Source of the DNA: an uncultured Bacteroidales bacterium
GTDB lineage: Bacteria; Bacteroidota; Bacteroidia; Bacteroidales; UBA10428
DNA length: 52,887 nt
Direction of reading: 5' to 3'
Assembly (NCBI GenBank): GCA_964569585.1
Contig: CAZMVE010000007.1
Coordinates: forward strand, 1 to 52,887
In this document: one piece after another, positions 1 to 52,887 of the stretch
Position numbering within the stretch: position 1 is the first letter of the stretch
Layout of the letters: every line of letters starts with the position of its first letter
Notes under the pieces: generated by a model
What the model saw: only the letters and a program-made list of their open reading frames with translations
The model's database searches: none
What the model was told of the DNA's origin: nothing
Translations under genes and position numbers: made by a program

Positions 1-231
1 TGTTGCAACAATCAATTCTATACCGTATTTCAATAAGTACTTAACCCCTTTTCAATTAGATTTACCACCACCGGTTTGTTCTTAATCATTTTTTAAGATT
101 TCCTGCTCTGCATCATAGAGTATTATTTATCAATTTAAATCTGGTAATGATGAGAACAATAATGAATTCAACAACGGATATATCGAAAATTATAGATTAT
201 TCTTATCTCAATCTTCAGAAAAAAAACAGCA

Positions 232-1164
232 TCAAAACCATTTGCGCTTCCGGAAGGAAAGCACGCCAATAAAAGACATTAAAAGGGAAAACACTAATAT
301 TCCCGGAAAAGACCATTTTACATTTTCGAAATAGTTAGGGACATTCATTCCGTATAAACTGGCAATGAGTGTCGGTATCATAAGGATGATAGAAATTGAA
401 GTAAGTTGTTTCATTACCACGTTAAGGTTATTTGAAATGACTGAGGCAAAAGCATCCATCATGCCTGCCTGGATATCGGAATAGATCTGGGCCATTTCTA
501 GTGCCTGCTTATTTTCGATTACAGCATCTTCAAGCAGGTCCTCATTAAGTTCGCTGATGGAATTCCTTTTTGAATTTCTTAATTTAGCCAATACCAATTC
601 ATTAGCTTTCAGCGAAGTAATGAAGTATACCAGGCATTTTTCCATCTTTAGTAATTTATTGAGCTCCCGGTTTCGGATCGATTTTTCAAGATCCTGTTCG
701 ATTGACGAAGTTTGCTGGTTGATCTGTTTTAAATAACGTGAATATACGGTTGCCGAACGGAGAAATAATTTCAATAGAAAATTTAAAATGTCATTTACCT
801 GCTGATATTGTTCTCTGTAAAGCGATGGTTGTTCAAACGATAGTACCTCGTTATGGACTGAACAAAGGGTTAATGTCGCTTCCCCGGTCATAAAAATTCC
901 CAATGGTACGGTATGAAAGGGTACTCCATTTTCAGGACTCACAACGGGTATACGTATAATTACCAGTGTCCATTCATCATCATATTCCACACGGGGTCGT
1001 TCATCGACATCCAGAATATCCTGAATAACATCCTGAGGAACCTGGAATTCTTTTGCAATCCGGTTGATTTCATCCGGAGATGGCTGTGATACATTAACCC
1101 AGCATCCCTTTTCTGCCTGAGGTATGTCTATGTACCCAGCAAAGCTTTTGTAAATTCTTAACAT
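232..1164 (-). CDS. corA: CorA-family Mg2+/Co2+ transporter
   Basis: C-terminal YGMNV (GMN signature) sits between two hydrophobic helices, with a long soluble N-terminal domain. The ORF-track start at 1179 is GTG. An in-frame ATG at 1164 lies 7 nt after GGGAGG (1172-1177, minus strand) and is preferred. Confidence 0.85.
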   Translation of the reverse strand: MLRIYKSFAGYIDIPQAEKGCWVNVSQPSPDEINRIAKEFQVPQDVIQDILDVDERPRVEYDDEWTLVIIRIPVVSPENGVPFHTVPLGIFMTGEATLTLCSVHNEVLSFEQPSLYREQYQQVNDILNFLLKLFLRSATVYSRYLKQINQQTSSIEQDLEKSIRNRELNKLLKMEKCLVYFITSLKANELVLAKLRNSKRNSISELNEDLLEDAVIENKQALEMAQIYSDIQAGMMDAFASVISNNLNVVMKQLTSISIILMIPTLIASLYGMNVPNYFENVKWSFPGILVFSLLMSFIGVLSFRKRKWF

Positions 1165-1260
1165 GATGTTACCTCCCACAATTTTGTCTCCCGGGAGGCA
1201 ACGAAAAAGGCCCCCCTAAAGAGAAGTGAACAATTTAAAACATCTATGATACGGGCCTTC
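1165..1260 (-). promoter_or_regulatory. Possible structured 5' leader of corA (anti-SD/SD pairing plus terminator-like stem)
   Basis: The minus-strand RNA reads GAAGGCCC(1260-1253), 36 nt, GGGGGGCCUU(1216-1207)UUUCG, then CCUCCC(1198-1193), GGGAGACAAAAUUGU, GGGAGG(1177-1172), UAACAUC, AUG. A 10-bp palindrome CTCCCGGGAG lies at 1188-1197. Confidence 0.3.
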
Positions 1261-1959
1261 GTCCATATGAGTATGTAGTATTGATTTGCGCGACGAAATT
1301 AGCAATTATTCTCATTACTTTGACTCAATTTTTGAGTTAAATTTTATACTAAATGGTATAATAATGAGTTAATTCTATTAAAGATGAATTAAAATAAATA
1401 AGAATTAGAAAATCAAAATCATTTGCTAATTTTGTTGCCGTATTTATCCTATATAATGATACCATTTATTAATTTAATCATAGGAATAGTCCTTGTTGGA
1501 ATTCTTTCTTTTGAAACAGGTTTACGAGCCGATTTTAGCAGAATTCTACAGAGTGACTGTATACAGCTTCTTCCAGATCAGGTATTTCAACCCGATAAAG
1601 GCGATACCAAATTCGTAAAGAATAAGGTACTAACCTGGATGTATATTGACCTTGATAATTCATCATCAGGTCATAATTCTTACCAGTCCTTTAGCCACAA
1701 CTTATCCGGTTATATTTGTATCAGACAAAGAATTTTTCAAAATACTACTTACTTTTATCTTCTTCCTTCCGAACTTGATCTGCCTCCTCCATTACCACAT
1801 TCAATATTTAGCTGAATCCATACAACTACTAATCAGAAAACCTTACAAGGTAATTCATCATAAGTACGTGGTTAAATACCACATTGACGTTGCTTTTGAG
1901 TTTTGCATGAATTTTAATTATGGTTATTTATTTCATTGAATTTATAAATTTTTATAGAA

Positions 1960-2547
1960 ATGAGCAGAGATGAAGAATTGGCGCAAATTGCGGCTAACGA
2001 TACACAGAATTACAGTATCCGAAAACAGGCTTTGGATGATATCAAGGATAAACATTTACTCAATTACCTGGCTAAAAATGCAAAAGATGATTGGATCAGG
2101 CTTGAATCGGCCATTCAAACGAAAAACTCCGGAATACTTAAGGAACTTACAAAACACACTGATGAACGAATACGACTGGAAGCGGCAATTGAACTTAACG
2201 ATCAGGAAGTGCTGGCAGGTATTGTCATAAACAGTGGTGAGGATTTACACCGTGATATAGCACTGAATTATATTACTTCCAAAGATCAGTTACGTACTAT
2301 TGTTGAAAAAAGCACCAGAGAACAGGAGAAAGCAGAAGCAGCTGTTCGTTTGGGAGATAAAGAAGTATGTAAATCGCTTGTTGCTGAGATAAAAAATGAA
2401 GATATACTTCTCCGCATGGCAAAATTTATAAACGATTATACTTTGTTCGCTGAAATATCCGGGAAGACAACCAATTCACGAATTAAAAAAATAGCAGGTG
2501 AGGGCCTTGAAGAATTGAAACCGGGATCTGTTTCTGAAATCGATTAA
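1960..2547 (+). CDS. HEAT/PBS-lyase-like repeat protein (hypothetical)
   Basis: Helical repeats of about 30 aa recur: IRKQALDDI, IRLESAI, IRLEAAIEL, KAEAAVRLGD. There is no signal peptide. The start is ATG. Confidence 0.55.
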   Translation: MSRDEELAQIAANDTQNYSIRKQALDDIKDKHLLNYLAKNAKDDWIRLESAIQTKNSGILKELTKHTDERIRLEAAIELNDQEVLAGIVINSGEDLHRDIALNYITSKDQLRTIVEKSTREQEKAEAAVRLGDKEVCKSLVAEIKNEDILLRMAKFINDYTLFAEISGKTTNSRIKKIAGEGLEELKPGSVSEID

Positions 2548-2594
2548 TAATATGGAGGGATTTATCCTGAACGGGTAATAATTATTTTTATTTT

Positions 2595-3491
2595 TTACAA
2601 CGGAAGTTTATTAATACTCTCGATGCTAAGATTCCTGTAAAAAATTTCTGCACCTTCCGATTGAAGCTGGATTTTTCCACTAAGTAGAGGCTCAAATGTA
2701 TTATTAATCCATTGCCGGAGATTTTTGGCTCTAAGAACGACTTTGTTGTTGATTACATGCATGGATTCATCATTATACACATATAAGTCGACATAATTCC
2801 ATTCACCTATTGGATTTTCGTAATCGCCGGAAGCCTTGACTGTATATAAGGCCTCATTCACATGAACCGTAGACCCTTCTTCGTCGTAATGATACCATGA
2901 TGATGTAGCTGGTTGATCGATGGTTGCATTTATTTCAGCATATACATCATCTACCCTCACAAAATCGCCTAAACTGCCATTCTTTATTTCCAGTTCGAAT
3001 GAGCGCATCCAATAGGTCCAGAATGCTCCGTATTCTCCTACAGAATGATAGCACAAACCTGAATTTTTAGGTAGATCTTCTCTTGGCGGATGCTGGAGTG
3101 TTCCCCATTTATATTCAAGATGAAAATGATAATTTTCATACTCCTCTTTGGTTATCAGACCTCCCCATATATAACCTGAAATTCTGATTGCAGGTCCTCC
3201 ATCTTCCTCTACAACCGAAAAAATGTTCATCGGATCATTATTCAGCCCAAATGCTTCGGTATAAATTCCGGATGAATTTCGGTTGAGTAGGGGTACTTCT
3301 TGTGAAGGATCGGGTATACCCAGGTATGTATCCCACCCCGACAGATCAGTTCCATTAAATAGTTTGGTTGCTTCAGTATCTTTATCGCAGGTTTGAATAA
3401 GAATCCATAGGATTGCCAAGAGGCCAATTCGTATTGAGAAGCAGAATAACCGAAAAATATTGTCTCCGACTAACACTACAGATCGTATCAT
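2595..3491 (-). CDS. DUF1080 (3-keto-disaccharide hydrolase-like) domain protein, secreted
   Basis: Motifs FNGTDLSGWDTY, GGLITKEEYENYHFHLEYKW and the C-terminal GKIQLQSEGAEIFYRNLSI are typical of DUF1080. The ATG at 3491 precedes a hydrophobic signal-like segment. The longer track ORF would overlap the upstream gene. Confidence 0.75.
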   Translation of the reverse strand: MIRSVVLVGDNIFRLFCFSIRIGLLAILWILIQTCDKDTEATKLFNGTDLSGWDTYLGIPDPSQEVPLLNRNSSGIYTEAFGLNNDPMNIFSVVEEDGGPAIRISGYIWGGLITKEEYENYHFHLEYKWGTLQHPPREDLPKNSGLCYHSVGEYGAFWTYWMRSFELEIKNGSLGDFVRVDDVYAEINATIDQPATSSWYHYDEEGSTVHVNEALYTVKASGDYENPIGEWNYVDLYVYNDESMHVINNKVVLRAKNLRQWINNTFEPLLSGKIQLQSEGAEIFYRNLSIESINKLPL

Positions 3492-3531
3492 ATTTCTTGA
3501 ACTTCCCAGGCAAGTATGTTTACAAGTTATT

Positions 3532-3885
3532 TTACTCATCCTTATTTCCGTGCTTCTGAAGCTTAATATCCACAGGAACAATTGCTACAAGGCATCCTTT
3601 TGGCATATTAAGGAGTTCATTTTCCACTTTTTTATAAAATGCCTTCAGTTTATCGGTTCTGTCAATAATTTCAATAGTAACCGGTAATTTTTCCGTAAGT
3701 TCCCAGAATTTTGAAGAATTGATCTTGCTGCTTAATCCGAAGCCCATTATTCCCCTGTATACAGTAATCCCTGATATACCTTCCTCTTTTGCTGCGTGAA
3801 CAATAAATTCATACAGGGCTTTTGATCCGATTCTGTCGGTGGTGCTTGCATATATTTTTAGAATGCTGAATTCGGAAGTATTCAT
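3532..3885 (-). CDS. DUF190 (PII-like) protein, the usual crcB companion
   Basis: Pattern LKIYASTTDRIGSKALYEFIV...GISGITVYRGIMGFG...LPVTIEIID matches the DUF190 consensus. The gene starts 1 nt after the crcB stop. Confidence 0.8.
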   Translation of the reverse strand: MNTSEFSILKIYASTTDRIGSKALYEFIVHAAKEEGISGITVYRGIMGFGLSSKINSSKFWELTEKLPVTIEIIDRTDKLKAFYKKVENELLNMPKGCLVAIVPVDIKLQKHGNKDE

Positions 3886-3886
3886 T

Positions 3887-4246
3887 TTATAACAAATTTG
3901 AAGTTACATAACCCAGGAACACTGCAACAAAACCCAGTGTAACGCTAAGTCCGGTATAAAGCAGAACGGAAGCAATCTGGCCGGAGTGTAGCAACATCAG
4001 ATTTTCGCTTGTAAATGTGGAAAAGGTAGTAAAACCACCACATAATCCCACCATCAGGAACATACGCCATTCCACGGTAAGGATAGCACTTTTATCAGCA
4101 ATGCCGGCAAGAAAGCCGATAAGAAAACTGCCAATAATATTAACCAGTAAAGTCCCAACCGGAATCGATAAAATATCAATTGACAGGTTGAGTTTAGATA
4201 CAAAATAACTGGACACACTGCCTATAAAACCACCCAAACCTATCAA
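3887..4246 (-). CDS. crcB: Fluoride ion channel CrcB/Fluc
   Basis: 119 aa with four hydrophobic helices and the GGFTTFSTF motif. The start codon is TTG at 4246. Confidence 0.88.
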   Translation of the reverse strand: MIGLGGFIGSVSSYFVSKLNLSIDILSIPVGTLLVNIIGSFLIGFLAGIADKSAILTVEWRMFLMVGLCGGFTTFSTFTSENLMLLHSGQIASVLLYTGLSVTLGFVAVFLGYVTSNLL

Positions 4247-4463
4247 AAGAATATTTTTTAGTATAATAAGCTAGTAATTAATCACCCTAAAATACTCTAT
4301 ATTTTTCAAGTATGAAAAATTGATCTTCAACATTACAATTTCAGAAAGTTTTTAAGCTTGCAGGTAATTGTAAAATTTAAGAGGCGCCTGTTGAAATTGG
4401 CTTATATATTTCTGGATACTTCAGCTGGAATCTAATCGAAAAATAGTTGGATAAATTTTTATT

Positions 4464-4479
4464 ATGAGAATATTCTCAT
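4464..4479. promoter_or_regulatory. Perfect 16-bp palindrome ATGAGAATATTCTCAT, candidate operator
   Basis: Read directly from the sequence. It ends 22 nt upstream of the ATG of the DUF134 regulator gene (4502) and abuts TATATTTA (4480-4487), which resembles the Bacteroidota -7 element TAnnTTTG. Confidence 0.4.
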
Positions 4480-4501
4480 TATATTTACATAAAATTTCAC
4501 T

Positions 4502-4906
4502 ATGCCGCGACGAAGAAGATTGAGAAAAGTAGTTGCTCCTCCCGGGTTTGGAGGATACAGACCTTACGGCACAAGTAATGGATCAAAGGGTTATGTGGAA
4601 CTATTATATGAAGAATATGAATCCATTAAACTCGCCGATTATGATCTGATGAATCACCAGGAAGCTTCGAGTTTAATGGGTATTTCCCGAGCGACTTTTG
4701 CCAGAATATATGAGAGTGCCCGGAGAAAAATTGCTCAAGCCCTTGTCGAGACGAAAGAAATAAAAACAGTATATGGTAATGCAAGGTTAGATAAAAGCTG
4801 GTTTCTCTGTGATAATTGTAATGCCAGATTTTCATTGCCCCCTGAATTGATTGAATATAATTGCCCTATATGTAAATCTTTGCACATCGATTCTATAAAA
4901 AAATAA
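4502..4906 (+). CDS. DUF134 (UPF0251) predicted DNA-binding protein with C-terminal CxxC...CxxC zinc ribbon
   Basis: N-terminal MPRRRRLRKV..P....YRPYG and the HTH-like segment EASSLMGISRATFARIYESARRKIAQAL match DUF134. C-terminal CDNC and CPIC pairs are present. Confidence 0.85.
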   Translation: MPRRRRLRKVVAPPGFGGYRPYGTSNGSKGYVELLYEEYESIKLADYDLMNHQEASSLMGISRATFARIYESARRKIAQALVETKEIKTVYGNARLDKSWFLCDNCNARFSLPPELIEYNCPICKSLHIDSIKK

Positions 4907-4909
4907 TTT

Positions 4910-5227
4910 ATGAAAACAGTTATTACATCAACCGGAAAAGATACCAATTCACAATTTGATAAAAGGTTTGGCCGTGCTGCATGGTTTTGCCTGTATGATG
5001 AAGATACAGGTCAGACAAATTTTATCGAGAATGAAAACAAGAATATCAATGGAGGTGCCGGGACAAAATCTGTCGAAAAAATGGTTGAATTCCAGGTGAA
5101 AAAAATCATTTCAGGTGATTTTGGTCCTAAGGCAAAAGATTTACTAAATAAATTTAATATCCAGATGGTAATCATCCAGGAGGACAATAACACAGTACTT
5201 GATATTATAAATAGAATGAAAACCTGA
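4910..5227 (+). CDS. NifX/NifB-C-terminal-like (dinitrogenase FeMo-cofactor-binding fold) protein
   Basis: 105 aa. FDKRFGRAAWFCLYD and the later GDFGPKA pattern are typical of this family. The gene starts 3 nt after the DUF134 stop. Confidence 0.8.
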   Translation: MKTVITSTGKDTNSQFDKRFGRAAWFCLYDEDTGQTNFIENENKNINGGAGTKSVEKMVEFQVKKIISGDFGPKAKDLLNKFNIQMVIIQEDNNTVLDIINRMKT

Positions 5228-5233
5228 TGAAAA

Positions 5234-5416
5234 ATGCCAAAACTCGATAAAACAGGTCCATTAGGGAAAGGTTCCAAAAATGGCAGGAAATTAGGCTTAT
5301 GTAAAGAAGATGATGATGATCAACAAGTGAAGAAATTGGGTAAGGGTCTGGGATTGAGAAGAAAAAGCGGAGGCGGAAAAGGCCGAGGGAAAAGACTTAA
5401 AAGTAATTTACCATAA
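5234..5416 (+). CDS. DUF5320-like Gly/Lys/Arg-rich small protein
   Basis: N-terminus MPKLDKTGPLGKGSKNGRKLGLC fits the DUF5320 pattern MPxxDxTGPxGxGxxTGRGxGxC. The tail is basic and Gly-rich. Confidence 0.65.
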   Translation: MPKLDKTGPLGKGSKNGRKLGLCKEDDDDQQVKKLGKGLGLRRKSGGGKGRGKRLKSNLP

Positions 5417-5430
5417 AAAAGGAGGTTATT

Positions 5431-5619
5431 ATGCCAGGATTTGACAGAACTGGTCCTGAGGGAAAAGGTTCCCGTACAGGAAGGGGATTAGGAAAATGTA
5501 ATCCCAATAACAAATCGGACGATACCGATACCCGGGAAGATAATGTAACAGGCAGACTGGGAAGAGCATTTGGCCGGGGTCGGGGGCTTGGAAGAGGAAT
5601 GGGCAGAGGTCGAAGATAA
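5431..5619 (+). CDS. DUF5320-like Gly/Arg-rich small protein (tandem paralog)
   Basis: N-terminus MPGFDRTGPEGKGSRTGRGLGKC, with tail GRGRGLGRGMGRGRR. GGAGG at 5421-5425 lies 5 nt before the ATG. Confidence 0.65.
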   Translation: MPGFDRTGPEGKGSRTGRGLGKCNPNNKSDDTDTREDNVTGRLGRAFGRGRGLGRGMGRGRR

Positions 5620-5650
5620 TTCGCTGAACGTTCATAAATGTATTCCTGAT

Positions 5651-5677
5651 AATCGCATTTTATAATGAAATGCGATT
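5651..5677 (+). terminator. Hairpin after the second DUF5320 gene (terminator or attenuator)
   Basis: AATCGCATTT (5651-5660) pairs perfectly with AAATGCGATT (5668-5677) across a 7-nt loop, followed by ATTTAATTGATTT. Confidence 0.55.
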
Positions 5678-5702
5678 ATTTAATTGATTTATCTGATATA
5701 AT

Positions 5703-6443
5703 ATGCTGCTAACTTATATTATTATAGCAATACTTATTGGAAGTGCAGGAAGTGTGTCACTGGCTGGTCTTCTTCTATTATTGAAAGAAGATAAACTGCA
5801 AAAAACAGCAACTTATCTCGTATCGCTTGCAGGTGGCACTTTGCTGGGAGCAGCTTTTCTGGGTATGATGCCCAAAGCGATCAATCTGCTGACCGGCAGC
5901 ATTATTTTACAGATTACGCTGGTTGGCATCGTGGTATTTTTTCTTATTGAAAAAATAATTCTTTGGCGTACATGCTATAATAAGGAATGTGAGCGCCATC
6001 AGAATGCATCTGCACCTTTAATTCTTATCGGGGATGCCTTTCATAATTTTATCGATGGAATTGTAATAGCTTCTGCATTTGTTACATCAATTAATTTTGG
6101 AATTCTGGCTACAATAGCAGTATTTGCTCATGAAATTCCCCAGGAACTGGCCGATTTTGGAGTATTAATAAAAAACGGTTATTCAGGAAAAAAGGCATTC
6201 TGCTACAATATGATTTCAGGTCTCACTGCTATTCCAGCGGGGATTCTTGCCTATTATTACCTCAGTTCTACTAATCAACTTATACCCTATGTACTCGCAT
6301 TCTCAGCAGCCAGCTTTATATATATTGCTCTTGCCGGCCTGGTGCCGCAGATGCATAAAAAAACACAACTAAAGGATTCCATTATTCAATTTATACTTAT
6401 CATTCTGGGAATTTTAATTATTTACTTCTTAAAAGAAATATAA
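5703..6443 (+). CDS. ZIP-family divalent metal permease
   Basis: Multi-pass membrane protein with HNFIDGIVIASAF and HEIPQELADFGVL, the ZIP metal-binding helix motifs. Confidence 0.85.
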   Translation: MLLTYIIIAILIGSAGSVSLAGLLLLLKEDKLQKTATYLVSLAGGTLLGAAFLGMMPKAINLLTGSIILQITLVGIVVFFLIEKIILWRTCYNKECERHQNASAPLILIGDAFHNFIDGIVIASAFVTSINFGILATIAVFAHEIPQELADFGVLIKNGYSGKKAFCYNMISGLTAIPAGILAYYYLSSTNQLIPYVLAFSAASFIYIALAGLVPQMHKKTQLKDSIIQFILIILGILIIYFLKEI

Positions 6444-6444
6444 T

Positions 6445-6783
6445 ATGAATAAAATCATTGCAATACCAACAACAAACGAAGTTCTTGATGAACACTTCGG
6501 GCATTCAAGTCAGTTCACAATATTCGAGATTGACAGTAAAAGTATTCTGAATCAAAAGACCATCGATGCTCCATCCCATCAACCCGGATTATTACCTCCG
6601 TTTCTGGCAGAAATGGGCGTCAGTGACGTTATTGCAGGAGGGATAGGGCAGCGGGCTATTCAGATTTTTAACCAGTACAAAATAAATGTATATGCTGGTG
6701 CCCCAAAACAGGTAGCCAAAGAACTTGTCGAAGGATTTATTGCTAATACCCTGGAATTTGTGGCAAATTACTGCGATCATTAG
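6445..6783 (+). CDS. NifX/NifB-C-terminal-like cofactor-binding protein (second copy)
   Basis: 112 aa with HFGHSSQFTIFEI and VIAGGIGQRAIQIF. The gene starts 1 nt after the ZIP stop. Confidence 0.8.
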   Translation: MNKIIAIPTTNEVLDEHFGHSSQFTIFEIDSKSILNQKTIDAPSHQPGLLPPFLAEMGVSDVIAGGIGQRAIQIFNQYKINVYAGAPKQVAKELVEGFIANTLEFVANYCDH

Positions 6784-6785
6784 TC

Positions 6786-7646
6786 ATGCGTTACGAGTGT
6801 TACTTCTGCCATATGAAAACAGTTGAAAAACTGATCGAAAAATTCAAACCTGATGCCGTCCATGCTGAAGCTTTTGTATTATTAATTCATGAGTTATTGT
6901 ATCATAACTGGCAGTTAGCAAATCCTTTTCTGGCAACTCGTATTCATCGTCTGGCAAAAGAAAAACTCAAGCATGATAATTTATATCTTGAAGAAAAACA
7001 TTATGCAAACCAGCTTTTATTAGGGCAGTATCATAGTTGGAAAAACCAGGTCGCTCAAAGCAATAATCCATTGCAGATGGCCACAAAACTGGCCGTTATT
7101 GGTAATATTATCGATTATGGAGCCCATAGTGTAAACGGTGATATAACAAAACAGGTTAATTCTCTTCTATCAAAGGATCTGAAGATTGATGAGACATCCG
7201 AATTAATTCACAGGATCAAACAGGCAGAGACAGTATTTTACATTGGAGACAATGCCGGGGAAATTGTATTCGATAAACTTTTTATCGAAACTTTGCAACA
7301 TCCTAATGTGGTATATGCTGTAAGGGGTAAGCCTGTGCTAAATGATGTTACCCTGTATGATGCAAAAGAAACAGGTCTCGATGAAATATGTCCTATTATC
7401 TCCAGTGGTTCCGATGCTCCTTCCACTATACTTGAATATTGTTCCAAAGAATTTATTAGCCAGTTTCATGCTGCTGACCTGATTATTGCAAAAGGTCAGG
7501 GCAATTTCGAAGGCTTATTGCATTGCAATCGAAACAATGTATTCTTCCTGTTAATTACAAAATGCAAGCCAATTGCAGAATTGCTTGGAGTTCGTGCAGG
7601 TGATATGGTTGTGAAAGAATTAAATTCCAACAATTATGCCCTTTAA
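6786..7646 (+). CDS. DUF89/ARMT1-like metal-dependent phosphatase family protein
   Basis: GDNAGEIVFDKLFIE (DNAGE motif) and KGQGNFEGL are characteristic of DUF89. Confidence 0.75.
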   Translation: MRYECYFCHMKTVEKLIEKFKPDAVHAEAFVLLIHELLYHNWQLANPFLATRIHRLAKEKLKHDNLYLEEKHYANQLLLGQYHSWKNQVAQSNNPLQMATKLAVIGNIIDYGAHSVNGDITKQVNSLLSKDLKIDETSELIHRIKQAETVFYIGDNAGEIVFDKLFIETLQHPNVVYAVRGKPVLNDVTLYDAKETGLDEICPIISSGSDAPSTILEYCSKEFISQFHAADLIIAKGQGNFEGLLHCNRNNVFFLLITKCKPIAELLGVRAGDMVVKELNSNNYAL

Positions 7647-8535
7647 AATAGCCATAGCAAGCGGAAAAGGAGGTACAGGTAAAACAACATTTGCAGTAAA
7701 TCTATACTGGTTTTTAGCTAATAAATATAGTTCCAGTATTAAGCTGGTTGATTGTGATGTGGAAGAACCTAATGATATCATTTTTTTCCCGGAGGCTGAA
7801 ATTAAAGAAGAAAAAGTCGTATTTCAGGACATACCTGAAATAGTACTTAAGCAATGTACATTTTGCCGAAAGTGTGCTGAGTATTGTGAATTTAATGCTA
7901 TAGTTGTAATACCACCTGCCCGTTTTGCTGAAGTAAATAAAAGCTTATGTCATTCTTGTGGTGCCTGCCTGGAAGCTTGTAATGATAATGCCATAAAAGA
8001 AAAGAAAGAACCTATCGGATCCATTAACTATTATAGAATTAATAGGGGTAACGGTATAAAAGAGGGTATCTTAAAGATTGGTTCTGTTATGCAAACCATG
8101 ATGATCAGAGAACTGAAAAAATCCGTTTCATCCAATAATGAAATCATCATCTTCGACGCACCTCCCGGAACCAGTTGCCCGGTTGTTGAAACTGTTGCCG
8201 ATGCCGATTATGTTATTCTTGTTACAGAGCCTACGCCATTTGGATTGTATGACCTGCAACTTTCTGTCGATCTTTTGAACGATATGAAAAAACCTTTTGG
8301 AGTGATTATTAATAAGGCAGGTATGGGAGATGATCAGGTTTACAATTACCTGAAGGAAGAAGGTCTCACATTACTGGGTGAAATACCTTTTTCAAGGGAA
8401 TATGCGGTAAAATATGCTAAGGGTGAACTTTTAAACGATATTCCTGATATCATAGATGAGAACTTCCGAATCATAGCCGGCGAGTTGGAAAACAGATTGA
8501 TACAGTATGAAGGAAATAACTATTTTAAGTGGTAA
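7636..8535 (+). CDS. MinD/Mrp-type P-loop ATPase with 2x[4Fe-4S] ferredoxin insert
   Basis: Deviant Walker A SGKGGTGKTT, plus CTFCRKCAEYC and CHSCGACLEAC (two CxxCxxCxxxC motifs) and FDAPPGTSC. It overlaps the previous gene by 11 nt. Confidence 0.85.
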   Translation: MPFKIAIASGKGGTGKTTFAVNLYWFLANKYSSSIKLVDCDVEEPNDIIFFPEAEIKEEKVVFQDIPEIVLKQCTFCRKCAEYCEFNAIVVIPPARFAEVNKSLCHSCGACLEACNDNAIKEKKEPIGSINYYRINRGNGIKEGILKIGSVMQTMMIRELKKSVSSNNEIIIFDAPPGTSCPVVETVADADYVILVTEPTPFGLYDLQLSVDLLNDMKKPFGVIINKAGMGDDQVYNYLKEEGLTLLGEIPFSREYAVKYAKGELLNDIPDIIDENFRIIAGELENRLIQYEGNNYFKW

Positions 8536-9370
8536 GGGGGGAACAGGCAAAACCAGTATAACGGCTGCTCTGGCTTCAGTAGCCGAACATGCTGTTCTGT
8601 GCGATAGTGATGTCGATGCAGCAGATTTGCATCTTCTGCTTCATCCACAAAAAAAAGAAGAATATACATTTTCAGGTGGATGGATTGTTCAAATTGATCA
8701 GGCAAAGTGTTCCTTGTGCAAAACCTGTCTGGAATTATGCAGGTATGGGGCCATACATTATAGCCGCGATGGGCAATTAGAAATTAATCCTTTTCAGTGC
8801 GAAGGTTGCAGGTTGTGTGAAAAGAAATGCCCTGCTAATGCCATTACATCGATCCGGAATAACAACAATTACTGGTATGTTTCCGAAACACGTTTTGGAA
8901 TTATGGTTCATGCCAAAATGAGTCCTGGAGAAGAGAATTCGGGGAAGCTGGTCTCGCGGATACGTATCAGAGCGAGAGAAATTGCCACGGATGACAATTT
9001 ACAATATATCATAAATGATGGTCCTCCGGGAATAGGTTGTACTGCCATTTCATCGCTAACAGGTTCCCATGCAGTTTTAATGGTAACTGAGCCAACAAAG
9101 TCAGGATTGCACGATTTGAAAAGACTGGTGGAACTGATTGCAGGCTTTTCCATTCCAGCTTATGCAGTAATTAATAAATATGATATTGACCTGGAATTAT
9201 CGTCAGAGATTGAGTCTTATTTAAAGGATAATACCATTCCATTATTGGAGAAGATTCCCTTTACACCGGATGTAATTAAAGCCATGATAGAAGGAAAAAC
9301 AATAACGGAATACAAACCTGATTCAGAAATAACTAAATGCATTAAAAAAATTTGGGAAATGATAAAGTAA
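8507..9370 (+). CDS. MinD/Mrp-type P-loop ATPase with 2x[4Fe-4S] ferredoxin insert (paralog)
   Basis: SGKGGTGKTS, plus CSLCKTCLELC and CEGCRLCEKKC, and NDGPPGIGC. It overlaps the previous paralog by 29 nt. Confidence 0.85.
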   Translation: MKEITILSGKGGTGKTSITAALASVAEHAVLCDSDVDAADLHLLLHPQKKEEYTFSGGWIVQIDQAKCSLCKTCLELCRYGAIHYSRDGQLEINPFQCEGCRLCEKKCPANAITSIRNNNNYWYVSETRFGIMVHAKMSPGEENSGKLVSRIRIRAREIATDDNLQYIINDGPPGIGCTAISSLTGSHAVLMVTEPTKSGLHDLKRLVELIAGFSIPAYAVINKYDIDLELSSEIESYLKDNTIPLLEKIPFTPDVIKAMIEGKTITEYKPDSEITKCIKKIWEMIK

Positions 9371-9377
9371 TTGGAAA

Positions 9378-9971
9378 ATGGTTTTACCAATTATTGCATA
9401 TGGTTTTAGTGTGTTACGAAAGAAGTGTAATACTATTTCTTCCGAATTAGGCGGATTTGATCCATTGATTCAGGATCTGTGGGAAACGCTTGAAATATCG
9501 GGTGGAGTTGGTCTTGCTGCGCCTCAGGTGAATTCCAATTGGAAAGCATTTGTTGTGAATAGCAAATTAATGTATGAGGGTATGAATGAAAGAGATAAAA
9601 AATCCTATTTTCCGGATGATGAAGGCATTATCGAAACATTTTGTAATGCTAAAATTATCGCTGAGTCTGAAATTACGTGGAGTGAATTTGAAAGTTGCCT
9701 GAGTATACCGGGAATAACGGAACAGGTTGAGCGTCCCTGGAAAATTACTGTTGAATATCAGAACAGAGATTTAAAACAACATAAGCGGCAATTCTCAGGA
9801 TATACGGCAAGGATTATTCAGCATGAATATGACCATACCCTTGGCGTGCTATTTATCGATCATTTATCGGCATTAAAGAAGCGCATGTTAAAATCGAAGC
9901 TGGATAAAATAGTAAAAGGTAAAACCAAAACCGATTATAAAATTACCTACTGGAAAAAATCGATGCATTAA
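9378..9971 (+). CDS. def: Peptide deformylase
   Basis: Motif 1 is GVGLAAPQV. Motif 2 is ESCLSIPG, with Ser in place of the usual Gly of EGCLS. Motif 3 is QHEYDHTLG. Confidence 0.9.
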   Translation: MVLPIIAYGFSVLRKKCNTISSELGGFDPLIQDLWETLEISGGVGLAAPQVNSNWKAFVVNSKLMYEGMNERDKKSYFPDDEGIIETFCNAKIIAESEITWSEFESCLSIPGITEQVERPWKITVEYQNRDLKQHKRQFSGYTARIIQHEYDHTLGVLFIDHLSALKKRMLKSKLDKIVKGKTKTDYKITYWKKSMH

Positions 9972-9977
9972 TCGAAT

Positions 9978-10976
9978 ATGGTGTATCTATTGAATACTAA
10001 ATTTATGAGTGTGGAAAGAAATGTATTTGAACCTGTTCCTTCCCGAAGACTTGGGAAAAGCCTGGGAGTAAATAATATACCTCATAAGGTTTGTACCTAC
10101 TCATGTTTGTATTGTCAGGTAGGTAAAGCTGATAAAATGCAGCTAAACAGACAGGTGTTTTACACACCGGAAAAACTGATCAAAGAAGTTGAAAAAACTT
10201 TACGGGCTATTTCTGATTCAGACGAATATTCTAATTATATTGCTATTGTTCCTGATGGTGAACCAACATTGGATATCAATTTGGGAATTCTGATCGAAAA
10301 ACTGAAAGCTACTAATATTCCGGTAGCAGTTATTACGAATGCATCTTTGCTATATTTATCCGATGTGCAGAATGATTTATCCAGAGCTGACTATGTATCC
10401 TTAAAAGTCGATACGGTTAATTCTTCCTGCTGGAAGAAAATGCATCATCCTGTTAAATCACTTGAATTATCAACCGTCCTATTGAGAATTGAACAGTTCG
10501 CTAGAAATTTTACCGGAAAACTTGTGACTGAAACTATGGTGGTGAAAAATTATAACGATTCTGACATAGAGTTGAATAACCTGTCATCCTTTATTCATAG
10601 CATCGAACCATCAGTTGCCTACCTGGTAATTCCAACACGGCCTCCGGCATATGAAGGTGTTCTACAACCCGATACTAAAACCATAACAAAGGCATACCAT
10701 ATTTTTTCTGATTCAGATACTCAGGTTGAACTTTTAACCGGATATGAAGGAAATGCTTTTTCTTCGACTGGCAAACCGAAAGAAGATATTTTTTCAATAA
10801 CTGCGATTCACCCAATGCAGGAGAAAGCGTTGGAAGAATTATTACATAAAACAGATACGGAATTTGCTGTTGTGGATGCTATGTTAAACAAGGGATTATT
10901 AAATAAAATCAATTATCTCGGTAATATTTACTATACAAGCAATTTTGATCAAAAACGACCGGCTCATGAAAACTAA
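9978..10976 (+). CDS. Radical SAM enzyme, substrate unknown
   Basis: CTYSCLYCQVG (CxxxCxxC) lies near the N-terminus after LGKSLGVNNIP, and is followed by VPDGEPTL. No extra Cys-rich (SPASM-like) C-terminus is visible. Confidence 0.8.
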   Translation: MVYLLNTKFMSVERNVFEPVPSRRLGKSLGVNNIPHKVCTYSCLYCQVGKADKMQLNRQVFYTPEKLIKEVEKTLRAISDSDEYSNYIAIVPDGEPTLDINLGILIEKLKATNIPVAVITNASLLYLSDVQNDLSRADYVSLKVDTVNSSCWKKMHHPVKSLELSTVLLRIEQFARNFTGKLVTETMVVKNYNDSDIELNNLSSFIHSIEPSVAYLVIPTRPPAYEGVLQPDTKTITKAYHIFSDSDTQVELLTGYEGNAFSSTGKPKEDIFSITAIHPMQEKALEELLHKTDTEFAVVDAMLNKGLLNKINYLGNIYYTSNFDQKRPAHEN

Positions 10977-12081
10977 TTGTTTGCTGTATTTTTCTTTTCT
11001 TGGTGTTTTTGTAGCAATAAACTTTTTGAATTGTAGTAACGATGATGGAGAAGTTATATCGGATCCGCCGATGATCAGTTATACACAGCAAGATGTAAGT
11101 ACATATGGAGGGAATGATGGGTCAATTGATATAACTGTTACAGGGGGTTTCTCTCCCTATGTATATCAATGGTCGAATGGTGCCGAAACAGAGGATATTT
11201 TTAATTTAACAGCCGGAACTTATACAGTTACGGTTATCGATGCTGCTGACCAATTGGCTACTGATAGTATTACCATCACAGAACCTCATCCTGATTCTGT
11301 TATTCTTCAGTTTACCATTATACATCCCTTAGCTGCAGGGGCTCACAACGGAGCTATTGACTTAACTGTTACCGGTGGTGTTCTCCCCTATACCTATATC
11401 TGGTCTAACGGATCAAGGGAAGAAGATATCACTGATCTTACGGCCGGTAAATATTCAGTTACAGTTACCGATCAGCTAAGTACCAATAAAACAGATTCTG
11501 TTCTACTTATCGATGAAATGTTGGAGGATATTGATGGCAATTTATATCCTGTTATTAAAATAGGAGATCAATACTGGATGCAGGAAAATCTGCGGGTTAC
11601 CCAGTCACCGGAAGGCACATCAATAACGAGTTATGCTTATAACAATGATCTTGAAAATGTTTCTACATACGGCAGGTTGTACGACTGGAATGCTGTAATG
11701 AATGGCTCAATAACGGAAAAAGCACAAGGAATTTGTCCTTGTGGCTGGCATATTCCCTCCGATTCCGAGTGGAAAACTCTTGAAATAAATCTTGGGATGA
11801 CTCCAGCTGAAGCTGATATGGAAAATACATGGAGAGGAAGTCTTGTAGGTACAAAACTAAAAGCAGGAGGGGAGTCAGGATATGAAGCCTTACTTTCAGG
11901 TCGCCGATCCGATGGTGGGTTTTACAGTCTGCTGGAACAATTTGAATACATGTGGACATCTACGGAATATGGATTGTATGCCTGGCGACGTTGCCTTGAT
12001 ATCAGTTCTGATGAAATTGGGAGGTGGAATACATTTCCTAAAACTTATGCTTTTTCAGTACGATGCATTAAAGATGAATAA
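10966..12081 (+). CDS. Lipoprotein with two SprB-type repeats and a C-terminal FISUMP (Fibrobacter succinogenes major paralogous) domain
   Basis: Signal and lipobox FLNCSND. GGNDGSIDITVTGGFSPYVYQWSNG and GAHNGAIDLTVTGGVLPYTYIWSNG are SprB repeats. IGDQYWMQENLRV...CPCGWHIPSDSEW is the FISUMP hallmark. The ATG at 10966 overlaps the radical SAM stop by 11 nt. Confidence 0.75.
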   Translation: MKTNCLLYFSFLGVFVAINFLNCSNDDGEVISDPPMISYTQQDVSTYGGNDGSIDITVTGGFSPYVYQWSNGAETEDIFNLTAGTYTVTVIDAADQLATDSITITEPHPDSVILQFTIIHPLAAGAHNGAIDLTVTGGVLPYTYIWSNGSREEDITDLTAGKYSVTVTDQLSTNKTDSVLLIDEMLEDIDGNLYPVIKIGDQYWMQENLRVTQSPEGTSITSYAYNNDLENVSTYGRLYDWNAVMNGSITEKAQGICPCGWHIPSDSEWKTLEINLGMTPAEADMENTWRGSLVGTKLKAGGESGYEALLSGRRSDGGFYSLLEQFEYMWTSTEYGLYAWRRCLDISSDEIGRWNTFPKTYAFSVRCIKDE

Positions 12082-12101
12082 AAAGGTAAAAAACGGAAGC
12101 T

Positions 12102-12449
12102 ATGAAGCCCAAGCTATTTACAATTATATTGATAATGATTTTCATTGCTTGTGAAAACAACAAGGAAAATTCATCTGAGGGAAATCCTGATCAGCTACTT
12201 AATTTTGAATCCCTGGTAGCTGAAGATGATTCACTAAATGCTGGTGAATCGACCCTTGTAAGGGCAAATGCCACTGGTTATCAATTGAGCTATAACTGGT
12301 CGGCCAGTGCCGGAGATTTGCTGGGAACAGGCAACGAGGTTATTTATGCTGCTTCTCCCTGTCATGCAGGTAATAATGAAATTACATGTACAGTAAGGGA
12401 TGGTCACGATCAATCACAAACTAAATCCATTATAATTGTTATACTCTAG
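12102..12449 (+). CDS. Small lipoprotein, hypothetical
   Basis: MKPKLFTIILIMIFIAC has a lipobox, followed by an Ig-like Ser/Thr-rich domain. Confidence 0.5.
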   Translation: MKPKLFTIILIMIFIACENNKENSSEGNPDQLLNFESLVAEDDSLNAGESTLVRANATGYQLSYNWSASAGDLLGTGNEVIYAASPCHAGNNEITCTVRDGHDQSQTKSIIIVIL

Positions 12450-13383
12450 GATAATAGTATGGGTGGCAGTAATACAAATAGGCTGCCAATGCAGATTACC
12501 GGCTCAATGTCTTTCATCGGTAAGTCCTGTAGGAGGAACTAGCAATCTGATGGTGCAGGAAAAAAATACCCTGCATGTTATTGGTTTTTACAAATTTAAC
12601 TATGGAAATCAATATTTTGAAAGAGACCATCATGCTGATTTCGACCTGATAAAAGCAGCGAATTACAACTATGTTGGAAGTATATTAGGCTATGGGATTA
12701 CTGAAAAAGTGACTCTTGAATCGGAATTCGGTTATTTTATTAATAAGACCCAGGTATATAATATAGAACCTTTATATACTCTAAGAGGATATGGTTTTTC
12801 AAATGCTATTGTATCATTAAAATCCGGACTTTATAGTAATCATTTCAAACGTGTTTATTTCACAGCAAGTTTAGGTGCTAAAATTCCTTTTTCAACAAGA
12901 CCTAAAGTAATTGACGGAGTTGAGCTTCCTATCGAATTACAGCCTACCATAGGGGCTTACGGAATGGTTATTCAATCATTTTTTGTTAAAGAAAATTCCG
13001 GAAAAGGATTACGGTATTTTGTAACCAACCGGGTCGAAGTCAATTTTCCTAATAAACAAGATTATCATCAGGGAACAGCAGTATTTACCTCTTTTTTTAT
13101 ATCGAAACATATTATGTCGCCAAAGATAAAAGGTGACTGGACAGTCATACTACAAGTAAGAAACGAATTCAGAGCACGCGATAAAAGGGGATGTTGTTTT
13201 CGTGAATCAACGGGAGGTACCCTATTTTATATTTCACCACAAATCAACTATAGCATTAAAGAAAAATGGAATATATCGACTCTTTTTGAAATACCCTGCT
13301 ATCAGTATTTCAACGGGACTCAGCTGGGAACCCGTTTTGGAATTACATGTAGTGTGTCAAGAATGATTAATCTGGTTAAATGA
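12436..13383 (+). CDS. Hypothetical protein, possibly an outer-membrane beta-barrel
   Basis: Long ORF with alternating aromatic/polar beta-strand-like segments. TTG start with a weak signal-like N-terminus, so the start is uncertain. Confidence 0.4.
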   Translation: MLYSRIIVWVAVIQIGCQCRLPAQCLSSVSPVGGTSNLMVQEKNTLHVIGFYKFNYGNQYFERDHHADFDLIKAANYNYVGSILGYGITEKVTLESEFGYFINKTQVYNIEPLYTLRGYGFSNAIVSLKSGLYSNHFKRVYFTASLGAKIPFSTRPKVIDGVELPIELQPTIGAYGMVIQSFFVKENSGKGLRYFVTNRVEVNFPNKQDYHQGTAVFTSFFISKHIMSPKIKGDWTVILQVRNEFRARDKRGCCFRESTGGTLFYISPQINYSIKEKWNISTLFEIPCYQYFNGTQLGTRFGITCSVSRMINLVK

Positions 13384-13494
13384 TTAAAAAACAATTTGTA
13401 TTCTGCCTATGATAATCTGATAATCTAGTAATTTGAATTGTGCTATTTTTGTCAGCGAAGCTGTACTATATTTTCTTTATTTACCCGAAAATCC

Positions 13495-14391
13495 ATGCCG
13501 TCAACTGAGAACTTTCAACTACCCGATTACCAGTTAATTGATTGTGGAAATTTTGAGAAAATTGAACGTTTTGGACCCTATTACCTGATAAGGCCGGAGT
13601 CACAGGCTTTGTGGAACAAACGACTGGACGAAAAACAATGGAAAGAATTGGCTCATGCACATTTCCGGTGCGAACAGAAAAAGTCTTCGTATCGTTCAGC
13701 AGAACCTGGGAACGAAGGTTGGAGTTATACTAAAAAAATGCCGGACAGCTGGATTATTTCGTGTCCGTTGCCGCAGGGAAATTTTAAAATGAAATTATCC
13801 CTCTCCTCATTCGGGCATGTGGGTATTTTTCCTGAACAGGTTTCAAACTGGCTTTATATTTATGATTCAATAATAAAGAATAAGATAAAAAGTCCGCGCA
13901 TACTCAATGCCTTCGCCTATACGGGTGGAGCTTCATTAGCCGCAAGAATAGCAGGAGCCGAGGTTACTCACCTGGATGCTGTTAAACAATTGACTTCAAG
14001 AGGCAGGGAAAATATGCAACTCAATAAATTAGACGATATTCGCTGGATTGTTGACGATGCCTTGAAATTTCTAAAACGTGAAGTAAAACGAGGCAAGACT
14101 TATAATGGCATTATACTCGATCCTCCTGCTTATGGCAATGGTCCGAAAGGGGAGAGGTGGATACTGGATGAAGGAATAAACGAGCTTCTGACATTATGTT
14201 CAAAAATTATTGAACCTGTAGGTAGTTTCTTCGTTCTTAATCTTTACTCACAGGGGTATTCACCATTAATTGCCAGCAATCTGGTTGAATCGCACTTTAT
14301 GTTCAGGGATAAGGAGTTCGGAGAATTATATCTTTCGTCGGAATCGGATATCAATTTACCCCAGGGCGTATTTGTGCGCTTCAGAAATTGA
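13495..14391 (+). CDS. Class I SAM-dependent (rRNA-type) methyltransferase
   Basis: ILNAFAYTGGASLAAR (SAM motif I) and IILDPPAYG (motif IV). The ATG at 13495 is preferred over the TTG at 13438. Confidence 0.75.
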   Translation: MPSTENFQLPDYQLIDCGNFEKIERFGPYYLIRPESQALWNKRLDEKQWKELAHAHFRCEQKKSSYRSAEPGNEGWSYTKKMPDSWIISCPLPQGNFKMKLSLSSFGHVGIFPEQVSNWLYIYDSIIKNKIKSPRILNAFAYTGGASLAARIAGAEVTHLDAVKQLTSRGRENMQLNKLDDIRWIVDDALKFLKREVKRGKTYNGIILDPPAYGNGPKGERWILDEGINELLTLCSKIIEPVGSFFVLNLYSQGYSPLIASNLVESHFMFRDKEFGELYLSSESDINLPQGVFVRFRN

Positions 14392-14405
14392 AATACTGAT
14401 TAAAA

Positions 14406-15314
14406 ATGAAATACACCTTGAAACATACTTCTACTTTACTCGAAGCGGTAATGGAAATTTATAAGGGTATTTCAAAACAAAAGGCAAAGCAGCTTATAGG
14501 ATATTCGGAGTTTTTGCTAAGTGGCAAGAAAATTGACCGGCATCCAAAACAAATACTGGAAGCCGGTAATGAACTGGAAATAACTCATCTTGAAAAAAAC
14601 AAAGATCAAAACAGGATTCCTGACAAAAGAACACCGGTAGTTATCTGTTTCGAAGATCCCTATTTGGTTATTGCTTTAAAGCCTGCAGGCATATTATCTT
14701 GTGGTAACAGAGATCAGGCAATAAACAACTCATATCATAAGGTCCTGGAAAATTTTCTTTCCGACCGGGAAAATAAAAAGATCAGATTATGGGTAATTCA
14801 TCGTCTCGACAGGGAAGTTGAGGGACTCATTATGTTTGCCAAATCCGAAAGAATACAATATCAGATAAAGGCTATGTGGACGGAGGTTACTAAAAAATAC
14901 CTGGCTCTTACCGAAAAAAAACCTGAACCACCTGAGGGAATTATTGAGAACTGGCTGATTGATACTTCCATGCAAAAAGTTATCGCTTCCGACAGGGAGG
15001 TTGAAGAGAGCAAATTTGCCAGGACAGAATATTCCTATATCAGGGCGGAGAAGAATTATCATCTTTTAGAAGTTACACTTCATACGGGGAGGAAAAACCA
15101 GATACGTTTGCATCTGGCAGGTATCCATTGTCCTATTGTCGGCGACCGTAAATACGGTGCCGATGCTTCCATTGTGCGACAGATCCGTCTGGCAGCCTAT
15201 AGGCTCGAATTTAATCATCCGCTTACCCACAAAGTAGTGTCGGTGAAGTACAAACTCCCAAAAAGGTTCTATCGGCCTTCGCAGGATAGTGATGAAAAAT
15301 ATAAAATTCTCTAA
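14406..15314 (+). CDS. RluA-family pseudouridine synthase
   Basis: Catalytic HRLDREVEGL motif and KNQIRLHLA near the C-terminus. Confidence 0.85.
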   Translation: MKYTLKHTSTLLEAVMEIYKGISKQKAKQLIGYSEFLLSGKKIDRHPKQILEAGNELEITHLEKNKDQNRIPDKRTPVVICFEDPYLVIALKPAGILSCGNRDQAINNSYHKVLENFLSDRENKKIRLWVIHRLDREVEGLIMFAKSERIQYQIKAMWTEVTKKYLALTEKKPEPPEGIIENWLIDTSMQKVIASDREVEESKFARTEYSYIRAEKNYHLLEVTLHTGRKNQIRLHLAGIHCPIVGDRKYGADASIVRQIRLAAYRLEFNHPLTHKVVSVKYKLPKRFYRPSQDSDEKYKIL

Positions 15315-15331
15315 CCCATTTTTTTCGCTCT

Positions 15332-16144
15332 ATGATTAAAATAACCGATACTCTTTCCAGCAGGCAAAATCAGAAGGTAAAAGCCTTATTGCAGTTGCAG
15401 AAACATAGTGAAAGACTCAAACAGTATATTTTTATTATCGAGGGGATCAAAGAAATTGAGAAGGCTATTGGAGCCGGTTATCATTTTGAGGCGGTCTTCT
15501 TTACTCCGCGATTGATTGAAGAGGATAACATAGAAACTCTCTTTGGAAGTAGCTTACCAAAACAGATTTACCGCGTTAGTGAAGATGTTTACAGTAAAAT
15601 AGCCTACCGTGAAAATTCAGGTGGAGTTGTTGTTCTTGCAAAACCGAAATTACACGAATTGAATTTACTTACCTCCAATCTTTCCGGAAATCCTTTGTTG
15701 CTTGTTATTGACGGAGTTGAAAAACCGGGAAATATAGGGGCGATTTATCGGACCGCCGATGCAGCCGGGATCGATGGAATTATACTTTGTGATTCGAAAA
15801 CCGATCTGTACAATCCTAATGTTATCCGGGCTTCACTGGGTTGTGTATTTATAGTACCAACTGCGCTTTCTGACGGTTCCATGGCTATTGAATGGCTGAA
15901 GCATCAGAAAATAAGCATATTCTCAACTTGCCTTCAGGAAGCAGTTTCCTACCATACTGTCGATTTTACCAAACCTTCGGCTATTGTAATGGGGACAGAA
16001 GCTACGGGCATTTCCAGGGAATGGCTTAATACCTTAGGTACCCACATAATTATTCCTATGCGAGGGGCAGCAGATTCAATGAATGTATCTGCATCGGCAG
16101 CTGTAATCATTTTTGAAGCTTGCAGACAGAGAAAATTTTTATAG
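15332..16144 (+). CDS. TrmH/SpoU-family RNA 2'-O-methyltransferase
   Basis: GNIGAIYRTADAAG, GTEATGIS and SMNVSASAAVIIFE are SpoU motifs 1-3. Confidence 0.85.
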   Translation: MIKITDTLSSRQNQKVKALLQLQKHSERLKQYIFIIEGIKEIEKAIGAGYHFEAVFFTPRLIEEDNIETLFGSSLPKQIYRVSEDVYSKIAYRENSGGVVVLAKPKLHELNLLTSNLSGNPLLLVIDGVEKPGNIGAIYRTADAAGIDGIILCDSKTDLYNPNVIRASLGCVFIVPTALSDGSMAIEWLKHQKISIFSTCLQEAVSYHTVDFTKPSAIVMGTEATGISREWLNTLGTHIIIPMRGAADSMNVSASAAVIIFEACRQRKFL

Positions 16145-16186
16145 GATTTTTAATGAAGAATTAAAACGTTGAAAACTAAAATAAAA

Positions 16187-16205
16187 AACCCGCATACAGC
16201 GGGTT
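16187..16205. terminator. Bidirectional intrinsic terminator between convergent genes
   Basis: AACCCGC (16187-16193) pairs with GCGGGTT (16199-16205) across a 5-nt loop. An A-run lies upstream and T-rich sequence downstream. Confidence 0.6.
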
Positions 16206-16247
16206 CTTTAATTGAGTCCATGTCTTGTTGTAGCAATTGATGGAACT

Positions 16248-18497
16248 TTATTCCTTCACCATTAATTTCACATATTCTTCCCCGGTCTCCATATAGAAGG
16301 TAACCATATAGGCTCCCTCTTGAAGCATATTGGTATTAATTATCTGCTGATTCTGACTTTTAATTTCAGCTATGAGCATTGTTTGTCCAATAATATTAGT
16401 GAAAACAATCCGGTTAAGCGAAGCTGCATTATCAATGATAACAGCATTGTTAAACGGATTAGGATAAATGTTCAATGCACCTGTTAAATGGTCTACAGAA
16501 GTAATATATTCTTCAAATTCAACACTCACGGATGCATCGCCTGATAAGTTTTCCAGTGTGTATAATTCTTCTGTATTACCCGAAACAACAACACCATCAA
16601 CTCTCCATTCTTTAACACTGTATCCGGTATTGGGGCTAGCAATGAAAGCTATGTTTTTTCCTTCCTCAACTATATCACCCGAAGTGATCCCAATACCGTC
16701 TACTAATGCAGCCAGGCTTCCATTTCCTCCCACTACATTAAAGTCTACTGTAAATAATCCGGTAGCATTTCCATAAATAACAAAAGGTAATCCCTGAGGA
16801 GTGCCTGTTCCGCTATCATTCATATCTATCCAGGTCGTTGAACCAACATTGTATTGTAAGGCATTTCCCGTTGTTGTCTCACCAAAAATGGTAATGGGGG
16901 GGGCATAGGGACCGAATGCCAATGAACCAGTAGTTATTACTTCAATCCAGTATGTACCTTCTTCTAATACAAGTGGTGTTCCAAGTAATGCATGAATCAT
17001 CATTATGGGCCGATCAGAATTTAACAAATCAGTCTCGAGAGCTCTATACACTCCCGTCCAGGATGTATTAGTTAAAATATTTGTTGATAAATCCCCATAA
17101 ATCACTGTTCCTCCGTCGTTCGGAGCTGCATCCCATATTTGCATCCTTAAATCATTAATAGTAGAACTTTCTGTTGATCCTGCTTGATAGCCATAGAAAA
17201 CTAATGATTCTATTGTCCAATAAGAGTTAGCAGGTATTGTGAATTCATCAGCGATAGTATAATCTGGAATATAAAAACTGAATCCGATAGTACCCATACT
17301 TAATGAAGTATTAGCTAATGCCGAAACACCATAGCCGTTGAATCCACTTACAGGGTTTGTTACAAAGCCACCAATACCTGAACCTCCAGCTTCAATACCA
17401 TTATTAAATAATTCTGTATCAGAATCTCGCTCAAATTCAACAGTAACTGTGACTGCTTCTGTGAGGTTTTCGAGAGTGTAGGTGAGTTCTGTATGGTCAG
17501 TAACAACAGCAGCATTAACTATCCATTCTTTCACCTTGAAACCAATAACAGGGTGGGCAGTGAATTCAATATTCTTAGCTTCCTCAACAACATCTCCTGA
17601 AGTAATATCGATTCCATCGACTTTTGCTGACAGACTTCCATTTGCCCCCTCGACATTAAAGCTAACAGAGAAGTAACTTGTTGAATGTCCATAAATGATA
17701 AATGGAAAACCCTGGGGAGTTCCGGTACCACTATCTGTAAAATCATTCCATACACCACTGCTATTTTGCAGTGCATTCCCGGTTGTTGTTACCCCTACAA
17801 TGGCAATTGGATTGGCCCAGGGGCCGGAAGCCAATGTTCCTCCGGCTGAATATTCAACCCAATAGTTTCCTGCAGGCAATTCCAGAGGCGTACCCATTTC
17901 GACACGTAATCCCATAATCGGACGGTTCTCATCAGCAGTTGTCTCCGATACTCTGTAAACACCCGTCCAGTATGCTTCATCAAGGACATTGGTTACCAAG
18001 TCGCCATATGATACGGTTCCACCTGCATTGGGAGCTCCTCCAGACCATATTTGCAATCTTAAATCATCGATGGTTGGAATGGTAGTTGATCCGGTCTGAT
18101 AGCCAAATACTATAATCGAATCAATTGTCCAGATAGTATTGGCTGGAACTGTAAAATCATCGGCAACAGAGTAAGTACTTGTAATCTGAAAACCAGCTCC
18201 AAATGTGTTAAGACCCAGTGTTGTAAATAAGGTTGAATAATCAGAACCGCCGGGTCCTGCACCGGGATCTGTTACAAATCCTCCAATACCTGAACCACCT
18301 GCAACAATGCCGTTGTTATATATTTCTCCGTCAATACTTTTATCAATAAAGTTATTTACTGGAGATGTAAATACGGGTAATATATCCATTTCGGATGAAA
18401 TGGATACTGTTTCAGAAACTTCACGATCATTTGTTTTTTGAGCAAAACCAGAGAGTAAAGAAAAGTTAACCAACAACAGTAAAAATAATTTTTTCAT
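16248..18497 (-). CDS. T9SS (type-A CTD) secreted protein with an internally duplicated ~300-aa module containing InlB-B-repeat-like domains
   Basis: Signal peptide MKKLFLLLLVNFSLLSGFAQ. The two modules start NNGIVAGGSGIGGFVTDP and NNGIEAGGSGIGGFVTNP. The C-terminal YPNPFNN...MVTFYM...VKLMVKE is a T9SS sorting domain. Confidence 0.8.
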   Translation of the reverse strand: MKKLFLLLLVNFSLLSGFAQKTNDREVSETVSISSEMDILPVFTSPVNNFIDKSIDGEIYNNGIVAGGSGIGGFVTDPGAGPGGSDYSTLFTTLGLNTFGAGFQITSTYSVADDFTVPANTIWTIDSIIVFGYQTGSTTIPTIDDLRLQIWSGGAPNAGGTVSYGDLVTNVLDEAYWTGVYRVSETTADENRPIMGLRVEMGTPLELPAGNYWVEYSAGGTLASGPWANPIAIVGVTTTGNALQNSSGVWNDFTDSGTGTPQGFPFIIYGHSTSYFSVSFNVEGANGSLSAKVDGIDITSGDVVEEAKNIEFTAHPVIGFKVKEWIVNAAVVTDHTELTYTLENLTEAVTVTVEFERDSDTELFNNGIEAGGSGIGGFVTNPVSGFNGYGVSALANTSLSMGTIGFSFYIPDYTIADEFTIPANSYWTIESLVFYGYQAGSTESSTINDLRMQIWDAAPNDGGTVIYGDLSTNILTNTSWTGVYRALETDLLNSDRPIMMIHALLGTPLVLEEGTYWIEVITTGSLAFGPYAPPITIFGETTTGNALQYNVGSTTWIDMNDSGTGTPQGLPFVIYGNATGLFTVDFNVVGGNGSLAALVDGIGITSGDIVEEGKNIAFIASPNTGYSVKEWRVDGVVVSGNTEELYTLENLSGDASVSVEFEEYITSVDHLTGALNIYPNPFNNAVIIDNAASLNRIVFTNIIGQTMLIAEIKSQNQQIINTNMLQEGAYMVTFYMETGEEYVKLMVKE

Positions 18498-18807
18498 AAG
18501 ATAAGTTTTTAATTTATTGTAAAATTTGATAATGTTGACTTTAATAAATTTATAATAAATAATTATCTTATGCTCTAATTATTAACAAAGAGTTGGTCCA
18601 TTCAATTCTGATTATATCAGTTTTTCGCTATAGCGTTGGGATTTATAATTAATATATAAAAATTAAATTGTTGAAACTTTGTTGTTAGTTATTCGGAAAC
18701 CTGGCTTGATCTAATATTTTTTTATTAAACTTGAATGATTTTCTTTTAAAATGCAGAATAACTTATAGAAATTAAAGTCTTAAATATTAACCAAACTTAA
18801 AATTACG

Positions 18808-20043
18808 ATGAATAAATCTTTATTGATTTTGATTGTTCTGGCAATCTTTTTCTACTGCTGTTCTAATAAAAATACCATAGAACATAATTCATACTCTTTT
18901 GAACCTATTCCTTTTAAGCTGGAGGACGATGGTAAGTGGGGCTTTATTGATTTTGAAGGGAATATAATAATTGACCCAAAGTATGAAAATAAACCTACCT
19001 ACTTTAAAGAGGGTTATGCAATAGTTAGTGATGATACGGCATACTATTTTATTTCTACTATAGGAGATACGGTTGGATCCTACTATAAAAGTGCTCAACT
19101 ATTCTGCGAAGGTTTGGCATTGATCAAAGACAAAGAAAGAGAATTATACTTTATTGATTCTACCGGCGCACTACTTTTTAAGGTCGACACTATAGCAAAC
19201 GATGATCTGACAGAATGTAGTTCTTTTAAAAATGGACGGGCTTTAATTAAAATTTTGAAAAGTAAATATGGATTTATAAATAATAAGGGAAATATCGTTA
19301 TTAAACCAAAATATTTCGAAGCCCAAGAATTTTACGAAGGGTTAGCTTACGTGGAACTGGTGAATGAAGATGAAGATGAAGATGATGAGGATGTAAAAGT
19401 TGAAAAATTTTTCATTGATACAACGGGTAAAATCGCTATTAAGCTTGATTCTGAAATTGAATGGGTGCATAATTTTAATGAGGGAATGGCAGCTTTTAAG
19501 GATACTGCCGGTTGTGGTTTTATGAACAGTAAAGGTAAGATAGTGATTCCTCAGCATAAGAACTGGCAGGATCTGACAAACTACGTTAATGGCTATGCTG
19601 CTTATCAATGTGGAGGAGACTGGGGAGTGATAGATAGCACGGGCACCAAAGTGTTAAGCTCTGTTTACGAACGTCCGCCTGCCTTTTACAATGGACAGGC
19701 CATAATTAAAGAAAACAATAAGTATGGAGTAATTAATTTAAAAGGAGAAAAAGTAATTAAGTGCTCCTATCATCATATTTCCTATCCTTTATTTAACGAC
19801 AGATATTTTGCCAAAGACGGTAAATACTATGTGATGATTGATCCTGCAGGAAAACAATTGAGTGAGATAGAATTTTCGAGAATTGACCTGATTCCGTTGC
19901 TGCGCTTTAGTTTTATCCCAGGTTATATTGTCGTTGGCGAAAATTTGGGAATCAGTGTGAGTTTACTTGAGGGTGATTCAGAGGAGAACGAAGATTTTTA
20001 TGACAATGTCAACGATGAATTAACAAAACTATATAGTAACTAA
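18808..20043 (+). CDS. WG-repeat (KWG) lipoprotein
   Basis: Lipobox FFYCCS. Units recur in the form GKWGFIDFEGNIIIDPKY, KYGFINNKGNIVIKPKY and KYGVINLKGEKVIK. Confidence 0.8.
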   Translation: MNKSLLILIVLAIFFYCCSNKNTIEHNSYSFEPIPFKLEDDGKWGFIDFEGNIIIDPKYENKPTYFKEGYAIVSDDTAYYFISTIGDTVGSYYKSAQLFCEGLALIKDKERELYFIDSTGALLFKVDTIANDDLTECSSFKNGRALIKILKSKYGFINNKGNIVIKPKYFEAQEFYEGLAYVELVNEDEDEDDEDVKVEKFFIDTTGKIAIKLDSEIEWVHNFNEGMAAFKDTAGCGFMNSKGKIVIPQHKNWQDLTNYVNGYAAYQCGGDWGVIDSTGTKVLSSVYERPPAFYNGQAIIKENNKYGVINLKGEKVIKCSYHHISYPLFNDRYFAKDGKYYVMIDPAGKQLSEIEFSRIDLIPLLRFSFIPGYIVVGENLGISVSLLEGDSEENEDFYDNVNDELTKLYSN

Positions 20044-20073
20044 AAATACAACCAACCATAAATTTCGATAATC

Positions 20074-21699
20074 ATGAAAGTAACTAGTTATATATCACTG
20101 ATCATTGTTTCGTTAGTGCTATTGCAGTGTGGTAAGCAACCTGCATTTGATTCACTTGTCCCATACCAGGATAAAGAAAACTCATACTGGGGATATATTG
20201 ATTTTAATGGAAAAATAAAAATCGATCCTTCGTTTAAAAATTTACCTGGTTTATTTTATGAAGGCTATGCTTTAATAGCTTCTTCAGACGGAAGTATTGA
20301 TTATATAAACAAAACAGGGAATGAATACGAAAGAAATTATATCGAGGCCACTGATTTTCAGGAAGGAGTTGCATTTGCAGTTAAAGACGATGAGTATCCC
20401 TGTATGCTTGATTCTAAACTGGAAGAAGTCAAGGTATTAGAGAAGGTTGATAAAATCAATATTCCAAGTGAAGGATTAATCTGTTTCAAAAATACCAGGG
20501 GGAAGTGGGGGTACATGAATAAAGAATTCGATATAATAATTAAGCCAACCTACGATGCAGCCTATAGTTTTAGTGATGGATTGGCATTAATAGAAAAGAT
20601 AGAATATGATACAACAGGTGAAAGTAAAATTGAAAAAGTACTTCTTGGATTTATCGATTCGGAAGGAAATGAAGTAATAAAACCAACAAGTAACCTGTCA
20701 ATTGTTCGTTCGTTTTCTGAGGGAATGGCGGCATACTCTGATGCGATTGGCTGGGGATGGGGCTTCATTGATAAAATGGGTAAAAAAGTTATCCGGGCAA
20801 AAGAAGAGTGGCAACATGTCACCGATTTTAATGAAGGTGTTGCATCGATCGAGATATCAGGATTATGGGGTTTAATAAACAAAAAAGGAGAGATCATTTT
20901 AAATTGCAAATACAACGACGCTATTGTATTTTCTAACGGATTAGCTGCTGTTGAAAAAGATGATAAAATAGGTTTTATCAACCGGAAAGGCAAATGGATA
21001 ATTGAACCTGTATTCGATGATATTCTTCTGGATTTTACTCATCGGAAAGCTATTGTTCTAAAGAATAATTTTTTCATTTTTATTAACAAGCGAGGTAAAC
21101 AGATCAAGAACAATGAATTTTATAATATCGATTTTCCTGTTGCTTTAAACTCATCTGTACGAAGTGACTTTTTTGATATTGAACCTGTTATCGATACTCT
21201 AATTTCAAAAATTACTACTGAGAGTGTGAATGGACTTTCTGAAAGTACTTCATTATCTGATGCAATGAAAATTTACCATTTCGTCAATTCAGATTTACCG
21301 GAAGATTCCCGAATCAAGTATATTGAATTACAAAATATTAATATGGATAAAGAGATCGATATTACAACAACTTTAAATTTCAATAAAAATGTATCCATTC
21401 CTATAAAGCAATTTACAAGTTATAATTACTGGTGGTACTATGAAGAAATAGTGGGTTATAAACCAAATACTTCAGCAAAATTAAATTCAATTGAATTTGA
21501 AATCGATCTGGCAGGGCGAAAGGAAGGGAAAGCTGATAAACTGGCGAAGGGATTTAAAACACTATTTGAACAATATAGCTATAACATGGATGAAAAATCA
21601 TCTTCTGATGAGAAATTCGTGCTAAATGGCCCTGATAGTGATATCAAAGCAATAATTAAATTTGGGGATAACTACGTTTCAGTCATACTTGATATGTAA
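20074..21699 (+). CDS. WG-repeat (KWG) protein, larger paralog
   Basis: Signal/lipobox VLLQCG. Repeats include YWGYIDFNGKIKIDP, GKWGYMNKEFDIIIKP, LWGLINKKGEIILN and KIGFINRKGKWIIEP. Confidence 0.8.
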   Translation: MKVTSYISLIIVSLVLLQCGKQPAFDSLVPYQDKENSYWGYIDFNGKIKIDPSFKNLPGLFYEGYALIASSDGSIDYINKTGNEYERNYIEATDFQEGVAFAVKDDEYPCMLDSKLEEVKVLEKVDKINIPSEGLICFKNTRGKWGYMNKEFDIIIKPTYDAAYSFSDGLALIEKIEYDTTGESKIEKVLLGFIDSEGNEVIKPTSNLSIVRSFSEGMAAYSDAIGWGWGFIDKMGKKVIRAKEEWQHVTDFNEGVASIEISGLWGLINKKGEIILNCKYNDAIVFSNGLAAVEKDDKIGFINRKGKWIIEPVFDDILLDFTHRKAIVLKNNFFIFINKRGKQIKNNEFYNIDFPVALNSSVRSDFFDIEPVIDTLISKITTESVNGLSESTSLSDAMKIYHFVNSDLPEDSRIKYIELQNINMDKEIDITTTLNFNKNVSIPIKQFTSYNYWWYYEEIVGYKPNTSAKLNSIEFEIDLAGRKEGKADKLAKGFKTLFEQYSYNMDEKSSSDEKFVLNGPDSDIKAIIKFGDNYVSVILDM

Positions 21700-21757
21700 A
21701 AAAAGAATTAAACATTTTCATTGAATTTCTCAATGGAAACAGTTAAAGTATAAAAAT

Positions 21758-21791
21758 AACTCTCCGGTGAATTTAAAATTTCCGGGGAGTT
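21758..21791 (+). terminator. Probable intrinsic terminator of the WG-repeat gene pair
   Basis: AACTCTCCGG (21758-21767) pairs with CCGGGGAGTT (21782-21791), with one G-U pair, followed by ATGCTTTT. Confidence 0.5.
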
Positions 21792-22079
21792 ATGCTTTTA
21801 ATAAGATTTTGATCGTTATCGGATTATTTCTCTTTGCATCTCATTGCATATGACAAACAATTTCTATTAAAACAACAGCTGTATTTGCTATTAAGTCAAT
21901 TATGCAAGTACTGATTTCTATTTAAAGGTATCGAAACTAATTATTAAAGTTGAACTTTCTCAATAAGGCATAAAGGTCTACCAGGGTTTTAAAGCTATTT
22001 ATAAAGCTAAAATTGCAACATTTTTTCAGGATAAACGTTACAAAAAATAACCACAAAACATAACTAAAACAGTTCAAGT

Positions 22080-22697
22080 ATGAAAACTACTGTATCAACT
22101 ATCATGGTTCTTGGACTATTCTTAGCAGTTAACGTAATAGGTTACGCGCAAGTGAGTTCCCAACCTCTATCGTTGGATACTAGTCCAATCGAAGACCAGT
22201 TCCAGTATGTTTACCAGAAATCTTCTGATTTTGAAGAATATAAAATGGTCAAGCGATGGTACTTGATCCGGCTCAAATCGCATGTACTGGATTCTTTAAA
22301 AGAAAACCGGGATCAGTTAATACAGGCAAGAAGTCAGATTACCTTAAAGGAAATCATGATCGATTCGCTGCATACAGTGATTAATACAACCGCTACTAAC
22401 TTAAATATGGCAATTAGAGAAAAAGACAGTTTCGCTTTGCTTGGGATTCCAATGCAAAAAGCTGGATATAGCAGTATGGTTTGGTCCATCATAGCAGTTC
22501 TCACATTCTCCCTGCTGATTTTTATTTTATTGTACAAACGAAGTTATCGTGTAATCGTTAATTCTGAAACCGATTTAAAAGAAATTCGTTCGGAATTTGA
22601 AGCATTCCGAAAACGTGCCCTGGAACGTGAGGAGGGTATTGTAAGGAAATACCATAACGAACTGATGAAGTATAAAAGCAGGGTGAGCAAAGTATAA
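22080..22697 (+). CDS. Hypothetical signal-peptide, coiled-coil, single-TM protein
   Basis: N-terminal signal MKTTVSTIMVLGLFLAVNVIGYAQ, an internal TM segment WSIIAVLTFSLLIFILLY and a charged C-terminus. Confidence 0.5.
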   Translation: MKTTVSTIMVLGLFLAVNVIGYAQVSSQPLSLDTSPIEDQFQYVYQKSSDFEEYKMVKRWYLIRLKSHVLDSLKENRDQLIQARSQITLKEIMIDSLHTVINTTATNLNMAIREKDSFALLGIPMQKAGYSSMVWSIIAVLTFSLLIFILLYKRSYRVIVNSETDLKEIRSEFEAFRKRALEREEGIVRKYHNELMKYKSRVSKV

Positions 22698-22723
22698 TGG
22701 TTCTATTTGCCTGGGTCGCTTTT

Positions 22724-24550
22724 TCAGCGCAGAAGGCTAAAAGTACCCTGGACGGTGGTAATATTATCGTCCCACATCCTGGCTCTTATTATATAGGAAT
22801 AGGTATCAACATTCTGGAGTTTGTCCTTATAGTATCCGTCCCAGCCCTGCGAAATATCATTTGTAAAGAATATCTCGGTACCCCATCGGTTAAATATCCT
22901 GAATTCAAGTAATTCCTGGATACCCCAACCATCAACTTTAATGATGTCATTGATCATATCCTGGTTCGGAGTAAATGCATCGGGTATCCCAATCCGGTAT
23001 TCTTCGCGTACTTCAATGGTAATCTCAAAGGCCTCCGACTGAAAACATTGATTGGTATCGGAAATAACAAGATTATACGTGATTGAATGAAGCGGCTGCA
23101 TAGTGGGATTAGGACAATCGGTACAACTGATTCTCATTTCAGGATCATCGGACGACCATTCATAGGTTAGCAACCGGCTCAGGGAGTCGAAAACAGTGAC
23201 TATTATACTATCGCCGACAATCAACGTTGTATCAAGGGGGAATACGGTTATTTTACCTTGTATAAAACCTTCCTGTACATAAACAGTAATTTCATCGGAA
23301 TTGCTACAGTGAGTGATTGTGTCAGTAATGGTTGCGGTGTAGGTTGATGTGTTTTCTGGTGATACGGTCGGAGTATAACTTTCCGGATTATCAAATGCGG
23401 AAGCAGGAGTCCAGAATATTATGTGTCCACCGGCAGCTGTCAGAGTGGTTTCTTCGCCAGGACAAACAATGATATCATCCATCAGGTTAATTTCGGGCGG
23501 GGGATTGATAATAATTTCTTTTTCAATCGAATCCGTACATTCATCGTTATTTTCTATGTTCAATTTCACGGTATAGGTACCGGCAGAATATGTGACTATC
23601 GGATCTTCAGACAGACTGGTCGAACCGTTTCCAAAATCCCACGAATTGAATACATTGCCAATTGAAGTATTTTCAAAGGCTACTGGCTCTTGTTCACAGC
23701 GGGTATCGGCATATTCAAAGTCGGCAATAACCTCATATATGTGAAATGTATTCTGCATAGTACAACTTCCGGTAATTCCTGTTACTGTAAGCCAGGCGGT
23801 TAAATAACCCATAGTATTATAAACGTAAGTAACGGGGTTCACATCATTAATAATTACACCTTCTTCCAGTTCCCAGGAAAAGCTGGTCACATCCTCTACA
23901 GGAGTCATCGTGAATTCGATTGTATCACCCTTGCAAGCTTCCACCGGATTTATAGTAAAATCTGCTATAGGGCCATCTACCCATACGGTGTAATTGGAAG
24001 TATCGGAGCATTCGTAACGATAGGTTATGCATTGAACATTATAATTGCCATGGGCTTCATAAGCATAATACATGTAGTTCCCTATACTCAAGGTGTCCGA
24101 CCCGTCACCAAAGTCCCATAAAGCACTATCTATCGTTGAAGTGAGACGGAACTGCACCTCTCCGTTAACACAGGCATTGGTTGAATCGATGATAAGTGAG
24201 GCGCTTGGAGTGAGAATGACATGAATATACTTTGTTATTTCATCGGTTTCGGATGTAATAGTGTTTGTTACTTGTAGAGTTACCGGTATATCACCAGGAC
24301 TATTAAACGTGAATACCGGGTTTTCTTCGGTTCGCTGACCGAAAGGCCCAAAAGTCCACAAATACTCCAAATTGGATCCGGTAGACATATTTGTGAAATG
24401 CACAGTGAAAGGCGTACAACCCAGGGTATCATCGGCAACGAAATCGGCAGTAACCTGGCTATATGTACTTGATGAAAACAGAAGTACAATCAGGATTATA
24501 AGTATTCTGCAGGCAATTTTTTCAGGTGATTTAATTATTTTATTATGCAT
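22724..24550 (-). CDS. PKD-repeat surface protein with type-B T9SS (gliding-motility-associated) C-terminal domain
   Basis: Repeated CTPFTVHFTN / WDFGDGS / WDFGNGS PKD-like units. The C-terminal IPDAFTPNQDMINDIIKV...FRIFNRWGTEIFF is the type-B CTD signature. Confidence 0.85.
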   Translation of the reverse strand: MHNKIIKSPEKIACRILIILIVLLFSSSTYSQVTADFVADDTLGCTPFTVHFTNMSTGSNLEYLWTFGPFGQRTEENPVFTFNSPGDIPVTLQVTNTITSETDEITKYIHVILTPSASLIIDSTNACVNGEVQFRLTSTIDSALWDFGDGSDTLSIGNYMYYAYEAHGNYNVQCITYRYECSDTSNYTVWVDGPIADFTINPVEACKGDTIEFTMTPVEDVTSFSWELEEGVIINDVNPVTYVYNTMGYLTAWLTVTGITGSCTMQNTFHIYEVIADFEYADTRCEQEPVAFENTSIGNVFNSWDFGNGSTSLSEDPIVTYSAGTYTVKLNIENNDECTDSIEKEIIINPPPEINLMDDIIVCPGEETTLTAAGGHIIFWTPASAFDNPESYTPTVSPENTSTYTATITDTITHCSNSDEITVYVQEGFIQGKITVFPLDTTLIVGDSIIVTVFDSLSRLLTYEWSSDDPEMRISCTDCPNPTMQPLHSITYNLVISDTNQCFQSEAFEITIEVREEYRIGIPDAFTPNQDMINDIIKVDGWGIQELLEFRIFNRWGTEIFFTNDISQGWDGYYKDKLQNVDTYSYIIRARMWDDNITTVQGTFSLLR

Positions 24551-24731
24551 GGCAAGGTATATATCAGAATGAATACTCTATAAGATAGTGTTGTTTTTGG
24601 TCAATTAAAAGTATCATTTTACTCTTGAATAATGAAAATTTTGACAACGAATTTTGCGAGATGTCGAAAACTTGCAATAGGATATTTAATAAATATGCTT
24701 AATTTCATAAAACAATAGCCAGAAAAAAACT

Positions 24732-25763
24732 ATGTATAGTTTTTTCAGATATTTTTCTCTTTCTTTTTCTAGGTTGCTCCTAAACATGTCATCTTTATGC
24801 GTCGTGCTTTTAATGACAGTTCCCATACAGGGGCAGGATGCTCAACTGGCACTTTATCAATATCATCCCTTATTCGTTAATCCTGCTTATACCGGTAACT
24901 ATTTAGGAGATTGGAGATTAAGTGCAGGGTACAGGAATCAACAGGTAGTCACTGCTCAGCCCTATAAAACTGCAGTTGCCAGCTTCGATGGACATTTTTA
25001 TTTACTTACTCAGAAAATAGGAGCAGGGCTGTATATTTTAAATGATCAATCAGGCATTGGCGGCTTGACTTTCAATAAAATATACGGTTCTCTTGCTTAT
25101 GAAAGGGATATCAACAATAATATGATTGGTATTGGTTTACAGGCTGGTTATATTTCTGGAAGTGTGAACGATTGGGGTATTTGGGATAATACAACAGGTA
25201 CTTTTACAGCTCCGGGAGGAGAAGTATATTTTGGAGAAAAAACCAACTTCATCGATATTAATTTAGGTTTTAGCTGGAAACGAAAGATTAACTATCTTCT
25301 TCCACAGGTTGGAATTAGCCTGTTACACCTGAATAATCCGAACATTTCTTTTTTTGAAGGTGAGGAAAAGCAGAATATTCAAATACTGTTGGATACACGT
25401 CTCGATTTGGAAATTGGCGATTATCTATTATTAACGCCCCTTATTCTTGTAAAAACTCAGCGAGGTGTGAGTCAATCGATTGCCGGAGCCGATATAAAAT
25501 ATACGCTACAAGGAAAGCGAAGCCCTGTGAAATCAGTATTTGGAGGCATTCATCTGCAAAATGGAGTATTAGAAAGCGCTTCTTCTGTATTGTTACAACT
25601 AGGTACCCGTGTGCAAAGAATAGATATTGTAATGGGCTATGAACGTAATCTGGGTAACTTTGGTGAGTCAGCAGGTATGACCGGGGCTTTCGAAGTTGCT
25701 ATTGTTTATAACAGCATCAGCACTATATTAAATACATATTCAATTCCCTGTGAGAGGTATTAA
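24732..25763 (+). CDS. PorP/SprF-family T9SS outer-membrane protein
   Basis: YQYHPLFVNPAYTG near the N-terminus and a beta-barrel-like remainder. The true start may be M19 (24786). Confidence 0.8.
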   Translation: MYSFFRYFSLSFSRLLLNMSSLCVVLLMTVPIQGQDAQLALYQYHPLFVNPAYTGNYLGDWRLSAGYRNQQVVTAQPYKTAVASFDGHFYLLTQKIGAGLYILNDQSGIGGLTFNKIYGSLAYERDINNNMIGIGLQAGYISGSVNDWGIWDNTTGTFTAPGGEVYFGEKTNFIDINLGFSWKRKINYLLPQVGISLLHLNNPNISFFEGEEKQNIQILLDTRLDLEIGDYLLLTPLILVKTQRGVSQSIAGADIKYTLQGKRSPVKSVFGGIHLQNGVLESASSVLLQLGTRVQRIDIVMGYERNLGNFGESAGMTGAFEVAIVYNSISTILNTYSIPCERY

Positions 25764-27867
25764 ATATTATATATCGCTAATTTTTCTGGTGGCTGTTCTG
25801 TTTGGCAAGGTACAGGCACAAATGGAATTTGTCGATAATCTGAATGCAAATCAACTCAAGCGCTTTGCGAAAAACTCGATCAGGAAAGGCGATATGTATA
25901 CAGCTATTTTCTTCTATGAGAAATACCGGGAATACAACAAGGATAACCAAAAAATCAATTACGAGCTGGCTGAACTTAATCGCAATGTTCGTAACTATCT
26001 GGCTGCAAAAGATCTATACAAAATAGTTCTTGAGAACGGGTCGAATAAATTTCCTATGGTGCGGTTTTATTATGCTCAAATGCTAAAATCACTTGGGGAA
26101 TATGACGAAGCCATTGAAGAGTTTAACAACTTCCGCCAGGAAGTTAGAGGGAAAAAAGAGTCACAACTTTATGGACGGCTGGCCCGAAATGAAATATCGG
26201 GTTGCGATTCAGCCAAATATCTGATAGGGAAACCGCTCAATGTTACCATAAGCAATCTGAATTCAACTATTAATAGTCCGCATATTGAGTTGTCGCCAAT
26301 ACCGGTTAATGATAATTCATTCCTGTATGCATCTCTGCGAATCGATTCCCTTATATACTTCACTGTCGATAATGTGGATACTGACATGCCTGTACGTCAA
26401 TTTTACCGTGCAAAGAAGGAGGGTATGGACTGGATTGGAGGGGAACTGCTTTCGGAACCTTTTAATTTACCCGGAATTGAATCAGGCAATGGTGTATTCT
26501 CAAGAGATGGCAGACGATTTTATTTTACACGTTGCGAGAAAAACTGGAAGGGAGAAACCATTTGCAGCATTTACAGGATGATCAAAGAAGGCAGGGAATG
26601 GGGACTACCTGTGAAACTCCCCCTTGTTATAAATGACCCGAATCATACAAGTACTCAGCCCGCATTAGGACGTAGCGTGAAAAGTGATCGCGAGATCATA
26701 TATTTTGTTTCCAACCGGCCCGAAGGGAGAGGAGGATTGGATATCTGGTATTCCATTTGGAACGAGGAAAAAAATTTGTATAGTAGTCCAAGAAATCTGG
26801 GCAGCAAAATAAATACGGCAGGCGATGAAATGACACCTTTCTACAGTGCTTCGAAGCGAACCCTTTATTTTAGCTCAACCGGACTGCCAGGTATTGGCGG
26901 ATTGGATATTTTTAAAGCATTTGGTGGTCGCAACAGATGGGAAAACGTGGAGAATATCGGATATCCGATCAATTCAAGTTTCGATGATCTTTATTATACA
27001 GTTAGCCAGAAGGAGGAGGATGGATTCCTGGTATCCAACCGTCCCGATTCTTTAGTAGGTGAAACCTGTTGCGATGATATTTTATACTTTCGATGGGACG
27101 ATTTTATCCGTATTACTGTTACGGGTACTATTTATCCTTTTGAGCAGGATCGTTTTGGCAGAAAGAAAGATCTTTCAAATTTCGATTTTATGAATCCCGA
27201 TGTAAGCATCCATCCTCTCAAAGGAGCAAAAGTTGCACTCTGGGTGCAGGATGAAGATACAAAAGAGTATATTTTTCTCGATAGGTTTACTACCGGAGAA
27301 AGTGGGAAGTTTTATTTTACACTTGAGCCCGATCGGGAATATGAATTTAAAATGGAGGGGACACAGTATTTCGATAGTAAAAACTATCTATCAACCGATT
27401 TCTTTAATTTTTCTGATACTATTGAAATGCCACCAACCTGGGTTAATGTATTAAGCGATAAGCCTATTGTACTTGAAAATATCTATTATGATTTTAATAG
27501 TGCCGATCTGACACAGAAAGATAAAAATGTATTGGATACTACCCTTTTGATACTGCTTCGGGAAGCTCCGGAATTCATTATAGAAATTGGAGCCCATACT
27601 GACAGCATTGGCGATACAGAATATAATCTTACGCTATCACAGGAACGTGCCAGCAATGTAGTACAATACCTTGTTCAAAAAGGAATTCCTGTACAAAGAT
27701 TGGTCGCCAAGGGTTATGGTGCATCAAGGCCTGTGGTGTCTAATTTTAATGCTGATGGCAGCGATAATGAGGAGGGGCGTGAAAAAAATCGACGGACCGA
27801 ATTCAGGATTATCGGAACAACCGATCTTTTTGGCGAAGATGAAGATGAAGAATACATAGGCGAATAG
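25750..27867 (+). CDS. OmpA-family protein (TPR, TolB-like beta-propeller repeats, OmpA C-terminal domain)
   Basis: GTG start with a signal peptide. The C-terminus has NIYYDFNSADLT...IGAHTDSIGDTEYNLTLSQERA...GYGASRP. It overlaps the PorP/SprF gene by 14 nt. Confidence 0.85.
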   Translation: MRGIKYYISLIFLVAVLFGKVQAQMEFVDNLNANQLKRFAKNSIRKGDMYTAIFFYEKYREYNKDNQKINYELAELNRNVRNYLAAKDLYKIVLENGSNKFPMVRFYYAQMLKSLGEYDEAIEEFNNFRQEVRGKKESQLYGRLARNEISGCDSAKYLIGKPLNVTISNLNSTINSPHIELSPIPVNDNSFLYASLRIDSLIYFTVDNVDTDMPVRQFYRAKKEGMDWIGGELLSEPFNLPGIESGNGVFSRDGRRFYFTRCEKNWKGETICSIYRMIKEGREWGLPVKLPLVINDPNHTSTQPALGRSVKSDREIIYFVSNRPEGRGGLDIWYSIWNEEKNLYSSPRNLGSKINTAGDEMTPFYSASKRTLYFSSTGLPGIGGLDIFKAFGGRNRWENVENIGYPINSSFDDLYYTVSQKEEDGFLVSNRPDSLVGETCCDDILYFRWDDFIRITVTGTIYPFEQDRFGRKKDLSNFDFMNPDVSIHPLKGAKVALWVQDEDTKEYIFLDRFTTGESGKFYFTLEPDREYEFKMEGTQYFDSKNYLSTDFFNFSDTIEMPPTWVNVLSDKPIVLENIYYDFNSADLTQKDKNVLDTTLLILLREAPEFIIEIGAHTDSIGDTEYNLTLSQERASNVVQYLVQKGIPVQRLVAKGYGASRPVVSNFNADGSDNEEGREKNRRTEFRIIGTTDLFGEDEDEEYIGE

Positions 27868-27951
27868 TATTGCATTGCAAAAATGAAATTTTTCTTCTGC
27901 CTTTGCTGACTTGGATTTCAAATATTTTTTATAATCCGGAAATTTTAGCTT

Positions 27952-29691
27952 CTAAAATTGAATTGATAAGGCTTCTTCAACTTTAGTATCGGAAAATATT
28001 TTACAATAATAGATGCCTTTATTCATCTGTTCATTTTCGAAAGAAACGCTATTCATTCCTGTGTTGGCATGAACTACCCTGCTTGCCACATGTATACCCT
28101 GCAGATTATAAAGATAGATACTTAATCTCTGAGGTTCCTGCACTTCAATATACAATTGTCTATCGGTTCCAAACCAGATATTAGGGCCAACAATTTTATT
28201 TTCTTCCAGAGCTTCAATAGGATTTGTACCTGCTATTAATTCAAAGTTAAGGCTGAGGGAAGCAGTCCAACTTTCCAGCACTATATTCTCAGCAATTTTA
28301 TTAATATATCCCGGAGCTGAGCATATAATATCGTAAGTGCCGGGAGCAATCAGACGGTGATAGTCGCCATTTACTGTATCGGTGTAAACATGCGAACTGT
28401 CGGTATCGTGTTCTAATATGAATATCTTCGCTTTAAGCGGTTCACCGGTTAATGAATCAGTTACAATGCCGTGAATGCCTTTCAAACATTGACCCATATA
28501 ATCGAGCATGGCTATTTGGTTATAGTCCCAGTAGGAAGGAAGTGAAGCAGCAGGAGGCATTTTTGTTGTACTGACTTCAATAGTAATCTCCCTGCCGTTA
28601 CAGAAATAGGTGGTATAATCCTGACGTCCGCCAGAGATAGTGTACCAGTCGTAACCATTAGTTACTCCACTGGGATCAACATTGCTAAAATACGAGCTGC
28701 CCCCGTATTTTTTTACCGTATCGGCATATTGGTAAGAAACGTATTCGAACCAGTCTTCATCGGGATGGGAACGGCTCCAGGTATCCCAGGGATAATTCAT
28801 CACTTCGGCGCCTCCATGGTAGTTAGCTGAAAAAACAAAATTATGCTCTGTCATAAATTGTTTCATGGCTTCGGTTTCAGGTTGCCAATCTTCACCATCG
28901 GGATGATCACCCTCCTGCGGATCGGGGAAATTGCGGTTCAGGTCGACTGAGTTGGCGTTATTTCTTGTAGCACCCGAAACGGTATGATTACCTGAAAAAT
29001 AGGTGCCATCGGGATTGGCATTGGGATTGATCCATATTTCAATACTATCAACTAATCGCTGTACTTCAGGCATTATTGTATAGTTTGTAAGGAGGTAGTC
29101 GATTAAATGTAACATAAGTATATACACGGTAACTTCATCACCATGCATGGTCGAAGTATAAAAAAACTCCGGCTCGGATTCTTTAACATTGACATTGTCC
29201 GATATTTTAACACACAGTAATTTGCGACTATTAACAGTTGTTCCTATTTCATATAGTTGGCACAAATCCGGGTAGTTATCAGCGAAAGCATTTATCGTGT
29301 TAACATAGACTTCGTAGGTGGGATAAACATCCCAATCCTTTGATATATCGCCTGTAACCAGCTCTGATTTGTCAAGAAGAAGCGAGGGCGGAGTTAGTAT
29401 GGTAAACGGATATTTCAATCTAAGGAATACATCAAATTGTTGGCTGTTGGCATAGGCAAAAACTGTATCGCTTTTTATATTGTCAATTGAGATAACTCTG
29501 GTAAGGTCTTCAATTTCCGATACGTCTGCGATAAAACTAAAATATACCTCACCGCGGATATCGAGATAATAGTATGCTTTTTCGTAATCAAGGGACTGAG
29601 TAAATCCGGATGGAATAATAACGCAGGATAAATAAATGTACAAGCTGTAATTCCAATATATCTTCAAGAATTTGTTTCTCAAGTTTTTCAT
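27952..29691 (-). CDS. M14 zinc carboxypeptidase with type-A T9SS CTD
   Basis: HGDEVTVY (HxxE), NRNFP and ANYHGGAEVMNYPWD. The C-terminal ~80 aa are sorting-domain-like. Confidence 0.85.
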   Translation of the reverse strand: MKNLRNKFLKIYWNYSLYIYLSCVIIPSGFTQSLDYEKAYYYLDIRGEVYFSFIADVSEIEDLTRVISIDNIKSDTVFAYANSQQFDVFLRLKYPFTILTPPSLLLDKSELVTGDISKDWDVYPTYEVYVNTINAFADNYPDLCQLYEIGTTVNSRKLLCVKISDNVNVKESEPEFFYTSTMHGDEVTVYILMLHLIDYLLTNYTIMPEVQRLVDSIEIWINPNANPDGTYFSGNHTVSGATRNNANSVDLNRNFPDPQEGDHPDGEDWQPETEAMKQFMTEHNFVFSANYHGGAEVMNYPWDTWSRSHPDEDWFEYVSYQYADTVKKYGGSSYFSNVDPSGVTNGYDWYTISGGRQDYTTYFCNGREITIEVSTTKMPPAASLPSYWDYNQIAMLDYMGQCLKGIHGIVTDSLTGEPLKAKIFILEHDTDSSHVYTDTVNGDYHRLIAPGTYDIICSAPGYINKIAENIVLESWTASLSLNFELIAGTNPIEALEENKIVGPNIWFGTDRQLYIEVQEPQRLSIYLYNLQGIHVASRVVHANTGMNSVSFENEQMNKGIYYCKIFSDTKVEEALSIQF

Positions 29692-29773
29692 TTTTCTATC
29701 CGGATTAACACCATAATTCCTGGCTAAGTAAGTGAAAAATTTACATTGTCGAAACCATATCCTTCTACAAATA

Positions 29774-29803
29774 AAAAGACCGGAGGTATTCTTCCGGTCT
29801 TTT
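29774..29803 (-). terminator. Intrinsic terminator downstream of the 783-aa gene
   Basis: AAAAGACCGGA (29774-29784) pairs with TCCGGTCTTTT (29793-29803), an 11-bp stem. A T5 run follows on the minus strand. Confidence 0.6.
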
Positions 29804-29917
29804 ATGAAGTTAGTAATCGCTATTTATTCGATTAGTAAATGGCGTTTACCCTTGGGCAAGACCCAAGACCCTAAAAGGAATTTTACCCTGTGCCAAGAGC
29901 ACAGGGTGTTTAAAAAA

Positions 29918-32269
29918 TTATAAAACTTTTGTCTGGATATAATCAGTGGTTTTCATTCGATAGAAATATACACCATTGCTTAGTTGCTCATAAAACTCAA
30001 TAGTGATTGAATTTTGTCCTGCTTCATAGAAATCATTGAAAATTGAAATAGTTCTGCCATTAATATCGAGTATTTCAAAAATTACATTTTCATCCACAGG
30101 AATAATAAAATCAATTGAAGTTGAATGGTTGAACGGATTCGGATAATTCTGGCCAAGCAGGTATCCATTGTCTGATACGTCAGTCAGATAATCCGGAGCA
30201 TCTTCTGCAACTGTAACAAAGTTCCATACATCCGACCAGGCTGTTTCTGCACCACAATCATTGAAAGCTTTTACTCTCCAGTAATATGTTGTGGAATTAG
30301 TAAGTCCTGATACTGCTGATGAATTAGTAGATATACCACTTTGATCGACCATAGGACTTCCAAAGCTATTGTCATCATCAACCTGGAGTTGATAAGAATC
30401 TGCTCCTGTTGTATAATTCCATGTCACGTTAACAGCTAAAGGTTGATCTGTAGCGCCATTGGCCGGGGAACTTAATGCAGGAGTGCCGGGTGCTACAGGG
30501 GTTACAGTCAGGCTCCAACTGGATGACCAGCTACTACCTACATCGCAGGAATTATAGGTTTTAACTCTCCAGTAGTATGTTGTCCCCTGACTTAAGCCGG
30601 AAACATCGTGTGATGTTCCTCCAATTCCAGTGACATCAAAATCAGGACTACTGAAACCGGAATTATCGTCAACCTGAACCTGATAATAAGAGGCACCGCT
30701 GGCACTGTTCCATAGTAGTGTAACATTTTGTGGCATACAATTGGTTCCGTTTGCCGGAGCGGATAAACCCGGAGCCGAAGGCGTAACAGGCCCGGTTGTG
30801 AAACTCCAATGCGCCGACCAGCCACTTGTTCCCCCTCCGTTGGTTGCATTAACTCTCCAGTAATAGGTAGTATTTGCACCTAATCCGGAAACATATTGGG
30901 ATGTCGATACTATTCCTGAATTATCATAAACCGGACTGCTAAAGTCTGAATTGTCATCAACCTGCAAGCCATAGCTATCGGCATTACCAGGATCAGTCCA
31001 GTTAAATGTCATTTCAGTGGGTTGACAGGTAGCTGAATTGGCTGGTGAGAGTAATGTGGGTGCAGAAGGTGTAGGTATTTGAATATATACCTGAGCACTT
31101 CTGACGGCTATATTATTAGCTTCATCACTTTCATATACAGCGTCATAAAAATCAACCATTACTCCCAGGTAGTACCATCCTTGTGAAACTGAAGGAACTG
31201 TGAAAGTAGAACCTACAGTTTGAGAACCACCGGCAACAATGGAACTAAAGTACAGATCGGAACCCAGTTGAATATCGGAAGTTGTGATGGTGTTATTGGT
31301 TGAAAGATATATTCTTGAATAATGATCTCCTGCTGTTTTGGCTCCCCAGTTTTCCTCAACGAGATCAGCAGTAATTGAGCTACCGATATCCCAGGTTTCT
31401 GATGATAAATACAGCCATGTTGGAACCAGGTCCGCTGGATTATTTACTTCAACAGGCCCAATTCTGTAAGTAATATTATTCGTTTCATCGGTTTCCGGTA
31501 CATCGTCGTAAAAGTCGACCATTATTCCTACATAGTAAGTACCGTTGGCCACGTCCGGCACCATGAATGAATGGTCATGAGTTACAGAACTGCCGGCAGC
31601 GACAGAGCTAAAGTATATATCGCCACCCAACAATACATCAGCAGTAGTTATAGTAGTATTTTCCGAGAGGTAGAGTCTTGAATTATGAGCTCCGGCTGCA
31701 TCCGGTCCATAGTTATATTCCGTGAGTCCTGCCGTAATCGATTCACCTGTCTGCCAATCGGTTTCCGTTAAGGTCAGATAGGTTGCTACGAGATCGCATT
31801 CAGGGGCTTCCCAGTAAATAGCTAACTCGGCCCAATGCAATATACCTTTACCGAACATAATATTATCCTCGATATAGATCATCCATTGCTGATTCGGCGA
31901 TTCACCATTAAAGGCTGTGGTAGTTCGATAATTAAGGAATATATCAGTATCATCAGCTGTGTCATCATCATAACCACCATCAGTAGTGCCGCCATGGTTG
32001 TTGTAAACACAAAGATATTCGGCACAAAAACCGTGATTTGTATTGGACAGCCATATCTCATAGTCTACGCAATAAAATGAACTTGAACCGTCATCATCAA
32101 TTCTCAGGGAGTACTCTACTTCGGTAACATAGGCACCAGCTGGTATAGCATCCGTACAGGTTGGATGCCAGCATAGGTATCCCTGATCAGGGATCCCCCA
32201 ATTAACTATACCCGTATCAAAAAAAACATCGCCCGATGCTTTATCAGGTGATTTCTGCATCTCATCCAA
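29918..32269 (-). CDS. Surface protein: P-domain-like N-terminal region, 2x CARDB-like, 3x fibronectin-III-like repeats, type-A T9SS CTD; no signal peptide in this ORF
   Basis: Three ~95-aa repeats follow PSAP.LSAPANG...YYWRV...W. Two ~110-aa repeats end ETDETNN and ESDEANN. The C-terminus has NYPNPFNHSTSIDF. The start is TTG, and the frame opens only at 32305. Confidence 0.75.
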   Translation of the reverse strand: MDEMQKSPDKASGDVFFDTGIVNWGIPDQGYLCWHPTCTDAIPAGAYVTEVEYSLRIDDDGSSSFYCVDYEIWLSNTNHGFCAEYLCVYNNHGGTTDGGYDDDTADDTDIFLNYRTTTAFNGESPNQQWMIYIEDNIMFGKGILHWAELAIYWEAPECDLVATYLTLTETDWQTGESITAGLTEYNYGPDAAGAHNSRLYLSENTTITTADVLLGGDIYFSSVAAGSSVTHDHSFMVPDVANGTYYVGIMVDFYDDVPETDETNNITYRIGPVEVNNPADLVPTWLYLSSETWDIGSSITADLVEENWGAKTAGDHYSRIYLSTNNTITTSDIQLGSDLYFSSIVAGGSQTVGSTFTVPSVSQGWYYLGVMVDFYDAVYESDEANNIAVRSAQVYIQIPTPSAPTLLSPANSATCQPTEMTFNWTDPGNADSYGLQVDDNSDFSSPVYDNSGIVSTSQYVSGLGANTTYYWRVNATNGGGTSGWSAHWSFTTGPVTPSAPGLSAPANGTNCMPQNVTLLWNSASGASYYQVQVDDNSGFSSPDFDVTGIGGTSHDVSGLSQGTTYYWRVKTYNSCDVGSSWSSSWSLTVTPVAPGTPALSSPANGATDQPLAVNVTWNYTTGADSYQLQVDDDNSFGSPMVDQSGISTNSSAVSGLTNSTTYYWRVKAFNDCGAETAWSDVWNFVTVAEDAPDYLTDVSDNGYLLGQNYPNPFNHSTSIDFIIPVDENVIFEILDINGRTISIFNDFYEAGQNSITIEFYEQLSNGVYFYRMKTTDYIQTKVL

Positions 32270-32735
32270 TCGAACCCTGATTTTTGTAACCCCTTTTATT
32301 AAGATTTAATTCTTCAGGAGAATTGCTGGTTTCGTTCTGGCGTAAGAGAGGATTATAGGGCTCTTTTTCCACGGCAGGAGCCGAAGGATCAAAGGGTAGT
32401 TTACCCACTTCCATTTCATCCGCAGGATTTCTCCCTATTTCAGGTTCAGCATTCTCTCTCTGATCATCGGGTATACTGTTAAGCTCGGAAGCATCATTAC
32501 CCGATGGAACAGTCATATCGGACAAGGAATCTTTCTTGATTACCCCGGAAGGTTCCAAAATACCCGCCTGTAACTCTCTATCGGGAGTGGCGGTTGTATG
32601 AAGTTCGGCAACATTAACAATCTTACCTTCTTGAATTTCAATCTTCAGTAAGGGCTTAGATACTTGAGTTTGCGAATATCCAACTGTGAATACGCAATAA
32701 ACAATAATGTAAACAATAAATTTTAAAGATTTCAT
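32262..32735 (-). CDS. Signal-peptide-bearing low-complexity ORF, possibly the detached N-terminus of the downstream T9SS protein
   Basis: MKSLKFIVYIIVYCVFTVGYSQ signal, then a Pro/Glu/Ser-rich disordered sequence. It overlaps the next ORF by 8 nt in another frame. Confidence 0.5.
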   Translation of the reverse strand: MKSLKFIVYIIVYCVFTVGYSQTQVSKPLLKIEIQEGKIVNVAELHTTATPDRELQAGILEPSGVIKKDSLSDMTVPSGNDASELNSIPDDQRENAEPEIGRNPADEMEVGKLPFDPSAPAVEKEPYNPLLRQNETSNSPEELNLNKRGYKNQGSIG

Positions 32736-33134
32736 TATAGATATTTTAGGGTTATTAGTGATTCAATATAACGGCAAAATATTAATAGGTTTAAAAACAA
32801 ATTCTAAATTGTTACAAATATAAAAATATCATTTTCAATTAATTAACTATATATAATTTAGATTAGATATAAATAAGATATTTCTCTTGTTTCAAACGCC
32901 AGTAATAACAAGGAAAAGCATCTATGTCGTACCGCTACTTGGAAGCTTTATTTTTTTGATAAAAGGAGAAAAAAAGAGGATAAACGATCCTACTGAAATA
33001 AGAAATATATTAGATGGATTTTAATTTACCTGGGTAGATAAATCTTTACTAAATAATAGAATAAAAAAGAGTTTGCCCCCTGATTACTATTTACAAGTTA
33101 ATCGGAAACAAACTCTTTCCCGTAAAAAAACGAA

Positions 33135-33506
33135 TTAAAATAAACGATATCCCTGGTTTATAAAACTAACTGTGATACGGTATTTGTTTCCATTCAATAC
33201 CGGATCAGCTTTTATTTCAGCCCGATTCAGTAAAAGCTCAGTAATGTGATTGAGCGATTTATTGTTGCTACTGATTTCATAACTTGTCAATTCTGAATTT
33301 TCATCAACTTTAAAGATAATAGTCATTTTGCATTCTTTGCAGTTGCCTATAAATTCCTCAAAAGGAACTTTTTCGATTACATTATCCAGTTTGCTGATTA
33401 ATTCCGAACGTGCAGAAGTCTCTGATTCATTTTCATTTCCAAATGAAGTTGTAAAAGCCATAGTTAATATTACCAGGCAGCTGAGTAGAATTTTTTGAGT
33501 TTTCAT
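33135..33506 (-). CDS. Small secreted hypothetical protein
   Basis: The ATG at 33506 gives MKTQKILLSCLVILTMAFTTSFG as a signal peptide. I see no recognisable family motif. Confidence 0.5.
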   Translation of the reverse strand: MKTQKILLSCLVILTMAFTTSFGNENESETSARSELISKLDNVIEKVPFEEFIGNCKECKMTIIFKVDENSELTSYEISSNNKSLNHITELLLNRAEIKADPVLNGNKYRITVSFINQGYRLF

Positions 33507-33720
33507 GATTGTTGGTTTTAATTTATAATTCAAAATTACAGGGAAAGGATTACTCATGTGTCACCACAGGGTAAACAGATGTAAAAAAATGTCATGAGAT
33601 AAATAAAACAATAGAAAAAGTGGGACTGTAAATATTAATTGTAATCGACAAACCTAAATTTCAAAAATAGAAATGCATAAATTGCATGCCAGAATTGTAT
33701 TTAATACATAAAGACTCAAA

Positions 33721-35346
33721 GTGCTTTATTACAGGAATGCTATAAAGTCATCGCTTAATCTGATATTCATTGTCTTCCTTATTTCTGGTTGCAACCGGAA
33801 CAGGCAGGTAATTCAAATTGAGAAGAGAGAAAGTGTTGATTTTCAGAAAGAGTTATCTGAATTACTCGATACGGTGCAATTATCGGGATTGTTTACCGAC
33901 TCTAAAACTTTTGTCGATTTTCCGCTTAAAACTACTCCCGACTCAATTATATACCTGTTTAATTCTCAAAGACATGACTACAATTTTAATTTACCTTCCT
34001 TTATTGCCTTGAATTTTGATACTTTATCAGCCTGTTACGTAAGTTATTCAACCCAACCGGAGCACTCAATTACGAAGCACATTGATACACTATGGAGCCT
34101 TCTTACGCGGCATCCGGCTTCGCAAAACCTTTCCTCACTGATCTCACTGAAATATCCTTACATTGTTCCCGGCGGCAGGTTCCGGGAAATTTATTACTGG
34201 GACAGCTACTTTACTATGCTGGGACTCGCGGAGAGTGATCAAGACCATATGGTTAAATATTTGGTTGATAATTTTTCTGAGCTTATCAATACTTACGGAC
34301 ATATTCCGAATGGTAACCGAACCTATTACTTAAGTCGCTCGCAACCTCCATTTTATGCCTCGATGATCGAATTGCTTGTCTCAATTAATGATTCGGTTAT
34401 GCTGTCTGATTATCTACAATCGCTTGAAGCAGAGTACAATTTCTGGATGACCGGAAAGGAAAAATTAGGTAATGAAGATCCGGCACTTTACCGGACAGTC
34501 TGGCTTGATGACAGTACTGTTTTAAATCGTTATTGGGATAATATCTGCCTGCCACGGCCCGAATCCTATAAGGAGGATATGGCACTCTATACATCGTCCG
34601 GACGCGATTCTTCAATATATAGGGATATAAGGGCTTCGGCTGAATCGGGATGGGACTTCAGCAGCCGGTGGTTTGAAGATACGTATTCACAAAAATCGAT
34701 TAATACTACGCAAATTATACCTGTCGATTTAAATTGCCTGCTGTATAATCTTGAGAGAACATTATTCCATGCATTTCTTGAAATTAATGATACAGGGCAT
34801 GCTGAAAAATATCGTAACCTGGCTAAACGACGTCTGAAGGCCATCAACCGTTTGCTGTGGGATCCGGAAACTGGTTTTTATCATGATTACAATTTTATTA
34901 AAAAGGATCATACGGAAGTATTATCGCTGGCAGCCATGTATCCTTTGTTTTATGAAATTGCCGATAGTCTGCAAGCCCTGAAAGTAAAAAACAGGATAGA
35001 AAATAAGTTTTTATATAGATACGGAGTAGTCACAACGCTAACACAGCCGCTTACGAAAGAACAATGGGACTATCCGAATGGATGGGCTCCTTTGCAATGG
35101 ATAACGTATGCCGGTCTTATTAACTATGGTTATAAAGAACTCGCCGACAAAACAGCTGTGAGGTGGATGCTAATCAATGAAAATATTTTTTATGGGAAGG
35201 GCGATCCTGAACAAAAAGGAAGGATACTCGAAAAATACAATGTCGTGGCCGGGAGCAAGGGTAAAGGAGGAGAATATAAATTGCAGGATGGCTTTGGCTG
35301 GACAAACGGTGTCTACATGAAATTTTTTTACCGTCAAGCTAAATAA
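33721..35346 (+). CDS. treA: Alpha,alpha-trehalase (GH37), lipoprotein
   Basis: Trehalase signature 1 PGGRFREIYYWDSYF and signature 2 QWDYPNGWAPLQ. Lipobox FLISGC. GTG start. Confidence 0.9.
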   Translation: MLYYRNAIKSSLNLIFIVFLISGCNRNRQVIQIEKRESVDFQKELSELLDTVQLSGLFTDSKTFVDFPLKTTPDSIIYLFNSQRHDYNFNLPSFIALNFDTLSACYVSYSTQPEHSITKHIDTLWSLLTRHPASQNLSSLISLKYPYIVPGGRFREIYYWDSYFTMLGLAESDQDHMVKYLVDNFSELINTYGHIPNGNRTYYLSRSQPPFYASMIELLVSINDSVMLSDYLQSLEAEYNFWMTGKEKLGNEDPALYRTVWLDDSTVLNRYWDNICLPRPESYKEDMALYTSSGRDSSIYRDIRASAESGWDFSSRWFEDTYSQKSINTTQIIPVDLNCLLYNLERTLFHAFLEINDTGHAEKYRNLAKRRLKAINRLLWDPETGFYHDYNFIKKDHTEVLSLAAMYPLFYEIADSLQALKVKNRIENKFLYRYGVVTTLTQPLTKEQWDYPNGWAPLQWITYAGLINYGYKELADKTAVRWMLINENIFYGKGDPEQKGRILEKYNVVAGSKGKGGEYKLQDGFGWTNGVYMKFFYRQAK

Positions 35347-35556
35347 AATCCCGCTTCAACAGCTACCTTTATAGGCAAAATCAGAGAAAATACCGGTAAA
35401 GCAGTTCTGTTAACCTTACTTACTTCCTTATAATTTATTCACCGATCAAACTATGTTGTTAGCTGATTTGTTCTAGTTGCATTGAAATCTTTGCATCTAT
35501 TTTGCAATGAATTTGTCATAATAAGTAACAAAACCAAAACCGATAGTATTAACGAT

Positions 35557-37902
35557 ATGAAAACATTAATTATTTCACTTACATTTTTATGGGTAACCCT
35601 ATCAGCATTTGCCGAACAGGCTACTTTAAGCGGTTACCTCAAAGATAAATCCAATGGTGAGGCACTGATAGGCGCAACAGTTTATATCGAGGAACTTAAA
35701 ACAGGAGTAGTGTCGAATCCCTATGGTTTCTATTCTATTTCCATGCCCGCAGGTTCCTATAGTGTAACCTATTCCTATATTGGATATGAAGCTCAAACAC
35801 GCAGCATTAATCTTAAGGAAAACTCACAAGTTACCATAATGCTGGCCGAAGAGAGTGAGGTTATCGACGAAGTTATTGTAACGGGTGAAAAGAAAAACCG
35901 GAATGTGGAGAGTATTGATATCAGTACAGAAAAGATGCCGGTAGCCATGGTGAAGAAACTCCCGTCTTTCATGGGTGAAGCCGACATTATCAAGAGCATT
36001 CAGCTATTGCCCGGTATTCAGAGCGGTGGAGAAGGAAGCTCAGGATTGTACGTAAGGGGTGGAGGTCCAGGTGAGAACTTGTTGATTCTGGATGAAGCTC
36101 CTGTTTACAGTGCTTCTCACCTTATGGGATTCTTTTCGGTTTTTAATTCCGATGCTATAAAAGATATTGAAGTTTACAAAGGAGGCATTCCTTCTGTATA
36201 CGGAGGCAAAGCATCATCGGTGATTGATATAAGAATGAAGGATGGTAACTCACAACAACTGCAGCTTAATGGTGGCATTAGCAATATTTCAAGCCGTTTG
36301 ACTATTCAGGGTCCAATTATTAAGAATAAATGGAGCTTTATACTTTCAGGGCGCAGAACTTATGCCGATGTTGTAGGAAGGCTTGCCGGTATTGATGAGT
36401 TGAAAGGAAATGACCTCTATTTTTACGATCTTAATGGCAAAACGAATATCCAATTCGGACCAAAAGACCGATTGTATATTTCTGCGTACACCGGCGATGA
36501 TTATTTCAGACTGGGAGAGTCACTCTATAGCCGATGGGGTAATATAACCGGAACTGCCCGTTGGAACCATGTTTTTGGTGATAAGCTGTTCTCGAATACT
36601 TCCATTATATACTCAAAATACAATTACAATATGGGTGTTCCTGGCGATAATGCTGATCAGTTCGATTGGGCATCCGATATTGAAGACTATAATGTTAAGG
36701 TGGACTTAACCTGGTATCTCAATCCGCAGAATAAAATTTCGTATGGAGTAAATGGGATCTACCATCATTTTCAGCCGGGCAGAGTCGATGTAAATGAAGC
36801 TTCATATTATCACGATCTTATACTTACGCAATACAATGCACTTGATAATGCTGTATATATTGCCAATGAACAAAAAATTGGCAGCAGGCTTACCCTGCAA
36901 TATGGTTTCCGATACTCTGTTTTTCAACAGATAGGAGAGGGAAAAGTCAGAGAATATCTTGATCCGGAGAAACCACACTCAGATCAGATTATTGACGTTA
37001 AAGAATACGGTCCATGGGAAATTATTGGCAATTCTTACTCGAACTTTGAACCACGATTTTCCATGAAATATTCCTTAGGGCTCACAAGTTCGGTGAAGGC
37101 ATCCTATAACAGAATGGTTCAGAATCTGCATCTTGTATCGAATACCAATTCACCAACGCCTTTCGATATATGGCTTCCCAGCAATAAATATATAAAGCCT
37201 CTTCTGGTCGATCAGTATGTCCTCGGGTATTTCAGAAACTTCAGCAATGATGCTATTGAAACTTCGATTGAATTTTATTACAAGGATATGCAACATGTTA
37301 TCGATTATATCGATGGAGCTGAACTGTTTCTGAATGAAAATATCGAAACCGAATTGCTCGAGGGTAAAGGATATTCCTATGGTATAGAAGTTTTACTTAA
37401 GAAACAACAGGGTAAATTTACAGGATGGATTGGATATACCCTGTCGAGAACTATGCGTCAGATCCCCGGAATTAACGACGAAAAAGCCTATCCCTCTAGT
37501 TATGACCGGACACATGATTTGTCGATTGTACTAAACTATGAATTCAATGACTATTGGAACCTGTCCGGTAATTGGGTCTATGCTACAGGAAATCCTGTTT
37601 CTTACCCGGCTGCAAAGTATACGGTTCAGGACAACACAGTTTATTACTATACGGGTCGAAACAGTTACAGAATACCCGAATATCACAGAATGGATCTTTC
37701 ATTGATCTACAATTTTAAGAAGAACAAAACAAGAAGATTCGATCAGTCTTTGAATCTTTCGCTGTACAATGTTTATGCACGCAGGAATGCATATTCCGTT
37801 ACTTTCAGAGAGAATGAAACCAATCCGAATATATCGGAAGCAGTCCGACTCTCAATTATTGGAAATATAATTCCTGCTCTCACTTACAATTTTACATTTT
37901 AA
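35557..37902 (+). CDS. TonB-dependent receptor with N-terminal CarboxypepD_reg-like domain
   Basis: The ATG at 35557 gives signal MKTLIISLTFLWVTLSAFA. GYLKDKSNGEALIGATVYI is the Cna-B/CarboxypepD_reg region. A plug domain is present, and the beta-barrel ends ALTYNFTF. Confidence 0.85.
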   Translation: MKTLIISLTFLWVTLSAFAEQATLSGYLKDKSNGEALIGATVYIEELKTGVVSNPYGFYSISMPAGSYSVTYSYIGYEAQTRSINLKENSQVTIMLAEESEVIDEVIVTGEKKNRNVESIDISTEKMPVAMVKKLPSFMGEADIIKSIQLLPGIQSGGEGSSGLYVRGGGPGENLLILDEAPVYSASHLMGFFSVFNSDAIKDIEVYKGGIPSVYGGKASSVIDIRMKDGNSQQLQLNGGISNISSRLTIQGPIIKNKWSFILSGRRTYADVVGRLAGIDELKGNDLYFYDLNGKTNIQFGPKDRLYISAYTGDDYFRLGESLYSRWGNITGTARWNHVFGDKLFSNTSIIYSKYNYNMGVPGDNADQFDWASDIEDYNVKVDLTWYLNPQNKISYGVNGIYHHFQPGRVDVNEASYYHDLILTQYNALDNAVYIANEQKIGSRLTLQYGFRYSVFQQIGEGKVREYLDPEKPHSDQIIDVKEYGPWEIIGNSYSNFEPRFSMKYSLGLTSSVKASYNRMVQNLHLVSNTNSPTPFDIWLPSNKYIKPLLVDQYVLGYFRNFSNDAIETSIEFYYKDMQHVIDYIDGAELFLNENIETELLEGKGYSYGIEVLLKKQQGKFTGWIGYTLSRTMRQIPGINDEKAYPSSYDRTHDLSIVLNYEFNDYWNLSGNWVYATGNPVSYPAAKYTVQDNTVYYYTGRNSYRIPEYHRMDLSLIYNFKKNKTRRFDQSLNLSLYNVYARRNAYSVTFRENETNPNISEAVRLSIIGNIIPALTYNFTF

Positions 37903-37919
37903 TCGAAAATTCAATAATC

Positions 37920-38804
37920 ATGAAAAATTATATAATACCTGTTATTCTGGCAATCATACTTAGCTCATGCGAAGATGTTATAGATGTCGAACTGAATGAG
38001 CAAGACACCGGCCTGTATGCTGTAGAAGCAAAAATCACAACCATCGACCAGCCCTTTGTTTTCCTTTCTAAAGGATTGCCTGTTACTGTCGATGAAGATT
38101 TTAAAGGAATCAGCAATGCTCTGGTTACAATTACCGATAATGCTACTCCAGCCAATGAAATGATGCTGACTGAAGATCCTGACAAACCTGGATATTATAC
38201 AACTCCGGCAGGAAATACTTATCCGGGTATTACAGGAAGAGAATATACAATCAAAATTGAAACCGACGGAATAGTACTGACCGCTTCGGATATATTGTAT
38301 CCGGTAGAAAAAATTGATTCGATCGGTATTTGGCCCTCGCTTCGGGGAGATAAACGTTTTCTTGCTATTTTCACTTTTGGCAATGAAACTCCGGGTACCG
38401 GCAACTATTATAAATGGGATATTTTTATAAATGATACCTTACAGGGGGACGCTGAAATTATATCCCTTGCCAGTGATGAGTTGGTCGATGGCAATTATAT
38501 ATCCGGACTCGAGATTTTTACCGATTATCATGATCCGCATGCTCCCGAAGAACGTGTAATCCTTTACCTTGACAGGGTTCGAGTAGAACAGAACAGCATC
38601 TCGCAATTCGCCTTTAATTACTATTCACAATTAGTAAGTCAGAGTTTTGGGGGCAGTATGTTCAGTGTTCCACCTGCTAACATTGAGAGTAATTTTCAAA
38701 GTAGCGATGGAAAACAGGTACTTGGATTGTTTACGGCTCACGATGTTTCTGTCTCAAATACGGTAATAATCAACGATACAATTGAAAATCAACTAGTTGA
38801 TTAA
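37920..38804 (+). CDS. DUF4249-like lipoprotein, the usual partner of this receptor subfamily
   Basis: Lipobox ILSSCED. The size and its position immediately downstream of a CarboxypepD_reg-type TonB receptor support the call. Family assignment is from context and general pattern only. Confidence 0.55.
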   Translation: MKNYIIPVILAIILSSCEDVIDVELNEQDTGLYAVEAKITTIDQPFVFLSKGLPVTVDEDFKGISNALVTITDNATPANEMMLTEDPDKPGYYTTPAGNTYPGITGREYTIKIETDGIVLTASDILYPVEKIDSIGIWPSLRGDKRFLAIFTFGNETPGTGNYYKWDIFINDTLQGDAEIISLASDELVDGNYISGLEIFTDYHDPHAPEERVILYLDRVRVEQNSISQFAFNYYSQLVSQSFGGSMFSVPPANIESNFQSSDGKQVLGLFTAHDVSVSNTVIINDTIENQLVD

Positions 38805-38920
38805 TCATTTTAACTTTAGTTAATTCCTGAGACATGTTCTTTGTTAAATAATTGGACAATTCGCTAAAGAGCAAAACACAGATTTATTGACAATCGGACC
38901 AGGAAAATGAAATAGTCTGA

Positions 38921-39367
38921 TTATACTGAAACCTGTATGTACATATAAAAGTATGTGTATATAAACGACCAGCCTATTTGTCCTGCCAGTAACCAGATAA
39001 TTTTATCGATCCGGGTTCCATAGTATTTTGTAGTCAGAAATGCACCCACCGGGATTGATAGTATGATAGGAGAGAGGATTACAATTCCAGGCAGTCCGTA
39101 TTTCCTTTTTATCATCACAACAAAGCGATTTCGCCGGGTAAACTTCCGCTTTTTAGAATACCTTTGTCCGAATAGTGAAGCAATATATTTACTCCAGAAA
39201 AATATCAATGTCTTAGAAAGGTAGATAAAGAAAAGCAGGCCCAGCAGGCCCCCGATATTAGTAAACACTATAGTCTTCCAGAATGAAAACTTCATTCCAA
39301 ATACAGCAACAGGAAAAGTTAGGGCAAATTTCCAGGTGCAACAGAGAATTACGGTAATTTCTTTCAT
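38921..39367 (-). CDS. Hypothetical multi-pass membrane protein
   Basis: Four hydrophobic segments with a basic loop KKRKFTRRNR. The ATG at 39367 is preferred over the TTG at 39430. Confidence 0.45.
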   Translation of the reverse strand: MKEITVILCCTWKFALTFPVAVFGMKFSFWKTIVFTNIGGLLGLLFFIYLSKTLIFFWSKYIASLFGQRYSKKRKFTRRNRFVVMIKRKYGLPGIVILSPIILSIPVGAFLTTKYYGTRIDKIIWLLAGQIGWSFIYTYFYMYIQVSV

Positions 39368-39563
39368 TAACAGGGAATACTTGAATAGGTTGAAATATTC
39401 AAGATTATTGAAAAAATTTGAAATAGTCAATAGAGATCATCTATTAATTTCCAAGAAAAGCAATGATTCAGTACAATAGAAGGAGAGAAGTTACTTCTAA
39501 CAACTCTCCTTCACCCATTAATCCTAAGGTTGGATTTGATCTATGAAAAAAAATACTAAACTT

Positions 39564-41444
39564 TTAATATAAGAGAAACGCACTGCATTGTATGGTAGTA
39601 TTACCTTTAACACGCAGCAAATAATATCCTTTCGATAAATCAGAAAAATCGAATTGATACTGGTTCAGGCCTGAATTGGCATAACCAAGGTCAACGGATC
39701 GGATTATTTTACCGTTGGTTTGTAATACTTGGAGAATAAGATTATCAGTCTGCTCAAGATCAATAGTAATTGCAATCTCTTCCCTGGCAGGATTAGGAAA
39801 AACTTTGAGTAAATCGGGCTTAACTGCATAATCAGACAGACCTTCGACTGGCGGAATAGTTGGGAAAGCGATTCCGGTATCAAAGAAATCCCAAATCAGG
39901 TCGGTGGCTGAAACTTTCATCGTTGTGCCGTTATTCACGGGCCATGCATGCTGGTCCCAGGGTAATGTATAAAAAAGGATCGTAGTATCGCTTTCGGAAT
40001 TTGTCCATACTTCACCAACATAGTCCTGTTCGTTGTATACAGTGTCAGGATCATTATTACAATCATTAACCGTTAGCCAATAGTTAAGTGCAGTATTCCT
40101 GACATTTGAATAATTTACTGAAGGATCATTTTTCGCATGCAGGTGGATCATTCTTACAGGATTTGTTTCTACTTCCGCATCGAAAGTTACCATACCTCCG
40201 ACTGTACCTATGGCATTAATCAATCCATCGGTTTCAAATGCCAGCCTGTTGGCCAGTCCGCAGCCATCGGAAAAGCCTATAACGAAAACCTTAGTTGAGT
40301 CAATCGGGAAACGGATAAACATGGTATCAATAACAGCCTTACTATAGCCAATATCATCGGGTTTTTCCTCATCCATGAAGTAATTCCAGCTTAAATCGGG
40401 TGGGGGACCCACATAGTGCAGGTAAGCCATAAAGAAATTGCTGCGATTTGCTTTTGCGCTAAGGCCTGTCATTTGTTCCATTTCCTGGGCATTGCTATTC
40501 CATCCATGAGCTGCCAGAATCAGAGGATATTTCTCAGTAGTATCTACTGAATAAAAGAATCGGCTTGGAATTTGGATTTTGAAATCGCGCTGACGAGGTC
40601 CCTCAGGTATCGTATCGTAAATAACATAGGTTTTGTTAATACCTGAAGAGAAGAATTCCCACATCCTGTTAGTGGTTCCCAATCTGGAATTGAGATTCCA
40701 CTGATGTCCTCCTGTCTCACTCAGGTAAAGCATGACGTTAGCAGTACTATCCTCAGATGGATAGAGGATGCCTTTAATTTTGCTGTCGTTACGAAAAGTA
40801 TCGGGTTCGGCAGTTATACCATTGATGGTTTTCCAGTCATCGAGCAGATCGTACACCGATGGATAGCCCCACATACCATTAATATCAACAGAACTATCAT
40901 CCAGTGCGTGAATATGGAGGATAGGAACAGGATGAGTGGGAGGAGCCACATCCATGGCGAGTAATCCGGCTACGGCTGCATAGCCTGCAATTCTTTCAGA
41001 AAGAACATTGGCCAGAGCGTAACCCATTATGGCACCATTTGAAAAACCTGCAAGAAATACTTTCTCTGGATCCACGGGATTTTCTTCGATCAACGTATCG
41101 ATCAATGCTGTAATAAAACCGATATCGTCGACGCCCTCACTGGCAGCCGGATCACAGCAGGAACCTGCATTCCAGGAGTTGCCTACGCCCTGCGGATATA
41201 CTGCAATAAATTCTTCCTGATCAGCCTTTAAACTAAAGGAAGTGATGGATTCAAATGAAGCTGCTGTACAACCCAGATAATGAAGGGCGATAACAACCGG
41301 AACATCTTCACTTACCGGCAGGTTATCGGGAACATGAATCAGATAGGAGCGCTCTACGCCGTCGACATCGATTGTTTGTGCAAAGAGCAAATTAGAATAA
41401 CAAAATGCGATAGTAATAATAAAAATACTTAGAATTTTTTTCAT
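39564..41444 (-). CDS. Tandem double esterase (PHB-depolymerase/LpqC-like alpha/beta hydrolase x2) with type-A T9SS CTD
   Basis: Two nucleophile elbows, KVFLAGFSNGAIMG and KVFVIGFSDGCGLA, each in a ~270-aa module. The C-terminal VFPNPAREEIAI...YYLLRV is a sorting domain. Confidence 0.8.
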   Translation of the reverse strand: MKKILSIFIITIAFCYSNLLFAQTIDVDGVERSYLIHVPDNLPVSEDVPVVIALHYLGCTAASFESITSFSLKADQEEFIAVYPQGVGNSWNAGSCCDPAASEGVDDIGFITALIDTLIEENPVDPEKVFLAGFSNGAIMGYALANVLSERIAGYAAVAGLLAMDVAPPTHPVPILHIHALDDSSVDINGMWGYPSVYDLLDDWKTINGITAEPDTFRNDSKIKGILYPSEDSTANVMLYLSETGGHQWNLNSRLGTTNRMWEFFSSGINKTYVIYDTIPEGPRQRDFKIQIPSRFFYSVDTTEKYPLILAAHGWNSNAQEMEQMTGLSAKANRSNFFMAYLHYVGPPPDLSWNYFMDEEKPDDIGYSKAVIDTMFIRFPIDSTKVFVIGFSDGCGLANRLAFETDGLINAIGTVGGMVTFDAEVETNPVRMIHLHAKNDPSVNYSNVRNTALNYWLTVNDCNNDPDTVYNEQDYVGEVWTNSESDTTILFYTLPWDQHAWPVNNGTTMKVSATDLIWDFFDTGIAFPTIPPVEGLSDYAVKPDLLKVFPNPAREEIAITIDLEQTDNLILQVLQTNGKIIRSVDLGYANSGLNQYQFDFSDLSKGYYLLRVKGNTTIQCSAFLLY

Positions 41445-41529
41445 GATGGCGTTGGAATTTTATACTATTACATTTCAACAGGCACTTACCCTTACTAAGA
41501 AAAAAAATACTATTTCATTTTGTATCATG

Positions 41530-41567
41530 AAAAAACCGGATAAAGCCAGAAAAAATGGTTTACCCGG
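41530..41567 (-). terminator. Possible terminator of the methyltransferase gene
   Basis: On the minus strand CCGGGTAAACCA, a 7-nt loop (UUUUUUC) and TGGCTTTATCCGG form an imperfect stem with a bulge and a mismatch, followed by T6. Confidence 0.4.
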
Positions 41568-41629
41568 TAATTTGTAATTTATTGAAAATAAATAATTTCC
41601 GTAGGATCAAATTGCATTAATTTGTCCCA

Positions 41630-42370
41630 TCAGTTTTTCCAGATGAAAAATTCATATCCGCAATAATCGAGGTATTTTTTAACTATCTCATTTTCAAATT
41701 CAATAGAGTTGAAAGTTTCCTGAGCCTCTTTTATTGTAGCATATTTTGCTCTCAGAAGCGTTATTATCTCCTCCAGGTACGAAATGAACTCCTCTATCCA
41801 GCCTTTACGAGGTAGCGTAAAATGATCAATTAAACGGTATCCTTCCTGCCGGGCAGCTTCGAGCGTCTGTTCAATGTTCAAAACCGTAAGACATTCTTTC
41901 TTCCAGTGTTGAGTCAATTCAGCAGGCCTGTCTTCCCGGAGCCATACCAGGTCGGTTAACACAAGAAAGCCATCCCTTTTCAGGAATTTTTTCCATTGTT
42001 TTAAACCCTCTTTCATTCCAATAATAAATACGGCTCCTTCTGACCAGATCACATTAAATAGTTCACCGCCGAAAGGTAATTCTGACATATCGGCATTGAT
42101 ACAGGATATTGTTTCCGCTAGTCCTTCCTTCTGAGCTGCCTTCTCAAGGCAATCGAGGAAATATTGGTGATTATCGATAGCCGTAATTTTTGCATGGCTT
42201 ATTTTTGCGAGTTCAATGGTTTGTACACCTTTCCCGCAGCCTATATCAAGTATTTCAGGCCGCGAGGGAAGATAACTTTTAATAAAGTTAAACGCTTGTT
42301 GTGTCGATTCTTTCAATCCGGGTCCCTGACGGGGTATATTCTCAAAAACTTCGTAGAAATATTCATTCAT
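41630..42370 (-). CDS. Class I SAM-dependent methyltransferase
   Basis: ILDIGCGKGVQT (motif I), then AIDNH and VIWSEGA. Confidence 0.8.
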   Translation of the reverse strand: MNEYFYEVFENIPRQGPGLKESTQQAFNFIKSYLPSRPEILDIGCGKGVQTIELAKISHAKITAIDNHQYFLDCLEKAAQKEGLAETISCINADMSELPFGGELFNVIWSEGAVFIIGMKEGLKQWKKFLKRDGFLVLTDLVWLREDRPAELTQHWKKECLTVLNIEQTLEAARQEGYRLIDHFTLPRKGWIEEFISYLEEIITLLRAKYATIKEAQETFNSIEFENEIVKKYLDYCGYEFFIWKN

Positions 42371-42680
42371 GACTTGAATTTATTTGACTATACTATACAA
42401 TAATATAGCATAAGTTATTAATTACTATTAATATTATGTTTATGGAGTTAACTTTATTTATGGAAATATTGCCCGTTAAATATTAGATAAATTAACGGAT
42501 GAACAATAAAGCATCTCGTGATTGCATAAGTCCGTAAGGACTATCCTACAATTATAGAATGCATAGAAGTCATAAAGCTATTTGAACCAAAGATACTTAT
42601 TTGGTTGAAACCTTAAATAGATTTTTTCTATAATTGTTAACCGGATACTGAGCCCTTACTTATAAAAACCTGGACAGGTT

Positions 42681-42722
42681 AAAAAAAAAGACTGCCTGTA
42701 TAAATAATGAACAGACAGCCTT
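42681..42722 (-). terminator. Intrinsic terminator of clpC
   Basis: On the minus strand AAGGCUGUCUGU (42722-42711) pairs with ACAGGCAGUCUU (42699-42688). This is a 12-bp stem including two G-U pairs, followed by a U9 run. Confidence 0.65.
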
Positions 42723-42743
42723 AGAAATAATAAATTTAACTAA

Positions 42744-45308
42744 CTACTCCTCTTTATTTTTAGCAGCTAGCTTCTGGTTACCCTTTTCTTTCTGGATTAC
42801 TTTAATAGTTATTTCTTCATTCTTTTTACTGAATCCAACCGAAATAGTATCTCCTTCTTTAATTTCCGATCGGATAAGTACTTCGGCCATAGGGTCCTCC
42901 AGGTATTTCTGGATGGCTCTCTTCAAAGGTCGGGCACCGAACTGAATGTCGTAACCCTTTTCGGCTATAAAACTTTTTGCTACCTCGGAAAGCTTAATTT
43001 TATATCCCAGCTTAATGATTCTATTATAGAGTCCGTCAAGCTCGATATCAATGATTTTAAAGATATCCTCTTTTGTAAGGGCATTAAACAATACCACATC
43101 GTCGATACGATTCAGAAACTCAGGGGCAAAAGCTTTTTTTAAGGCATTCTGTATTACACTCTTTGTGTAATCGCTCATCTGCGTCTTTTTTGCTGTCGTG
43201 TTAAATCCAACTCCCTGTCCAAAGTCCTTAATTTGCCGTGTACCAATGTTAGAAGTCATTATAACAATAGTGTTTCTGAAATCCACTCTTCTTCCCAGGC
43301 TGTCGGTAAGTTGCCCTTCATCTAGCACCTGCAATAAAATATGGAAGACATCGGGGTGGGCTTTTTCAATTTCATCGAGCAATACCACGCAATAGGGTTT
43401 GCGCCGCACTTTTTCGGTGAGTTGTCCGCCCTCTTCATATCCGACATAACCCGGAGGGGCTCCAACCAGACGTGAGACAGAGAATTTTTCCATGTACTCG
43501 CTCATATCGATACGAACCAGGTTGTCGGTACTTTCAAAAAGATAACTGGACAGCACTTTTGCCAGCTGAGTTTTACCAACACCTGTGGGACCAAGAAATA
43601 TAAAAGTTCCGATAGGCTTGTTAGGGTCCTTTAATCCGGCGCGGTTGCGCTGTATCGATTTGACAACTTTTGAAACCGCTTCAACCTGACCAATAACACT
43701 GGCGCTAAGTTCTTTGCCCATATTCAGTAAGCGGATACCTTCGGCCTGAGCGATTCTCTGAACAGGAATGCCCGTCATCATGGCAACCACCTCGGCTACC
43801 TTTTCCTCATCAACAATCTCACGATTACGTGCAAGCTCTTTTTCCCAGCGTATTTTTTCCTCTTCGAGTTGTTCGATATATTCTTTTTCCTTATCGCGGA
43901 AACTGGCAGCCTTTTCAAAATTCTGATTTTTTACTGCCGTGATTTTTTCCTTTTTTGTTTCTTCAACCTTTTGTTCAAGGTCCAGAATGATATCAGGCAC
44001 AATAATATTGGAAATATGAACGCGTGAACCCGATTCGTCAAGTGCATCGATGGCTTTATCAGGCAGGTGCCTGTCGGTAATATACCTGTTGGTAAGGTGT
44101 ACGCAGGCAGTTATTGCTTCGGGAGTATAAATTACGTTATGATGATCTTCGTAACGTTCCTTGATATTATTGAGAATCTCCTGGGTTTCTTCTTCGCTGG
44201 TGGGTTCCACCATCACTTTTTGAAATCTTCGTTCCAGGGCTCCGTCTTTCTCGATATGTTGCCGGTATTCATCCAGTGTTGTGGCTCCAACACATTGAAT
44301 ATCGCCGCGGGCAAGGGCGGGTTTCAGCATGTTGGCGGCATCGAGCGATCCGGTTGCTCCTCCGGCTCCAACAATGGTATGAATTTCATCGATAAACAGG
44401 ATAACATCGGCAGTTTTCTGCAATTCGTTCAGTATGGCTTTCATACGTTCTTCAAACTGTCCGCGGTATTTGGTTCCTGCAACAATCGAAGCCAGGTCGA
44501 GTGTGACCACACGCTTGCCGAATAATACACGGCTCACTTTGCGTTTCATTATCCGTAGGGCAAGTCCTTCGACTATTGCCGATTTGCCAACACCGGGTTC
44601 ACCAATAAGAATGGGATTGTTTTTCTTGCGGCGGCTGAGAATTTGTGCCAGACGTTCAATTTCTTTTTCACGACCAACTATAGGATCGAGCCGGTCCTCT
44701 TCAGCTGCTTTGGTAAGATCGATTCCAAAATTGTCCAGTACGGGAGTTTCAGAGCCCGATTTGGAACCCGATTCGGGACTGCCACCACTTTTTTGAGGTC
44801 CGAATGTGCTTCCCGGTTCATCTTCATCGCTGGGGAATTCAGCCTTTGGATCGGAGTGTTCGACCGAGTCGGAGTTTTCTTTCTCGAGTTCCCTCCGGAC
44901 ACTTTCATAATCAATTTCATGCGTTCCCAGTACTTTCCGTACATTGCCGGTTTCTTCCTTTAAGATAGCCAGCAGGAGATGACCTGTATCTATAGTTGAT
45001 TTTTTTAGCGATTTAGCTTCGAGATATACCAGCTTAAGTATGCGTTCCGAAGATTTAAGAAGCGGGATATTATCGGCGCGTGTAACCTTTATAGGCCCGG
45101 AGGGATTCAATGATCCTTCCACTTCTTTTCTTAGCTCATAGAGATTGGCTCCCAGAGTTACAAGCACATCGATGGCAATGCCTTCTCCTTCCCGTAAAAT
45201 TCCGAGGAAAAGATGTTCGGGTGCAATCTCTGTATTACCAAGCCTTATAGCTTCTTCTTTACTATATGATAGTACATCCTTTATCCGTTGTGAAAACTTA
45301 GCATCCAT
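42744..45308 (-). CDS. clpC: Clp/Hsp100 AAA+ chaperone, ClpC type
   Basis: N-terminal Clp repeats, two Walker A motifs (GEPGVGKS and GPTGVGKT) and the UVR-like linker FEKAASFRDKEKE typical of ClpC rather than ClpB. Confidence 0.9.
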   Translation of the reverse strand: MDAKFSQRIKDVLSYSKEEAIRLGNTEIAPEHLFLGILREGEGIAIDVLVTLGANLYELRKEVEGSLNPSGPIKVTRADNIPLLKSSERILKLVYLEAKSLKKSTIDTGHLLLAILKEETGNVRKVLGTHEIDYESVRRELEKENSDSVEHSDPKAEFPSDEDEPGSTFGPQKSGGSPESGSKSGSETPVLDNFGIDLTKAAEEDRLDPIVGREKEIERLAQILSRRKKNNPILIGEPGVGKSAIVEGLALRIMKRKVSRVLFGKRVVTLDLASIVAGTKYRGQFEERMKAILNELQKTADVILFIDEIHTIVGAGGATGSLDAANMLKPALARGDIQCVGATTLDEYRQHIEKDGALERRFQKVMVEPTSEEETQEILNNIKERYEDHHNVIYTPEAITACVHLTNRYITDRHLPDKAIDALDESGSRVHISNIIVPDIILDLEQKVEETKKEKITAVKNQNFEKAASFRDKEKEYIEQLEEEKIRWEKELARNREIVDEEKVAEVVAMMTGIPVQRIAQAEGIRLLNMGKELSASVIGQVEAVSKVVKSIQRNRAGLKDPNKPIGTFIFLGPTGVGKTQLAKVLSSYLFESTDNLVRIDMSEYMEKFSVSRLVGAPPGYVGYEEGGQLTEKVRRKPYCVVLLDEIEKAHPDVFHILLQVLDEGQLTDSLGRRVDFRNTIVIMTSNIGTRQIKDFGQGVGFNTTAKKTQMSDYTKSVIQNALKKAFAPEFLNRIDDVVLFNALTKEDIFKIIDIELDGLYNRIIKLGYKIKLSEVAKSFIAEKGYDIQFGARPLKRAIQKYLEDPMAEVLIRSEIKEGDTISVGFSKKNEEITIKVIQKEKGNQKLAAKNKEE

Positions 45309-45520
45309 ACCTATGATATTTTCCTTTCAGTTATTAGAATTTGCAGCGCTTGGAGTACGACAAATATAGTAATAATTAACAAGGTATTATAAACAGGTTT
45401 TGTTGATAATTACACTCATTTTTTTTGACGTTTTCCCGCCATAAATATCTACTTTAGCATGCTTATTTTCTAATAAATTTAATAATATTTTTCCACAATA
45501 TAAATATATAATATCATTCA

Positions 45521-48037
45521 ATGGCTGAAGGAGAAAGGATTTTAAAAATCAATATCGAGGAAGAAATGAAATCAGCCTACATCGACTATTCGATGTCGGT
45601 TATAGTTTCGAGGGCATTGCCTGATGTGAGAGATGGCTTAAAACCGGTTCATCGAAGGGTTCTGTATGGTATGTCCGAATTGGGAGTTATGTCGAATCGT
45701 CCCTTTAAAAAATCGGCAAGAATAGTAGGAGAGGTGCTGGGTAAATATCATCCGCATGGCGATAGCTCGGTGTATGATGCTATGGTACGCATGGCACAGA
45801 ACTGGTCCTTGCGTTATCCGCTGGTAGACGGACAGGGTAATTTTGGTTCTATGGACGGCGATAGTCCCGCCGCTATGCGGTACACAGAAGCCCGGCTGCA
45901 GAAAATTGCTGAGGAAACACTTGCCGATATTGACAAAAACACAGTTGATTTTCAGCTCAATTTCGACGATACACTGGAAGAGCCTTCTGTATTGCCTACA
46001 CGAATTCCAAATTTGCTGGTAAACGGCGCATCGGGAATTGCAGTGGGCATGGCCACCAATATGGCTCCTCATAATCTGCGGGAAGTATGCGATGCCATTA
46101 TTTCTTATATCGATAACCATGAGGTTACCATAGAGGATCTCATGCTACATATAAAAGCCCCCGATTTTCCTACAGGCGGTATCATTTATGGATTTACAGG
46201 TGTTAAGGAAGCTTATGAAACGGGAAGGGGCAGGATTGTCATCAGGGCAAAGACCGAGATAGAAATAACATCGTCGGGCCGTGAATGCATCGTAATCACA
46301 GAAATTCCTTATCAGGTGAACAAAGCGGAAATGATCCGCAAGATTGCCGAAATGATTAACGAGAAAAGACTGGAAGGAATTTCTTATATCAACGATGAGT
46401 CGGACCGCAATGGTTTGCGGGTTGTGATAATACTTAAAAAAGAGGCACAATCGGGGGTTGTATTAAACAAATTGTTCAAACTTTCGCAGTTACAGACCAG
46501 CTTTAACGTTAATAATATTGCACTGGTTAAAGGACGCCCCCGCATGCTCAATTTATTGCAGCTTGTCAGGTATTTTGTAGAACATCGGCACGAAGTGGTG
46601 ATAAGGCGTACCGAGTATGACCTGGATCAGTCGGAAAAGAAAGCGCATATACTGGAAGGTTTGATTATTGCCGTAGATAATATCGATGCTGTTATTAAAC
46701 TGATACGTTCCTCCAAGACACCCGATGAAGCCCGCGACGGTCTGATGGCGAATTTTCAGCTTTCAGAGCTTCAGGCAAAGGCTATTTTGGAAATGCGACT
46801 TCAACGGCTTACCGGTCTGGAAATCGAGAAGCTGAAGATCGAGTACAGTGAATTGATGAAACATATTGCCTGGCTGAAGGAAATACTGGATAGCGAGGAA
46901 ATCCGGATGAAGATCATTAAGGATGAGTTAATTGAAGTTAAGGAAAAATTTGGTGACGAAAGACGCACCGAGATTGTTCCCAACGCTGAAGAATTCAATC
47001 CTGAAGATTTCTATGCCGATGATGATATGCTTATCACAATTTCCCACCTGGGTTATATGAAGCGCACACCTCTCAGTGATTTCCGTATACAAAACAGGGG
47101 TGGTATTGGCAGCCGCGGAAGCGATACACGCGACGAGGATTTCCTCGAGCATATGTTTCATGCTACCATGCATAATACCATGCTGTTTTTTACTGAAAAT
47201 GGTAAGTGCTTCTGGCTCAAGGTATATGCTATACCTGAAGGAACCCGTACTTCAAAGGGAAGGGCCATTCAGAATCTCATTCACATTGAGAGCGAAGATA
47301 AAGTTAAAGCTTTCATTAACGTTAAGAATTTCTCTGATACTGAGTATCTTAAAGATAAATATATTGTTATGGCCACGAAGTTCGGGGTCATTAAAAAAAC
47401 GGCCCTGGAAGCCTACAGCAGGCCCCGGCAAAATGGGATCATTGCCATAGGAGTGAGGGATGGCGATAGTCTGATCCAGGCCCGACTTACAACTGGTAAT
47501 ATGCATCTGATTTTGGCTCTGAGGTCGGGAAAGGCTATACGCTTCCCTGAAAGTACCGTTCGTAATATGGGACGCACTGCTACCGGTGTGCGTGGAATCA
47601 GACTAAAGGATGCGAAAGATGCAGTGATTGGAATGGTCATTGCTGATTCGGATAATGAAGATACTACTTTACTGGTAGTCTCTGAAAAGGGCTTCGGAAA
47701 ACGTACCTATCTGGAGGATTACCGCATTACAAACCGCGGGGGCAAGGGAGTTAAAACTATTAATATTACCGAAAAAACAGGTGCTTTGATCAGTATTAAA
47801 TCAGTATCGGACCAGGATGACCTGATGATCATCAACCGCTCGGGAATTACCATACGACTTGCAGTACAGAGCGTACGAATAGCCGGCAGGGCCACACAGG
47901 GTGTGAAATTAATCAACCTGCGTGAGAACGATACGATTGCTGCAGTAGCAAGTGTTCTGAAAAATGATGAAGATGAGGAGGAGGATATACAGGGAATAGA
48001 AGCTATACCTCCCGATACCCCGGAGAATAATGACTAA
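45521..48037 (+). CDS. gyrA: DNA gyrase subunit A
   Basis: [21 protein letters not shown], active-site [10 protein letters not shown], a GyrA-box-like RGGIGSRG, a C-terminal beta-pinwheel repeat region and an acidic tail. Confidence 0.95.
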
Positions 48038-48159
48038 GCATAGTATAATATTATGGAATAACCACGTTATACTATTTATAATAATGGATTTATTAAATTT
48101 GCCCTGCTGCTGGGTGCGGCAGTCTATTAAATTTACTGTTAAATGAATTCTAAAACACT

Positions 48160-49503
48160 ATGAAAATGAATAGATTATTGTTTTTTCTTACACTTATTTT
48201 TTTAATCCCTGCCCAGGGGATTGATGCACAAGCCGATATGGCAACAGGTACACCTGAATCTAACTTTTCGATTTATAAAAACAAGCTCAAGAAGAGCGAA
48301 GAAGGTCTGGCTGATGAGAAAAAGTCGTCCAGTGCCAAATTCTGGATTTCGCGTGCCGAACTGATGATGGATATATTTAATCTGCATCGTCAGTTTCTTC
48401 AGCCGGGTACACAGCAGATCCACGTAAATCTTATTTATCCTAATCCGGATGATAAAAAGACCTGGCAGGATGATGAAGGCAATCAATTTGAGGAACTGAT
48501 CTACGACAAGCTGAAGATTAAATTGAAAAACGGTGTAGTTGAAAATTTCGAAGAGCTGGAAGTATTATATGATAATCCACTTCACGAAGCTTTACGATCG
48601 CTTGAAATGGCCCAGAAAATTGATACTATTGGCAAATTAAGTAAGAAGATCAAGGAGGACTACACCAAGCTTACGCTGCATTTTGAAAGACTGGGAATTG
48701 AAGAATACTACCTGCCTGATTTCGCCGCATCTCATAAGTCATTTTCATCTATCGGGATTATCAACGAAAAGCCAGTGATGGAAGGTATTGTGGACACTAC
48801 ATTGCTTTTTTATGCAGGAATGGCAGCCTACCGGGCCGAAATGAACAACGAAGCTATTGAATATTTTGAAAAGGCCGCCAAATACAACTATCCTGAGCCG
48901 GAATTGTATATATACCTGAAAATTAAATACCTGGAGGTTGGAGATACTGCAAGTGGAATCAGAGCCCTTGAGAGAGGTTTTAAGTTGTTTCCCTCGAATC
49001 AGATGGTGCTTCGGGAGCTTATTAACTATTATCTTTTATCGGGCATGGCGGAAGAAGCCATGGAGTACCTGAAACTGGCACAAGAAGAAGATCCTAAAAA
49101 TTTGTCCTATATATCGGCTGAAGGATCGCTGTACGATAAAATGGGAGACCAGGAGAAGGCACTGACAACCTATCAGAAGTGTATTGATATGGATACGACC
49201 TTTTTCGATGCCTATTATAATATAGGGGTGATTTATTACAACCGTGCTTACCAGATGTATAAGGACGCCGAGAGTATACGTATAGCCAGGGATTATGGTG
49301 TTGCTGTCGATGCAGCCGATGTAGTGCTGGCAAAATCACTGCCTTATATGGAAAAGGCACATCAGATCGATCCCAAGGAAAGGCAGACCATTGAAACCCT
49401 TAAAACTTTGTATTATCGTATGCAGATGAATGATAAGTACGAAGAAATGAAAGCGAAACTGGAAGCATTGCCGCCACCAACCGAAGCGGGCGGGGTTAAA
49501 TAA
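48160..49503 (+). CDS. TPR-repeat protein with signal peptide
   Basis: Signal MKMNRLLFFLTLIFLIPAQGIDAQ. TPR-like units include AIEYFEKAAKYN, AMEYLKLAQEEDP and ALTTYQKCIDMD. Confidence 0.7.
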   Translation: MKMNRLLFFLTLIFLIPAQGIDAQADMATGTPESNFSIYKNKLKKSEEGLADEKKSSSAKFWISRAELMMDIFNLHRQFLQPGTQQIHVNLIYPNPDDKKTWQDDEGNQFEELIYDKLKIKLKNGVVENFEELEVLYDNPLHEALRSLEMAQKIDTIGKLSKKIKEDYTKLTLHFERLGIEEYYLPDFAASHKSFSSIGIINEKPVMEGIVDTTLLFYAGMAAYRAEMNNEAIEYFEKAAKYNYPEPELYIYLKIKYLEVGDTASGIRALERGFKLFPSNQMVLRELINYYLLSGMAEEAMEYLKLAQEEDPKNLSYISAEGSLYDKMGDQEKALTTYQKCIDMDTTFFDAYYNIGVIYYNRAYQMYKDAESIRIARDYGVAVDAADVVLAKSLPYMEKAHQIDPKERQTIETLKTLYYRMQMNDKYEEMKAKLEALPPPTEAGGVK

Positions 49504-49527
49504 AGGAATTTTAAAAAACACAAATAG

Positions 49528-49554
49528 GAAGGGAGATTATAAACGTCTCCTTTC
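49528..49554 (+). terminator. Probable terminator of the TPR gene
   Basis: GAAGGGAGA (49528-49536) pairs with TCTCCTTTC (49546-49554), a 9-bp stem with one G-U pair and a 9-nt loop, followed by a T-rich tail. Confidence 0.5.
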
Positions 49555-49559
49555 TCTTA

Positions 49560-50591
49560 ACATTTTCAATTTAACATAATATTAATTATACGACAACCGC
49601 AGAGAAATTGCGTTTCCCGTTTTATGAGGAAACTTTCGTATAGCTTTGCTATTTAACATAGAATCAGTACTAAGACTTCAGTTTTAGTACGGTAATGATT
49701 TTATGTTAAAGAAAGTTTCCACAGCTGTTAGTTTGATAATGGCAGTATTACCCAAGCTGTTTTTCATATGTTAAAGCAATTTCTCGGTGTTATTTGCATA
49801 CTGCCCTATAATATATCCGTAAAATTGATTTCTCGTCCCAGAAGCAATTTCTCCTCAGCGCTCAGAAAAAACCCAAGTGGTCAAGTATAATGGATATTAT
49901 ATTAAATAGAGCTTCACGTAGCCAGGATTAAACGCTCGTTTAAAACCATACAATCTCATTGAAAACCTCATAAAACGCCGTAGCGTTAATCATTTGTCGC
50001 ATAATTAGCACTATATTAAGTAGCCGCACGGCCTGCTCCAAAGCGCAAAAAATAAAATTTGTGAAGAATGTACAAATTTTATTTGTTTATCACTTCCACA
50101 GCCTCAACGCCGGCCGCACAGCTATAAGACAATAATGCCCACCGCGCTGTTTAAGTTCTATATAGCTTAAACGCTTATAAATGAGATATTTGACCTCTTA
50201 ACCGCAAGAGTATACGCATATTCGCTCCTTACCTCGCTCAGTTTGCTATACACATGCTATCATTCCGGTATTCCCCTACCGTATTGAGAAACACCAATTT
50301 CTATTTAACATAATAATATTATAATGGATTATACTTTTCCTTCAAATTCTTTCATGCCCTCGTGCCGGGCGGCATTTCTTTTGTCTTGAAACAAAAGAAA
50401 CGAAAATTCAAGAAGAAATAATGCTTCAGCCCGCCCTGTGCAATAGCAACAAAAATCGCACAACGAAAATGCGAGGCACCTTGTGGATTTTTCTAGCCAT
50501 TGCCCATTCCCGCTGGCTCTGGCCCGCTATTTCTTCTGGCCTGCGCACTGGAACCAAATTCAGCATTAATATCTATTTCACAGCTATAATA
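49560..50591. other. ORF-free, repeat- and hairpin-rich region of unknown nature (ncRNA, element remnant or recombination sites)
   Basis: It occupies most of the 1,088-bp gap between the convergent stops at 49503 and 50592. The only track ORF here (50421-50675, +) looks like a chance ORF and runs into the antisense of the 140-aa gene. Multiple exact short repeats and stems were read directly; see findings. Confidence 0.4.
49628..49720. repeat. 93-nt imperfect inverted repeat (bulged hairpin)
   Basis: GGAAACTTTC (49628-49637) pairs with GAAAGTTTCC (49711-49720). TTTAACATA (49652-49660) pairs with TATGTTAAA (49702-49710). AATCA pairs with TGATT. GTACTAA (49667-49673) pairs with TTAGTAC (49684-49690). 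Confidence 0.7.
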
Positions 50592-51014
50592 TTAAGGGAC
50601 ATTAACGGACCCCCCAGGTACAGTACCGGTGCTAGGTACATTTTTATTATGCCTGGATTTGATAATTCTACCTGAAGATAAACGTACCCTACCTTTGTTA
50701 TATGGATTTCTTTTTATACTAACCGGTAGATCTTCAAATTTATACCATATCTCCCAAGTTTCATCTGCTTTTAATCTTCTAGGTAATGGTCTATCATTAT
50801 GGATTACACCTATTTGCCCTGTATGCTTTCTAAAATAGACATGGGTTACTTCAATCTCTCTTTCATTCGAAAGATTTGTAACATTAAGAAATAGATATTT
50901 GTCTTTTATTCCTGAAAAAAAGCCACTATGAACTGTAAAACGAATTTTTCTTCTGTTCTCAATATATTTCCAAAAAAAGCCTATTAGCGAATTTAAAATA
51001 TCAGTAGGATTCAT
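50592..51014 (-). CDS. Hypothetical 140-aa protein, third gene of the OLD-nuclease operon
   Basis: ATG start 39 nt after the upstream stop. It has a hydrophobic N-terminus ILNSLIGFFWKYI and a beta-strand-rich body. I recognise no family motif. Confidence 0.6.
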   Translation of the reverse strand: MNPTDILNSLIGFFWKYIENRRKIRFTVHSGFFSGIKDKYLFLNVTNLSNEREIEVTHVYFRKHTGQIGVIHNDRPLPRRLKADETWEIWYKFEDLPVSIKRNPYNKGRVRLSSGRIIKSRHNKNVPSTGTVPGGSVNVP

Positions 51015-51053
51015 CTTTTTCGATTTTGTTTATAGATAAATGTTTATTTAGAA

Positions 51054-51464
51054 TTAATCGCTTTTCTGATCTTTCTTGTTTTCTTCTTGTTCATTTTTGA
51101 TAATATCGTATAGAGGATTTGCTGTTATTGGTTTTGAGTTTTCAGATATGGATTTCTTGTTTGAAATCTTTCCAGCATCTTTATTCAATGATTCAACAAT
51201 AGTACTATCTTCATATATTAAGCTTATAACTAGATATTTAGATCTTGTTTTGAAAGAGAAAAATTGTGGATGTTGATCAGGTTTGTGAGCAGTTTGACCA
51301 GCAATATTCTCAATATCACTATCCACAACGGTAGTGATTGAATGATTCACATAGGTATAATTTTCGTTCTTCAGAAATTTTGAAATCTCAGATACAGCAG
51401 AATTATTTTGATTTATTCTACCTGATTCTCCTATTTTAATTAAAAACAATTTATGCTTGATCAT
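51054..51464 (-). CDS. Hypothetical 136-aa protein, second gene of the OLD-nuclease operon
   Basis: ATG start 7 nt after the OLD-like stop. The C-terminal third is acidic and Lys-rich. I recognise no family motif. Confidence 0.6.
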   Translation of the reverse strand: MIKHKLFLIKIGESGRINQNNSAVSEISKFLKNENYTYVNHSITTVVDSDIENIAGQTAHKPDQHPQFFSFKTRSKYLVISLIYEDSTIVESLNKDAGKISNKKSISENSKPITANPLYDIIKNEQEENKKDQKSD

Positions 51465-51471
51465 GTCTAAT

Positions 51472-52887
51472 TCAATTGAGTAGTTTATTAGTTTTATTGC
51501 TAATTAGATTGAAAAGTTTTTCTACATATTTTAGTGCTTCCCTCCTGTCCTTTTCATTTAGACCAAAAATATCATCAAGAAGATATCTCATAATACCAAC
51601 CTTATTTATTGTTTCTTTCCTATTCTTAGGCTCTTCACCAGAGTATAAATGTTTCAAGTAATGTTCTCTCAGTAAATCAACAATTGGAGTTTTAATCTCC
51701 TTTACACTCTCTAGTTTAATATCCTTAAATGAAGTCTTAAAGTCAATAACAGATGACATTTCATGATAAAACTTATTATATGCATTAATATATAGCTGTT
51801 GGGGAAAAAGATCCTCAAATACTCTATTTGCATTGTTATTAAAAGCGTCATTAATTGTTACTTCTTCCCAATTACTGGTATTGAGAATTTCTGAAACCTT
51901 CTCGTTTTTTCGAATAACTCTTGAAATATCATCCGAATCAAAAAGCACAATTCCTTTTAGATTTAAAGAATTAATATATCGTATCGCGGATTTAATTTCT
52001 GTTGTTCCTTCAGCACTAAATATGTTCATCCATTCAAGGAATGGAAACTTGTTTTTTTCGAGAGAGAAATAATTAAACAACCTTGGTAAGGCATACTTCT
52101 CAGTTGATCCATCTACAATGATATTTATATCACCAACAAGAAATGAATCATTTAAAAAAACCCCAAGTTCCTTTCGAAGAACTTCAAAGTTATTTCTATA
52201 AACCTTATTTTGAATATACGTACCTAAATTGGAATTATCCTTTCTAATATAAAGTATACTGTCAATATCATCTCTTATGACTAAGAAAAGATTGTGGGTG
52301 GTATATAGAATTTGACTGCTACTATTTGTTATGGAACGAAAAGTTTTTAATAGATCCCGTGCTCCTTTTGGATGTAGATTCGAGCCTGGTTCATCAAGTA
52401 AAAAGATTTGATTCCTATTGTTTTTTCTGGTGAGAAAGTGTTTATTTACGATAAAGGCAAAGAAATATTGAAATCCGGGGCTTCTTTCACTTAGTTCAAA
52501 AAATTCATCATCTCGTCCAGGGATTTTCTCTTGAACAAGAATACTCACTTTATTATCGTTATAGGATATTTTGAAGGATAGATTGGAATCTTGTAAATAA
52601 TATTTTTTAAATAATTGACTAATTTGTAATGAATATTTCTCTGTAGCTTGGAATACTTTTTTAGATTTAAAAATATCATAATCCGTGCATTTGGCCAAAG
52701 TCAATAATCGACGCATTGATTCATGGTCTTTCTTACTACCCTTTAAATCATCAATTGTTGCAGGCTCGAGGCTTAATTCATCATTTGAGTAAAACTCAAT
52801 TTCTGGAAGCAGTCTATTTGATACATCCTGTAATAATTTATTATACTGCCTTTTATCTTTCAATTGTTCCTTAAGTTTTACTGCATT
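51472..52887 (-). CDS. OLD-family nuclease (ABC-type ATPase + TOPRIM), N-terminally truncated by the window edge
   Basis: ABC-signature-like LSERSPGFQ, Walker B IFLLDEP (52387-52407) and H-loop YTTH. The TOPRIM segment has IIVDGSTEKY (52093-52122) and VLFDSDD (51928-51948). The frame stays open from the TTG at 52863 to base 52887 (NAVKLKEQ), and no Walker A is visible, so the 5' end lies outside the window. Confidence 0.75.
   Translation of the reverse strand, partial: NAVKLKEQLKDKRQYNKLLQDVSNRLLPEIEFYSNDELSLEPATIDDLKGSKKDHESMRRLLTLAKCTDYDIFKSKKVFQATEKYSLQISQLFKKYYLQDSNLSFKISYNDNKVSILVQEKIPGRDDEFFELSERSPGFQYFFAFIVNKHFLTRKNNRNQIFLLDEPGSNLHPKGARDLLKTFRSITNSSSQILYTTHNLFLVIRDDIDSILYIRKDNSNLGTYIQNKVYRNNFEVLRKELGVFLNDSFLVGDINIIVDGSTEKYALPRLFNYFSLEKNKFPFLEWMNIFSAEGTTEIKSAIRYINSLNLKGIVLFDSDDISRVIRKNEKVSEILNTSNWEEVTINDAFNNNANRVFEDLFPQQLYINAYNKFYHEMSSVIDFKTSFKDIKLESVKEIKTPIVDLLREHYLKHLYSGEEPKNRKETINKVGIMRYLLDDIFGLNEKDRREALKYVEKLFNLISNKTNKLLN

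Follow-up and report, generated by a model that had tools for sequence, protein, structure and literature searches.

A conserved operon of anaerobic Bacteroidales is the counterpart of the orange protein (ORP) gene cluster

In this work, we have analysed computationally a stretch of 52,887 nucleotides from an uncultured Bacteroidales bacterium, hereafter the window. Our results show that the region from 4502 to 10976 is a genuine operon, conserved widely among anaerobic Bacteroidales, where it corresponds to the ORP (orange protein) gene cluster of anaerobes and is related to the metal-sulfur orange protein complex of sulfate reducers. The first-pass annotation had described a cluster with no assigned function; gene order and best matches identify its core as that of the Desulfovibrio ORP cluster, under biochemical study since 2011. 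The proposal that the genes handle metalloclusters agrees with the characterised relatives, one of the two NifX-like proteins (NifXa) matching both 2WFB and MTH1175. We favour, with a probability of about 0.6, a self-regulated operon that builds, holds or passes on inorganic metal-sulfide (Fe-S or thiometallate) clusters. A conserved operon with its own putative DUF134 repressor, operator and metal importer makes the long-unexplained ORP-type system testable, and new leads are the operator palindrome, the covariation of box and recognition helix, the DUF134-ORP fusions and the IssA-like tails of the DUF5320 proteins.

The eleven open reading frames lie on the + strand, the first six separated by 3, 6, 14, 83 and 1 nt, followed by a spacing of 2 nt, overlaps of 11 and 29 nt, and spacings of 7 and 6 nt. 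The compact layout and both overlaps described earlier are as stated, except that one gap measures 14 nt and exceeds the 13 nt given as the limit. Profile searches supported every family call, all Pfam matches passing the gathering score. The dense packing runs on beyond 10976: the next gene, for a FISUMP lipoprotein, starts at the ATG at 10966, overlapping the stop of the radical SAM gene by 11 nt, and the densely packed + strand run extends as far as 16144; the unit is therefore delimited not by packing alone but by comparative genomics, and the gene association proved to be conserved far outside the source genome.

The core is made up of two NifX-like proteins and two ATPases. NifXa (4910-5227, + strand, 105 aa; Pfam PF02579, 45.9 bits) is of the ORP/IssA type, carries the motif RFGRAAWF and a single cysteine, and among solved structures matches MTH1175 (2e-9), TM1816 (5e-9) and the Desulfovibrio gigas orange protein 2WFB (4.8e-6). 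NifXb (6445-6783, + strand; Pfam PF02579, Nitro_FeMo-Co, 66.8 bits) matches PH0822 and TM1290 in the PDB, and aligns with positions 265-365 of the NCBIfam MrpORP family, its C-terminal Di-Nase part, at 105 bits. Its PHxPGxxP and CDH motifs are those reported for the MrpORP Di-Nase domain, which binds a [3Fe-4S] cluster (PMC6345978), and by this likeness NifXb would hold a cluster. MinDa (7636-8535, + strand) and MinDb (8507-9370, + strand) are MinD/ParA-type ATPases (Pfam CbiA/ParA, with Fer4 twice in each), MinDa with an inserted 2x[4Fe-4S] ferredoxin domain and MinDb with a 2x[4Fe-4S] ferredoxin domain. Both have, as had been noticed earlier, two CxxCxxCxxxC motifs, at residues 74 and 105 in MinDa and at 68 and 98 in MinDb, and in addition a deviant Walker A motif, GKGGTGKT, at residue 10 and residue 9, respectively. 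Together they may form a heterodimeric [4Fe-4S] ATPase serving cluster transfer, insertion or low-potential electron transfer.

The reference for this core is the ORP system of D. vulgaris Hildenborough and D. alaskensis G20, which comprises Orp3, Orp4, Orp5, Orp8, Orp9/MrpORP and the regulator OrpR, Orp5 being left out of our comparison. There, Orp3 and Orp4 receive Fe-S clusters from MrpORP, and the orp genes are silent unless the redox potential is low (PMC6345978, PMC8359166). Both systems combine a NifX-like protein of the ORP type with two neighbouring MinD-type ATPases that bear two [4Fe-4S] ferredoxin motifs apiece; they also share a NifX-like Di-Nase module with PHxPGxxP and CDH, and the order ORP-ATPase-ATPase. 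Among 60 Desulfobacterota loci anchored on ORP, 52-59 showed the order ORP, MinDa-like, MinDb-like, NifXb-like with order-specific best matches, MinDa best matching the first ATPase in 59 and MinDb the second in 58. Judged from these sequence matches, NifXa, NifXb, MinDa and MinDb are orthologous to the ORP, Di-Nase, ATPase and ATPase core of Desulfobacterota. The differences concern arrangement and regulation. NifXb here precedes both ATPases, whereas in Desulfobacterota the Di-Nase comes after them; it is free-standing, the P-loop part of Mrp being missing from the window; and the genes form one operon instead of two divergent ones. In place of the sigma-54 activator OrpR of Desulfovibrio there is a DUF134 protein, with a palindromic operator in repressor position, and the genes added are DUF5320 (twice), ZIP, DUF89, def and a radical SAM gene. 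Our reading is weakened by the cysteines and by the lack of a carrier: in NifXb both cysteines of CxHFGHCE, the motif proposed as cluster ligand in MrpORP (PMC6345978), are missing, NifXa and each of the two DUF5320 proteins have a single one, and the cluster in the window does not include a gene for an Mrp carrier.

The operon would start from a core promoter at 4456-4487 (+ strand), with a T-run at -33 (4456-4460), the candidate operator and the -7 box TATATTTA (4480-4487), an assignment that presumes the known Bacteroidetes -7 consensus TAnnTTTG. The candidate operator, or DUF134 box (4465-4478, no strand assigned), is the perfect 14-bp palindrome TGAGAATATTCTCA, which the sequence places between the -33 and -7 elements and which has a single exact copy in the 52.9-kb window. 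It was found exactly in 62 loci, all copies examined heading a DUF134 operon, and the layout TTTG...TGAGAATATTCTCA-nTAnnTTT[GA] is common to 53 distinct promoter contexts. The first gene codes for a DUF134/UPF0251 DNA-binding protein (4502-4906, + strand, 134 aa; Pfam PF02001, 68.5 bits) with a basic N-terminal arm, a sigma-70 region 4-like HTH (about residues 36-83) and a zinc-ribbon-like C-terminal module of four cysteines (C103, C106, C121, C124), which are invariant across 34 homologues. In the AF2 model, Foldseek superposes the HTH on region 4 of ECF sigma factors with an rmsd of 0.5-0.9 A over 42-50 residues. The recognition helices are of three types, each paired with a box type of its own, a covariation partly confounded by phylogeny, the sole control free of this confounding being the pairs of divergent paralogues that share one intergenic region: in ten such loci both box types are present, each beside its own gene. 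Because the box changes in step with the recognition helix, also in the paralogue pairs, DUF134 is probably an autorepressor acting on the putative operator TGAGAATATTCTCA, although, less probably, a global regulator may bind the box. DUF134 is fused to an ORP (NifX) domain in at least ten Desulfobacterota loci, the fusions being confirmed by Pfam, which suggests that NifXa is probably the sensor partner of DUF134. In the mechanism that we propose, a DUF134 dimer would bind the palindrome and repress the operon to which its gene belongs, NifXa, whose gene follows after 3 nt, would sense a ligand or cluster and tune the repression, and the four-cysteine C-terminus may contribute a metal or redox input.

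Two short genes follow NifXa. DUF5320a (5234-5416, + strand, 60 aa; Pfam PF17253, 43.5 bits, covering only the N-terminal half of the profile) has a conserved N-terminal motif with its single cysteine (C23) and a Lys/Arg/Gly-rich tail, and DUF5320b (5431-5619, + strand, 62 aa; Pfam PF17253, 44.9 bits), also with one cysteine, combines the motif MPGFDRTGPEGKGSRTGRGLGKC in its N-terminal part with a tail of Arg/Gly repeats (pI 11.7). Across 82 distinct homologues the tails have medians of 24% Gly, 25% Arg+Lys and pI 11.4. Similar tails are found in IssA, a thioferrate iron-sulfur storage protein of Pyrococcus furiosus, whose tail has been proposed to bind metal-sulfide species (PMC5524996). The likeness, set by shared family and the published description (PMC5524996) rather than by direct alignment, lies in the membership of NifXa in the same family (IPR003731), in its best solved relative, MTH1175, having been termed an IssA-type protein (PMC5524996), and in the cationic, glycine-rich, probably disordered tail, here carried by neighbouring genes. 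The tail of IssA belongs to the same polypeptide, whereas the DUF5320 tails sit on proteins of their own, 60 aa long and with a conserved motif at the N-terminus; nor is IssA known to partner MinD-ferredoxin ATPases. The DUF5320 tails may bind anionic metal-sulfide species as proposed for IssA; this is weakened by their composition, almost devoid of the aromatics prominent in the IssA tail.

The core is common to 87 distinct Bacteroidota clusters, in which, with counts biased by the search anchors, DUF89 is present in 74, def in 20 (after MinDb), a separate Mrp/NBP35 gene in 20, ZIP in 17 and the radical SAM gene in 9. The idea of an expanded version of a known association stands in that four of the added genes, namely DUF89, ZIP, def and the one for radical SAM, are met repeatedly across many lineages and several arrangements; judged by their distribution, however, the last three belong to a minority of clusters as accessory modules and are not fixed members. 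DUF89, the commonest accessory gene of the related clusters, codes here for an ARMT1-like metal-dependent phosphatase (6786-7646, + strand, 286 aa; Pfam PF01937, 207.6 bits) with intact metal-binding motifs DNAGE and GQGN and an N-terminal CxxC. Its nearest solved structure is PH1575 (2G8L, 1e-40), and its homology to the subfamily I phosphatases PH1575 and AF1104, with DNxGE and GxGN kept, is clear, but it falls under the cut-off of the NCBIfam 'damage-control phosphatase' equivalog (185 vs 440 bits). Of 77 newly fetched loci anchored on DUF89, about 65 have an orthologue in the slot between NifXb and MinDa, where it frequently overlaps the gene for the ATPase, a context of which we found no description in the literature searched.

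The ZIP-family divalent-metal permease (5703-6443, + strand, 246 aa; Pfam PF02535, 124.8 bits), which scores under the NCBIfam cut-off for the ZupT equivalog, would import divalent metal, most likely Fe2+. The peptide deformylase (def; 9378-9971, + strand, 197 aa; Pfam Pep_deformylase, 143.5 bits) has all its catalytic motifs (GVGLAAPQ, ESCLS, QHEYDH) and passes NCBIfam TIGR00079 and NF001159. A rival explanation is a metal-limitation regulon in which DUF134 would be a Zur/Fur-like sensor of divalent metal, ZIP the importer, and the ATPases metallochaperones loading, for example, the deformylase, much as COG0523/ZNG1 loads methionine aminopeptidase. Bacteroidota ZIP orthologues lie nearly always within or adjoining DUF134 clusters, and six loci are mini-operons of the form [DUF5320]-DUF134-DUF5320-ZIP, each headed by the box and devoid of ATPase genes; the position of def after MinDb, its presence in each of two clusters of one genome (L002 and L241), the invariant DUF134 cysteines and the operator in repressor position are also in keeping with it. 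We nevertheless consider it unlikely: ZIP and def are each present in about a fifth of the clusters while the NifX and ATPase core is constant, the ATPase inserts are of the ferredoxin 2x[4Fe-4S] type and not metallochaperone metal sites, the characterised NifX relatives bind metal-sulfide clusters and not single ions, and none of the 60 ORP-anchored Desulfobacterota loci has ZIP, def or DUF89. Under the metal-sulfide cluster reading, DUF89, the Fe-dependent deformylase and the radical SAM enzyme may be accessory clients or helpers.

The last gene codes for a radical SAM enzyme of the COG0731 type (9978-10976, + strand, 332 aa; Pfam Radical_SAM, 46.5 bits) with the motif CTYSCLYC and a C-terminal helical and beta-hairpin extension, for which no NCBIfam family reached its cut-off. 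Apart from the cysteines of CxxxCxxC it has a single further one, which leaves auxiliary clusters without ligands. Foldseek searches with the AF2 model returned generic radical SAM neighbours only, and in structure comparison it is not nearer NifB than PflA, RlmN, TYW1 or viperin. At least six distinct arrangements link it with ORP-like clusters, and between def and this gene relatives carry Mrp, DUF169, DUF4405 and 'h123', from which the window version is free. The joint presence of NifX-fold carriers, Fe-S P-loop ATPases and a radical SAM enzyme recalls nitrogenase cofactor assembly (NifB, NifH, NifEN, NifX/NafY). The systems differ in the lack of auxiliary-cluster ligands in the radical SAM enzyme and in the ATPases, which carry an inserted ferredoxin domain and belong to the MinD and not to the NifH type; moreover, as the first-pass annotation had maintained, nitrogenase (nifHDK), nifEN and nifB families are absent among the scanned ORFs of the window.

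A further alternative is the handling or detoxification of thiometallates (Mo/W-Cu-S), NifXa binding a cluster of the [S2MoS2CuS2MoS2]3- type formed in sulfidic habitats and the operon buffering Mo/W and Cu. NifXa is homologous to the orange protein, with the RFGRAA motif in common, and the anionic cluster that the orange protein holds non-covalently (PMC6345978) would suit the cationic DUF5320 tails. We regard this as improbable: the match of NifXa is nearer to MTH1175 than to the orange protein, and no transporter or chaperone for molybdate, tungstate or copper was present among the recognised or annotated genes of this cluster and its relatives. Moreover, ZIP permeases transport divalent cations, not oxyanions. 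Equally improbable is a role in cell division or positioning, first proposed for the Desulfovibrio ORP complex, in which positioning of the septum or of some other structure would fall to the MinD-like ATPases, with the Fe-S and NifX parts as redox inputs: the MinD/ParA class of the ATPases, the shape defects of Desulfovibrio with silent orp operons and the polar localisation of MrpORP (PMC6345978, PMC3897727) speak for it, but its own authors call the link putative, minC and minE homologues were not found among the Pfam-annotated genes of the fetched neighbourhoods, the steady partners are cofactor-binding NifX proteins, and the genes that recur beside them code for a metal permease, a phosphatase, a radical SAM enzyme and an Mrp carrier of Fe-S clusters.

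The 83-nt gap between DUF5320b and ZIP does contain a hairpin, as reported earlier for 5651-5677, but its true span is slightly longer (5648-5680, + strand). It resembles a terminator (15-bp stem, 3-nt loop), ends in the tail TAATTGATTT, has an RNA folding z-score of -2.7, and is possibly an internal attenuator. The slot is free of a hairpin in the related loci L022 and L024; L005 has the same stem with a loop that differs by one base, and L085 has a different GC-rich hairpin followed by T5.

The eleven open reading frames at 4502-10976 of the window all lie on the + strand and code, in this order, for DUF134, NifXa, two DUF5320 proteins, a ZIP permease, NifXb, DUF89, the ATPases MinDa (g08) and MinDb (g09), a deformylase (def) and a radical SAM protein. 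They are separated by 3, 6, 14, 83, 1 and 2 nt, overlap by 11 and 29 nt, and end with spacings of 7 and 6 nt; the tight same-strand layout described in the first-pass annotation therefore stands, except that its 'gaps of 13 nt or less' overlooked the one of 14 nt. All its family calls were borne out by scores above the Pfam gathering threshold (DUF134, Nitro_FeMo-Co twice, DUF5320 twice, Zip, ARMT1-like/DUF89, CbiA/ParA plus Fer4 twice, Pep_deformylase and Radical_SAM), and the hairpin that it had placed in the larger gap is a terminator-like element with a 15-bp stem (5648-5680), inside the 83-nt gap 5΄ of the ZIP gene. The hairpin is common to the closest relative, a more distant locus carries a different GC-rich terminator, and two loci have neither; it may lower downstream expression relative to the first four genes. 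The packed + strand run extends beyond 10976, up to 16144, so packing alone is insufficient to define the unit. The next gene (10966-12081, + strand, ATG at 10966) overlaps the radical SAM stop by 11 nt and codes for a FISUMP/SprB-repeat lipoprotein with the signal peptide MKTNCLLYFSFLGVFVAINFLNC, followed by S. Among the related loci fetched for comparison (numbered with an L), a FISUMP gene also lies 3΄ of the radical SAM gene in L085 and 3΄ of MinDb in L202, so that it may be co-transcribed with the cluster. The genes in the rest of the window (type IX secretion cargo, gyrA, a ClpB-like ATPase, trehalase, a TonB-dependent receptor) are those of an ordinary Bacteroidales chromosome; the best-matching genome record, a Bacteroidales MAG, has 86-98% protein identity.

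What does this cluster correspond to? Our comparisons point to the orange protein (ORP) metal-sulfur gene cluster of Desulfovibrio. In the PDB, NifXa matches MTH1175 (2e-9), TM1816 and the D. gigas orange protein 2WFB (E 4.8e-6, residues 3-85), with which it shares the motif RFGRAA(G/W)F. Against the C-terminal Di-Nase part (positions 265-365) of the MrpORP model NF041136, whose cut-off is 450, NifXb reaches 105 bits; among the motifs given for MrpORP (PMC6345978), it has PHxPGxxP and the C-terminal CDH, and lacks the two cysteines of CxHFGHCE. MinDa and MinDb each carry a deviant Walker A motif (GKGGTGKT) and, as the earlier annotation had stated, two CxxCxxCxxxC motifs, so that the window has the two adjacent MinD-like ATPases, with two [4Fe-4S] ferredoxin motifs each, that correspond to Orp3 and Orp4 of the ORP cluster. 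In 60 Desulfobacterota ORP loci, fetched with the 2WFB sequence as anchor, homologues of NifXa, MinDa, MinDb and NifXb were found in 60, 59, 58 and 52 loci, in this order on the DNA. Of the ATPases in the ORP loci, the first is best matched by MinDa in 59 of the 60 loci and the second by MinDb in 58. From the NifXa and NifXb matches, the gene order and the order-specific ATPase matches, we infer that the window core is the counterpart of the Desulfovibrio ORP cluster (Orp3, Orp4, Orp8, Orp9), and we put the probability that the cluster is of the ORP type at about 0.85.

The D. vulgaris ORP proteins form a physical complex in which the Mrp domain hands Fe-S clusters to Orp3 and Orp4 and the Di-Nase domain binds [3Fe-4S], and expression of the orp operons, which depends on the sigma-54 activator OrpR, is confined to very low redox potential (PMC6345978, PMC8359166). 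The first-pass view of the genes as metallocluster handling is thus supported, although they are not 'with no assigned function', since the core has been named and some of its biochemistry is known. The window cluster differs from its Desulfovibrio counterpart in several ways. MrpORP (Orp9) is an Mrp/NBP35 P-loop domain fused to Di-Nase, whereas the window has only the free-standing Di-Nase part; its cluster lacks an Mrp gene, which occurs separately in 20 of 87 related clusters. The Desulfovibrio genes form two divergent operons under the sigma-54 enhancer-binding protein OrpR, while the window has a single operon headed by DUF134, and no enhancer-binding protein was found among the Pfam hits of the cluster. 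Most of the 60 ORP loci have neither a GAFTGA-type sigma-54 activator nor DUF134 nearby. The DUF5320 proteins, each with a single cysteine, are for this reason unlikely to be equivalents of the small [2Fe-2S] protein of the Orp5 type.

The linkage is conserved beyond this genome, as shown by four anchored locus searches (MinDa, ZIP, DUF89 and radical SAM), which recovered related clusters widely in Bacteroidota. With MinDa as anchor, all 21 Bacteroidales loci showed the order DUF134, NifXa, [DUF5320], NifXb, [DUF89], MinDa, MinDb; DUF89 was present in 13 of the 21, def in four, and ZIP and radical SAM in one each. This sample suggested that ZIP, def and radical SAM were chance neighbours, an explanation overturned by their repeated linkage, in varied arrangements, in the samples anchored on ZIP, DUF89 and radical SAM. 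Bacteroidota ZIP orthologues (at least 51% identity) lie almost always inside or beside a DUF134 cluster, be it in the window's slot DUF5320-ZIP-NifXb, in ATPase-free mini-operons ([DUF5320]-DUF134-DUF5320-ZIP) or a few kb 3΄ of MinDb-Mrp; the proteobacterial homologues (~42% identity) are unlinked to such clusters. DUF89 occupies the slot NifXb-DUF89-MinDa in about 65 of 77 newly fetched loci. Around a radical SAM orthologue of 55% identity all eleven window genes are repeated, with Mrp/NBP35 and DUF169 between def and radical SAM; a second orthologue lies 3΄ of DUF169, downstream of a shorter cluster, and a third is unlinked. Elsewhere the radical SAM gene is found directly 3΄ of MinDb, directly 5΄ of ZIP or directly 3΄ of DUF89, and in two Desulfobacterota loci it adjoins ORP. 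In a relative of 72% identity the whole radical SAM and FISUMP block is missing. The window thus has a 'long' form of a modular cluster, from which the genes found between def and radical SAM in relatives have been lost.

The pooled set comprises 87 distinct Bacteroidota clusters with both ATPases, in counts biased by the choice of anchors. The core is nearly constant (NifXa 83, NifXb 81, DUF134 79), and the extras are DUF89 (74), DUF4405 (21), def (20), Mrp (20), ZIP (17), an unannotated 123-aa protein (13), radical SAM (9) and DUF169 (5). None of the 60 Desulfobacterota ORP loci has ZIP, DUF89 or def. The protein of about 123 aa, which we call h123, has no Pfam hit, is encoded directly 3΄ of def or MinDb (L086 4108-4479; also L002, L007, L089, L091, L095, L108, L110, L140, L241 and others) and is missing from the window. 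At L086 4505-5992, an ORP-like cluster holds a gene of the RACo type (reductive activator of corrinoid proteins), then a methyltransferase, DUF4405, DUF169, radical SAM and a 169-aa NifX-like protein; this gene content hints at a link to ATP-driven reductive activation. Some genomes have two clusters, and in one genome both carry def (L002 and L241); at least in some cases, then, the deformylase gene embedded in a cluster is an additional copy that goes with it. These embedded copies, together with the ZIP mini-operons, would fit a metal-limitation regulon in which the ATPases are metallochaperones for the deformylase. We consider this rather unlikely, since it is the NifX/ferredoxin core that is constant while ZIP and def are found in a minority of clusters. 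We lean slightly towards a system that handles Fe-S or metal-sulfide clusters.

The products of the accessory genes could be classified to different depths. The deformylase exceeds two specific cut-offs (TIGR00079, 108.3 bits against 103.95; NF001159, 133.4 against 125) and has the motifs GVGLAAPQ, ESCLS and QHEYDH. The ZIP protein is placed in its superfamily by Pfam (124.8 bits; cut-off 35.1) and falls below the ZupT equivalog of NCBIfam (47.5 against 252). The DUF89 protein, nearest to PH1575 (1e-40), scores 207.6 bits in Pfam and keeps DNAGE and GQGN, and is below the NCBIfam equivalogs for damage-control phosphatases (185.1 against 440 and 151.6 against 500). The radical SAM protein has CTYSCLYC and one further cysteine, four in total, and falls in the COG0731 group, labelled 'wyosine synthetase' by JGI; it is below every specific NCBIfam cut-off, including that of TYW1 (TIGR03972, 30.8 bits against 317.95). 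A structure search with its model (pLDDT 77) found PflA, RlmN, Mmp10, TYW1, viperin and NifB about equally similar (about 1e-7 to 1e-9), and such generic neighbours assign it to no subfamily. Neither this protein nor ZIP had a match in the PDB sequence search. A NifB-like role was rejected, because the protein lacks the auxiliary-cluster cysteines; NifB is absent from its NCBIfam hits, and in the structure search NifB did not outrank other radical SAM enzymes. NifB has nifHDK/nifEN as its context, whereas nif structural genes were not found in the window, as the first reading had noted.

How is the operon controlled? A perfect 14-bp palindrome, TGAGAATATTCTCA (4465-4478), lies 37 nt upstream of the DUF134 start; this box has a single exact copy in the window, and 62 loci carry it unchanged. 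Its place, in 53 distinct contexts, is 1-4 nt upstream of TAnnTTT[G/A] and a few nt downstream of a TTTG/T-run, and in some loci a second copy follows just 3΄ of the -7 box. Bacteroidetes promoters have a -33/-7 consensus, and the box, between the T-run and TAnnTTT[G/A], thus falls in its spacer, a position typical of repressors. Where DUF134 is 40-45% identical to the window's, the box at the operon head is TGAACATATGTTCA; the box of Desulfovibrionales, TGCTCAT(A/T)TGAGCA, overlaps the -10 region. Across these types the inner triplet varies symmetrically, with the outer TG/CA and the AT centre constant, and the recognition helix varies with it: SR(P/A)TFARIY goes with GAGAAT, SRPT(L/I/F)(T/S)R with GAACAT and SRHTFGR with GCTCAT. 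Since such a correlation could merely track phylogeny, a control within genomes was sought. In ten loci, two divergent DUF134 paralogues share one intergenic region, in which the GAGAAT box lies by the A-type gene and the GAACAT-type box by the T-type gene, both in the same promoter position. The second paralogue (37-45% identical to the window's; L013, L187, L195, L199, L207, L208, L212, L238, L242, L244) is followed in three loci by its own NifXa-like gene, an arrangement that looks like a small additional regulon next to the main cluster.

The window's DUF134 scores 68.5 bits with PF02001 (cut-off 27). Its AF2 model (pLDDT 72) has a basic disordered arm at the N-terminus, an HTH of three helices (the third from S62-R63 on) that aligns structurally with ECF sigma region 4 (0.5-0.9 Å), and, at the C-terminus, a small beta module whose four cysteines are invariant. 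No PDB sequence matched it, and the literature searched, which was incomplete, contained no characterisation under DUF134, UPF0251, DUF5320 or the COG numbers. Box, promoter position and helix pairing, as sampled in Bacteroidota and Desulfobacterota, argue that DUF134 is quite probably a (dimeric) autorepressor that binds the box of this operon.

Fused proteins suggest its partner. In at least ten Desulfobacterota loci, a single reading frame of 228-259 residues encodes DUF134 together with the ORP domain, as Pfam hits confirm (DUF134 at residues 3-96, Nitro_FeMo-Co at 127-218), with the NifX domain where the Bacteroidales DUF134 has its four-cysteine module. Together with the 3 nt that separate the two genes in the window, this suggests a role for NifXa as the partner through which DUF134 would have its ligand bound; that it is the sensor is a tentative proposal, for which we would give somewhat less than even odds. 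In the fused frames (L026-L059, e.g. L035 9653-10345) an internal methionine, in M(S/T/K)KIA(V/I)(T/S)S, is conserved where the free-standing ORP starts, and one gene might thus give both fused and free ORP. In two further loci (L041 13278, L056 9112), DUF134 is fused to a different, cysteine-rich NifX-like domain, encoded downstream of the ORP cluster, with the C-terminus HLC(R/Q)GGC..PE.

The 82 distinct DUF5320 homologues share the N-terminus MPGFDRTGPEGxGxxTGRGLGKC, with one conserved cysteine, and have low-complexity tails (median 24% Gly, 25% Arg+Lys, pI 11.4). IssA of Pyrococcus furiosus, which stores iron and sulfur as anionic thioferrate, consists of a NifX-type domain, for which MTH1175 is the structural model, and a disordered tail, cationic and rich in glycine, for which wrapping of the polymer has been proposed (PMC5524996). 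In IssA the IPR003731 domain and the tail are on one chain, whereas NifXa, closest to MTH1175, is tail-less and the cationic glycine-rich tails are on the neighbouring DUF5320 proteins; in addition, the IssA tail has aromatic residues that the DUF5320 tails lack. By analogy this looks like the IssA arrangement in pieces, a likeness that is chemical and not one of homology.

We propose that DUF134 would sit on the box and repress the operon, and that NifXa, perhaps with the four-cysteine module, would report the state of an inorganic metal-sulfide species. ZIP would import the metal, and MinDa and MinDb, carrying [4Fe-4S], would spend ATP to move or reduce a cluster that the NifX proteins and DUF5320 tails hold. 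In a bolder version, DUF134 and NifXa would be a new class of transcription factor that senses a metal-sulfide cluster directly through its NifX/ORP ligand module, fused in Desulfobacterota and split in Bacteroidales, and NifXa and DUF5320 a 'split IssA', a store or buffer for anionic Fe-S (thioferrate-like) or thiometallate species. The metal in these species would enter through ZIP, their sulfide would come from the environment, and the MinD-ferredoxin ATPases would process them. Taken as a whole this version is a long shot; if true, sulfidic anaerobes would have a route of Fe-S supply distinct from ISC, SUF and NIF. A role in cell division, as first put forward for Desulfovibrio, seems to us very improbable: the literature on that genus ties ORP to it 'putatively', and offers nothing firmer on its cellular role. 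Equally improbable is the handling of Mo/W-Cu thiometallates, for which the matching transporter is not present.

Judged by gene content, the cluster is a distinct variant of ORP, with a different regulator and recurring extra genes. It is not a new kind of system, since the ORP core is known already and public genomes list the genes, if under generic names. In the literature searched, which was incomplete, there seems to be no description of the box, of its covariation with the helix, of the DUF134-ORP fusion or of the fixed DUF89 slot. The ORP complex was reportedly termed 'anaerobe-specific' in a 2011 study; the core reaches well beyond the sulfate reducers, into Bacteroidales, with different wiring. 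ORP is still without an agreed function, and the assembly and distribution of Fe-S clusters in strict anaerobes are no better understood. A defined operator, a candidate repressor and a fusion pointing to the ORP-like protein as sensor are experimental handles that turn this old question into specific experiments, and the recurring partners (ZIP, DUF89, DUF5320, Mrp, deformylase, COG0731 radical SAM, DUF169 and DUF4405) narrow the possible chemistry. Cultured carriers of the cluster exist (Marinifilum, Labilibaculum, Saccharicrinis, Carboxylicivirga, Ancylomarina and Puteibacter), and the ideas are therefore testable.

Some features outside the cluster deserve mention. Genes for the fluoride channel crcB and DUF190 (3532-4246, - strand) are divergent from the DUF134 operon across the intergenic region 4247-4501, a synteny kept in L005, L022 and L024. 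Rfam recognised no RNA family in the whole window and, 5΄ of crcB, no fluoride riboswitch. A second inverted repeat, ATTTTTCAAGTATGAAAAAT (~4301-4320, 8-bp arms, 4-nt spacer), about 200 nt upstream of the DUF134 start and identical in L005, may be part of the crcB promoter. The window ends with an AAA_21 (AbiEii-like) ATPase gene (51472-52863, - strand), which lies in a stretch that may, from its composition, be foreign DNA (28% G+C at 51001-52000; 36-43% is typical of the window). Finally, an adjacent pair of genes at 18808-21699 codes for proteins of 411 and 541 aa with WG-containing beta repeats, and such a pair is also found 3΄ of the MTase-PsiS-SpoU block in L022.

Follow-up and report, generated by a model that had tools for sequence, protein, structure and literature searches.

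A predicted chromosomal dif site and the probable left end of a Xer-using defense island between two convergent genes of an uncultured Bacteroidales bacterium

Overview

A non-coding gap of 1,088 bp between two convergent genes of an uncultured Bacteroidales bacterium is best read as the dif locus of the chromosome. The conserved sequence without genes beyond the dif site would be the left end of a small island which relies on Xer recombination. We consider this combined reading correct with a probability of about 0.7. The island would resemble the integrative mobile elements exploiting Xer (IMEX), among them CTXphi, RS1 and TLCphi of Vibrio cholerae and the gonococcal genetic island. The gap was analyzed within a window of 52,887 nucleotides (52.9 kb), which is the whole stretch of DNA under study. 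On the left, the gap is bordered by the ORF for a TPR protein, which has its stop codon (TAA) at 49503, and on the right by a minus-strand ORF of 140 aa, which ends at 50592.

An earlier note on this DNA had offered three candidates for the gap: a large and structured non-coding RNA, the decayed end of an integrated OLD-carrying element, and an RNA or DNA component of the OLD system. The second fits best, as the array of sites and modules in the gap makes up the left end of dif-integrated defense islands in relatives. That note had overlooked the dif site (S1) as well as the dif-like sites which divide the gap into modules (Table 1). The gap is probably a dif site plus a probable island end, and neither one large RNA nor a dead gene. 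As judged from the relatives, the stretch from S1 to the OLD operon would represent the left end of the island.

Table 1. Features of the gap and its right-hand border (positions refer to the window).
Feature	Position	Strand	Description
Terminator-like hairpin of the TPR gene	49528–49554	+	stem mismatched in 2 of 10 positions; T-rich run behind it
S1, chromosomal dif	49569–49596	-	XerC arm TTGTCGTATAA (49596–49586); central TTAATA (49585–49580); XerD arm TTATGTTAAAT (49579–49569)
pal	49587–49800		214-bp imperfect palindrome; inverted repeats I3, I4, I12; S2 and S3 around a short central hairpin
S2	49651–49678	-	in relatives TTGTCTTAGTA-CTGATT-TTATGTTAAyC
S3	49684–49711	+	TTAGTACGGTA-ATGATT-TTATGTTAAAG
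Additional half-site in pal	49766–49776
S4, dif-like	49880–49907	+	GTCAAGTATAA-TGGATA-TTATATTAAAT; opposite orientation to S1
M2	49908–49993		86-bp segment between the direct-oriented S4 and S6; hairpins 49928–49943 and 49974–49987
S6, dif-like	49994–50021	+	TTGTCGCATAA-TTAGCA-CTATATTAAGT
A-core	50022–50302	-	strongly conserved, non-coding; inward-pointing XerD arms at its flanks; invariant core 50093–50121; A/T-rich hairpin 50047–50087
S5, dif-like	50303–50330	-	perfect XerD arm TTATGTTAAAT; central ATATTA; XerC side AATCCATTATA unrecognizable as an arm
B	50355–50553	-	strongly conserved, non-coding; stems 50362–50375 and 50375–50400
Degenerate copy of the S5 segment	50568–50600		AATATCTATTTCACAGCTATAATATTA compared to AATTTCTATTTAACATAATAATATTA at 50296; direct repeats D2, D12
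Cargo	50592–52887	-	small ORFs of 140 aa and of 136 aa, neither with a family match, and an OLD/GajA-like ATPase-TOPRIM gene, 5' end beyond the window

The Predicted dif Site

S1 has a length of 28 bp and an 11-6-11 layout. Its arms form an imperfect inverted repeat, the inner parts of which (ATAA and TTAT) are palindromic, and its XerD arm points toward the TPR gene. This arm is identical to E. coli dif (GGTGCGCATAATGTATATTATGTTAAAT) in 11 of 11 positions (PMC2731167). The complete site agrees in 26 of 28 positions with the dif predicted for Robiginitalea biformata (TTGTCCTATAATTTATATTATGTTAAAT) and is also close to those predicted for Dyadobacter and Pedobacter (Kono et al. 2011, PMC3025954 supplement). 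The S1 variant found in the related loci L002 and L005 reaches 27 of 28 against R. biformata dif. There is one perfect copy of S1 in the 52.9-kb window. When up to two mismatches are allowed, the XerD-arm motif TATTTAACATAATA has five matches in the window, and all five are located within the gap.

Among 21 related loci that extend beyond the TPR gene, 20 contain S1 with at most one mismatch (their TPR proteins being 47–93% identical), always as one copy per locus and at a fixed position beyond the gyrA-TPR pair. The remaining locus (L008, TPR protein 43% identical) has four mismatches, every one in the XerC arm. The 3' half of the TPR terminator-like hairpin (AAAGAAAGGAGA in minus-strand reading) is kept beside the XerD arm in most loci. 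On the left of the site, 13 of 14 loci have a positive bulk GC skew, and on its right all 14 have a negative one, a pattern which is confounded by gene orientation. Third-position skew is mostly positive in the minus-strand genes on the left and mixed on the right.

Sequence and conservation point to the gap as the dif locus of the chromosome, with S1 as the site at which XerC/XerD would resolve chromosome dimers. A replication origin (oriC) with DnaA boxes and iterons was also considered and was rejected: what recurs here is a dif XerD arm, and the skew switches sign locally in the sense that fits a terminus and not an origin.

The Palindrome and the Secondary dif-Like Sites

The palindrome (pal) is more structured than expected by chance when folded as DNA (z = -7.24; equaled by 0 of 200 shuffles), with both strands performing equally well. 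When folded as RNA, z is about -6 on both strands. In 13 copies, segments of its two arms change in concert (AAATCG/CGATTT, AATTTA/TAAATT, AATTCC/GGAATT, AAACTTT/AAAGTTT and AATTTG/CAAATT). The sites S2 and S3 are inverted relative to each other and are separated by 5 nt in the window, while most relatives have a short hairpin between the inner arms. Both XerD arms match in 10 of 11 positions; the XerC arm of S2 in relatives (TTGTCTTAGTA) matches in 8 of 11.

S4 resembles S1 in 10 of 11 positions of the XerD arm and in 7 of 11 of the XerC arm, and is kept in L001, L002, L004, L005, L009, L010, L016 and L028. S6 is identical to S1 in 22 of 28 positions (10 of 11 in the XerC arm) and is almost invariant in at least 10 copies. 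The segment enclosed by these two sites, M2, is absent from the second array of L005 and is replaced there by a hybrid S4/S6 site (TTCAACTATAA-TTT/GCA-TTATGTTAAGT), the left half of which is like S4 and the right half like S6 (42 of 54). Equivalents of S5, with a perfect XerD arm and a variable XerC side, are present in 11 relatives, and cargo genes are inserted directly to the right of S5 in L005, L002 and L022. To the right of B, where the window has the degenerate copy of the S5 segment, L009 and L013 contain an intact S5-like site.

S4, S6 and S5 may be secondary recombination points or scars of earlier events. They would open the way to the loss, duplication or exchange of modules and cargo.

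The orientation of the sites is mixed (S1 and S5 on the minus strand, S4 and S6 on the plus strand). This is not predicted by simple tandem integration and counts against the island model. So does the lack of a recognizable XerC arm in S5, which makes Xer catalysis at this site hypothetical.

Cargo Genes

The OLD-like ORF of the window has the domains AAA_21 (PF13304) and OLD-like TOPRIM (PF20469), and in PADLOC it is hit by Old (1.3e-18) and GajA (2.9e-14). The AAA_21 match begins at profile position 134, so the N-terminus of the protein is missing. The cargo differs in related loci: AbiV, CBASS (cyclase, E2, NUDIX) and AAA_21/RloB in L005, HNH in L014, and FRG/PDC-S15 in L013. With CBASS, AbiV, HNH and FRG/PDC-S15 cargo adjoining the same modules elsewhere, the proposed assignment of the gap as an RNA or DNA component of the OLD system lacks support. 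Neither a Phage_integrase nor a resolvase domain occurs in the island genes of L002, L005, L014, L021 and L029 or in the three visible cargo ORFs of the window.

Islands in Related Genomes

In relatives, the array of the gap is the left end of islands of 4–7 kb, which are free of a recombinase, carry defense cargo and terminate at a second dif-like site with a spacer of 10 nt. Such far-end sites were found in L002, L005, L010, L012, L013, L014 and L029 (with 11 nt in L013), in each case with a conserved end in front of the site and, behind it, a XerC arm with a pal-like flank. In L021, the site is degenerate and interrupted by a hairpin insertion. Dif and the second dif-like site are in direct orientation, with both ends visible in L002, L005, L014 and L029 and, in degenerate form, in L021; for L010, L012 and L013 the right-hand junction alone is visible. 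The window stops inside the cargo (base 52887), and the right-hand junction of its island lies outside it. We know of no XerCD substrate with a 10-nt spacer, which counts against the island model and makes Xer catalysis at the far-end sites hypothetical.

Presence, absence and content of the island vary among relatives. A free form was not found in viral contigs, phages or plasmids: a sensitive blastn search of the gap against plasmid and phage collections returned nothing, as did a search for the A-core pattern in viral contigs.

From these loci, we propose that the island of the window has no recombinase of its own and relies on host Xer recombination. The islands of the relatives begin with a XerC arm, pal with its two inverted dif-like sites, S4, S6, A-core, S5 and B. 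They continue with defense genes on the minus strand, a conserved '...CCAAAGCW' end and a XerD arm whose 10-nt spacer (TGCAnnnnCA) borders directly on the XerC arm that comes next. The junction predicted for the window, a few kb past 52887, would read ...CCAAAGCW-ATTTAACATAA-TGCAnnnnCA-TTATAsGACAA. Such a layout would be the expected leftover of a one-sided exchange, on the XerC side, between an island site and dif. Dif would be left intact beside the TPR gene, and the far end would receive a hybrid site of non-canonical form, as in CTXphi.

More tentatively, these islands may represent an undescribed family of recombinase-free dif 'defense islets' of 4–7 kb in uncultured Bacteroidales. The family would be marked by the attachment site with a 10-nt spacer and by a backbone of about 1 kb, which would provide a CTXphi-like pal, secondary Xer sites for the swapping of cargo, and the strand-specific modules A-core and B. 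These two would act either as structured RNAs of a new kind or as origins in single-stranded DNA for transfer or maintenance.

The A-core and B Modules

A-core shows 74–90% nucleotide identity among relatives, and B 74–92% in 13 copies. The consensus fold of A-core has -17.5 kcal/mol and 33 pairs on the minus strand, compared to -2.5 kcal/mol and 6 pairs on the plus strand; that of B has -30.8 kcal/mol on the minus and -18.0 on the plus strand. Single-sequence folds in this right part of the gap are weaker than in the left, with z = -2.4 (minus) and -1.4 (plus) for A-core, and z = -2.1 (minus) and -2.8 (plus) for B. The last ~60 nt of B occur as partial or whole copies that flank the cargo in L004, L029, L013 and L028. 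An array of integron-like cassettes, which the repetition of B had brought to mind, was rejected; an IntI gene and a regular attC array were both missing.

An alternative to the island end is that A-core and B, jointly or singly, encode new structured non-coding RNAs on the minus strand, either as independent transcripts or as the cargo operon's 3' UTR. The dif-like motifs would then be incidental or would mark an RNA gene as an integration target. We regard this as unlikely. It overlaps with the island model, since a module bounded by Xer sites could have an RNA as its payload. The far better consensus folds on the minus strand speak for it. In A-core, 95% of cells are paired, as opposed to about 45% when partners are slid, and the covariation score (0.244 compared to 0.161) is reached by 0 of 500 shuffles. 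Alternation between G-C and G-U is frequent (pair 263/301 with GU in 8 and GC in 6; pair 307/356 with CG in 7 and UG in 5). The A/T hairpin shows compensatory changes, as does one pair in the long helix (AU in 9, UA in 4). Hairpin-shaped insertions in L013 and L016 are found at loop positions, GC skew over 50000–50400 (-0.2 to -0.29) is more pronounced than across the flanking genes, and the B-end repeats around the cargo resemble integration targets of the tRNA type.

These observations are set against the majority of predicted pairs being invariant and against changes on both sides in just 7 of the 33 A-core pairs, which 77 of 500 shuffles match. A G-rich strand always folds better, so that part of the strand asymmetry is mere base composition. 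Rfam (release 15) gave no match at gathering score in the whole window; for the gap, searched up to E = 10, the best E-values were 1.6–4.8, with scores 28–82 bits under threshold. A tRNA or tmRNA was not found. The gap has no good site for the Bacteroidetes promoter (TTG...TAnnTTTG), and a scan for sigma-70 promoters detected no enrichment (5 observed, 5.5 expected). The modules are also separable: L014 and L022 have B with little or no A-core (about 30 nt in L014), A-core abuts B without S5 in L009, L010 and L013, and L002, L005 and L022 carry inserted genes between one module and another. One large structured RNA that spans the gap, as had been suggested, is unsupported as a single unit on these grounds. 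A group I or II intron with an inserted ORF was considered for the order of left block, variable ORF and right block in L002 and L005. It was rejected, as there is no Rfam intron match and the inserted ORFs are unrelated defense genes (AbiV and an unknown 181-aa protein).

It is speculative, but our best guess, that A-core and B work as folded single strands. They may be a structured 3' part of the cargo transcript (terminator or stabilizer) or may instead serve a function in single-stranded DNA, such as a single-strand origin or a transfer origin. Their one-strand folding and their invariant stretches are not explained by a model of pure DNA sites.

Distribution of the Array

The array might also be resident terminus sequence, with terminus-organizer sites or Xer accessory sequences of the cer/psi type, beside which the islands insert. 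The plasmid Xer sites cer and psi have accessory sequences of ~200 bp on the XerC side. The array directly follows dif in the window and in L001, L004, L028 and L029. In L010, L012 and L013 it comes after the far-end site with the 10-nt spacer, a placement that would suit the chromosome side of an insertion. Residence is nevertheless improbable in view of the patchy distribution: L008, L020 and L024 lack the array, and L021 has pal alone. Second copies are found within single loci (L005, L013, L028 and L029), and nucleotide identity across distant genomes is far above that of the neighboring genes. L029 is an example, with 78% identity in A-core and 87–92% in B, while its TPR protein is 47% identical.

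Conservation and Coding Potential of the Gap

It had been claimed from the sequence that the gap is free of ORFs and more than a terminator region. Both hold: no ORF of at least 60 aa lies wholly within it, and its DNA is conserved among relatives and structured in the left part. The sole large ORF (50421–50675, plus strand, 84 aa) extends into the antisense of the 140-aa gene, as described. Upon recounting, positions 50101–50160 contain 32 G+C in 60, and the perfect stems of 13 bp (50050–50062 with 50072–50084) and 10 bp (50375–50384 with 50391–50400) were found again. The same applies to the perfect pairings of 49928–49933 with 49938–49943 and of 49741–49748 with 49798–49805, and to the terminator-like hairpin of the TPR gene. 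A further hairpin, reported for 49973–49987, is present with its start shifted by one base (49974).

Over most of the gap, the DNA is 72–92% identical in genomes whose TPR proteins are just 47–58% identical, and chance is therefore excluded. The gap is conserved in distant Bacteroidales, frequently better than the adjoining TPR gene. A plain spacer between the two convergent genes, composed of a pair of terminators and AT-rich filler with chance stems, would account for the gene order, for six terminator-like hairpins where 1.2 are expected, and for the segment 49880–50021, which folds no better than shuffles (z about 0), but is refuted by this conservation and is also at odds with an almost invariant 28-bp dif site, a palindrome with z = -7.2 and a XerD-arm motif whose five occurrences in the 52.9 kb all fall within the gap.

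A frameshifted remnant of an ordinary protein gene, named in the earlier note as a finding that would speak against its proposals, is just as hard to sustain: short ORFs do overlap with the conserved blocks (51 and 87 aa in L004, 84 aa in the window), but there are stops in all six frames, variable columns lack three-base periodicity (p = 0.89, 0.95 and 0.99; TPR control p = 2e-45), the majority of indels have lengths not divisible by 3, homologous ORFs differ in frame between loci, and the peptides of the 51-aa (A-core) and 87-aa (B) ORFs match themselves alone among 5.8 billion proteins. Codon periodicity was looked for in A-core and B, and none was found.

Implications

The dif of an uncultured Bacteroidales lineage is placed at a fixed landmark beyond the gyrA-TPR pair. 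The islands suggest that the host Xer machinery parks and exchanges anti-phage systems (OLD/Gabija-like, CBASS, AbiV, HNH and PDC-S15) at the terminus, and the carriers would be very small elements without a recombinase of their own. If this is true, dif joins the known hotspots for defense islands, and a simple sequence rule becomes available for finding such islets. The backbone offers candidates for cis-acting functions of gene-poor mobile elements, namely a dif-like palindrome that can fold, the site with its 10-nt spacer, and a pair of structured modules specific to one strand. If A-core or B is an RNA, it would belong to a new RNA class tied to mobile defense cargo.

Comparison with Known Systems

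S1 is like the dif sites of E. coli and Bacteroidetes in its 28 bp, the 11-6-11 layout, the XerD arm TTATGTTAAAT and the agreement in 26 of 28 positions with R. biformata. Like known dif sites, it is intergenic between convergent genes, single-copy in the window and kept in position in relatives. In the sequence and positional features that were compared, it appears without difference from a known dif.

The non-coding modules appear to resemble integron attC sites and the single-strand origins of rolling-circle plasmids, as they are strand-specific and their fold seems conserved beyond sequence. They would also share the association with tyrosine recombinases or single-stranded DNA intermediates. 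This is a resemblance only, and the gap differs in having no integron integrase, no attC cassette array and no Rep gene.

In Acinetobacter, pdif (dif) modules are found on Rep_3 plasmids and chromosomes (PMC13141974, PMC12907356, PMC5790767). The gap is similar in that short discrete modules between XerC/D-like sites are reshuffled among contexts. A-core, with its inward XerD arms, would correspond to a 'D module', and the segment from S1 to S4, with XerC arms, to a 'C module'. The gap differs by its location at a Bacteroidales chromosomal dif rather than on plasmids, and several of its modules are wholly non-coding. Complete sites do not strictly alternate, as S4 and S6 are direct and S5 is devoid of a XerC arm; the resemblance is partial.

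The islands appear to be IMEX-like. They differ from IMEX in having no phage, replication or regulatory genes, and in carrying anti-phage defense cargo. Further differences are the 10-nt spacer at the far end and a conserved non-coding backbone of ~1 kb. The islands are known here from integrated copies, with no known free form. They share with IMEX the integration at dif, the lack of a recombinase of their own, an intact dif on one side with a non-canonical dif-like site on the other, and tandem or nested arrays. The Bacteroidales microvirus proviruses BMV1–7 have no integrase and are flanked by dif-like sites, and BMV4–6 resemble the islands in having extra dif-like sites near one end (PMC3091885). 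As to CTXphi, the inverted dif-like pair of pal can form a hairpin, like the single-stranded attP of this phage: S2 and S3 are nearby inverted sites which, by their letters, should be able to anneal into a stem for binding XerC/D.

The gap and its relatives

The 1,088-bp gap (49504-50591) separates convergent genes, as the earlier note had claimed, and has stop codons in all six frames. Its sole sizeable ORF (50421-50675) continues into sequence antisense to the 140-aa gene. All stems listed in that note were found, one of them displaced by 1 base. The G+C content is 37.3% (window mean 38.1%) and patchy, and the plus-strand GC skew goes down to -0.2 to -0.29 over 49800-50700. ARAGORN detected no tRNA or tmRNA.

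Related loci (handles L001-L029) were collected by a TPR protein search (8 Bacteroidales MAG loci), with an invariant 29-mer of the gap (5 metagenome loci) and by exact look-ups of TPR homologues (15 further loci). According to BLASTN, most of the gap is conserved in distant Bacteroidales relatives, with 72-92% nucleotide identity; the region of ~49720-49880 is less conserved. This applies even to genomes with TPR protein identities of no more than 47-58% and TPR gene identities of 64-71% in DNA. L029 is the extreme case (TPR 47%, A-core 78%, B 87-92%). The gap is thus not a terminator spacer, in agreement with the earlier note. Features are listed in the table.

Features of the gap in the window and in related loci
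Feature	Locus	Position	Strand	Remarks
TPR ORF	window	48160-49503	+	left bound of gap
S1	window	49569-49596	-	TTGTCGTATAA-TTAATA-TTATGTTAAAT; full 11-6-11 layout
pal	window	49587-49800
S2	window	49651-49678	-	inverted pair with S3
S3	window	49684-49711	+	inverted pair with S2
half-site	window	49766-49776
S4	window	49880-49907	+	GTCAAGTATAA-TGGATA-TTATATTAAAT
M2	window	49908-49993
S6	window	49994-50021	+	TTGTCGCATAA-TTAGCA-CTATATTAAGT; 22/28 identical to S1
A-core	window	50022-50302	-
S5	window	50303-50330	-	XerD arm perfect, central ATATTA, XerC arm not recognisable
B	window	50355-50553	-
degenerate copy of S5 segment	window	50568-50600
140-aa ORF	window	50592-51014	-	right bound of gap
genes between TPR and dif	L016	7418-8473		88 aa and 206 aa
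genes between TPR and dif	L017	4022-5077		88 aa and 206 aa
gene between TPR and dif	L021	6219-6812		OMP beta-barrel
island, dif to far-end site	L014	7421-11608
island, dif to far-end site	L005	6481-13274
island, dif to far-end site	L002	11438-16846
island, dif to far-end site	L029	about 8424-12995
island, dif to far-end site	L021	about 7121-11440
'...TTTTAAAGGTGTTCGYGA' insert	L002	11950-12005
'...TTTTAAAGGTGTTCGYGA' insert	L004	5480-5560
'...TTTTAAAGGTGTTCGYGA' insert	L009	~500-560, ~790-880
'...TTTTAAAGGTGTTCGYGA' insert	L012	2640-2672
'...TTTTAAAGGTGTTCGYGA' insert	L013	3225-3250
'...TTTTAAAGGTGTTCGYGA' insert	L022	7740-7760

The chromosomal dif site

XerC and XerD act at dif, together with FtsK, resolving chromosome dimers. 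The 14-nt motif TATTTAACATAATA has five matches (up to two mismatches) in the 52.9-kb window, all of them inside the gap. Its reverse complement, TTATGTTAAAT, is the dif arm bound by XerD; the whole E. coli site reads GGTGCGCATAA-TGTATA-TTATGTTAAAT (PMC2731167). Site S1 shares 26 of 28 bases with TTGTCCTATAATTTATATTATGTTAAAT, which was predicted as the dif of Robiginitalea biformata and lies at the skew switch; sites predicted in Dyadobacter, Gramella and Pedobacter are similar to S1 (PMC3025954, supplement). Of the 21 loci extending past the TPR gene, 20 have the S1 28-mer with at most one mismatch, whereas L008 differs from it at four bases, each of them in the XerC arm. In most loci, S1 is within ~100 bp of the TPR stop, and its XerD arm faces the TPR terminator wherever that terminator adjoins it. 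One or two genes separate TPR from dif in three loci (L016, L017, L021).

Bulk GC skew is positive left of dif in 13/14 loci and negative right of it in 14/14. For minus-strand genes left of dif, the third-position skew on the plus strand is mostly positive. On the right it is mixed, probably due to recently acquired DNA, so that the GC-skew evidence is supportive of dif rather than decisive. Judged from sequence and conservation, S1 is assigned with high confidence as the chromosomal dif site.

The order clpB (-), gyrA (+), TPR lipoprotein-like gene (+) and dif is found in the window (42744-49503) and in all TPR loci. It is kept across Bacteroidales MAGs with TPR proteins that are 43-93% identical, and is a handy landmark for placing dif in fragmented assemblies of this Bacteroidales group.

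The palindrome and further dif-like sites

S2 and S3 form the centre of a 214-bp imperfect palindrome (pal). Its folding z-score is -7.24 for the DNA and about -6 for the RNA of either strand; such two-strand folding characterises a DNA palindrome rather than a one-strand RNA. Among 13 copies, corresponding arm segments vary between genomes yet remain complementary (e.g. AAATCG/CGATTT, AATTTA/TAAATT, AATTCC/GGAATT, AAACTTT/AAAGTTT and AATTTG/CAAATT). Extra dif-like sites have also been noted near provirus ends in Bacteroidales microviruses (PMC3091885).

A small repeated insert ('...TTTTAAAGGTGTTCGYGA' with a short GC hairpin) recurs at varying positions across homologues of the array, as the noncoding modules from pal to B are called here, in some cases in place of the S6 XerC arm. 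It resembles a mobile or recombining module of its own, in miniature.

Island boundaries and signs of recombination

In relatives, the left end of the islands is the array of the window: pal, optionally S4, M2, S6 and A-core, then S5, then B. At the right end is a far-end site, (A/C)TTTAACATAA-TGCAnnnnCA-TTATA(C/G)GACAA, with both arms intact and a 10-nt spacer. It was found in L002, L005, L010, L012, L013 (spacer of 11 nt), L014 and L029; that of L021 is degenerate, a hairpin insertion interrupting its XerD arm. In every case, the XerD side has the conserved end '...CCAAAGC(A/T)', while the XerC side has a homologue of the palindrome left arm. Where one contig holds both ends, S1 and the far-end site bracket 4-7 kb. 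Immediately right of S5, the cargo differs between L002, L005 and L022.

L005 has a second, rearranged array 7 kb right of the first, which lacks the 86-bp S4-S6 segment. Its first site, TTCAACTATAA-TTTGCA-TTATGTTAAGT, is a hybrid: from the left flank through the XerC arm to the third central base it corresponds to S4 of L005, and from the fourth central base through the XerD arm to the right flank it corresponds to S6 (42/54). This is the product that would be expected from a central-region crossover between two directly oriented sites.

Since relatives' islands share the window array as their left end, the gap is best read as dif plus the noncoding left end of an island whose putative cargo is the OLD operon. 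Of the candidates in the earlier note, the end of an integrated element carrying this operon fits best. For the window, which stops before the predicted right junction, we infer it.

Two observations concern further insertions. In L029, three more palindrome cores (13032-13109, 13776-13841, 13953-14014) are found 4.6-5.6 kb right of dif, beside a ParE-toxin pair, which suggests a longer tandem array of islets. In L016, a CCAAAGC-like island end in the XerD-side flank of dif hints that insertion may also occur on that side.

The structured modules A-core and B

Unlike pal, A-core and B fold on one strand only. The A-core consensus fold (14 sequences) has 33 pairs and -17.5 kcal/mol on the minus strand, versus 6 pairs and -2.5 on the plus strand. 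Paired cells amount to 95%, versus 43-51% with slid partners, and the covariation score is 0.244, versus 0.161 in shuffles (0/500 as high); only seven pairs are changed on both sides, a number reached by 77/500 shuffles. For B (11 of 13 aligned copies), the values are -30.8 kcal/mol (minus) and -18.0 (plus). Three observations agree with a molecule folded from the minus strand: alternation between G-C and G-U pairs, insertions shaped like hairpins at loop positions (L013, L016) and a strong local GC skew.

Our working view is that A-core and B are backbone modules which may work as folded single strands. They might be the 3' part of a minus-strand cargo transcript; in the window and in L002, L005, L014 and L022, B directly follows the cargo downstream. 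Alternatively, they may act as single-stranded DNA in transfer or replication. Three things count against an independent RNA gene: the gap has no promoter motif, A-core and B are separable, and Rfam holds no relative.

The single large structured RNA envisaged in the earlier note is rejected. Rfam 15 gave nothing at gathering score in the whole window and only chance-level matches (E > 1) in the gap, and the blocks occur independently, which is not the behaviour of a single RNA gene: B occurs with little or no A-core (L014, L022), A-core is joined straight to B (L009, L010, L013), unrelated genes lie between blocks (L002, L005, L022), and single blocks have additional copies (L005, L013, L028, L029). 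A frameshifted protein-gene remnant is likewise rejected, given the stops in six frames, the lack of codon periodicity in A-core and B (p = 0.89 and 0.95; TPR control 2e-45) and their indels, mostly not multiples of three.

Partial or whole copies of the last ~60 nt of B flank cargo in L004, L029, L013 and L028, which hints at yet another insertion point.

Cargo and neighbouring elements

The window cargo consists of two small ORFs of unknown function (136 and 140 aa), which matched no Pfam or PADLOC family, downstream of an OLD/GajA-like ATPase-TOPRIM gene (51472-52887) truncated by the window end. The AAA_21 match of the latter begins at profile position 134, so that the listed TTG start (52863) is an artefact. 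Other islands carry AbiV, a CBASS set (cyclase, E2, SMODS-associated NUDIX) and an AAA_21/RloB pair (L005), HNH_2 nucleases (L014, L021, L028), an FRG-domain PDC-S15 protein with an HTH protein (L013), or a ParE toxin with a metallo-beta-lactamase-fold protein (L029). None of this listed cargo has a recombinase domain.

In L025 (contig IMGVR_UViG_3300040801_006091 of the IMG/VR viral collection), a dif-like 28-mer (9578-9605; XerC arm TTGTCTTATAA) lies ~650 bp beyond a block of genes for a contractile tail (sheath, tube, tape measure, baseplate). Either a prophage or tailocin abuts dif, or the provirus call overruns the terminus. In L024, phage-like genes (GTA_holin_3TM, BNR_4, glucosaminidase) are found right of dif (9092-13347), where pal, A-core and B are absent; larger prophage-like elements may use the same dif site. 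In two metagenome contigs, transposase genes directly adjoin the array (L009:1115-2229, L010:1614-2945). From their translations, we take these to be IS3-family (OrfA/OrfB-like) and IS5/IS1182-like. Thus, insertion sequences also accumulate at the dif locus.

Proposed mechanism and comparison with known systems

We propose that an island site with a nonhomologous 10-nt spacer recombines with dif through an exchange limited to the XerC side, and that replication then resolves the intermediate, as described for CTXphi (PMC3442271). The product beside TPR would combine the chromosomal XerD arm and central region with the island XerC arm, giving an intact dif. At the far end, the island XerD arm and 10-nt spacer would be joined to the old XerC arm. 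The layout that such a one-sided exchange would predict is exactly the arrangement observed in the islands. Arrays that are nested or in tandem, like those of L005, L014 and L029, would result from successive insertions, and S4, S6 and S5 would be further crossover points. On balance, the gap is probably a dif locus that carries the noncoding end of a defence islet lacking a recombinase gene.

In the single-stranded attP of CTXphi, two inverted dif-like sites anneal into one stem, as S2 and S3 could in pal. Acinetobacter dif modules share the mixed site orientation, with A-core lying between XerD arms that face inward. The gap nevertheless falls outside that scheme, since S4 and S6 are directly oriented and S5 lacks a XerC arm. 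Already known are dif, the integrative mobile elements exploiting Xer (IMEX) and dif-associated proviruses in Bacteroidales. New are the defence cargo, the 10-nt-spacer junction, a conserved backbone that lacks genes and contains a foldable dif-like palindrome, and two structured modules that fold on one strand only.

Follow-up and report, generated by a model that had tools for sequence, protein, structure and literature searches.

A small conserved gene coupled to an OLD-family nuclease gene on a low-GC island of an uncultured Bacteroidales bacterium

The window analyzed here, a stretch of 52,887 nucleotides from an uncultured Bacteroidales bacterium (contig CAZMVE010000007.1), ends in three minus-strand genes arranged in tight tandem. 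Gene 1, the 3′ part of an OLD-family gene (51472..>52887), is open at the window edge and covers residues 139 to 609 of a 609-aa protein. It is followed after 7 nt by gene 2 (51054-51464; 136 aa), a small partner conserved with this OLD clade, and after another 39 nt by gene 3 (50592-51014; 140 aa), which carries the domain of a large unannotated family. The ORF coordinates bear out the three coupled genes and the spacing given in the original prediction, which had regarded them as a single defense operon. No terminator is predicted between genes 2 and 3. The first one comes after gene 3, as a terminator-like hairpin followed by a T-run (50456..50474, minus strand) that lies ∼120 nt downstream of the gene and inside the stretch kept in a related locus, L003.

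These genes occupy an island with a GC content of 31.1%, compared with 38.1% for the window; all 202 sliding 2.5-kb windows have higher values, in keeping with the AT richness noted earlier. A conserved repeat element of ∼45 nt (50375..50420, minus strand), with a 10-bp stem and a WTCAAG loop, forms the island boundary: the contig of relative L001 stops inside it, and the homology of L003 to the window stops there. The L001 contig (2,455 bp; genes 2 and 3 at 100% identity) breaks at nearly the same places as the island of the window. Gene 3 is followed by 1.1 kb of non-coding sequence, beyond which a TPR gene and gyrA are encoded on the opposite strand. A 7.5-kb contig retrieved through gyrA ends ∼90 nt beyond the TPR gene. 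Rfam searches of the window and of 49400-51100 retrieved no family even at E ≤ 1, so that neither a retron-like ncRNA nor any other known type was matched in the adjoining non-coding DNA. With the lowest GC content in the window, the OLD-gene 2 module looks to be carried on horizontally acquired DNA, consistent with the mobile accessory module that had been proposed.

Within the window, gene 1 encodes the C-terminal half of an ABC ATPase (signature, Walker B, and H-loop), a TOPRIM domain, and a helical C-terminal region. All of the motifs from which an OLD architecture had been deduced are present in the translation (LSERSPGFQ, IFLLDEP, YTTH, IIVDGSTEKY, and VLFDSDD), and profile searches agree with that assignment. 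Pfam AAA_21 matches at 1.2e-10 and PF20469 (OLD-like_TOPRIM) at 4.9e-05, with 24.2 bits against a gathering cutoff of 23.2. The best PADLOC models are Old (1.3e-18 for the fragment and 1.9e-26 for the full-length protein) and GajA, whose models match the OLD protein at up to 8e-21; AriA and AbiLi models match weakly. The full-length protein, P0001 (609 aa), has an intact Walker A motif (GINECGKT) in the N-terminal part that was expected to lie beyond the window, and its precomputed Pfam domains include AAA_15, AAA_23, SMC_N, and AAA_21. Across an alignment of 26 relatives, the ATPase motifs GINECGKT, ERSPGFQ, FLLDEPG, and TTH are invariant. The best solved relative by profile match is the Class 1 Ts OLD structure (6P74; 2.2e-9), while OLD relatives on phages and plasmids reach at most 31% identity. 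Judged by its motifs and profile matches, gene 1 belongs to the OLD family of ATPase-nucleases.

The original prediction had also pointed out an Asp in place of the conserved Glu in the first TOPRIM motif. This acidic column is indeed occupied by Glu in 24 of the 26 aligned relatives, and Asp (VDGSTE) occurs only in P0001 and its closest relative, P0002. The change is a conservative variant common to these two proteins, and it could alter or weaken catalysis.

In 11/12 distinct intact loci for which DNA was available, the gene immediately after OLD is a gene 2 homolog, identified by HMM or tblastn. The loci counted are the window, L002, L004 to L009, L084/85, L086/87, and L177. The OLD proteins of these gene 2-bearing relatives are 35 to 60% identical to that of the window (35 to 100% when all counted loci are included). 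At the OLD/gene 2 junction, the reading frames overlap by 8 to 14 nt in 8/10 loci; the remaining two are separated by 2 nt (L002) and 7 nt (the window). L177, which is outside this set of 10, has an overlap of 1 nt, and a 118-aa ORF overlaps the OLD gene of P0007 by 14 nt. Pairwise identities of the OLD and gene 2 proteins are strongly correlated (Pearson r = 0.89; 45 pairs). L178 does not contain gene 2 and carries a convergent UvrD gene. Co-occurrence with OLD genes across genomes, which the original prediction had named as a check for both small genes, holds for gene 2; gene 3 accompanies the pair in near-identical relatives only.

Members of the gene 2 family range from 115 to 161 aa and contain no helicase or NTPase motifs. 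The conserved core is an N-terminal beta-alpha-beta-beta unit (residues ∼1 to 90) with invariant residues F7, F30, L31, Y38, N40, H41, S81, Y84, and D86, followed by a variable, charged tail with a short helix; a proline of this tail, P112, is invariant. Gene 2 has no match in Pfam, NCBIfam, PADLOC, PHROGs, or the PDB, with a sequence profile search against the PDB included. Compared by Foldseek with viral models, the predicted structure (pLDDT 62) retrieved Gp403 of Bacillus phage G (E = 8.5e-3) and a "Cse60" protein (E = 5.6e-2), and the Pfam Cse60 model was matched by none of the gene 2 family members (0/9) even at E ≤ 10. Against the PDB, the same model, built from a 3-sequence alignment, returned nothing at E < 0.1. 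Because the model derives from so few sequences and lacks a significant structural match, any role assigned to gene 2 is a guess. Three candidates for additional relatives or variants were rejected: the 58-aa extra gene of L004 (hhalign probability, 0.15%), three ∼74-aa genes that precede OLD in tandem in L177 (0.7%), and an apparent natural OLD-gene 2 fusion in L010, which is a frameshifted copy in which a deletion joins the OLD C terminus to the rear of gene 2. We conclude that gene 2 is a true, translationally coupled OLD partner across a deep Bacteroidota clade and belongs to no known family.

In Gabija, as in the present locus, an operon of two genes begins with the OLD gene (GajA), and the partner follows immediately. 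The Gabija partner, GajB, is a UvrD-like helicase of ∼500 aa, whereas the partner here has 115 to 161 aa and no helicase match. PARIS (AriA/AriB) and AbiL, which likewise combine the ABC ATPase superfamily with TOPRIM chemistry, place the ATPase and the TOPRIM domain (DUF4435) on separate proteins; here, both are fused within 609 aa, and neither gene 2 nor gene 3 has a TOPRIM/DUF4435 match. Class 3 OLD/retron systems have a neighboring reverse transcriptase and an msr/msd ncRNA, whereas this locus has no downstream RT ORF and no Rfam ncRNA. A helical TOPRIM insert of ∼50 aa marks Class 2, and the 609-aa length alone is uninformative on such an insert. As the original prediction stated, no helicase, RT, or HNH gene follows in the window, and the known OLD partners (helicase, RT/ncRNA, split AriB, and HNH) are absent. 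The lack of a helicase extends to every gene 2-bearing locus, and the upstream genes, seen in the relatives since the window lacks that side, are unrelated and include no RT. Neither small gene is matched by any PADLOC model.

Class 1 OLD genes are defined as stand-alone genes in variable neighborhoods (PMC10568477, PMC12392090). The present OLD protein is similar to the Class 1 enzymes (P2 Old, Thermus scotoductus OLD [6P74], and Vibrio cholerae Vc OLD) in its length of ∼600 aa and its best matches (6P74 and "Old"), but its gene does not stand alone, since one particular small gene has a fixed place downstream and is translationally coupled to it; P0001 and P0002 also differ in having Asp rather than Glu as the first acidic TOPRIM residue. 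A parallel in gene order is the archaeal "class 5" OLD Cran1, which shares a conserved putative operon with a small, functionally unassigned gene (PMC12796447). Cran1 is not defensive; it is an essential protein with a cell-cycle connection, and the small membrane protein paired with it is dispensable (PMC12796447). The two cases are alike in pairing an OLD gene with a co-operonic small gene and differ in that the host here is bacterial, the partner is soluble, and the context is accessory and island-like. We read the OLD-gene 2 pair as a new OLD context, neither Class 1 nor Classes 2 to 4.

Since the closest solved structure and PADLOC model are both of Class 1 type, the OLD protein might instead be an ordinary Class 1 nuclease acting alone, with gene 2 as a co-transcribed passenger or a regulator of expression. 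There is precedent for this arrangement in that Class 1 OLDs are able to defend on their own (PMC12392090) and the partner of Cran1 can be dispensed with. However, a passenger gene is hard to reconcile with a pairing that persists down to 35% OLD identity, with overlapping frames, and with correlated divergence. The conserved polar residues of gene 2 (N40, H41, and D86) and its conserved tail motif likewise speak against this reading, and we consider the solitary nuclease unlikely.

The neighbors of the OLD-gene 2 pair differ in every genome. Upstream of the pair in L084 are AbiEii and an HD/HATPase gene, and an apparent ParD/ParE-type toxin-antitoxin pair, judged by eye, occurs near the pair in L009. 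Several copies lie among housekeeping genes, outside obvious defense islands, and many are flanked by core genes (clpB, smpB, ribosomal proteins, CTP synthase, and gyrA). Such surroundings, together with the non-defense precedent of Cran1 (PMC12796447), would fit a housekeeping or DNA maintenance role in repair or in replication/cell-cycle control. The distribution of the pair is patchy, however, its position is different in every genome, and its GC content is anomalously low. One copy is decayed (L010, frameshifted with a deletion), one locus has defense or toxin-antitoxin neighbors, and many copies are on isolated ∼2.5-kb contigs, a pattern typical of strain-variable DNA. A housekeeping role therefore appears distinctly improbable.

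Gene 3 belongs to a different kind of family. In its product, a helix at the N terminus precedes a beta-rich domain (residues ∼20 to 138); the helix had been described as hydrophobic, but it is amphipathic and not TM-like. A profile search for the domain retrieved 427 cluster representatives at E ≤ 1e-3 and 282 at E ≤ 1e-10, which share a core of ∼115 aa with conserved columns H29, N47, H58, R75, R80, W87, W90, R109, and S113; gene 3 fits this profile. Family members stand alone or are fused on either side to other domains. TIR_2 is present in 30/89 multi-domain members, and further fusion domains include CHAT, Pkinase, EAD1, EAD7, DUF4062, Abi_alpha, SEFIR, Metallophos, GUN4, and pentapeptide. 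The fusion partners match PADLOC TIR, PD-T4-6, SAVED_CHAT, and effector-nuclease models. Gene 3 itself has no match in Pfam (E ≤ 1), PADLOC, NCBIfam, or PHROGs, and none in the PDB by sequence profile; in the 89 multi-domain members, the core is covered by no listed Pfam family, with EAD1 and EAD7 matches among those listed. The AlphaFold model of gene 3 (pLDDT 48) is too poor for a Foldseek result to carry meaning. Thus, the view that genes 2 and 3 resemble no known partner stands as far as matches in Pfam, PADLOC, NCBIfam, and PHROGs are concerned, but gene 3 does belong to a widespread family fused to immune domains. Neither gene was found on phages or plasmids when searched there.

EADs, TRADD-N, and Death-like domains are adaptor or effector-associated domains of bacterial conflict systems (Kaur et al., PMC8195603). 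The gene 3 domain is comparable to them as a ∼115-aa unit that occurs by itself or linked to TIR, CHAT caspase-like, kinase, phosphoesterase, or EAD1/EAD7 domains. In contrast to the named adaptors (EAD1-11, TRADD-N, and Death-like), it matches none of their Pfam models and is predicted to be beta-rich, and it shows strong conservation at His, Asn, Arg, and Trp positions; its membership in such a group is putative. Because the domain adjoins TIR, CHAT, kinase, and EAD domains in other proteins, it is probably a sensor, assembly, or small effector domain and not an OLD cofactor.

Whether gene 3 forms part of the same system as the OLD gene and gene 2 bears directly on the operon as first proposed, with OLD as the core and both small proteins acting jointly as sensor, regulator, or effector. 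The common strand, the gaps of 7 and 39 nt, and the continuous run to the end of gene 3 with no predicted terminator are consistent with one integrated system, as are the location of all three genes in one low-GC island bounded by the hairpin repeat and the immune associations of the gene 3 family. In L003, genes 2 and 3 likewise follow each other in this order, at 77 to 79% identity. However, gene 3 occurs beside OLD-gene 2 relatives only in the near-identical L001 (100%) and L003 (78%), and L003 is so closely related that it is no independent instance of conservation. None of the 10 other distinct OLD-gene 2 loci carries gene 3; the 140-aa gene that follows OLD and gene 2 in L086/L087 has no similarity to it and was ruled out as a homolog. 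Conversely, 80 metagenome loci of the gene 3 family contain no OLD gene, no gene 2, and no conserved neighbor, and the neighbor clusters that do appear in this family come solely from near-identical contigs. The three genes are thus unlikely to constitute one system, and gene 3 is probably a gene in its own right that shares the island with the pair. It may nevertheless be co-transcribed with the OLD-gene 2 pair, and a functional link specific to this lineage is possible, given the shared strand, the position of gene 3 at 39 nt after gene 2, the absence of a predicted terminator between them, and the recurrence in L003.

Taken together, the evidence is best explained by a two-gene OLD plus gene 2 module on a horizontally acquired low-GC island, with a separate immune-type gene 3 alongside; we assign this reading a probability of about 50%. 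We infer a defense function for the pair. The OLD and gene 2 proteins would form a complex in which the globular core and flexible tail of gene 2 gate or target the nuclease. Gene 2 could act either as an adaptor that senses a trigger or as an inhibitor that is released by infection. Once activated, the ATPase-controlled TOPRIM domain would nick or degrade invading DNA, as do P2 Old, Vc OLD, and GajA. Gene 3 would most likely be an immune-type module of its own, made up of one gene, that came to lie in the same island in this lineage.

A more elaborate version is conceivable, and we put it forward tentatively. In this version, the OLD protein would represent an unclassified OLD class whose nuclease is gated or targeted by a small, non-enzymatic gene 2 protein with a Cse60-like fold. 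Gene 3 would belong to an undescribed immune domain family that is common to TIR, CHAT, kinase, and EAD proteins and can also function by itself; in this lineage it may have been recruited to the OLD module, making a composite system of three parts.

OLD nucleases are sorted into classes according to the genes that accompany them, and the Class 1 enzymes, which lack a partner, raise the question of how they are triggered. With one small protein coupled to OLD throughout a deep bacterial clade, the gating of an OLD ATPase-nuclease could be studied in a simple system of two components. Judging by its fusions with TIR, CHAT, kinase, and EAD domains, the gene 3 domain may be an uncharacterized building block of bacterial immunity, and gene 3 leads to a sizeable domain family that is missing from Pfam, NCBIfam, PADLOC, and PHROGs. 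The OLD-gene 2 pair, for its part, would add a class to the OLD scheme.

Taken together, the evidence partly supports the original prediction, which treated the three genes at the window's end as one candidate undescribed defense system with an OLD core. What stands is a two-gene OLD module, conserved and with gene 2 as its novel partner; gene 3 appears to be independent. The tight spacing first noted was confirmed: gene 1, the OLD-family ABC-ATPase/TOPRIM gene (51472 to >52887, its ORF open at the window edge), gene 2 (51054-51464; 136 aa), and gene 3 (50592-51014; 140 aa) all lie on the minus strand, with gaps of 7 nt between genes 1 and 2 and 39 nt between genes 2 and 3. The AT-richness ascribed to the operon also held, with the island (50402-52887) at 31.1% GC versus 38.1% for the window and below every one of 202 sliding 2.5-kb windows. 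Further GC dips at 18001-19000 (31.1%), 21001-22000 (29.5%), and 33001-34000 (31.3%) may be other acquired segments.

All motifs quoted earlier for gene 1 were found in its translation, and its assignment to the OLD family was borne out by Pfam (AAA_21 and OLD-like_TOPRIM) and by the top PADLOC models (Old and GajA). A database search retrieved the full-length protein, P0001 (609 aa), which is 100% identical across the window's portion of gene 1 and has an intact Walker A motif (GINECGKT). The nearest solved structure to an OLD profile built from 26 relatives was 6P74, the Class 1 OLD of Thermus scotoductus. The Asp reported in place of Glu in the first TOPRIM motif (VDGSTE) is genuine, as this column is Glu in 24/26 relatives. 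Because Asp occurs only in the window protein and its closest relative, P0002, it is a fixed variant of their subclade rather than a random lesion. The window contig and an independent Logan contig (L001) both terminate inside the OLD coding sequence, no more than 25 nt apart (window 52862-52887, near residue 139-147), and P0001 is recorded on another contig of 29,941 bp. This suggests a strain-level branch point or an intragenic repeat.

Just three gene 2 relatives came from word-based searching, among them P0123 (48% identity), which lies 2 nt past the gene for P0002 (60% identity to the window OLD) in a 3.88-Mb genome. Gene 2 was also sought with tblastn and a family HMM in the DNA around OLD homologs. 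Homologs of 115 to 161 aa were found directly 3' of OLD in the window, L002, L004-L009, L084/85, L086/87, and L177. The L177 OLD is just 35% identical to that of the window, yet a gene 2 homolog directly follows it, with an overlap of 1 nt. In 8/10 other loci examined, the two reading frames overlap by 8 to 14 nt at the OLD stop and gene 2 start, and pairwise identities of the two proteins covary (Pearson r = 0.89, 45 pairs). The OLD homolog P0007 is likewise overlapped, by 14 nt, by a 118-aa ORF. Two loci are exceptions to the pairing. L178, whose OLD belongs to a DUF2813-type subclade, has no gene 2. L010 (3341-5259), on a cyanobacterial MAG contig, is a decayed copy of this Bacteroidota-type module: its OLD gene is frameshifted, and a deletion has fused the C-terminal end of OLD with what is left of gene 2, its rear half. 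These sequence comparisons mark gene 2 as a partner dedicated to this clade of OLD proteins.

The genes flanking the OLD-gene 2 pair differ in each genome and are frequently housekeeping genes. In one case the flanks include AbiEii and an HD/HATPase gene, and in another a ParD/ParE-type toxin-antitoxin-like pair, judged by eye from translations. Several copies are the sole content of ∼2.5-kb contigs. Variable flanks and lone contigs are characteristic of a small, mobile module of two genes. Two loci, L084 (1-4770) and L085 (1-4700), share an identical pair and downstream genes and differ in upstream cargo (AbiEii and an HD-CE/HATPase_c_3 protein versus a histidine kinase/LytTR pair and a beta-lactamase), which suggests a cassette-exchange hotspot. 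In L086/L087, a gene 30 nt upstream of OLD (5435-5971) encodes 178 aa and weakly matches the Pfam model CyanoTRADDas_TM (TRADD-N-associated two-TM domain). Directly upstream of the divergent OLD gene of L177, and overlapping its start, are three tandem paralogous ∼74-aa genes (3335-4004) with overlapping stop and start codons; hhalign gave no significant similarity of these to gene 2.

A conserved N-terminal core of ∼85 aa is common to nine aligned gene 2 members, with invariant F7, F30, L31, Y38, N40, H41, S81, Y84, and D86. It is followed by a variable, charged tail in which one Pro is invariant and a short motif (P-x3-T-D-L/F-D-K) occurs. AlphaFold, using an alignment of three sequences, predicted a beta-alpha-beta-beta core (pLDDT ∼80) and a disordered tail. 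This model had no significant structural match in the PDB. Its top matches among viral models were tiny phage proteins (E values of 0.008 to 0.06), one labeled Cse60, a predicted likeness that offers a lead, short of identification. Family members had no match in Pfam, PADLOC, PHROGs, or PDB sequences.

None of the other OLD-gene 2 loci has gene 3. Its only occurrences beside gene 2 are in L001 (identical) and L003 (78%), both of them relatives too close to the window island to be independent evidence for a link. The view of gene 3 as an orphan small partner was contradicted by a full profile search, which retrieved 427 cluster representatives at E ≤ 1e-3 (282 at E ≤ 1e-10), and by 80 metagenome loci of the family, none with OLD or gene 2 neighbors or with any conserved neighbor beyond near-identical contigs. 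Among the best 150 members, 61 are standalone and 89 have additional domains, located on either side. By Pfam scan, the latter include TIR_2 (30/89), CHAT (3/89), protein kinase, EAD1, DUF4062, and Abi_alpha (2/89 each), and EAD7, SEFIR, GUN4, FHA, Metallophos, Lcl_C, pentapeptide, and DUF2321 (1/89 each); fusion partners match the PADLOC models TIR, PD-T4-6, SAVED_CHAT, and effector-nuclease. The fusions to TIR, CHAT, and EAD point to a domain that serves as a sensor, in assembly, or as a small effector. The core itself, with strongly conserved H29, N47, H58, R75, R80, W87, W90, R109, and S113, had no match in PADLOC, Pfam, NCBIfam, PHROGs, or PDB sequences, and its structure model was of too poor quality for use. 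The N-terminal helix of gene 3 is not TM-like; about one-quarter of the family has a TM-like segment there. Gene 3 belongs in its own right to a large, immune-associated family that lacks annotation, and within the island it is probably a separate, autonomous gene of immune type.

L001 matches window positions 50408-52862 exactly, and homology with L003 stops near 50376. At this island edge is the window's single copy of an intergenic repeat element (50375-50420, minus strand; ∼45 nt), TTTCTTCTTGAATTTTTG-TTTCTTTTGT-WTCAAG-ACAAAAGAAA, with a conserved 6-nt loop and a 10-bp stem maintained via compensatory changes. Further copies, always oriented as the OLD operon, occur in L003 (812-838), L084 (4986-5012), L085 (648-674 and 4986-5012), L086 (8451-8477), L087 (8454-8480), and L009 (11528-11554 and 12264-12290). 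The element is located at edges of variable segments; between L084 and L085, the called genes upstream of it differ and those downstream are the same. The rest of the 1.41 Mb of fetched DNA lacks it. Copies are also present in 8 viral or proviral contigs (L169-L176), as subfamilies sharing longer flanks, and the behavior of the element is therefore that of an intergenic repeat of the REP or MITE kind. Besides such a repeat, a shared terminator and a recombination site are candidate identities, and the element probably explains the assembly breaks here. Between a TPR gene and the island lie ∼870 nt of noncoding DNA (49504-50374) that, on each strand, are far more stably folded than shuffled controls (z = -4.4 and -5.6) and match no Rfam family. 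This region holds several TTTAACATAATA-like repeat copies; within the same sample, Logan contigs end at ∼49595 and at 50408.

OLD proteins are classified by gene context: Class 1 stands alone, Class 2 occurs with the GajB helicase, Class 3 occurs in retrons, and Class 4 is split, as in PARIS (PMC10568477, PMC12392090). The window OLD is closest to Class 1 by sequence but is not the single gene that defines that class, and it lacks the partners of Classes 2 to 4. No description of an OLD paired with a gene 2-type small protein was found in the libraries and literature searched; at least 11 more OLD clades are uncharacterized (PMC12796447). An archaeal "class 5" OLD, Cran1, has a small membrane protein encoded in its operon and no defensive role (PMC12796447), and by analogy a nondefense role for the OLD-gene 2 module is possible. 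Context and family suggest a role in defense. In such a putative defensive module, the OLD ATPase-nuclease would be the effector, and gene 2 would join it as a stoichiometric subunit for gating or targeting, either as a trigger-sensing adaptor or as an inhibitor released by infection. Once activated, OLD would nick or degrade invading DNA, as characterized OLDs do.
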